DNA of 14,615 nucleotides from the NCBI GenBank assembly GCA_018238625.1, contig JABCSY010000100.1, forward strand, positions 1 to 14,615, written 5' to 3'. Below the pieces are notes generated by a model. It had not been told where the DNA came from and ran no database searches. It saw only the letters and a program-made list of their open reading frames with translations. Both the position numbers and the translations under genes were made by a program. This stretch comes from Promethearchaeota archaeon (GTDB lineage Archaea > Asgardarchaeota > Lokiarchaeia > Sigyniarchaeales > SOKP01). Below are positions 1-14,615 of the stretch, piece by piece. How positions within the stretch are numbered: the stretch's first letter is position 1; every line of letters begins with the position of its first letter.

Positions 1-1136
1 ATGAGATGCTCCTGTACTTTAATGAAAAATTTGCAAATCCGGCTTCTCTTCATTGCGATGGAGATATTGCTACGGATATTTTAGAGACATCGCGAGAAAA
101 AATTGCAGAGTTTGTGAATGCACCTAATCCATCTGACATCCTATTTACTTCTGGAGCGACCGAATCAAATAATTTGGCTTTAATAGGAGCTGCTATGAGA
201 CAGAAGAAAAAAGGGAACCACATAATTATTTCTGAAATCGAACATATATCTATCTTAAACCTTGGGAAATATTTAGAAAGACAGGGGTTTAAAGTAAGTA
301 GAGTTTCTGTAGATCGATTTGGTATCATTAAATTAGATAAACTTGAAAAGCTAATAACAGATGAGACGATTTTAATCTCAATATCAACGGCTAGTAACGA
401 AGTTGGCTCCCTTCAACCTACCGCTGAAATTAGTAGGATTGCAAGAGAAAAAGGGATATTATTTCATACTGACGCAGTTGCTAGTGAAAACATAGTTCCA
501 ATTGATGTTCAAAAGGTTCCGATAGATTTAATCACATTATCATCAAACGATATTTACGGACCAAGAGGGGTTGGCGCGTTATACTTAAAAAGGGGGGTAC
601 GAGTTAACCCTATAATAATTGGTGGCGGTCAAGAAAGAGGTATGAGGTCAGGTTCTGAAAATGTATCCGGCATCGTTGGGTTTGCTAAAGCCGCAGAAAT
701 TATGAAGGAAGAAATGCCCAAAGAATCAGAAAATTTAAAAAAGTTAAGAGATAAGTTGATTAAGAATATCTTGGAAACAATTCCTAAATCGTATTTAAAC
801 GGACATCCCGAAAAAAGACTTCCTCACAACGCACATTTTCGATTTGATTATATCGAAGGGGAATCGTTGATATTAACGCTAAAGGAACACAATATTGCTG
901 CTGCTACAGGCTCAGCTTGTAGTTCAAAAACATTAGAGGCATCTCACACGTTAATTGCAATGGGTCTTTTGCACGAAGAAGCACACGGTAGTCTACTAGT
1001 TTCTTTAGGTAGAACTACTCGCGAGCCCGATGTTGATAAGCTTATAGAAGTTTTACCAAACGAGGTAAAACGGTTGAGAAAGTTGTCTCCTTTAACGCCT
1101 CCAGAATTATTAAAAAAATATGATGAGGTAAAATAA
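1..1136 (+). CDS. iscS: IscS/MisS cysteine-desulfurase-like protein, Archaeoglobus-type (Schiff-base Lys replaced by Asp); 5'-truncated by the window edge
   Basis: Group I desulfurase motifs NPASLH, FTSGATESNN, EH, GGGQERGMRSGSEN and GSACSS (Cys codon 918-920). The frame is open upstream of the ATG at 6 (GAG at 3-5) and the N-terminal 'YxD..T' segment is missing, so the true start lies outside the window. SSNDIYGP replaces the usual S[AG]HKxYGP. Confidence 0.95.
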   Translation, partial: EMLLYFNEKFANPASLHCDGDIATDILETSREKIAEFVNAPNPSDILFTSGATESNNLALIGAAMRQKKKGNHIIISEIEHISILNLGKYLERQGFKVSRVSVDRFGIIKLDKLEKLITDETILISISTASNEVGSLQPTAEISRIAREKGILFHTDAVASENIVPIDVQKVPIDLITLSSNDIYGPRGVGALYLKRGVRVNPIIIGGGQERGMRSGSENVSGIVGFAKAAEIMKEEMPKESENLKKLRDKLIKNILETIPKSYLNGHPEKRLPHNAHFRFDYIEGESLILTLKEHNIAAATGSACSSKTLEASHTLIAMGLLHEEAHGSLLVSLGRTTREPDVDKLIEVLPNEVKRLRKLSPLTPPELLKKYDEVK

Positions 1137-1140
1137 TAAA

Positions 1141-1944
1141 ATGAAATCTACTACATATTCAGACAAAGTATTAGAGCACTTCAAAAATCCTAGGAATGTA
1201 GGTGAGATTGAGGATGCAGACGGAATTGGTCGAGTTGGGAACCCTGTTTGCGGAGACCTTATGTGGATCTATCTCAAAATTGCCAAAAATGAAAAAGATG
1301 AAGAAATAATCGAAGATATTAAATTTAAAACATTTGGTTGCGGTTCAGCTGTTTCTACATCATCCATGATTACTGAGATGGCAAAAGGTATGACTCTTGA
1401 CGAAGCGTATAAAATTACGCGACAAAATGTTGCTGACGAATTAGATGGACTTCCTCCTATAAAAATGCATTGCTCTAATCTAGCTGCTGATGCTTTAAAA
1501 GCCGCAATAGATAATTATCGTTTAGGTACCGAACCAGAAATCGAGATCGTTACGTCTTGTCAATTAGATGTTAGAATAATACTCGGAATCGATGACTTCA
1601 TTGGGAAAGGTGTCTATAAAGAAGTACCCGCGGATTTAGAAGAGCTTAAAGAAAAAAGAATTATTATAGTCGACTCAGGAGACGAATCTTTAGAGCTCGC
1701 ACTTAAACTGACAGAATATACTGGAAGAGTAATTGTTGTGACTTCTTCAAAATCAGTCCCGGGTACTGTTGAATTGAGGAAAAAACTGAAGCATTCAGAT
1801 GTAAAACTATTACAAGAATCAGAATTAATTGAAATCAAAGGAGAGCTCGATGAAGTAGAAAAAATTGTTATCCATGATTTCGATGAGGACGAGAATTACG
1901 AACTATTCGTTGATATCGTAATAGTTTTAGATTATCGATTATAA
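1141..1944 (+). CDS. iscU: IscU/MisU Fe-S scaffold (aa ~1-128) fused to a degenerate thioredoxin-reductase-like NAD(P)H-binding domain (aa ~148-264)
   Basis: YSDKVLEHFKNPRNVG, GNPVCGD (C37, D39), FKTFGCGSA (C67) and LPPIKMHC (H110, C111). It starts 4 nt after the iscS stop, with GAGGT at 1125-1129. The C-terminal part follows the TrxR middle-domain pattern by eye. Confidence 0.92.
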   Translation: MKSTTYSDKVLEHFKNPRNVGEIEDADGIGRVGNPVCGDLMWIYLKIAKNEKDEEIIEDIKFKTFGCGSAVSTSSMITEMAKGMTLDEAYKITRQNVADELDGLPPIKMHCSNLAADALKAAIDNYRLGTEPEIEIVTSCQLDVRIILGIDDFIGKGVYKEVPADLEELKEKRIIIVDSGDESLELALKLTEYTGRVIVVTSSKSVPGTVELRKKLKHSDVKLLQESELIEIKGELDEVEKIVIHDFDEDENYELFVDIVIVLDYRL

Positions 1945-1945
1945 A

Positions 1946-1954
1946 TTTTTTTTT
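1946..1954 (+). terminator. Oligo-T (T9) archaeal-type terminator after iscSU
   Basis: Run of nine T immediately after the iscU TAA. Confidence 0.5.
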
Positions 1955-2089
1955 ATCCTAAATTTTACCATAATACTCTTATTATCCATAATTTATAATA
2001 AAGAGGTTTAAATGGTGCAATTAATTCTATTTTTAAAGTAGTGATATAGTGCATCACGATCACACAACTAAAAATAAAAAGATGATGAT

Positions 2090-4462
2090 ATGGAAAAAGT
2101 TATAATTGTGGGTGGAGTTGCCGGGGGCGCTTCAACGGCAGCTCGGCTTAGAAGGTTAATGGAAGACGTAGAAATTACAGTGCTTGAAAAGGGAGAATAC
2201 GTCTCATTTGCTAACTGTGGGTTACCGTATTATATTGGTCATGTCATAAAGGACCAATCTCAATTGGAACTAATGACGCCAGAAGAATTTTGGGATCGAT
2301 TTAGGATTAAAATAAAAATTAATCACGAAGCAATTTCAATCAACAAGAAAAAGAAAACTGTTTCGGTTAAAAACCTTGAAAACGATAAAGATTTCGAATT
2401 GGACTATGATTACCTAGTACTTTCTCCTGGAGCTACCCCAATTATACCTCCATTTGAGGGCCTCGGTGATGTTCCCGTATTTACCCTGAGAACTATTCCA
2501 GATTCCGTTAAGATCAAACAATTTGTTGAAAAGAATGATGTTAAGCACGCTACCATCATCGGGGGCGGCTTTATCGGTTTAGAAATGGCTGAAAATTTGA
2601 AGCATAGAGGTGCTAAGGTAAAAATCGTGGAAATGCTTGACCAAGTTATGGCGCCTATAGATAAAGAAATAGCCCAATTCGTACATCAAGAACTATTACT
2701 AAATGGTGTCTGTTTACAATTAGAGGACCCTGTTGATTCTTTCAAATGTGATAGTGACAATTGTTTTTACGTTATTCCTAAAAGTGGGAAAAATATTAAG
2801 ACTGACATGATAATTTTAGCAATAGGGGTCAAACCAGAAAGCAAATTAGCTAAACAGGCCGATTTAAAGATTGGTCCGCGAGGGCATATTATTGTTGATC
2901 AACAAATGAAAACCTCAGATCCTTCAATATTTGCTGTAGGTGACGCAGTCCAAGTAAAAAATTTTATAACACAAGAACCCACTGGAATACCTTTAGCGGG
3001 TCCAGCAAATAAACAAGGGAGAATAGTTGCTGATGTCATTGCTGGTCGTGATACGAAGTATCAAGGAATTTTGGGAGCCTCCGTCGTAAAAGTGTTTGAT
3101 TTAACTGTTTCAACAGTAGGTTTAACTGAAAAGCAATTAAAGAAAACTGATATTAAGTACGAAAAGATTTACATACACCCTAATAACCACGCAGGTTATT
3201 ACCCTGGAGCTGTGCCAATAACTCTTAAATTGTTATTTGAAGTTCCAAGTGGAAAAATACTCGGAGTTCAAGCAGCTGGAGGTCCAGGAACAGAAAAAAG
3301 AATTGATGTAATTGCTACTGTAATTAAATTCAAAGGAACGGTGTTTGACTTAGAAGAGTTGGAACTTACTTACGCACCTCCTTTTGGTTCTGCTAAAGAT
3401 CCCGTAAACATGGCGGGATTTGTGGCTGCTAATGTAATTAAAGGTGATATGCCTATTTGGCATTGGCACGACATTGAAAAAATAAAAAACAATAATAGTT
3501 TTATACTTGATGTGAGAACACCCGAAGAATATCAAATCGGAACTATTGAAGGAGCTGTGAATATAAGCGACTTAGAATTAAGAAGTAGGCTGGATGAAGT
3601 TCCTAAAGATAAAGATATTTACATTCTCTGCGAAGTGGGGTTTAGAGGCTACCTTTCAACAAGATTATTAATTCAAAAAGGATATCATGTTAAGAATTTA
3701 TCAGGTGGATACAAATTATTTAAAACAGCAGCAGCAACAACCGAAGAAATAGCCGCTGAGTGTGGAGCATCAGAAGAAATTATGGAAGAACTAGTTGAAA
3801 GAAAAACTACAATTACGGAAGATTATATAGAAGTAGATGCGTGCGGTTTATCCTGTCCAGGGCCTTTAACTGCGCTCATTAAATCTCTTGAAGCACTACC
3901 GGAAAACAAAAAATTAAAAATTTATGCTACCGATCCAGGGTTTAAAGCGAGTGTAGAAGCTTACGCAAAATTGAATGATGCCGTTACTTTGTTATATTTA
4001 GGTAAAGAAGAAGGAAAATTGGTTGCGACGTTAGAAAAGGGACCTATAACCATCGAAGATGTTTCAGCACCGGTAAAAATTGCGAAGAAAACGAGGAAAC
4101 AATTGAGAAGTCCAGATGCACCTGCTCTATCTGAGATGAGGGCAGACGAGTTATTCGAAGCACTTGATACAGATGAATCGCCAGGACTAATGATTGATGT
4201 TCGGACACCTCATGAATATCATAGTGGACATATTAAAGACACTAAATTAATGCCGTTAGGGGAATTGATGCATAATATTGATGCTTTAAACAAATATAAG
4301 GATGAGGAAATTGTTGTAGTTTGCCATAGTGGGGCACGCTCGATGATGGCAGCCCAATTAATGGTCAGAGAGGGATTTAAAGATGTTAGAAACCTAACAG
4401 GTGGCATGATTATATGGCACCGGAATGGTTACCCTGTGTTGCCACCTAAAAAAGAATACTAG
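2090..4462 (+). CDS. CoA-disulfide/CoA-persulfide reductase fused to rhodanese, TusA and a second rhodanese domain
   Basis: GGVAGG FAD motif, SFANCGLPY (C43), GGGFIGLE, AVGDA and YAPP; rhodanese 1 (LDVR..EY, loop CEVGFR, C514); TusA (DACGLSCPGP, C589, ATDPGF); rhodanese 2 (IDVRTPHEYHSGHI, loop CHSGAR, C745, NLTGGM..W). Confidence 0.92.
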   Translation: MEKVIIVGGVAGGASTAARLRRLMEDVEITVLEKGEYVSFANCGLPYYIGHVIKDQSQLELMTPEEFWDRFRIKIKINHEAISINKKKKTVSVKNLENDKDFELDYDYLVLSPGATPIIPPFEGLGDVPVFTLRTIPDSVKIKQFVEKNDVKHATIIGGGFIGLEMAENLKHRGAKVKIVEMLDQVMAPIDKEIAQFVHQELLLNGVCLQLEDPVDSFKCDSDNCFYVIPKSGKNIKTDMIILAIGVKPESKLAKQADLKIGPRGHIIVDQQMKTSDPSIFAVGDAVQVKNFITQEPTGIPLAGPANKQGRIVADVIAGRDTKYQGILGASVVKVFDLTVSTVGLTEKQLKKTDIKYEKIYIHPNNHAGYYPGAVPITLKLLFEVPSGKILGVQAAGGPGTEKRIDVIATVIKFKGTVFDLEELELTYAPPFGSAKDPVNMAGFVAANVIKGDMPIWHWHDIEKIKNNNSFILDVRTPEEYQIGTIEGAVNISDLELRSRLDEVPKDKDIYILCEVGFRGYLSTRLLIQKGYHVKNLSGGYKLFKTAAATTEEIAAECGASEEIMEELVERKTTITEDYIEVDACGLSCPGPLTALIKSLEALPENKKLKIYATDPGFKASVEAYAKLNDAVTLLYLGKEEGKLVATLEKGPITIEDVSAPVKIAKKTRKQLRSPDAPALSEMRADELFEALDTDESPGLMIDVRTPHEYHSGHIKDTKLMPLGELMHNIDALNKYKDEEIVVVCHSGARSMMAAQLMVREGFKDVRNLTGGMIIWHRNGYPVLPPKKEY

Positions 4463-4634
4463 AATTTACAAATTACATAAAAATACTTTTAATTATTATT
4501 TTAGAATATCCCAAGAAATAATCTATAACGAGGATTTTTGTTGAAAATTTCTTCTGACATGCTAATGTCGTTGAAAATTAATTCTTAATCTAAAAATAGT
4601 TAGACAACACGATATATTTTCTTTAAATTATAAG

Positions 4635-4673
4635 TATAAAATTTTAAAGTTCTGGTAATAAATATATATTCAA
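4635..4673 (+). promoter_or_regulatory. Putative BRE/TATA promoter plus downstream AATATATATTCAA element upstream of rubrerythrin
   Basis: TATAAAATTTTAAA at 4635-4648, then 12 nt, then AATATATATTCAA at 4661-4673. A near-identical arrangement lies upstream of the rubredoxin gene. Confidence 0.45.
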
Positions 4674-4703
4674 ATCCCTATAAATTTTAAAAAAGATGAT
4701 AAT

Positions 4704-5288
4704 ATGAAAGAAACACCTAAAAAATTATTTGCTGCTTATGTTGGCGAATCTCAAGCTAGAAATAGATATACCTTCTTCGCATCGATAGCCAAAAAGGAAG
4801 GATATGTATTAATATCGCGAATATTTCAAGAAACTGCTGATCAAGAGCGTGAACACGGTCTAAACTTTTATAAAATGCTCCAAGAATTCAAAAAGGAAGA
4901 AAAATTTGATGATTTCCTCGTAAATGAGATGTACCCTACAACTTATGGAAAAACTATAGAAAATTTAAAATCCGCAGTTAATGGTGAAACAATGGAGTTT
5001 ACAAAACTATATCCGGATTTAGCAGATACCGCTGAAAAAGAGGGGTATCCTCATATTGCAGAAAGAACTCGTGCTATCGCTCGTGCAGAACAACATCATG
5101 CAGAACGCTACGGTAAGCTGTTGAAATTAATTGGAGATGATGCGTTCTTTAAACGAGGAGAGAAAGTAGTGTGGGTCTGTCTTGAATGCGGCTACGAAGT
5201 AGAATTAGACGAGCTTCCAGAGAATTTTGTTTGTCCAAGTTGTTCACATCCAAGGTCTTATTTCAAAAAGAAATGCGAAGTTTTCTAA
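4704..5288 (+). CDS. rbr: Rubrerythrin (di-iron four-helix bundle plus C-terminal rubredoxin-like domain)
   Basis: GESQARNRYTFFA.IAKKEGY, EREH, GETME..LYP and EQHH di-iron ligands; C-terminal CLECGY...CPSCSHP. Confidence 0.95.
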   Translation: MKETPKKLFAAYVGESQARNRYTFFASIAKKEGYVLISRIFQETADQEREHGLNFYKMLQEFKKEEKFDDFLVNEMYPTTYGKTIENLKSAVNGETMEFTKLYPDLADTAEKEGYPHIAERTRAIARAEQHHAERYGKLLKLIGDDAFFKRGEKVVWVCLECGYEVELDELPENFVCPSCSHPRSYFKKKCEVF

Positions 5289-5389
5289 ATTCCAAAATAT
5301 GTATTATAAAACTTAAGCAAAATAATTAAATATTAAACTATCAATTATTGGAAACAACTATTAACTAAAATAACGATAGTGAAAGCGAT

Positions 5390-5776
5390 ATGAAACAAAA
5401 AGAGATATACAAATGTGAAATATGTGGAAAGGTAATCGAAATCCTTAAACCAGGCGTACCTGAAACCATCTGTTGTGGAAAACCCATGGTCTTAATGGGA
5501 GAAAAGACCGCTGATTGGAAAGGAGAGAAACACGTTCCTAAAATTACGATTGAAGGGAACAAAGTTACAGTAGATGTTGGCGTATCAATGGGAACTCCAC
5601 ACCCTATGACAGAAGAGCATTATATTATGTGGATTGAGTTAATCTGCAAAGACAATTGTTATAAGCGCAAGTTTTTAAAACCTGGAGACGAACCTAAAGC
5701 TACGTTTGTTGTAGCGGATACTGAAGTTGTAGGCGCACGAGAATATTGTAATTTACACGGTTTATGGAAGAGTTAA
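5390..5776 (+). CDS. dfx: Desulfoferrodoxin (2Fe superoxide reductase)
   Basis: Desulforedoxin domain YKCEICG...CCGKPM; SOR centre EKHVP, HPMTEEHYIMWIE and YCNLHGLW. Confidence 0.96.
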   Translation: MKQKEIYKCEICGKVIEILKPGVPETICCGKPMVLMGEKTADWKGEKHVPKITIEGNKVTVDVGVSMGTPHPMTEEHYIMWIELICKDNCYKRKFLKPGDEPKATFVVADTEVVGAREYCNLHGLWKS

Positions 5777-5801
5777 ATTTTATCTAAGTTAATTTTAATA
5801 C

Positions 5802-5816
5802 TTTTTTCTTTTTTTT
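5802..5816 (+). terminator. Oligo-T terminator after dfx
   Basis: TTTTTTCTTTTTTTT about 25 nt after the stop codon. Confidence 0.5.
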
Positions 5817-5908
5817 ATTCTCTATGATAATGTCAAATATTTTAGATTATTATTGATTTTCTAATGTGCATTTATTAAATTATAAAATAGAAGGAATTTG
5901 CCACTATT

Positions 5909-7264
5909 ATGTTGATCTTTTTACAAATTTTTGTAATTAGTTGCTTTATTGTAGTTATAGTTGCTCTTTTCAGAGAAAACGTAGATTTTTTGACTTACAG
6001 TATGGGAGCAATGTTAGCTGCGGCCACTGCTACATATTTTTTTTCTCTTGAAGTTGTATCTATGGAGGAATTTTTTCTGTCAGTTAATTGGGAGGTTGTT
6101 TTTTTCTTAATTTCAATGTTTACGATTGTGGCTATACTAGAAGAAAATCTCATATTTCAAGAAATAGCCAGAAGAATTACGAAGAAATTTGGTACGAATA
6201 CTAGGGAGTTCTTTTGGATTATTTGTCTTATATCAACTTTAAGCGCAGCTTTTATTGAAGACATTTCTGTGGTAATTATATTTATTCCGATGATTATTAA
6301 GACGAGTGAAAAAATGAAAATAAACCCTACTCCAATCCTTTTAGGTATGACGATTTGTATTAACCTTGCTTCTACTTTAACTCCTTTTGGTTCTGCGGAG
6401 AATATATTAATTGCAATTCAATTTTCGCTCACACCACAATGGTTTTTCTTTAATCTTGGCATCTATTTCATCATAGGGACTTTATCAACGCTTTTCTTGT
6501 TAGATTATTTTATAGTTAAAAAAAATCTTACTGATATTTGGATCCCACATTGCGAAGAAAATGAGGAATCATTGGAAATTAAGCACCTAGAAGAACATGA
6601 ATTAATAATTTTAGAGGACCCCATTGATAAAAAAGTATTTAATAGTAATATGATCGCACTTGGCGTTCTGTTTGCTCTATTAATCGTTATTCCTAACATT
6701 TTATTTGTGGGATTGTTAGGGACGCTAATCTTTGTTTTTATAAATCCAAGAAGGAGGAAATCTGGAAAAAGTAAACCAGATCTCTCGTATTATTTCACTA
6801 AAGTTGATTACAAGTTAGTATTCTTTTTTATTAGTTTATTTGTTTTGGTGTTTTGTTTTGAAAAAGTTGGAATTATCCAATTCCTTGAAGATTTTGTAAT
6901 ATACGTTGCTCCCGTTAATCTATTTTTATTATGCATATTTATTCTAGTGATAACTTCAATTCTATCTGGACTTCTTGATAATCTTCCAGTAACAATTCTG
7001 TTTCTTCCCATTTTACAAGTATTAATGGATGCTGGATTTTCAGCAACACCTATATTAGTCGCATTCATCTTAGGAATAAACTTGGGAGGAAATATATTAC
7101 CTCAAGGCTCAGCTGCGGATATGATGACCCTTGAATTATCAGCGAAGTATTGTGTAGACGAAATGAACTATAAAAGATTGCTAAAAACTGGCGGTATTTT
7201 CGCCTTATATCATATAATTTTAGGAGTTGCTTATTTGGCAGTATTGATATTCGTTTTCTTCTAA
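5909..7264 (+). CDS. Ion-transporter (IT) superfamily permease, ArsB/NhaD/SLC13-like; substrate unknown
   Basis: Many hydrophobic segments and two repeated halves: LSAAFIEDI / LSGLLDNLP and INLASTLTPFGSAENI / INLGGNILPQGSAADM. Confidence 0.85.
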   Translation: MLIFLQIFVISCFIVVIVALFRENVDFLTYSMGAMLAAATATYFFSLEVVSMEEFFLSVNWEVVFFLISMFTIVAILEENLIFQEIARRITKKFGTNTREFFWIICLISTLSAAFIEDISVVIIFIPMIIKTSEKMKINPTPILLGMTICINLASTLTPFGSAENILIAIQFSLTPQWFFFNLGIYFIIGTLSTLFLLDYFIVKKNLTDIWIPHCEENEESLEIKHLEEHELIILEDPIDKKVFNSNMIALGVLFALLIVIPNILFVGLLGTLIFVFINPRRRKSGKSKPDLSYYFTKVDYKLVFFFISLFVLVFCFEKVGIIQFLEDFVIYVAPVNLFLLCIFILVITSILSGLLDNLPVTILFLPILQVLMDAGFSATPILVAFILGINLGGNILPQGSAADMMTLELSAKYCVDEMNYKRLLKTGGIFALYHIILGVAYLAVLIFVFF

Positions 7265-7346
7265 TATCTGAAATTTTTCATACTTTTAAATCTCTATATA
7301 ATGTATAGATCAAAGTTATATTGGTTGAAATGTAATCTTACTTAAT

Positions 7347-7895
7347 ATGGGAAAGATTAAAGCAATTATACTAGATCGAGATGGAACGTTAATAGAGGAT
7401 AAAGATTACGCTTACAAAATAGAAGATTTTGAGCTTTTGCCTGGAGTCATTGAAGGCTTAAAAATTTTACAAAAGAATTTCCTTCTTTTTATCGTCACAA
7501 ATCAATCTGGTATTGGAAGAGGATATTATACCGATCGAGAATTCCATAAATTCAATGATCACTTGATTGAGATATTAAAAGAGAATAAGATAAGGATAGA
7601 AAGAACTTTTTACTGTCCACACATAAAAGAAGACAATTGCGAGTGTAAGAAACCAAAGATAAAATATATTAGAGAAATTGTTGATGGATGGAACATTGAT
7701 ATCGAACAATCGTGGATGATTGGTGATCATCCTTCAGACATACAATTTGGGATAAATGGAGGTTGTAGAACAGTTTTTCTTACTACTGGACATGGTGATA
7801 AACATATAGATGAATTAAAATTACTTGGAATAAAACCAACTAAAATTTGTGATACTTTTTTAGAAGCAACACAGGAATTTTTAAAGCAACTTTAA
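7347..7895 (+). CDS. HAD subfamily IIIA phosphatase, GmhB (heptose-1,7-bisphosphate phosphatase)/HisB-N-like
   Basis: LDRDGTL, VTNQSGIGRGY, Zn site YCPH...CECKKP and MIGD...DI. The true substrate cannot be read from the sequence. Confidence 0.88.
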   Translation: MGKIKAIILDRDGTLIEDKDYAYKIEDFELLPGVIEGLKILQKNFLLFIVTNQSGIGRGYYTDREFHKFNDHLIEILKENKIRIERTFYCPHIKEDNCECKKPKIKYIREIVDGWNIDIEQSWMIGDHPSDIQFGINGGCRTVFLTTGHGDKHIDELKLLGIKPTKICDTFLEATQEFLKQL

Positions 7896-7972
7896 TTCTT
7901 AATTCTTTTAAGAGATTATTATAAAAGCACTCAATGATGCTCAATTCAAGTATTTATTTTTATCTTGCAAAT

Positions 7973-9469
7973 CTATGCGCGACGACTCTCTTCGTAATCC
8001 TTTCTTTTACGTTCGTGCATAATGCGGACTTCTTTTTTCATCTCTTCTACAACCTCTCCAGTTAAAGGATAAAATTTTACCCATACTATTAAGCCGATTA
8101 GACATGCAATTCCCGGTATGAGAGTCATACTAAGGTTAACGCCTAAAGAAGCTGAAGATATACCTTGAGTTGCTGCTAAACCACCTACCGCATCCACATA
8201 TATCAAACCAAAAGCAGTCATTAATGCCGTTGGAACCGCTAAAGCAACGCTAATCATAGGTTTGCTTAGTAATGGTCCTACGCCCGCATAAAGCCCCTCC
8301 CTCCTTTCTCCTGAGATTTTCCAGTAGTCGTAATCAATCGTGTCAGCTCGCATTGGATTGTGTTGAATAAAATCTCCCGCAAAGCCTAACATGAATATTG
8401 AAAATCCAATTGAAACAAGGACCCAGTTGCCTGAAAGTCCAGCAAAAAAACTAAAGAAAAGACCTATAATTAAAGCCCCAAGGTAATATGTAATCGACGC
8501 TTTTGTTGATATTTTTGCTGCAATTCTCAGAATAATTGGAATTGAAATAATTAAGCAAATTATTGGTCCAATCCAGAAAAGAAGCATATTAAAACCTTCC
8601 ATTGGTGCTAGGACCCAGGTTAAGTAGAAGGGTAGGCTTACCATTACCAAATTCAATAGTAATACTGAAACTCCGTCATATATTACGTATACTCTGAAGG
8701 AAGGGTTTTTGAAGGCAAGTTTTATCGATTTTAATAGAGGAGTTTTTTCTTCGGGGATATATTCACTATGCTCATGAACATATTTTGATAATAATAGATA
8801 TGGAAATACACCAAAAATAGCGATAATTACAACAAGTAATTGAAATTGGGCAATGGTTGCAGTTGTTGGATTTGCTAAGTACATAACGGGAACAATGAAA
8901 CCAATTATAATTGCGGGTAACATAAAAGCAGTGCTCATTAGCTGAATTTTTTCTCTTTCTCGTTGATTTAGCGTCATCTGGGGGAGTAAAGCTACGTGAG
9001 CGCATAAAACAAGCGTAAATAAAGTATCGTACGCAATTTGACTTACAAGATACCATACAAAGAGCCAAATTTGAATCGTAAGATTTGAAGTCTGTCCTCT
9101 CCATGCAATTGGCGGAAAAAATACCAACGCAAAACTTAAACTAAAAAACGGTGCACCAAATTTAATATATGGGATATATCTTTGAACTTCTCCTCTTTTT
9201 TTGTTATAATATCGTGTATTTCCTATTGCATTACCAAAGATCGGATCGTTTACAACATTCCAAACCGCATATATAATTTGTGCAATAAAAATCCATATGT
9301 TTAATAATCCCATCCATGCGAAATAGAAAGATTGGATCACGCCCATCATTCCTCCGTAGAAGGTACCAGGCATTTGAGCAAAACTATAGGATAATTTTTC
9401 CTTCAAAGGTACTATTTCCGAGCTACTATGTTCTAAATGTTTAGCAATTTCAATGTCGTTACCGGACAT
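7973..9469 (-). CDS. MFS transporter, glycoside-pentoside-hexuronide (MelB/MFS_2)-like
   Basis: About 12 TM segments; WNVVNDPIFG, ALLPQMT...ER and ADTIDYD...GERREGLY motifs; AGGT upstream of the ATG. Confidence 0.88.
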   Translation of the reverse strand: MSGNDIEIAKHLEHSSSEIVPLKEKLSYSFAQMPGTFYGGMMGVIQSFYFAWMGLLNIWIFIAQIIYAVWNVVNDPIFGNAIGNTRYYNKKRGEVQRYIPYIKFGAPFFSLSFALVFFPPIAWRGQTSNLTIQIWLFVWYLVSQIAYDTLFTLVLCAHVALLPQMTLNQREREKIQLMSTAFMLPAIIIGFIVPVMYLANPTTATIAQFQLLVVIIAIFGVFPYLLLSKYVHEHSEYIPEEKTPLLKSIKLAFKNPSFRVYVIYDGVSVLLLNLVMVSLPFYLTWVLAPMEGFNMLLFWIGPIICLIISIPIILRIAAKISTKASITYYLGALIIGLFFSFFAGLSGNWVLVSIGFSIFMLGFAGDFIQHNPMRADTIDYDYWKISGERREGLYAGVGPLLSKPMISVALAVPTALMTAFGLIYVDAVGGLAATQGISSASLGVNLSMTLIPGIACLIGLIVWVKFYPLTGEVVEEMKKEVRIMHERKRKDYEESRRA

Positions 9470-9550
9470 ATTATTAACCTAATTTAACTTAAGAATCCTA
9501 AAAAATGATACTACCGAGAATATTCTGGGATATTTCAATGTTTTTAATTT

Positions 9551-9565
9551 AAAAGAAAAAAAAAA
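9551..9565 (-). terminator. Oligo-T terminator after the acyl-CoA dehydrogenase gene
   Basis: The minus strand reads TTTTTTTTTTCTTTT, 14 nt after the stop. Confidence 0.5.
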
Positions 9566-9579
9566 GAGTAAAATAACCA

Positions 9580-10758
9580 TTATCTATCTTGTTTGAATAC
9601 ATTTGGCATAGCATGTTCATAACGTTTCATTGCAAAACGGGAAATAACAATTCTCTGAATTTCACTCGTACCCTCATAAATTTGGTAGAGTTTTGCGTCT
9701 CTAAATAGTTTTTCAACGGGTCGTGTTCTCAAATATCCGTAACCACCATAAATTTGAATTGCTTCAGTTGTAACATTCATTGCAACATCAGAAGCAAAAG
9801 CTTTTGCAACAGCAGAACTCATATTATTGTCAATTCCTTGGTCAGCCTCCCATGCTGCTCTATGTGTTAATAACCTTGCTGCTTCAATATCTTTAAACAT
9901 GTTTGCTATTTTTTCTTGAATTACTTGATAGTTACCAATTGGTCTTCCAAAAGCTTCCCTTTTATTTGCATAATCTATGGCATACTCCATGGCAGATCGA
10001 GCACAACCAGTCGCAAACGCTCCAATTGCTGGTCGTGTATGAGCAAAAGTCTGCATTGCTAAAACAAATCCCCTGCCTGGTTTTGCTAATACATTTTCTT
10101 TTGGAATTCTTACGTTCTTTAATGCAACAGCTACTGTATTTGAAGCTCTTTGACCAAGTTTTGGTATGTGCTTTCCTAATTTTACACCATCTGTTTTAGT
10201 ATCCACAATAAATGCTGCGATCCCTTTATGCTTTTTTTCTGGATCTACAGTAGCAAATACAGTAACATAATCAGCAAATCCTCCGTTTGTAACCCAAAAT
10301 TTGGCCCCGTTAAGAATGTATTCATCTCCATCTTTTTCGGCTTTACACTTCATCCCCGCAACATCAGAGCCCATTGTTGGTTCTGATGTAGCAAACGCGA
10401 TCAATTTAAACTCATTAATTAGTTCTCCTAAGATCCTTTGTTTCTGTTCTTCATTCCCACCAATCACAATTGGTTCTGAACCAAGGTTATTATCAAAAAT
10501 AGAAGTTGCCATACCAGGACAGGCAGAAGAAATCTCTTCTACGATAATACATGAATCTAATATTCCATAGCCTGGACCACCGTATTTTTCTGGAATTCCT
10601 AAATTTAATAGTCCTTCCTCCCATGCCCTTTTAAGGACAGGTATCGGAAATTCTTCAGATTCATCATATTTTCTAGCCACTGGTAAAACTTCTCTTATTG
10701 CAAATTCTCTGGCTTTTTTTTGTAAAGCTTTTTGTGCTTCTGTTAAATTAAAATCCAT
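9580..10758 (-). CDS. Acyl-CoA dehydrogenase (short/medium-chain type)
   Basis: AFATSEPTMGSD, LNGAKFWVTNG, KLGQRAS, REAFGRPI, IQIYGGYGY and IYEGTSEIQR (catalytic Glu); GAGGT RBS at 10766-10770. Confidence 0.95.
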   Translation of the reverse strand: MDFNLTEAQKALQKKAREFAIREVLPVARKYDESEEFPIPVLKRAWEEGLLNLGIPEKYGGPGYGILDSCIIVEEISSACPGMATSIFDNNLGSEPIVIGGNEEQKQRILGELINEFKLIAFATSEPTMGSDVAGMKCKAEKDGDEYILNGAKFWVTNGGFADYVTVFATVDPEKKHKGIAAFIVDTKTDGVKLGKHIPKLGQRASNTVAVALKNVRIPKENVLAKPGRGFVLAMQTFAHTRPAIGAFATGCARSAMEYAIDYANKREAFGRPIGNYQVIQEKIANMFKDIEAARLLTHRAAWEADQGIDNNMSSAVAKAFASDVAMNVTTEAIQIYGGYGYLRTRPVEKLFRDAKLYQIYEGTSEIQRIVISRFAMKRYEHAMPNVFKQDR

Positions 10759-10887
10759 TTCTTTTACCTCTAATTTTATTTCATATCGTTATTTAAGTTA
10801 TTTTTCTTTTTGTTTTTAATAAATTTAATTTCTTTATCTTATAAATTCATTAGGGGATTTGGACCTAAAAAGAGCAAATTGCTCGAG

Positions 10888-10909
10888 AAAAATAGAAAAG
10901 AAAAAAAAA
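10888..10909 (-). terminator. T-rich terminator after rubredoxin
   Basis: The minus strand reads TTTTTTTTTCTTTTCTATTTTT downstream of the TAG at 10927. Confidence 0.45.
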
Positions 10910-10926
10910 TTATTTATTAAAATGAA

Positions 10927-11079
10927 CTAATCGGATATTTTCGAGAAGAAAGATTTGTCTACTCCGCAGACGGGGCAAACATAATCATCGGGTAAATCTT
11001 CAAACTTTGTTCCTTCTTTTTCTTCGTCGTAAACCCAACCACACGCTGAACACTCATATTTTGCGATCTTAAACACCAT
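10927..11079 (-). CDS. Rubredoxin, short-loop type (50 aa; not in the supplied ORF track)
   Basis: Manual translation: [50 protein letters not shown]. It has CxxCG-x20-CPx[10 protein letters not shown] and K..F rubredoxin signatures. The start codon is uncertain. Confidence 0.95.
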
Positions 11080-11118
11080 TATTTTATTTTGATTTTTAAT
11101 AATCTATGGATGTGTTAA

Positions 11119-11156
11119 TTGAATATATATTAAAAATATTAATTTAATATTTTATA
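11119..11156 (-). promoter_or_regulatory. Putative BRE/TATA promoter with overlapping 10-1-10 palindrome and AATATATATTCAA element upstream of rubredoxin
   Basis: Minus strand: TATAAAATATTAAA, then 11 nt, then AATATATATTCAA. AAAATATTAA-T-TTAATATTTT lies at 11133-11153. Confidence 0.45.
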
Positions 11157-11270
11157 AATTAATCTAATTAAATCCGAGCTTTTGAGTATTAAGATTGATG
11201 TTGATTAAGTATAAACAATTTTTATGGAAGAAAGAGAAAAAATTTTAATCAATTATTTTTTCCAAAGATT

Positions 11271-12893
11271 TTAAGTGGGATGTCGTATCACTATCCCCGG
11301 TGATTTTTTATTCTTTTTTCCGTTTTGGACAACGACCACACCATTGACAATAACATGTGGGATTCCTTCAGGAAGTTGGTAGGGTTGTTCATAAGTTCCT
11401 TTATCAATAATTTTGTCGGGATTAAAGATAACTATATCAGCCCAATTCCCTTCTAAAACAAGTCCTCTGTCTTGAAGTCTGAGTCGTTGAGCTGGAAAGG
11501 ACGTCATTTTACGAATGGCTTGTTCTAAAGTCATGATTTTTTCTTCTCTCACATACTTACCAAGAACTCGGGGGTACGTCCCAAAACATCGGGGGTGGTA
11601 TGCTCCCGATCTAAAGGAGGCGGGGAGTCCAAAACCGTCTGTGCCTACCATTTGATAGCGGCTAGTCATAATTCTACGAATATCTTCTTCGCCCATGCTT
11701 TCAATCGTAATCATTACACCTAACTCGTTATCGATTAATAGTTGAAAATAAGTTTCCCAATCATCAGATTTCCCTTTTATCTGAGTGATTTCTGTTAAAT
11801 TTTTACCGACGACATCTTTCCATTTACTAGAATTAACTGTTGCGATATACAAGTTTTTCATGCCTTCGTCGCGAATCCAGTTTTCCCATCCCTCAATCCC
11901 TTTTTCAACATCTTTTTTTATTCTTTCTTGGATCTCAGGGTCTTTTATGCGTTCTAATATGTCATCATTACTTCCTTTACGAGCCCAAGGAGGGAGCGCT
12001 GTTGCAAGGTCAGACATCCCACGGTTATAAGGGTATTGATCGCAAGTAATACTTAGTCCTCGTTCATTTGCTTCTTCAATTAGACGAATAGTATCTTTGC
12101 TCTTACCCCAAAATTTTTCACCAGTGACTTTATGATGTGCTATTTGGCCTCCAGCACAACCTGATTTCTCAACTATCTCAATTACTTCCTTTACGGCTTT
12201 TACAACAGTCTCCCCTTCGCCACGAATGTGAGAAAAATACAATCCGTTATATTCAGCAACGACCTTAGCTAATTCGATGATTTCTTTCGTTGTAGCAAAC
12301 ATTTGAGGGGCATATATTAATCCAGTACTCATACCGAATGCTCCCGCTTCCATTGCTTCTCTTAAATAACCTTTCATATTTCCAAGCTCTTCAGGTGTAG
12401 CGGAACGATCTTCGCCTCCTTGACCGCCCGCCCATCGTATGTTTTCATATCCTACAAGAAAGATTAAATTGGCGGGATTTCTTTTCCGCTCGTTGTAATC
12501 CAGATATTCTTTAAATGTATGATACGGGTATTCAAATTGTTCAAGAACAGGATCCAGGACGCTCATCTTCTTTTTAAATTCGTCTTCCTTTCCTTCTGGA
12601 ATGGGAGCCATTCCGGATCCACACATGCCCACAACAGCAGTAGTAACTCCTTGACATAAAGTGGACTCTTGACTCCTACTAACGGGTAAGATATAATCCG
12701 TGTGAGAGTGGATATCTATAAATCCAGGACAGACGATCATTCCGCTAGCGTCGATTACTTTTTTAGCATCTTCGTTAATTTTTCGTCTTATTTTTGCAAT
12801 TTTTCCATCCTTAATCCCAATTTCTCCATAAAACCAGGGATTTCCAGCCCCATTAATAATTCTTCCATTCTTAATAACTATATCAAAACTCAT
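11271..12893 (-). CDS. N-acyl-D-amino acid deacylase (D-aminoacylase), amidohydrolase superfamily
   Basis: PGFIDIHSHTD, GMCG (bridging Cys), GAFGMSTGLIYAP, SHIRGE, HHK, DQYPY, GTDG, HPRCFGTYPRVLG and ADIVIF. The ATG at 12893 (MSFDIVIKNG) is preferred over the TTG at 12899. Confidence 0.92.
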   Translation of the reverse strand: MSFDIVIKNGRIINGAGNPWFYGEIGIKDGKIAKIRRKINEDAKKVIDASGMIVCPGFIDIHSHTDYILPVSRSQESTLCQGVTTAVVGMCGSGMAPIPEGKEDEFKKKMSVLDPVLEQFEYPYHTFKEYLDYNERKRNPANLIFLVGYENIRWAGGQGGEDRSATPEELGNMKGYLREAMEAGAFGMSTGLIYAPQMFATTKEIIELAKVVAEYNGLYFSHIRGEGETVVKAVKEVIEIVEKSGCAGGQIAHHKVTGEKFWGKSKDTIRLIEEANERGLSITCDQYPYNRGMSDLATALPPWARKGSNDDILERIKDPEIQERIKKDVEKGIEGWENWIRDEGMKNLYIATVNSSKWKDVVGKNLTEITQIKGKSDDWETYFQLLIDNELGVMITIESMGEEDIRRIMTSRYQMVGTDGFGLPASFRSGAYHPRCFGTYPRVLGKYVREEKIMTLEQAIRKMTSFPAQRLRLQDRGLVLEGNWADIVIFNPDKIIDKGTYEQPYQLPEGIPHVIVNGVVVVQNGKKNKKSPGIVIRHPT

Positions 12894-12985
12894 TTTCAAA
12901 ACTCAGAGATTTTATTTATATTTTTATGTATCTTATTTTGATTTTTTTACTTATATATTTTAATAAAAGCAGCTTGTATTCAAAT

Positions 12986-13132
12986 TTATTTTGGAAGCTC
13001 TTTTTTGGTAAACATTTTTTTTGAACAACTACAACGAGGACAACTGTAATCGTCGTCTAATTCTTCGAAGCATACTTTTTGTTCGTCGTCTATATATAAA
13101 AAATTGCATTTTCTACATCGATAAATTGCCAT
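12986..13132 (-). CDS. Divergent six-cysteine rubredoxin-like protein (48 aa; not in the supplied ORF track)
   Basis: Manual translation: MAIYRCRKCNFLYIDDEQKVCFEELDDDYSCPRCSCSKKMFTKKELPK*. It has CxxC-x21-CPxC, FEEL.DDY and K..F. A GGGTGA RBS lies at 13137-13142, and the gene starts 18 nt after the upstream stop. Confidence 0.85.
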   Translation of the reverse strand: MAIYRCRKCNFLYIDDEQKVCFEELDDDYSCPRCSCSKKMFTKKELPK

Positions 13133-13150
13133 TTTCTCACCCTAAGCGGT

Positions 13151-14494
13151 TTATTTCTTTTTAAACCCTTCTTTAGGGTTTTTACAATTTGGGCATCTCC
13201 AATCTTTTTGTAAATTTTTAAAAAGAACATCCATTTTAGATTCGTCGTATTCTGCGCCGCAGTTAGAGCACTCGTAAATATATAATTCAAGCAACTTTCT
13301 GAGCTCTTCCTTATCCACATCTTGTTCCATCTTTTTGTAAACGTAAGAAATTGCTTTATTATCGCCGAACAAAATTGCTCCTTTGAGTTTATTATCTTTC
13401 AGCACAATTTTTTGATAGCAACAATCTTTCTTATCAGATTTTTTTAAGATTTCCCACCCCGCCCCTTCTTCTTTTATCGGGTCAATATTACCAATCGAAG
13501 TTAGTTCCAACCCTACGATTTTAAGAGTGTTTTTAGGCGTAGTTCCTTCGTATTCAACTTTTTTCAATTCGAGAACTGAAGCGGCTACAATTTTGGATTG
13601 CTCCATACAAGCGGGTATTATTCCCCAAACTTGGTCTTTATATTGGACGCAATCTCCAACTGCGTAAATATCTTTTTCGCTTGTTTCTAAAAATTCGTTA
13701 ATAATTATCCCCCGATCCGTTTTAATATTAGCGCGTTTTGCCAAATCTATAACAGGTCGGATCCCCGCTTGAATTAACACTATATCAGAATCGAACTTTC
13801 TCCCATCTTTTAATTTTATGCCATTCACCATTTCATCCCCTAGAATTTCTTCAGTTGCAGCGTTTAATATCACTTTAATTCCTCTACTTTCAATCTCATC
13901 TTTTAGCATCGTACCGCATTCTTCATCTAGTTGTCTCGGTAACAGTCGGGGAAAAAATTCGACAACGGTCGTATCTAAATTACAATCGCTGATCTGACTT
14001 GCTAATTCTAAACCTAAAAGACCCCCTCCAATTACAATAGCTTTCTTTACTGCAAATTTTTCAATGTAATCTCTGATCTTTAATGCATCGTCTATAGTCC
14101 GTAAAGTGAAAACTCCTTTATTACCATCCTTCATTTCTCTTGCATTTTTAATAGGTGGAATATTTGGCGTGCTTCCTAAAGCAAGGATCAGCTTATCATA
14201 CAGTACTGGTTCGCCATCCTTCTCAAAAAGGACAGTTTTATTCTTTAGATCGATGTTTACTGCTTTCTTATGCAAATATAAGTTCAAATCTTTGTTTTCG
14301 TACCATTCTTCGTCGAAAACAATTAAATCTTCGGCTTTAATTTTCCCAGGAATTAATTCTGGAAGATGTACCCTCGAATAATAAGGATAAGTTTCTTGAG
14401 TAAAAATCTCAATTTCTACTTCATTGTTGAGAAATCTAATGTTTTGAGCAGAAAAAGTACCGGCTACATTATTTCCCAATATGACAACTTTCAT
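13151..14494 (-). CDS. NAD(P)H:rubredoxin oxidoreductase-like flavoprotein (NirB-N/NROR family) with a fused C-terminal rubredoxin domain
   Basis: YYSR..L, YDKLILALGS, GVFTLRT, GGGLLGLE, VE...RLLPRQLD, AGIRP, YAVGDC and YQKIV..DNKLKGAILFGD; C-terminal YECSNCG-x20-CPNC..PK..F (nt ~13154-13282). Confidence 0.9.
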   Translation of the reverse strand: MKVVILGNNVAGTFSAQNIRFLNNEVEIEIFTQETYPYYSRVHLPELIPGKIKAEDLIVFDEEWYENKDLNLYLHKKAVNIDLKNKTVLFEKDGEPVLYDKLILALGSTPNIPPIKNAREMKDGNKGVFTLRTIDDALKIRDYIEKFAVKKAIVIGGGLLGLELASQISDCNLDTTVVEFFPRLLPRQLDEECGTMLKDEIESRGIKVILNAATEEILGDEMVNGIKLKDGRKFDSDIVLIQAGIRPVIDLAKRANIKTDRGIIINEFLETSEKDIYAVGDCVQYKDQVWGIIPACMEQSKIVAASVLELKKVEYEGTTPKNTLKIVGLELTSIGNIDPIKEEGAGWEILKKSDKKDCCYQKIVLKDNKLKGAILFGDNKAISYVYKKMEQDVDKEELRKLLELYIYECSNCGAEYDESKMDVLFKNLQKDWRCPNCKNPKEGFKKK

Positions 14495-14518
14495 AAGTTA
14501 ATTAGTTTTGTAATCTTA

Positions 14519-14532
14519 TTTTAAAGTTTTTA
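14519..14532 (-). promoter_or_regulatory. Putative BRE/TATA for the oxidoreductase-rubredoxin operon, possibly giving a leaderless mRNA
   Basis: Minus-strand TAAAAACTTTAAAA ends 24 nt before the ATG at 14494, and no SD-like sequence lies in between. Confidence 0.35.
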
Positions 14533-14615
14533 TTATGAATATTAACAGCAGAATTACCATTAATGAACATGTTCGAATTCAAAATTATATTTCATTTTAC
14601 ATTTTTGCTAATTAT

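Follow-up and report, generated by a model that had tools for sequence, protein, structure and literature searches.

Whether iron-sulfur clusters can be built without cysteine by an IscS that lacks the lysine for PLP, an IscU fused to a degenerate reductase domain and a persulfide reductase encoded beside them is the question raised by the start of a Lokiarchaeial contig. The window analyzed is the entire 14,615 nt contig (C81) of a MAG, and it opens inside an operon truncated by the contig end. The first-pass annotation described three adjacent, co-oriented, atypical genes; these are confirmed as open reading frames on the plus strand at 3−1136, 1141−1944 and 2090−4462, the first of which is cut 5′ by the contig end. 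It joined the three genes into one candidate cysteine-independent module in which NAD(P)H could replace a missing ferredoxin; Pfam analysis of the 11 ORFs of the window indeed finds no ferredoxin gene, and overall the observation is confirmed while its interpretation is partly supported. The genes missing 5′ of iscS are carried on another contig of the same genome, C36, the end of which overlaps the first 1205 bases of C81 at 94.2% identity (1135/1205 nt identical; 98−100% at both ends and 84−89% in the middle).

The IscS gene (3−1136, plus strand) lacks its first ~20 codons, and a full-length strain variant is present in the overlap on C36 (71−1261, minus strand). The protein belongs to the class-V aminotransferase/IscS-NifS family, with a match to Aminotran_5 (PF00266, E 1.4e-67) and the closest solved structure being IscS2 from Archaeoglobus fulgidus (PDB 4eb5, E 8.5e-125, residues 1−363); it scores under the equivalog cut-offs of both the NifS model (440.7 vs 530.75 bits) and the IscS model (369.7 vs 643.2 bits). 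The motif SSNDIYGP is common to the protein and 4eb5, and in the engineered D199K chain 4r5f this stretch is SSNKIYGP; the Asp therefore occupies the position of the PLP lysine. The loop cysteine is retained in the motif GSACSS, which together with the alignment confirms an IscS without its lysine but with its loop Cys. Across 59 IscS genes from related loci the lysine position holds Asp in 58 and Glu in one, and the loop Cys is found in 60/60 IscS-like ORFs, one Lys-type paralogue (L057) among them. In a phylogenetic tree 96 Asp/Glu-type sequences form one clade (support 0.88) with six Lys-type sequences outside; the Asp/Glu type probably has a single origin.

The A. fulgidus IscS2-IscU system (PDB 4eb5, 4eb7, 4hvk; D199K 4r5f) is thus a close likeness, having the same Asp-for-lysine exchange in an identical motif and the same loop Cys. 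Its lysine-less IscS is described in PMC8918507 as showing no desulfurase activity and binding PMP, and is thought there to donate a Cys ligand to the cluster; the IscS-IscU pair is reported to hold a [2Fe-2S] cluster (PMC13066941, PMC8918507). IscS1 (MA0808) of the isc1 cluster of Methanosarcina acetivorans is likewise described as lacking the catalytic lysine.

The second gene begins 4 nt after iscS and encodes an IscU scaffold domain (residues 1−130; 1141−1530, plus strand) followed by a linker with a conserved Cys140 and a relic NADPH domain of the thioredoxin reductase (TrxR) type (1531−1944, plus strand). NifU_N is matched at residues 5−127 (E 4.8e-46), and the TIGR03419 score of 194.9 bits exceeds the 187.9-bit cut-off. 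The AF2 model (mean pLDDT 84.7) features two domains separated by a linker at residues 134−144 with pLDDT below 50; through Foldseek the N-terminal domain matches 4eb5_C with an rmsd of 0.9 Å. The three ligand cysteines and the conserved Asp and His of an IscU/MisU scaffold are present, and C37, D39, C67, H110 and C111 are invariant in 41/41 aligned fusions. The tail shows a Pyr_redox match at residues 173−245 (E 1.2e-4), and residues 149−261 align to positions 119−231 of the TrxR profile TIGR01292 (E 9e-11), with a score of 41.1 bits against a 343.45-bit cut-off. Its fold is shared with the NADPH domains of TrxR and TrxR-like FNR (3f8d, 2zbw, 3ab1; E 8.3e-11 to 3.6e-10, ~120 columns, rmsd 1.8−2.1 Å; chain 3f8d_C, E 8.3e-11 over 119 columns); however, unlike these enzymes it displays neither an FAD domain nor a CxxC by sequence or profile, and has DSGDES at the position of the GxGxxA motif. 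The degenerate TrxR-like domain is thereby verified. Assignment as a true low-Mr thioredoxin reductase was rejected, as only the fold matches. The relic domain is devoid of redox motifs and probably serves for docking or as a structural element. It is found in 133/151 genomes of the class at E 1e-5 (~128 real fusions) and is matched by just 89 clusters among 1.84 billion representatives (E 1e-3). The A. fulgidus scaffold differs here, since the window IscU adds a 137-residue relic domain and chain 4eb5_C totals 138 residues; IscU1 of M. acetivorans (MA0807) is described as oversized at 24.2 kDa, a likeness in size to the fused IscU.

Upstream of iscS on C36 lies a stand-alone tusA (1297−1551), separated from the iscS variant (71−1261) by 35 nt, so that in this genome tusA directly precedes iscS and iscU directly follows it; the arrangement assumes that C36 and C81 represent a single locus. 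The gene order is conserved: 58/59 sampled Lokiarchaeial loci have a co-oriented tusA upstream of iscS, the lone exception (L020) being at a contig end, and the gap between iscS and iscU spans −14 to +19 nt across loci. A dsrE-like gene is found between tusA and iscS in 34/59 of the loci. Both carriers are recognized by Pfam (TusA, PF01206, with the stand-alone L013 orthologue at E 1e-18; DsrE, PF02635, E 7.5e-15), and the 94 TusA sequences of this cassette have the signature ADDPAAEED in common, with a consensus GL.CP.P; the G-x-x-C-P-x-P motif of TusA is present in the C36 gene and in the TusA domain of the reductase. Positions 1−1944 of the window are therefore best explained as a whole, and with fair probability, as the downstream portion of a conserved operon with the order tusA-(dsrE)-iscS[Lys→Asp]-iscU::relic TrxR domain, from which dsrE has been lost in the lineage of this genome. 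In the Lokiarchaeial cassette iscS is preceded by a tusA of its own and, in relatives, by dsrE as well; the comparison with A. fulgidus covered its proteins.

Thorarchaeota, methanogen-related archaea, Deltaproteobacteria, WOR-3 and Actinomycetota also carry the cassette, there with unrelated flanking genes. Among 37 further loci, mostly from other phyla (L116−L152), tusA is seen in 35, dsrE in 27 and the full-length IscU fusion in 28, the rest being split or cut at contig ends. The MIS system (MisS/MisU) is comparable in being an iscS-iscU pair without chaperones, ferredoxin or carrier protein, and is described as archaeal and occurring in anaerobes; the same 2026 review states that MIS can use sulfide and calls its electron donors unclear (PMC13066941). 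In contrast to MIS as described there, the cassette adds TusA, DsrE and the relic domain on IscU, and the lysine is missing from its MisS-like protein.

The third gene (2090−4462, plus strand) adjoins the cassette but is not conserved as part of it. Its product is matched in Pfam by Pyr_redox_2, Pyr_redox, Pyr_redox_dim, two rhodanese domains and TusA, and is laid out on the plus strand as a CoADR domain (C43; ~2096−3427), a first rhodanese (C514; 3479−3727), a TusA domain (C589, residues 580−650; 3827−4039; PF01206, E 3.1e-12) and a second rhodanese (C745; 4166−4450). Residues 1−547 match CoADR-RHD (3icr, E 7e-190), Npsr (3nta, E 1e-169) and CoA-persulfide reductase (8a56, E 6.6e-150) from end to end with Cys43 and Cys514 kept; unlike these enzymes, the protein carries an additional TusA domain and second rhodanese at residues 580−787. 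The features of the CoADR-RHD/Npsr class are present, namely the single catalytic Cys (SFANCG), Rossmann domains for FAD and NAD(P)H, a dimerization domain and a C-terminal rhodanese with its active-site Cys, and the score against TIGR03385 (CoA-disulfide reductase) is 529 bits, under the 578.8-bit cut-off. The three Cys-intact carrier domains noted at first reading are borne out: C43, C514, C589 and C745 are invariant in 36/36 aligned orthologues, as is C589-P-G-P. The sequence predicts a CoADR-RHD/Npsr-type enzyme that reduces CoA persulfide or polysulfide with NAD(P)H and has an extended internal sulfur relay.

Between iscU and the reductase gene lie 145 nt (1945−2089, plus strand), in which a T9 run directly follows the iscU stop (1946−1954), exactly the tract and gap that had been entered as a caveat. 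Further along the plus strand are a TATA-like TTTTTAAA (2030−2037) and a palindrome GTGATATAGTGCATCAC (2041−2057), which occurs once in the window and is kept upstream of the reductase in six loci (L013, L014, L016, L018, L019, L021). Of the iscU fusions, 51/59 are followed by five or more consecutive T within 30 nt of their stop codon, vs 152/487 other genes (31%) and 0/60 iscS. These signals suggest that the reductase is a separate transcription unit with a predicted promoter and operator of its own.

The probable reading is that the locus is an Archaeoglobus-type (MIS-like) scaffold operon fed by TusA persulfide, next to which the reductase is a separate unit. IscS(Asp) cannot form the PLP-lysine aldimine and cysteine desulfuration is therefore not expected of it; by analogy with the A. 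fulgidus structure, its loop Cys would instead act as the fourth ligand to the cluster on IscU. The dedicated TusA most likely would hand on a protein persulfide to either the IscS Cys or IscU, and DsrE, where present, would load TusA; this route is proposed because the gene linkage is conserved and contact between IscS and TusA is known from E. coli. As the ultimate source, sulfane sulfur or sulfide from the environment or from metabolism may serve, or else cysteine acted on by the Lys-type IscS that these genomes encode as well. The link between sulfur carriers and IscS-IscU that the first-pass annotation drew is thus supported in its general sense, through the upstream tusA gene, but is not supported for the reductase as a member of the module.

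That the reductase does belong to the module, harvesting sulfane sulfur and using NAD(P)H to provide the IscS Cys or IscU with persulfide or sulfide independently of cysteine, is considered unlikely. The 37/60 sampled loci with the gene downstream of iscU are confined to one family (genera g1, g2, g3, g6 and g7); where a genus has both, the gene is nearly always co-oriented and less than 6 kb downstream (~74 genomes and this one), an association that holds down to ~62% protein identity. The invariance of its relay cysteines also speaks for membership, as do the electron donors left unclear for MIS, and in two related Deltaproteobacteria MAGs (L123, L124) a CoADR-family gene is directly upstream of tusA, an independent co-location of this family with the cassette that counts against a separate reductase. 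Loci lacking dsrE (24/58) have an adjacent reductase in 20/24 cases vs 16/34 of those with dsrE, although the genomes are related and the events not independent; one locus (L058), however, has neither gene. Against membership, only 20 of the 37 downstream reductases are directly adjacent, 15 being behind opposite-strand genes and two behind same-strand genes. One operon uniting iscS-iscU with the reductase was rejected for these opposite-strand interveners and for the absence of the reductase from many cassette lineages: no match to the Rhd-TusA-Rhd tail is found at E 1e-30 in ~31 genomes of the class with the IscU fusion, two of them rated 100% complete, the reductase was not found in cassette-bearing genera g4 (0/5) and g5 (0/7) or families f3, f5 and f6, and it is in none of the 37 loci L116−L152. 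The close relative G097 keeps iscS-iscU with the reductase cut to a 61-codon remnant, and in G010 the reductase is 261 kb away from the cassette. Synteny is not specific to the reductase either, because the flanks on the opposite side (ABC transporter, corrinoid protein) are equally syntenic; adjacency to the cassette, which the first-pass annotation proposed to check across genomes, is seen only in some genera of one family. The terminator-like T-tract and the putative separate promoter and operator also weigh against membership, and its TusA domain forms a clade of its own, with a mean of 26% identity to cassette TusA and without ADDPAAEED. Neighbours of the reductase in the window are rubrerythrin, desulfoferrodoxin and NROR-rubredoxin genes, with FprA-like, OsmC and HdrD-like genes also seen in relatives. 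The reductase most likely belongs with the adjoining genes for defence against oxygen and reactive sulfur and is probably not required by the cassette, of which it would be a separately controlled, dispensable neighbour.

Cysteine independence is likewise not established, because a Lys-type (SAHK) IscS co-exists with the Asp-type (SSND) in 5/5 genomes checked (this one and 4/4 single-contig relatives); the claim of cysteine-independent assembly is accordingly not borne out, and the finding weighs further against the reductase as sulfur source of the module. A possible, though less favoured, account is that the Lys-type IscS makes the persulfide from cysteine and TusA (with DsrE) carries it onward, leaving IscS(Asp)-IscU as only a specialized assembly platform, perhaps for oxidative or iron stress, with the reductase unrelated. 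Besides the co-existence of the two genes, this agrees with Lys-type orthologues at ≥64% identity in ~105 genomes of family f1, with L057, where the Lys-type and Asp-type pairs are 4.5 kb apart, and with the persulfide transfer from IscS to TusA reported for E. coli (PMC2854127); stress genes (rubrerythrin, desulfoferrodoxin, ferritin, OsmC, YgbA_NO) also recur by the cassette in 9/32 loci labelled as other phyla. Yet tblastn with cassette-type TusA finds matches in this genome only on C36 and C156 and none beside the Lys-type gene; it is the Asp-type gene to which tusA and dsrE are linked. It is far less probable that the cassette does not mainly serve Fe-S assembly, IscS(Asp) being a TusA adaptor in a unit that would channel sulfur into thiolated tRNA, molybdenum cofactor or like products. 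In PMC13066941 TusA is indeed assigned tRNA thiolation and Moco synthesis as its classical functions, but the cluster ligands of the IscU domain are all kept and a [2Fe-2S] cluster is reported on the A. fulgidus pair; furthermore, a separate TusA-DsrE-DsrE-DsrH-DrsE_2 cluster on C156 of this genome already fits the classical relay.

The scaffold operon fed by TusA persulfide remains the preferred reading. A more far-reaching version, which is quite improbable, would have a self-contained, desulfurase-free assembly line, in which protein persulfides pass from DsrE via TusA to the loop Cys of IscS and IscU, and to which the reductase was added as an NAD(P)H-driven front end in the dsrE-less lineage. 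If true, the reductase would harvest polysulfide, thiosulfate or CoA persulfide and so supply the sulfur, and it would also supply the reducing equivalents that once came from the decayed reductase domain of IscU.

The window holds the distal half of an operon that is cut by the contig end. It is contig C81 in full (14,615 bases), and the names on near-identical proteins place its MAG in Lokiarchaeia / Promethearchaeota. The first gene, iscS[Asp] (3−1136, + strand), opens the contig and is followed by the co-oriented iscU::relic (1141−1944, +), encoding IscU fused to an apparent remnant of a TrxR-type NADPH domain, and by the co-oriented gene for a CoADR-Rhd-TusA-Rhd reductase (2090−4462, +). 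The source MAG comprises 4.29 Mb in 201 contigs and is 97.9% complete and 7.6% contaminated; window positions ~1−1206 overlap the end of another contig of the same assembly (C36:1−1205) over 1205 nt at 94.2% identity, with 98−100% identity at the ends of the overlap, 84−89% in the middle, and 13 amino-acid differences in IscS. The overlap probably stems from one locus with a strain-variant bubble, which broke the assembly inside iscS and split off tusA. C36 carries the 20 iscS codons absent from the window and, 35 nt upstream of iscS, a tusA gene with an 84-residue product; its identity as TusA comes from Pfam on the orthologue in a close relative, L013 (E 1e-18).

IscS[Asp] is an IscS/NifS-type protein whose nearest solved structure is A. 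fulgidus IscS2 (4eb5; E 8.5e-125). Both proteins contain SSNDIYGP where the engineered D199K variant (4r5f) has SSNKIYGP; Asp therefore stands at the PLP-lysine position of the window IscS, and the mobile-loop motif GSACSS is kept, in agreement with the first-pass annotation of a lysine-less IscS that retains its loop Cys. The protein is of the published A. fulgidus type, and M. acetivorans IscS1 likewise lacks the lysine. A review describes the A. fulgidus IscS with Asp199 and bound PMP, without desulfurase activity, and as a proposed Cys-ligand donor; it leaves open how sulfur is acquired by such an IscS-IscU pair lacking desulfurase activity, and how the cluster is subsequently assembled (PMC8918507). 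A 2026 review credits the minimal ISC system (MIS; MisS/MisU) with no accessory components and gives its electron donors as unknown (PMC13066941).

The IscU part of the second gene has all cluster ligands and is followed by a tail that matches TIGR01292 (E 9e-11, profile positions 119−231); in a predicted model of the fusion (pLDDT 84.7) the tail is matched by Foldseek to 3f8d_C (E 8.3e-11). Sequence and predicted fold both identify it as a low-Mr thioredoxin reductase NADPH domain; unlike that enzyme it has no FAD domain, CxxC or glycine-rich motif, consistent with the degenerate TrxR-like domain first noticed here. The disordered linker between IscU and relic (pLDDT under 50) contains a lone Cys, Cys140 (window 1558−1560). 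An alignment of 62 fusions from the class shows it in at least 90% of them, and it may act as a mobile residue that carries persulfide or serves as a ligand. The third gene product is of the CoADR-RHD/Npsr type (3icr, E 7e-190; 3nta, E 1e-169; 8a56, E 6.6e-150), from which it differs by an extra TusA domain and a second rhodanese domain; C43 (CoADR), C514 (Rhd1), C589 (TusA) and C745 (Rhd2) are invariant in 36/36 orthologues, and the three sulfur-carrier domains are thus Cys-intact, as originally described.

Within Lokiarchaeia the relic domain was found in 133 of 151 sampled genomes (E 1e-5); for five of the 133 the sole match is a weak one to a ~315-aa TrxR-like frame, which leaves about 128 genomes with the fusion, the figure for high-quality genomes being 39/40. 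From the relic-domain matches 60 loci (± 8 kb) were hand-picked to span all genera, with long contigs preferred. IscS abuts the IscU fusion in 59 of these (the other, L069, is a fragment), at gaps of −14 to +19 nt; 58 of these 59 proteins have Asp at the PLP-lysine position and one has Glu, and the sole Lys-type IscS within the 60 loci is an additional paralogue, in L057. A same-strand tusA lies directly upstream of iscS in 58/59 loci, the exception (L020) being a contig edge. In 34/59 the two genes are separated by one for a DsrE-like protein (PF02635, E 7.5e-15), and these 34 include every family besides f1, to which the reductase loci belong. The ancestral operon therefore reads tusA-dsrE-iscS[Asp]-iscU::relic, from which the window's lineage has lost dsrE; a tblastn search of its own genome for the cassette dsrE found no orthologue. 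Among candidates for a full-length IscU-TrxR fusion, the long frames in G091 and G130 (452−466 aa) run only from stop to stop, the long ORF in L067 is a call extended upstream in which the true start precedes an ordinary fusion, and P0169 (431 aa) does not begin with IscU; a fusion of this kind may or may not exist elsewhere. Apparent stand-alone relic domains (P0126, P0127, P0134, P0143 and others) are truncated calls begun at the internal Met in MHCSNLAADAL, an IscU motif.

An alignment scan for IscS[Asp] across one genome per prokaryote species gave 80 loci, the more distant 37 of which (L116−L152) carry the record titles of Helarchaeota, Thorarchaeota, Methanobacteriota and Halobacteriota MAGs among the archaea, and of Deltaproteobacteria (Syntrophaceae, Smithella, NaphS2), WOR-3, Acidobacteriota, Aminicenantes and Actinomycetota among the bacteria. 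Here tusA is present in 35/37 and dsrE in 27/37; 28/37 encode the IscU fusion at full length with its relic domain, and in the others it is split or truncated by a contig end. The flanks differ and are unrelated between loci. In a tree with a small outgroup sample, 96 Asp/Glu-type IscS group in a single clade (support 0.88), with 6 Lys-type proteins outside it, and the signature ADDPAAEED is common to 94 cassette TusA sequences. From these comparisons, tusA-(dsrE)-iscS[Asp]-iscU::relic appears to move as a cassette across archaeal and bacterial phyla. It is a variant of the Archaeoglobus/MIS kind and is the main object of interest; the literature searched, the coverage of which excludes most subscription journals, yielded no paper on the link to tusA/dsrE, on the relic domain of IscU or on CoADR in connection with Fe-S assembly. 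Genes of oxygen, NO or iron stress often adjoin the cassette outside f1 (L125, L131, L132, L133, L134, L136, L137, L141; also L064−L066 and L072); the immediate same-strand neighbour is rubrerythrin, desulfoferrodoxin, ferritin, OsmC or YgbA_NO in 9/32 loci with record titles from other phyla.

The proposal of cysteine INDEPENDENCE is weakened by the co-occurrence of a Lys-type IscS: in the window's own genome contig C134 encodes one (ATAHKLYGPKG) together with a plain IscU, the genome having two more IscU-like genes and one SufB-like gene in addition, and SAHK-type and SSND-type IscS are both found in 4/4 single-contig relatives examined. With a Lys-type IscS co-encoded, cysteine could remain the ultimate sulfur source, passing via this enzyme and then TusA. 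The same genome carries a classical TusA-DsrE-DsrE-DsrH plus DrsE_2 cluster (C156:44985−46885, − strand) adjoining a divergently transcribed AsnC-type regulator; given this second sulfur-relay cluster, the cassette TusA is therefore considered a dedicated paralogue.

The first-pass annotation also proposed the reductase as a part of the Fe-S module that could feed sulfur to the IscS Cys or to IscU, a reading now considered quite unlikely. The 145-nt gap between iscU and the reductase gene contains a T9 run, as first noted; oligo-T tracts are an archaeal type of terminator, and a run of T5 or longer at most 30 nt after the stop codon follows iscU in 51/59 loci, versus 152/487 for other genes and 0/60 for iscS, which fits such a terminator. 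Upstream of the reductase gene are a TATA-like TTTTTAAA (2030−2037) and, just 3' of it, the palindrome GTGATATAGTGCATCAC (2041−2057), which is single copy in the window and kept in six close relatives (L013, L014, L016, L018, L019, L021); these look like the reductase's own promoter with a candidate operator. Assembled contigs of relatives, 90−99% alike, from RNA libraries X3, X5 and X10 and from X12, of unspecified kind, match stretches within iscS, iscU, the reductase gene and the genes for rubrerythrin and desulfoferrodoxin, with DNA carry-over possible; none of those listed spans 1945−2089, a pattern compatible with joint as well as separate transcription. The reductase TusA domain forms its own clade (36/36 tips, support 1.0), with a mean identity of 26% to cassette TusA, and a homologue search with Rhd-TusA-Rhd gave close Asgard orthologues alone (61−99% identity) among the matches listed. 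In G097 (L015, G097:C66), the proteins of which are 95−96% identical to the window's, iscS-iscU is intact and is followed by a 61-codon remnant of the reductase 3' end with two TAG stops and, directly next, by rubrerythrin; one X12 contig that links 1842 to 4698, omitting the reductase, with just 22 letters on one side, would be a similar, weakly supported deletion.

The distribution of the reductase bears on the same reading from both sides. It is downstream of and co-oriented with iscU in 37/60 loci, all in genera g1, g2, g3, g6 and g7 of f1; 20 are directly adjacent (gaps 113−577 nt), 15 lie behind opposite-strand genes, mostly for an HdrD-like CCG/4Fe-4S protein, and 2 behind same-strand genes. 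Where a genome has both, the reductase is almost always within 6 kb of the cassette (about 74 genomes plus the window's own, from a table reading), and in G010 they are 261 kb apart; the ABC transporter, corrinoid protein and coiled-coil protein upstream of the cassette are equally syntenic within the family, and synteny at this depth is therefore not specific to the reductase. The Rhd-TusA-Rhd tail is matched in 100/151 class genomes (E 1e-30) and unmatched at that threshold in g4 (0/5), g5 (0/7), f3, f5 and f6, where the cassette is present, which is at odds with a conserved co-occurrence of lysine-less iscS, fused iscU and reductase; no reductase occurs in any of the 37 loci L116−L152. In two related Deltaproteobacteria MAGs among these, L123 and L124, the gene immediately upstream of tusA does belong to the CoADR family. 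The reductase is adjacent in 20/24 loci without dsrE versus 16/34 with it, a difference confounded by relatedness; at most it suggests that the reductase compensates for dsrE loss, and L058 has neither. Co-location, the L123/L124 arrangement and the dsrE-less pattern are therefore the grounds on which module membership is retained at its low probability. As a separate observation, an in-frame TGA falls precisely on the catalytic Cys position (SYAA-TGA-GIPYY) of the CoADR-family gene in both L123 (~2990−4137; the record includes masked bases) and L124 (~2765−4158; in three pieces), and the product of this gene is probably a selenocysteine enzyme.

The preferred reading makes the reductase a neighbour under its own regulation, which belongs to a local block of genes for oxygen and reactive-sulfur defence. 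Rubrerythrin and desulfoferrodoxin (together 4704−5776), a HAD hydrolase and a CitMHS transporter are encoded downstream of it on the same strand; an MFS transporter, an acyl-CoA dehydrogenase and an amidohydrolase lie on the strand opposite to the reductase, and an NADH:rubredoxin-reductase-rubredoxin fusion is encoded at 13151−14494 (−). In relatives an FprA-like flavodiiron protein is found beside acyl-CoA dehydrogenase. Rubrerythrin, desulfoferrodoxin and the rubredoxin fusion, with the FprA-like protein in relatives, form a full anaerobe oxygen-detoxification set. In g2 loci (L031−L034, L036, L038−L042) a 377−380-aa HdrD/GlpC-like protein, in which two CCG domains are combined with a 4Fe-4S dicluster domain, is encoded between iscU and the reductase, divergently from the latter, and in three loci an OsmC-like gene is additionally present between them; this layout hints at a disulfide/persulfide-handling unit centred on the reductase, not on IscSU.

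Of the first-pass annotation the description of the three genes is confirmed and the interpretation is supported in part; membership of the reductase is quite unlikely, and independence from cysteine is a possibility at most. Annotation of the reductase as part of an Fe-S system is unwarranted, and a separately regulated enzyme of reactive-sulfur/oxygen defence is the better reading. A dedicated TusA, usually with DsrE, is tied to IscS(Asp)-IscU across phyla, which makes the question of sulfur supply in these systems experimentally concrete.

Follow-up and report, generated by a model that had tools for sequence, protein, structure and literature searches.

Why would an iron-sulfur scaffold carry, behind its IscU part, a piece of a thioredoxin reductase (TrxR) devoid of the cofactor and redox motifs of that family? 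The question is raised by a gene of a Promethearchaeota archaeon (contig JABCSY010000100.1, positions 1 to 14,615; this whole stretch of 14,615 nucleotides is hereafter called the window). A first-pass annotation had seen in its product an IscU that continues into an NADPH-type domain of the TrxR superfamily whose catalytic features have been erased. Sequence comparisons support that reading, and the domain is conserved. The explanation that we favour, and hold to be fairly probable, is that the protein serves as scaffold in a minimal Fe-S assembly pair, of the MIS or A. fulgidus type, and that the C-terminal reductase vestige of this scaffold is free of nucleotide and docks on IscS. We found no description of a fusion between IscU and a TrxR NADPH-type domain in the literature. 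MIS systems are presented as the least studied route of Fe-S assembly in a review (PMC13066941).

The features of the locus are collected in Table 1. The operon order is TusA, an IscS in which Asp replaces the PLP lysine, the IscU-relic fusion and a CoA-persulfide-reductase-like protein. About 20 codons are missing at the 5' end of the NifS gene, whose orthologues begin 20 codons earlier. With NifS ending at base 1136 and the scaffold starting at 1141, the two form an adjoining IscS-like/IscU-like pair, as in the MIS and A. fulgidus systems.

Table 1. Coordinates of the features in the window, with the evidence or remark for each.
Feature	Position	Strand	Evidence or remark
Scaffold-fusion ORF	1141..1944	+	single ORF, 267 aa; IscU aa 5-127, linker, domain aa 149-262
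IscU/NifU_N scaffold domain (aa 1-127)	1141..1521	+	NifU_N 4.8e-46; ligands C37, D39, C67, H110, C111
Linker aa 128-148 holding Cys140 (bases 1558-1560)	1522..1584	+	pLDDT, alignment
Relic NAD(P)H-type Rossmann domain of TrxR-like flavoprotein (aa 149-267)	1585..1941	+	profiles, fold, alignment
Degenerate dinucleotide loop DSGDES (aa 178-183)	1672..1689	+	alignment with TrxB
Conserved acidic hairpin HDFDEDENYE (aa 245-254)	1873..1902	+	conservation
NifS/IscS-type partner (MisS-like)	6..1136	+	Pfam Aminotran_5 1.4e-67; 5' end cut by contig start
790-aa CoA-disulfide/persulfide-reductase-like flavoprotein with rhodanese, TusA and rhodanese domains	2090..4462	+	Pfam, NCBIfam, PDB

The N-terminal part matches Pfam NifU_N with 156.5 bits (cut-off 22) and exceeds the cut-off of TIGR03419 (NifU_clost, 194.9 bits against 187.9), and C37, D39, C67, H110 and C111 all lie in invariant columns of the alignment with E. 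coli IscU. The linker that follows has a pLDDT below 50 over aa 136-144 in the full-length AlphaFold model, which, with a pTM of 0.52, gives no reliable relative placement of IscU and the C-terminal domain. Its mean pairwise identity is 0.587, and in the alignment it corresponds to the final strand of the missing FAD half (the 'IIATG' region) and to the crossover strand. Its Cys is kept in 75/75 parsed close orthologues and is missing from 8/11 parsed distant sequences, so that any role of this residue would not be a general one.

We then come to the C-terminal domain. Bases 1525-1944, assigned to this part in the first-pass annotation, do correspond to codons 129-267 plus the stop of the ORF 1141..1944, and the strings quoted there are all found in the product: GKGVY (155-159), KEVPA (160-164), DSGDES (178-183), TSS (201-203) and Cys140. 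The likeness to the TrxR pattern, first noticed from the sequence alone, goes far beyond chance by profile, PDB search and fold. The NCBIfam profile TRX_reduct (TIGR01292) aligns aa 149-261 with its positions 119-231 of 300 (E 9e-11), at a score of 41.1 bits against a cut-off of 343.45 and with no FAD-binding domain covered. Pfam Pyr_redox matches aa 173-245 at 22.9 bits (cut-off 22), and a 35-row profile of the domain retrieved TrxR-type chains from the PDB (4.8e-13), with 2zbw and 3lzw on top. The AlphaFold model of the domain alone (pLDDT 86.4, pTM 0.79) was submitted to Foldseek, as had been recommended, and matched the NADPH domains of TrxR, TrxR-type ferredoxin-NADP reductase (FNR) and AhpF (TMq 0.75-0.83), with an rmsd of 1.5-2.9 Å over about 118 residues and E-values from 3e-11 to 1e-9, so that its predicted fold is that of an NADPH domain.

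The motif replacements were read from the alignment with E. coli TrxB and with the TrxR of this very genome. KEVPA occupies the site of the redox-active CxxC, which is CATC in both of these enzymes; DSGDES stands in place of GGGNTA in TrxB and of GNGDQA in the whole IscU-flavoproteins described below, so that GxGxxA is not present; TSS stands in place of HRR, the 2'-phosphate motif being absent. Nothing aligns to either FAD half, and the tail is indeed very acidic (29 D+E versus 17 K+R in aa 145-267, a net charge of about -12 for the domain), both as announced. The three motif losses claimed by the first-pass annotation can be kept for the GGG loop, which became DSG, and for HRR, which became TSS. 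The CxxC is absent too but was probably never lost in the window protein, since the nearest full-length relatives are also without it. As judged from sequence, the nearest kin of the domain are ferredoxin-NADP reductase-like proteins of the TrxR type without CxxC, together with the NAD domain found in fusions of IscU with a whole flavoprotein, and the protein that bears it is not an enzyme of the TrxR family. A parallel can be drawn with the low-Mr TrxR and TrxR-type ferredoxin-NADP+ reductases themselves (2zbw, 3lzw, 3f8d, 2q7v), which share the NADPH-domain fold, the GKGV-[YH]-Y-x-V motif and the strand order, whereas the relic has no FAD domain, redox-active disulfide, GxGxxA or HRR.

One would also wonder whether this fusion is a real gene at all. 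It could be an assembly chimera or a recently decayed, functionless appendage: the window begins at a contig end, the assembly bin (97.9% complete) has a contamination of 7.6%, and a strain variant of the locus, 97% identical, lies on another contig. We consider this explanation refuted. A search of genome contigs gave 345 pattern matches, of which 222 encode a relative, and in 80/80 loci (the best 80 of the 222) the domain follows IscU in the same frame and architecture, almost all of these loci coming from Asgard MAGs, many of them independent. The fusion ORF is complete, with 261-274 aa, in 78 of these 80 loci and is cut by contig ends in the other two. Near-identical DNA is also present in metagenome contigs of several independent studies. 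As for decay, the domain folds confidently in the model, its mean pairwise identity is 0.719 against 0.835 for IscU (79 sequences), and the NG86 dN/dS ratio is 0.083 for the domain and 0.043 for IscU (297 unsaturated pairs of 3081). The first-pass annotation had proposed to abandon its reading if structural similarity to TrxR were missing, or if the fusion proved to be an accident of one assembly without purifying selection. The similarity is there in the Foldseek matches, the fusion is widespread, and its dN/dS points the other way.

The distribution was followed by a profile search in 400 genomes of the phylum, a strong match being one with E below 1e-30. Such matches were obtained in 114/134 genomes of family f1, 9/14 of f3, 4/4 of f4, 2/3 of f5, 1/2 of f6, 2/2 of f7 and most of f31, and the open frames of the matched genomes measure 257-302 aa wherever the contig is uncut. 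In this search 20/134 genomes of f1 gave no match, four of these being 92-95% complete. Altogether, strong purifying selection maintains the domain in the majority of genomes of the taxonomic class to which the window belongs. Two matches were set aside: P0123, on top of the search against representative sequences, is an insect titin hit through 33 short acidic stretches, which we treated as a composition artefact, and L094, an apparent 534-aa fusion of NifS with the relic, has a frame that crosses bases reading as X and provides no evidence.

Where does such a domain come from? A form resembling its ancestor exists, in which IscU is joined to a whole CxxC-less TrxR-type flavoprotein with its FAD domain and an intact GxGxxA motif. 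Genomes G117 and G120 of family f21 hold 448-aa ORFs made of NifU_N and a complete Pyr_redox_2, and in G117 this whole fusion likewise lies behind TusA and a lysine-less NifS. At least 11 protein clusters of 447-453 aa with both PF01592 and PF07992 (P0241-P0246 and P0249-P0253) were found among the matches listed, and GNG[DE]QA is present and CxxC absent in 11/11 of them. The source of one of these clusters, P0246, is named Jordarchaeaceae; the names Freyarchaeum and Jordarchaeum stand on 318-326-aa entries without the IscU part. These whole fusions surfaced in the genome profile search and in a search with the flavoprotein part. The relic domain used as query retrieved no fused form of 469-2000 aa, and the 120 matches listed for the flavoprotein part include no whole fusion from methane-cycling archaea.

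Apart from the relics themselves, nothing matches the relic profile as well as the whole fusion: relics score 124-166 bits on the relic HMM, NAD domains of whole fusions 81-91, and stand-alone TrxR-like proteins at most 70. A maximum-likelihood tree, obtained by a quick search over 125 columns and rooted at the midpoint for display only, unites the relics (SH-aLRT 99) and places the whole fusions and P0201 as their sister, with an SH-aLRT of 94, just below the 95 mark. The two forms have in common an IscU domain, 54% identical to the window protein over the alignment, and a NAD domain without CxxC in which KRSD-x-K-LL, VEKV and HDL-x-EDE-x-F/Y-x-L can be recognised; the alignment shows that the whole fusions already have the acidic hairpin. 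They differ in that the whole fusion keeps both FAD halves, recognisable by GGGPAG and GD, together with an unbroken GNG[DE]QA loop, and is therefore presumably a working reductase. Our searches found no characterisation of a whole IscU-flavoprotein. Since the closest relatives of the domain are without CxxC and include 448-aa whole fusions, it can be described as the relic of a full IscU-reductase fusion. In the lineage of the window, both FAD halves are gone, the inserted NAD(P)H-type domain alone is left, the glycine loop is ruined and the 2'-phosphate motif is absent. The idea that the relic pairs with a separate FAD-domain protein was dropped, no orphan gene for an FAD half being found in the neighbourhood. 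In the archaea closest to eukaryotes, the family provides two experiments of nature, and the relic illustrates neatly how an enzyme domain, once its flanks are deleted on both sides, comes to be reused structurally. The form with the complete flavoprotein reductase hints at the route by which IscU once received its electrons.

On the other hand, the domain could still be a ligand-binding sensor that would recognise an adenine nucleotide, NAD(P)(H) or a phosphorylated ligand and couple the redox or energy state of the cell to the scaffold. The beta-alpha-beta fold is intact in the model, the central Gly180 is kept, and the loop D-x-G-[DE]-x-S together with A187 is nearly invariant rather than drifting (positions D43, G45 and S48 of the fragment in alignment A4, that is aa 178, 180 and 183), so that a ligand could still be bound there. 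The whole Jordarchaeial fusions hold the canonical GNG[DE]QA, which means that binding was lost at some point and that this loss may be incomplete. However, the first Gly of GxGxxA is an Asp and its last position a Ser, the flanks are acidic, HRR has become TSS, no FAD domain is left as hydride acceptor, and in distant relics the loop does vary (DRGEKS, DKGVAS, EFDQKS, YKDNKS). From general knowledge of Rossmann folds, a loop of the DSGDES type would be unable to bind pyrophosphate. We regard a sensor as quite improbable, and propose that the relic no longer binds nucleotide and would carry out no redox chemistry.

If the relic is a docking module, as we favour, what does it grip? The one partner that was modelled, and that the fold model supports, is the adjacent lysine-less IscS/NifS and not a thioredoxin. 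The best PDB match of NifS is the A. fulgidus IscS2 4eb5 (8.5e-125, aligned from chain residue 20). Its PLP lysine is replaced by Asp (SSNDIYGP) at the column of E. coli IscS K206, while the GSAC loop with the Cys is kept, and in its orthologues the Lys is absent from 28/28 (25 D, 3 E) and the Cys kept in 28/28. Lacking the PLP lysine, this NifS would be devoid of desulfurase activity. It lies directly 5' of the fusion in 79/80 loci (the best 80 of 222 relatives).

A complex predicted from two NifS copies and the domain alone gave an ipSAE of 0.67 (3/3 runs) against 0.16 for the best control, in one structure-prediction job with three controls. The runs share at least 93% of their contacts, with a partner pLDDT of at least 83. 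In a calibration, the ipSAE mark was reached by 116/157 solved complexes and 2/215 mismatched pairs, counts that are only rough here because we used our own alignments and a three-chain job. We know of no solved complex of such a relic domain on IscS, which makes it unlikely that the predictor reproduced a complex seen in its training. Supporting this contact, 6 of the 10 invariant residues of the domain (R173, R196, K222, Y253, L255 and D258) are among the 17 residues of the predicted interface (hypergeometric p 2.9e-4). Altogether, these predictions suggest that the relic domain now probably grips its partner IscS.

The predicted footprint on IscS covers the helix after the Cys loop, equivalent to residues 340-348 of E. 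coli IscS, and the neighbouring hairpin (E. coli 122-140). According to a study of the E. coli protein (PMC2854127), the R340E change lowers or abolishes the binding of CyaY, IscX, ThiI and TusA and leaves that of IscU unaffected. In E. coli IscS, D346R affected no partner and E334S/R340S left ferredoxin binding unaffected, so that the overlap of the footprint with the regulator patch is partial. CyaY/frataxin and IscX are acidic, dock beside the active-site loop and are weakened by R340E; by analogy, the relic is acidic and predicted at the 340-348 equivalent. The analogy goes no further, since the relic has an unrelated fold and is covalently tethered to the scaffold, and the main determinants of E. 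coli IscS, R220, R223 and R225, are outside its predicted footprint. The stripped descendant is kept under selection, probably as an IscS-binding module, at a surface where frataxin and IscX dock in bacteria.

On the side of the relic, the predicted contact involves Y253 in the hairpin and L255-D258 beyond it; the acidic loop 246-252 is outside the interface, so that the docking model leaves its conservation unexplained. Another explanation, which we judge unlikely though compatible with docking on IscS, is that the working part is this exposed hairpin (HD-x-DEDE-x-YE), as an iron surface similar to those of frataxin/CyaY or IscX or as a dock for a basic partner. An electron donor, an apo-client or the neighbouring CoA-persulfide-reductase-like rhodanese protein would be candidates, which comes near to the docking module for redox partners, the neighbouring reductase or clients imagined in the first-pass annotation. 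The hairpin is among the best-conserved stretches, dates back to the whole fusions and belongs to a domain of strongly negative charge, and the 97.9%-complete genome gave no match to PF01491 or PF04384 for frataxin/CyaY and IscX. The CoADR-rhodanese gene lies downstream in 52/62 related loci with enough room (at least 3.5 kb), but it is absent downstream in the other 10, and in 28 of the 52 other genes stand between it and the fusion. This makes it a looser companion than NifS or than TusA, which is upstream in 71/71 loci with room.

Docking on IscS by the relic would use a surface separate from the IscU site and overlapping the R340 part of the CyaY/IscX patch of E. coli IscS. It would give the scaffold a second point of attachment, placing the Cys140 linker near the Cys loop of IscS, and the acidic hairpin would stay exposed to iron or to a further partner.

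The closest known system is the (IscS-IscU)2 complex of A. fulgidus (4eb5, 4eb7, 4hvk and the variant 4r5f), to whose IscS the window NifS is most similar. The two have in common SSNDIYGP, with Asp for the PLP lysine, and at the window locus the scaffold gene is directly next to NifS. The IscU of A. fulgidus is a plain single-domain protein, whereas the window scaffold is longer by a linker with a Cys and by the relic Rossmann domain of 120 residues, and its operon has in addition a TusA upstream and a CoA-persulfide-reductase-like gene downstream. According to PMC7585200, the IscS of A. fulgidus is inactive as a desulfurase and contributes a Cys to the coordination of the IscU-bound cluster. 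A second comparison is offered by three-domain NifU and by the MisU of MIS, in which an N-terminal scaffold of the IscU type is likewise followed by an extension and has a NifS-like gene alongside, in the window case within a genome without a match to HscB (PF07743), frataxin or IscX. In the window protein, unlike NifU, the extension is not Bfd-like plus Nfu, TIGR02000 matching only its positions 4-122 of 290 (152.2 bits, cut-off 273.3). As for MisU, only IscU-like and three-domain NifU-like forms are described in passages of the review cited above (PMC13066941).

How would sulfur then reach the scaffold? The 790-aa protein encoded downstream matches 3icr (7.1e-190), 3nta and 8a56, the latter named 'Coenzyme A-persulfide reductase', in the PDB. 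Sulfur would most likely come as persulfide or sulfide via TusA and this CoA-persulfide-reductase-like rhodanese protein, and not from cysteine desulfuration. A more daring hypothesis, to which we give little credence for the moment, is that the Asgard MIS module is a self-contained, cysteine-independent Fe-S machine. TusA (DsrE in some lineages) and the CoA-persulfide-reductase-like rhodanese protein would feed persulfide or sulfide to a dead IscS, the relic would replace the frataxin/IscX class on the regulatory surface of IscS, the hairpin would be the iron entry and Cys140, swung into the assembly site, a relay or fourth ligand. The 448-aa form would be the first scaffold with a built-in flavin reductase; if this were true, this Jordarchaeial form would supply the electron donor so far missing from minimal Fe-S systems.

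Finally, the locus was looked for in metatranscriptomes, where the evidence for expression is weak: the shares of sampled words are small (0.04-0.14), DNA may be present in the libraries, and a contig is no proof of a transcript. Parts of the gene are covered in two runs by contigs with a likeness of about 90-95% to the window; among these, X19, of 799 bases, extends from the end of NifS across IscU to base 1614.

The C-terminal part of the IscU fusion is a dead NAD(P)H domain of the thioredoxin reductase (TrxR) superfamily. The fusion is read in a single frame, and every string quoted by the first-pass annotation, which had placed such an erased domain at bases 1525-1944 (codons 129-267 plus the stop), is found in it. 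Pfam assigns aa 5-127 to NifU_N (4.8e-46) and aa 173-245 to Pyr_redox (22.9 bits for a cut-off of 22). With the NCBIfam models, the IscU part scores 194.9 against TIGR03419, over the cut-off of 187.9, and positions 119-231 of the 300-position TrxR model match aa 149-261 (E 9e-11), a span that is exactly the NADPH domain. The AlphaFold model obtained for aa 136-267 (35-row alignment, pLDDT 86.4, pTM 0.79) was submitted to Foldseek, as had been suggested, and the PDB matches were exclusively NADPH domains, from TrxR, AhpF and ferredoxin-NADP reductase of the TrxR type (TMq 0.75-0.83, rmsd 1.5-2.9 Å over about 118 residues). In the full-length model both domains are confident individually, but the linker (aa 136-144) has a pLDDT below 50 and the pTM is 0.52, so that nothing is deduced about their relative placement.

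The fusion was aligned with E. coli TrxB, the TrxR of the same genome and relatives. In the C-terminal domain, CATC is replaced by KEVPA, GGGNTA by DSGDES and HRR by TSS, and the fusion lacks both halves of the FAD domain. Nucleotide binding would be gone, judging from the sequence. In the linker, EIEIVTSC corresponds in the alignment to the final strand of the FAD domain's N-terminal half (IIATG region), and the fusion ends just past the strand that re-enters the FAD domain in TrxR. The first-pass annotation knew of no characterised fusion of this kind, and our literature search likewise found no publication on a fusion of IscU with a flavoprotein or a TrxR-type domain. The MIS classification reportedly originates from Garcia et al. 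2022, whose supplements may bear on this point. In the available part of a 2026 review (PMC13066941), MisU appears only as IscU-like and three-domain NifU-like proteins.

Features of the window discussed in the text
Feature	Position	Strand	Remarks
NifS/IscS	6-1136		Upstream of the fusion; cut by the contig start; orthologues start 20 codons earlier
IscU-relic fusion ORF	1141-1944	+	Single frame, 267 aa
CoADR-rhodanese-TusA-rhodanese gene (CoADR, CoA-disulfide/persulfide-reductase-like flavoprotein)	2090-4462	+	790 aa; lies downstream of the scaffold in 52 of the 62 related loci that have room
Rubrerythrin and desulfoferrodoxin	4704-5776	+	Follow the cluster in the window and in most related loci
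Pyr_redox_2 protein	13151-14494	-	447 aa; Rubredoxin_C domain and weak C-terminal rubredoxin match (Pfam)

One genome per species was scanned with a pattern, which gave 345 matching stretches, 222 of them encoding a relative, and the best 80 of these 222 were kept. All but one bear Asgard labels, and the names comprise Promethearchaeota/-archaeia, Hermod-, Hod-, Thor- and Odinarchaeota as well as 'uncultured archaeon'. Locus L029 (DATKTW010000107.1) is labelled Candidatus Nanopelagicaceae bacterium, yet has the full Asgard-type gene order and 79-89% identity to the window proteins; it is probably mis-binned. The same architecture, which the first-pass annotation had proposed to look for in other genomes, is present throughout, since IscU precedes the domain in frame in 80/80 of these best loci; the fusion ORF is complete, with 261-274 aa, in 78, and L024 and L058 end at contig ends. 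In pairwise comparisons of 79 sequences, identity averages 0.835 in IscU, 0.719 in the domain and 0.587 in the linker. IscU has a dN/dS ratio of 0.043 and the domain one of 0.083 (Nei-Gojobori, 297 of 3081 pairs, those with dS of 0.1-1.5 in both). Contigs with near-identical DNA are also present in several metagenome studies of cold-seep and marine sediment. Altogether, the in-frame loci, these contigs and the dN/dS of the domain rule out an assembly chimera, and the fear that the fusion could be unique to this assembly and free of purifying selection is not borne out.

A profile search in 400 genomes of the phylum gave strong matches in 114 of 134 genomes of family f1 (the source genome excluded), 9/14 of f3, 4/4 of f4, 2/3 of f5, 1/2 of f6, 2/2 of f7 and most of f31, with open frames of 257-302 aa wherever the contig was uncut. 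Twenty f1 genomes had no match to the profile, four of them at 92-95% completeness. At E <=1e-8, 287 of the 400 genomes match, a tally that includes ordinary TrxR-like genes and is thus not a count of the fusion.

Where could such a domain come from? Its profile matches best in the PDB 2zbw (4.8e-13) and 3lzw (4e-12), the latter titled ferredoxin-NADP reductase; both outrank the first entries that are named thioredoxin reductase and have a cysteine pair at this place, and in the printed alignment YYAVKS of 2zbw occupies the position of the E. coli TrxB CATC. In family f21, the best matches are 448-aa ORFs with NifU_N and a complete Pyr_redox_2 (Pfam). A protein search with the flavoprotein part as query gave, among the matches listed, 11 clusters in which both families occur (447-453 aa), including one under the source name 'Candidatus Jordarchaeaceae archaeon', and entries of 318-326 aa without the IscU part under the names Freyarchaeum, Jordarchaeum and Lokiarchaeia; no whole fusion of methane-cycling archaea was among the matches listed. 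GNG[DE]QA is present in 11/11 of these whole fusions and CxxC in 0/11. An HMM of the window-type domain gives 124-166 bits with its own kind, 81-91 with the NAD domains of whole fusions and at most 70 with stand-alone TrxR-like proteins. In a quick IQ-TREE analysis (72 rows, 125 columns, midpoint root only), the window-type domains form one group (SH-aLRT 99), whose sister comprises the whole fusions and the long-branched P0201 (SH-aLRT 94). KRSD-x-K-LL, VEKV and HDL-x-EDE-x-[FY]-x-L are common to the window-type domain and the whole fusion in the alignment.

The domain thus appears to be the relic of a whole CxxC-less reductase fusion. As the NADPH domain is an insertion within the FAD domain, the relic architecture needs two flanking deletions; the topology argues for a change from whole fusion to relic, because an excised insertion with remnants of both crossover strands derives easily from a whole enzyme and the reverse does not. 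The first-pass reading, that IscU carries a dead NAD(P)H domain of the TrxR superfamily, holds by profiles, fold and alignment, including the missing GGG loop, HRR and FAD domain, but has to be amended as to its nature, a remnant of a larger fusion, and as to the 'lost' CxxC: apparently no such loss ever occurred in this protein, since its lineage never shows the motif.

Among the whole fusions, the 448-aa ORF at L095:700-2046 starts with TTG, and three NCBI-sourced entries of 318-326 aa (P0240, P0247, P0248) match the flavoprotein part alone, at 83-100% identity. Some annotations thus seem to start the whole-fusion gene at an internal Met, which hides the fusion. In genome G117, a 136-aa ORF with no Pfam match (L104:6364-6774) lies between a lysine-less NifS and the whole fusion, and in G117 and G120 an FmdE-domain gene comes after the latter.

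The best solved relative of the window NifS is A. fulgidus IscS2 (4eb5, 8.5e-125), with which it has the SSNDIYGP motif in common; the variant 4r5f has K at the Asp position. This Asp falls in the column of E. coli IscS K206, and the active-site-loop Cys is kept; D or E at the PLP-lysine position together with the Cys is found in 28/28 orthologues. According to PMC7585200, the lysine to Asp substitution deprives A. fulgidus IscS of desulfurase activity, and this protein contributes a Cys ligand to the IscU cluster. Another contig of the genome carries a canonical NifS (TAHKLYGP, 531 bits) with a plain 128-aa IscU 3 kb away. Frataxin, IscX and HscB had no match in this bin (4.29 Mb, 201 contigs, completeness 97.9%, contamination 7.6%). 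Contig C36 (locus L108) holds a 97%-identical copy of the locus, in the order B12-binding protein, TusA, NifS and first codons of the fusion, and supplies the upstream part missing from the window; the bin probably contains two strain variants here, with their contigs interrupted at the same position.

The complex of two full-length NifS copies from locus L015 (97% identical to the cut one) with the window's relic domain on its own was predicted with an ipSAE of 0.67 in 3/3 runs, contact agreement of at least 93% and partner pLDDT of at least 83; three controls gave 0.16, 0.02 and 0.00. In the calibration of the tool, solved complexes reach this mark in 116 of 157 cases and mismatched pairs in 2 of 215, counts that are only approximate here because of our own alignments and the three-chain job. 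To our knowledge, no desulfurase has been solved together with a TrxR NADPH domain, which makes it unlikely that the model merely reproduced a structure from its training. On the domain, the predicted interface (aa 171-173, 194-196, 222, 224, 235-236, 238, 240, 253, 255-258) holds six of the ten residues invariant over 41 diverse sequences, R173, R196, K222, Y253, L255 and D258 (hypergeometric p 2.9e-4). On NifS, it comprises 118-136 and 337-345, equivalent to 122-140 and 340-348 of E. coli IscS. According to PMC2854127, R340E of the E. coli protein weakens or abolishes binding of CyaY, IscX, ThiI and TusA and leaves IscU unaffected, and D346R has no effect; ferredoxin needs R220/R223/R225 and is indifferent to E334S/R340S (PMC3750173). 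The predicted site would therefore lie apart from the IscU site and overlap the bacterial regulator patch only partially.

The model thus points to IscS as the likeliest partner of the relic, which probably acts as a second anchor clamping the scaffold onto the inactive IscS, beside the Cys loop. In this arrangement the linker, with its Cys140, would pass by the assembly site, and the acidic hairpin (aa 245-254) would stay free; Cys140 and the hairpin may each have a role of their own. The linker Cys is present in 75/75 parsed close orthologues (4 rows not parsed) and missing in 8 of 11 parsed distant sequences.

All 71 related loci with room have a TusA gene upstream in the same orientation, which directly adjoins in 45; in the other 26 a gap of about 450 bases intervenes, and in L076, the one examined, it holds a DsrE-family ORF. 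Residues 1-550 of the CoADR fusion match the CoADR-RHD structures 3icr and 3nta and the 'Coenzyme A-persulfide reductase' 8a56, and this protein may be the sulfide/persulfide source for the lysine-less IscS. Extra genes stand between scaffold and CoADR in 28 of the 52 loci having the latter downstream. The insert at L044:6927-8744 contains a 214-aa ORF without Pfam match and, on the opposite strand, a CCG and 4Fe-4S dicluster protein resembling HdrD. Rubrerythrin and desulfoferrodoxin, an oxidative-stress pair, adjoin the Fe-S assembly genes, and behind them come genes for a CitMHS transporter and a HAD hydrolase.

Two other reductase-type genes were noticed. The last one in the table looks like a fusion between a rubredoxin reductase and its own rubredoxin. 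Contig C83 of the same genome encodes a 314-aa TrxR-like protein (L002:1477-2421) that keeps CxxC (CALC) and has YGSDEEV instead of the GGG loop; it is a second reductase-family protein of this genome with a degenerate NADPH site, and presumably recalls the ferredoxin- or deazaflavin-dependent TrxR types.
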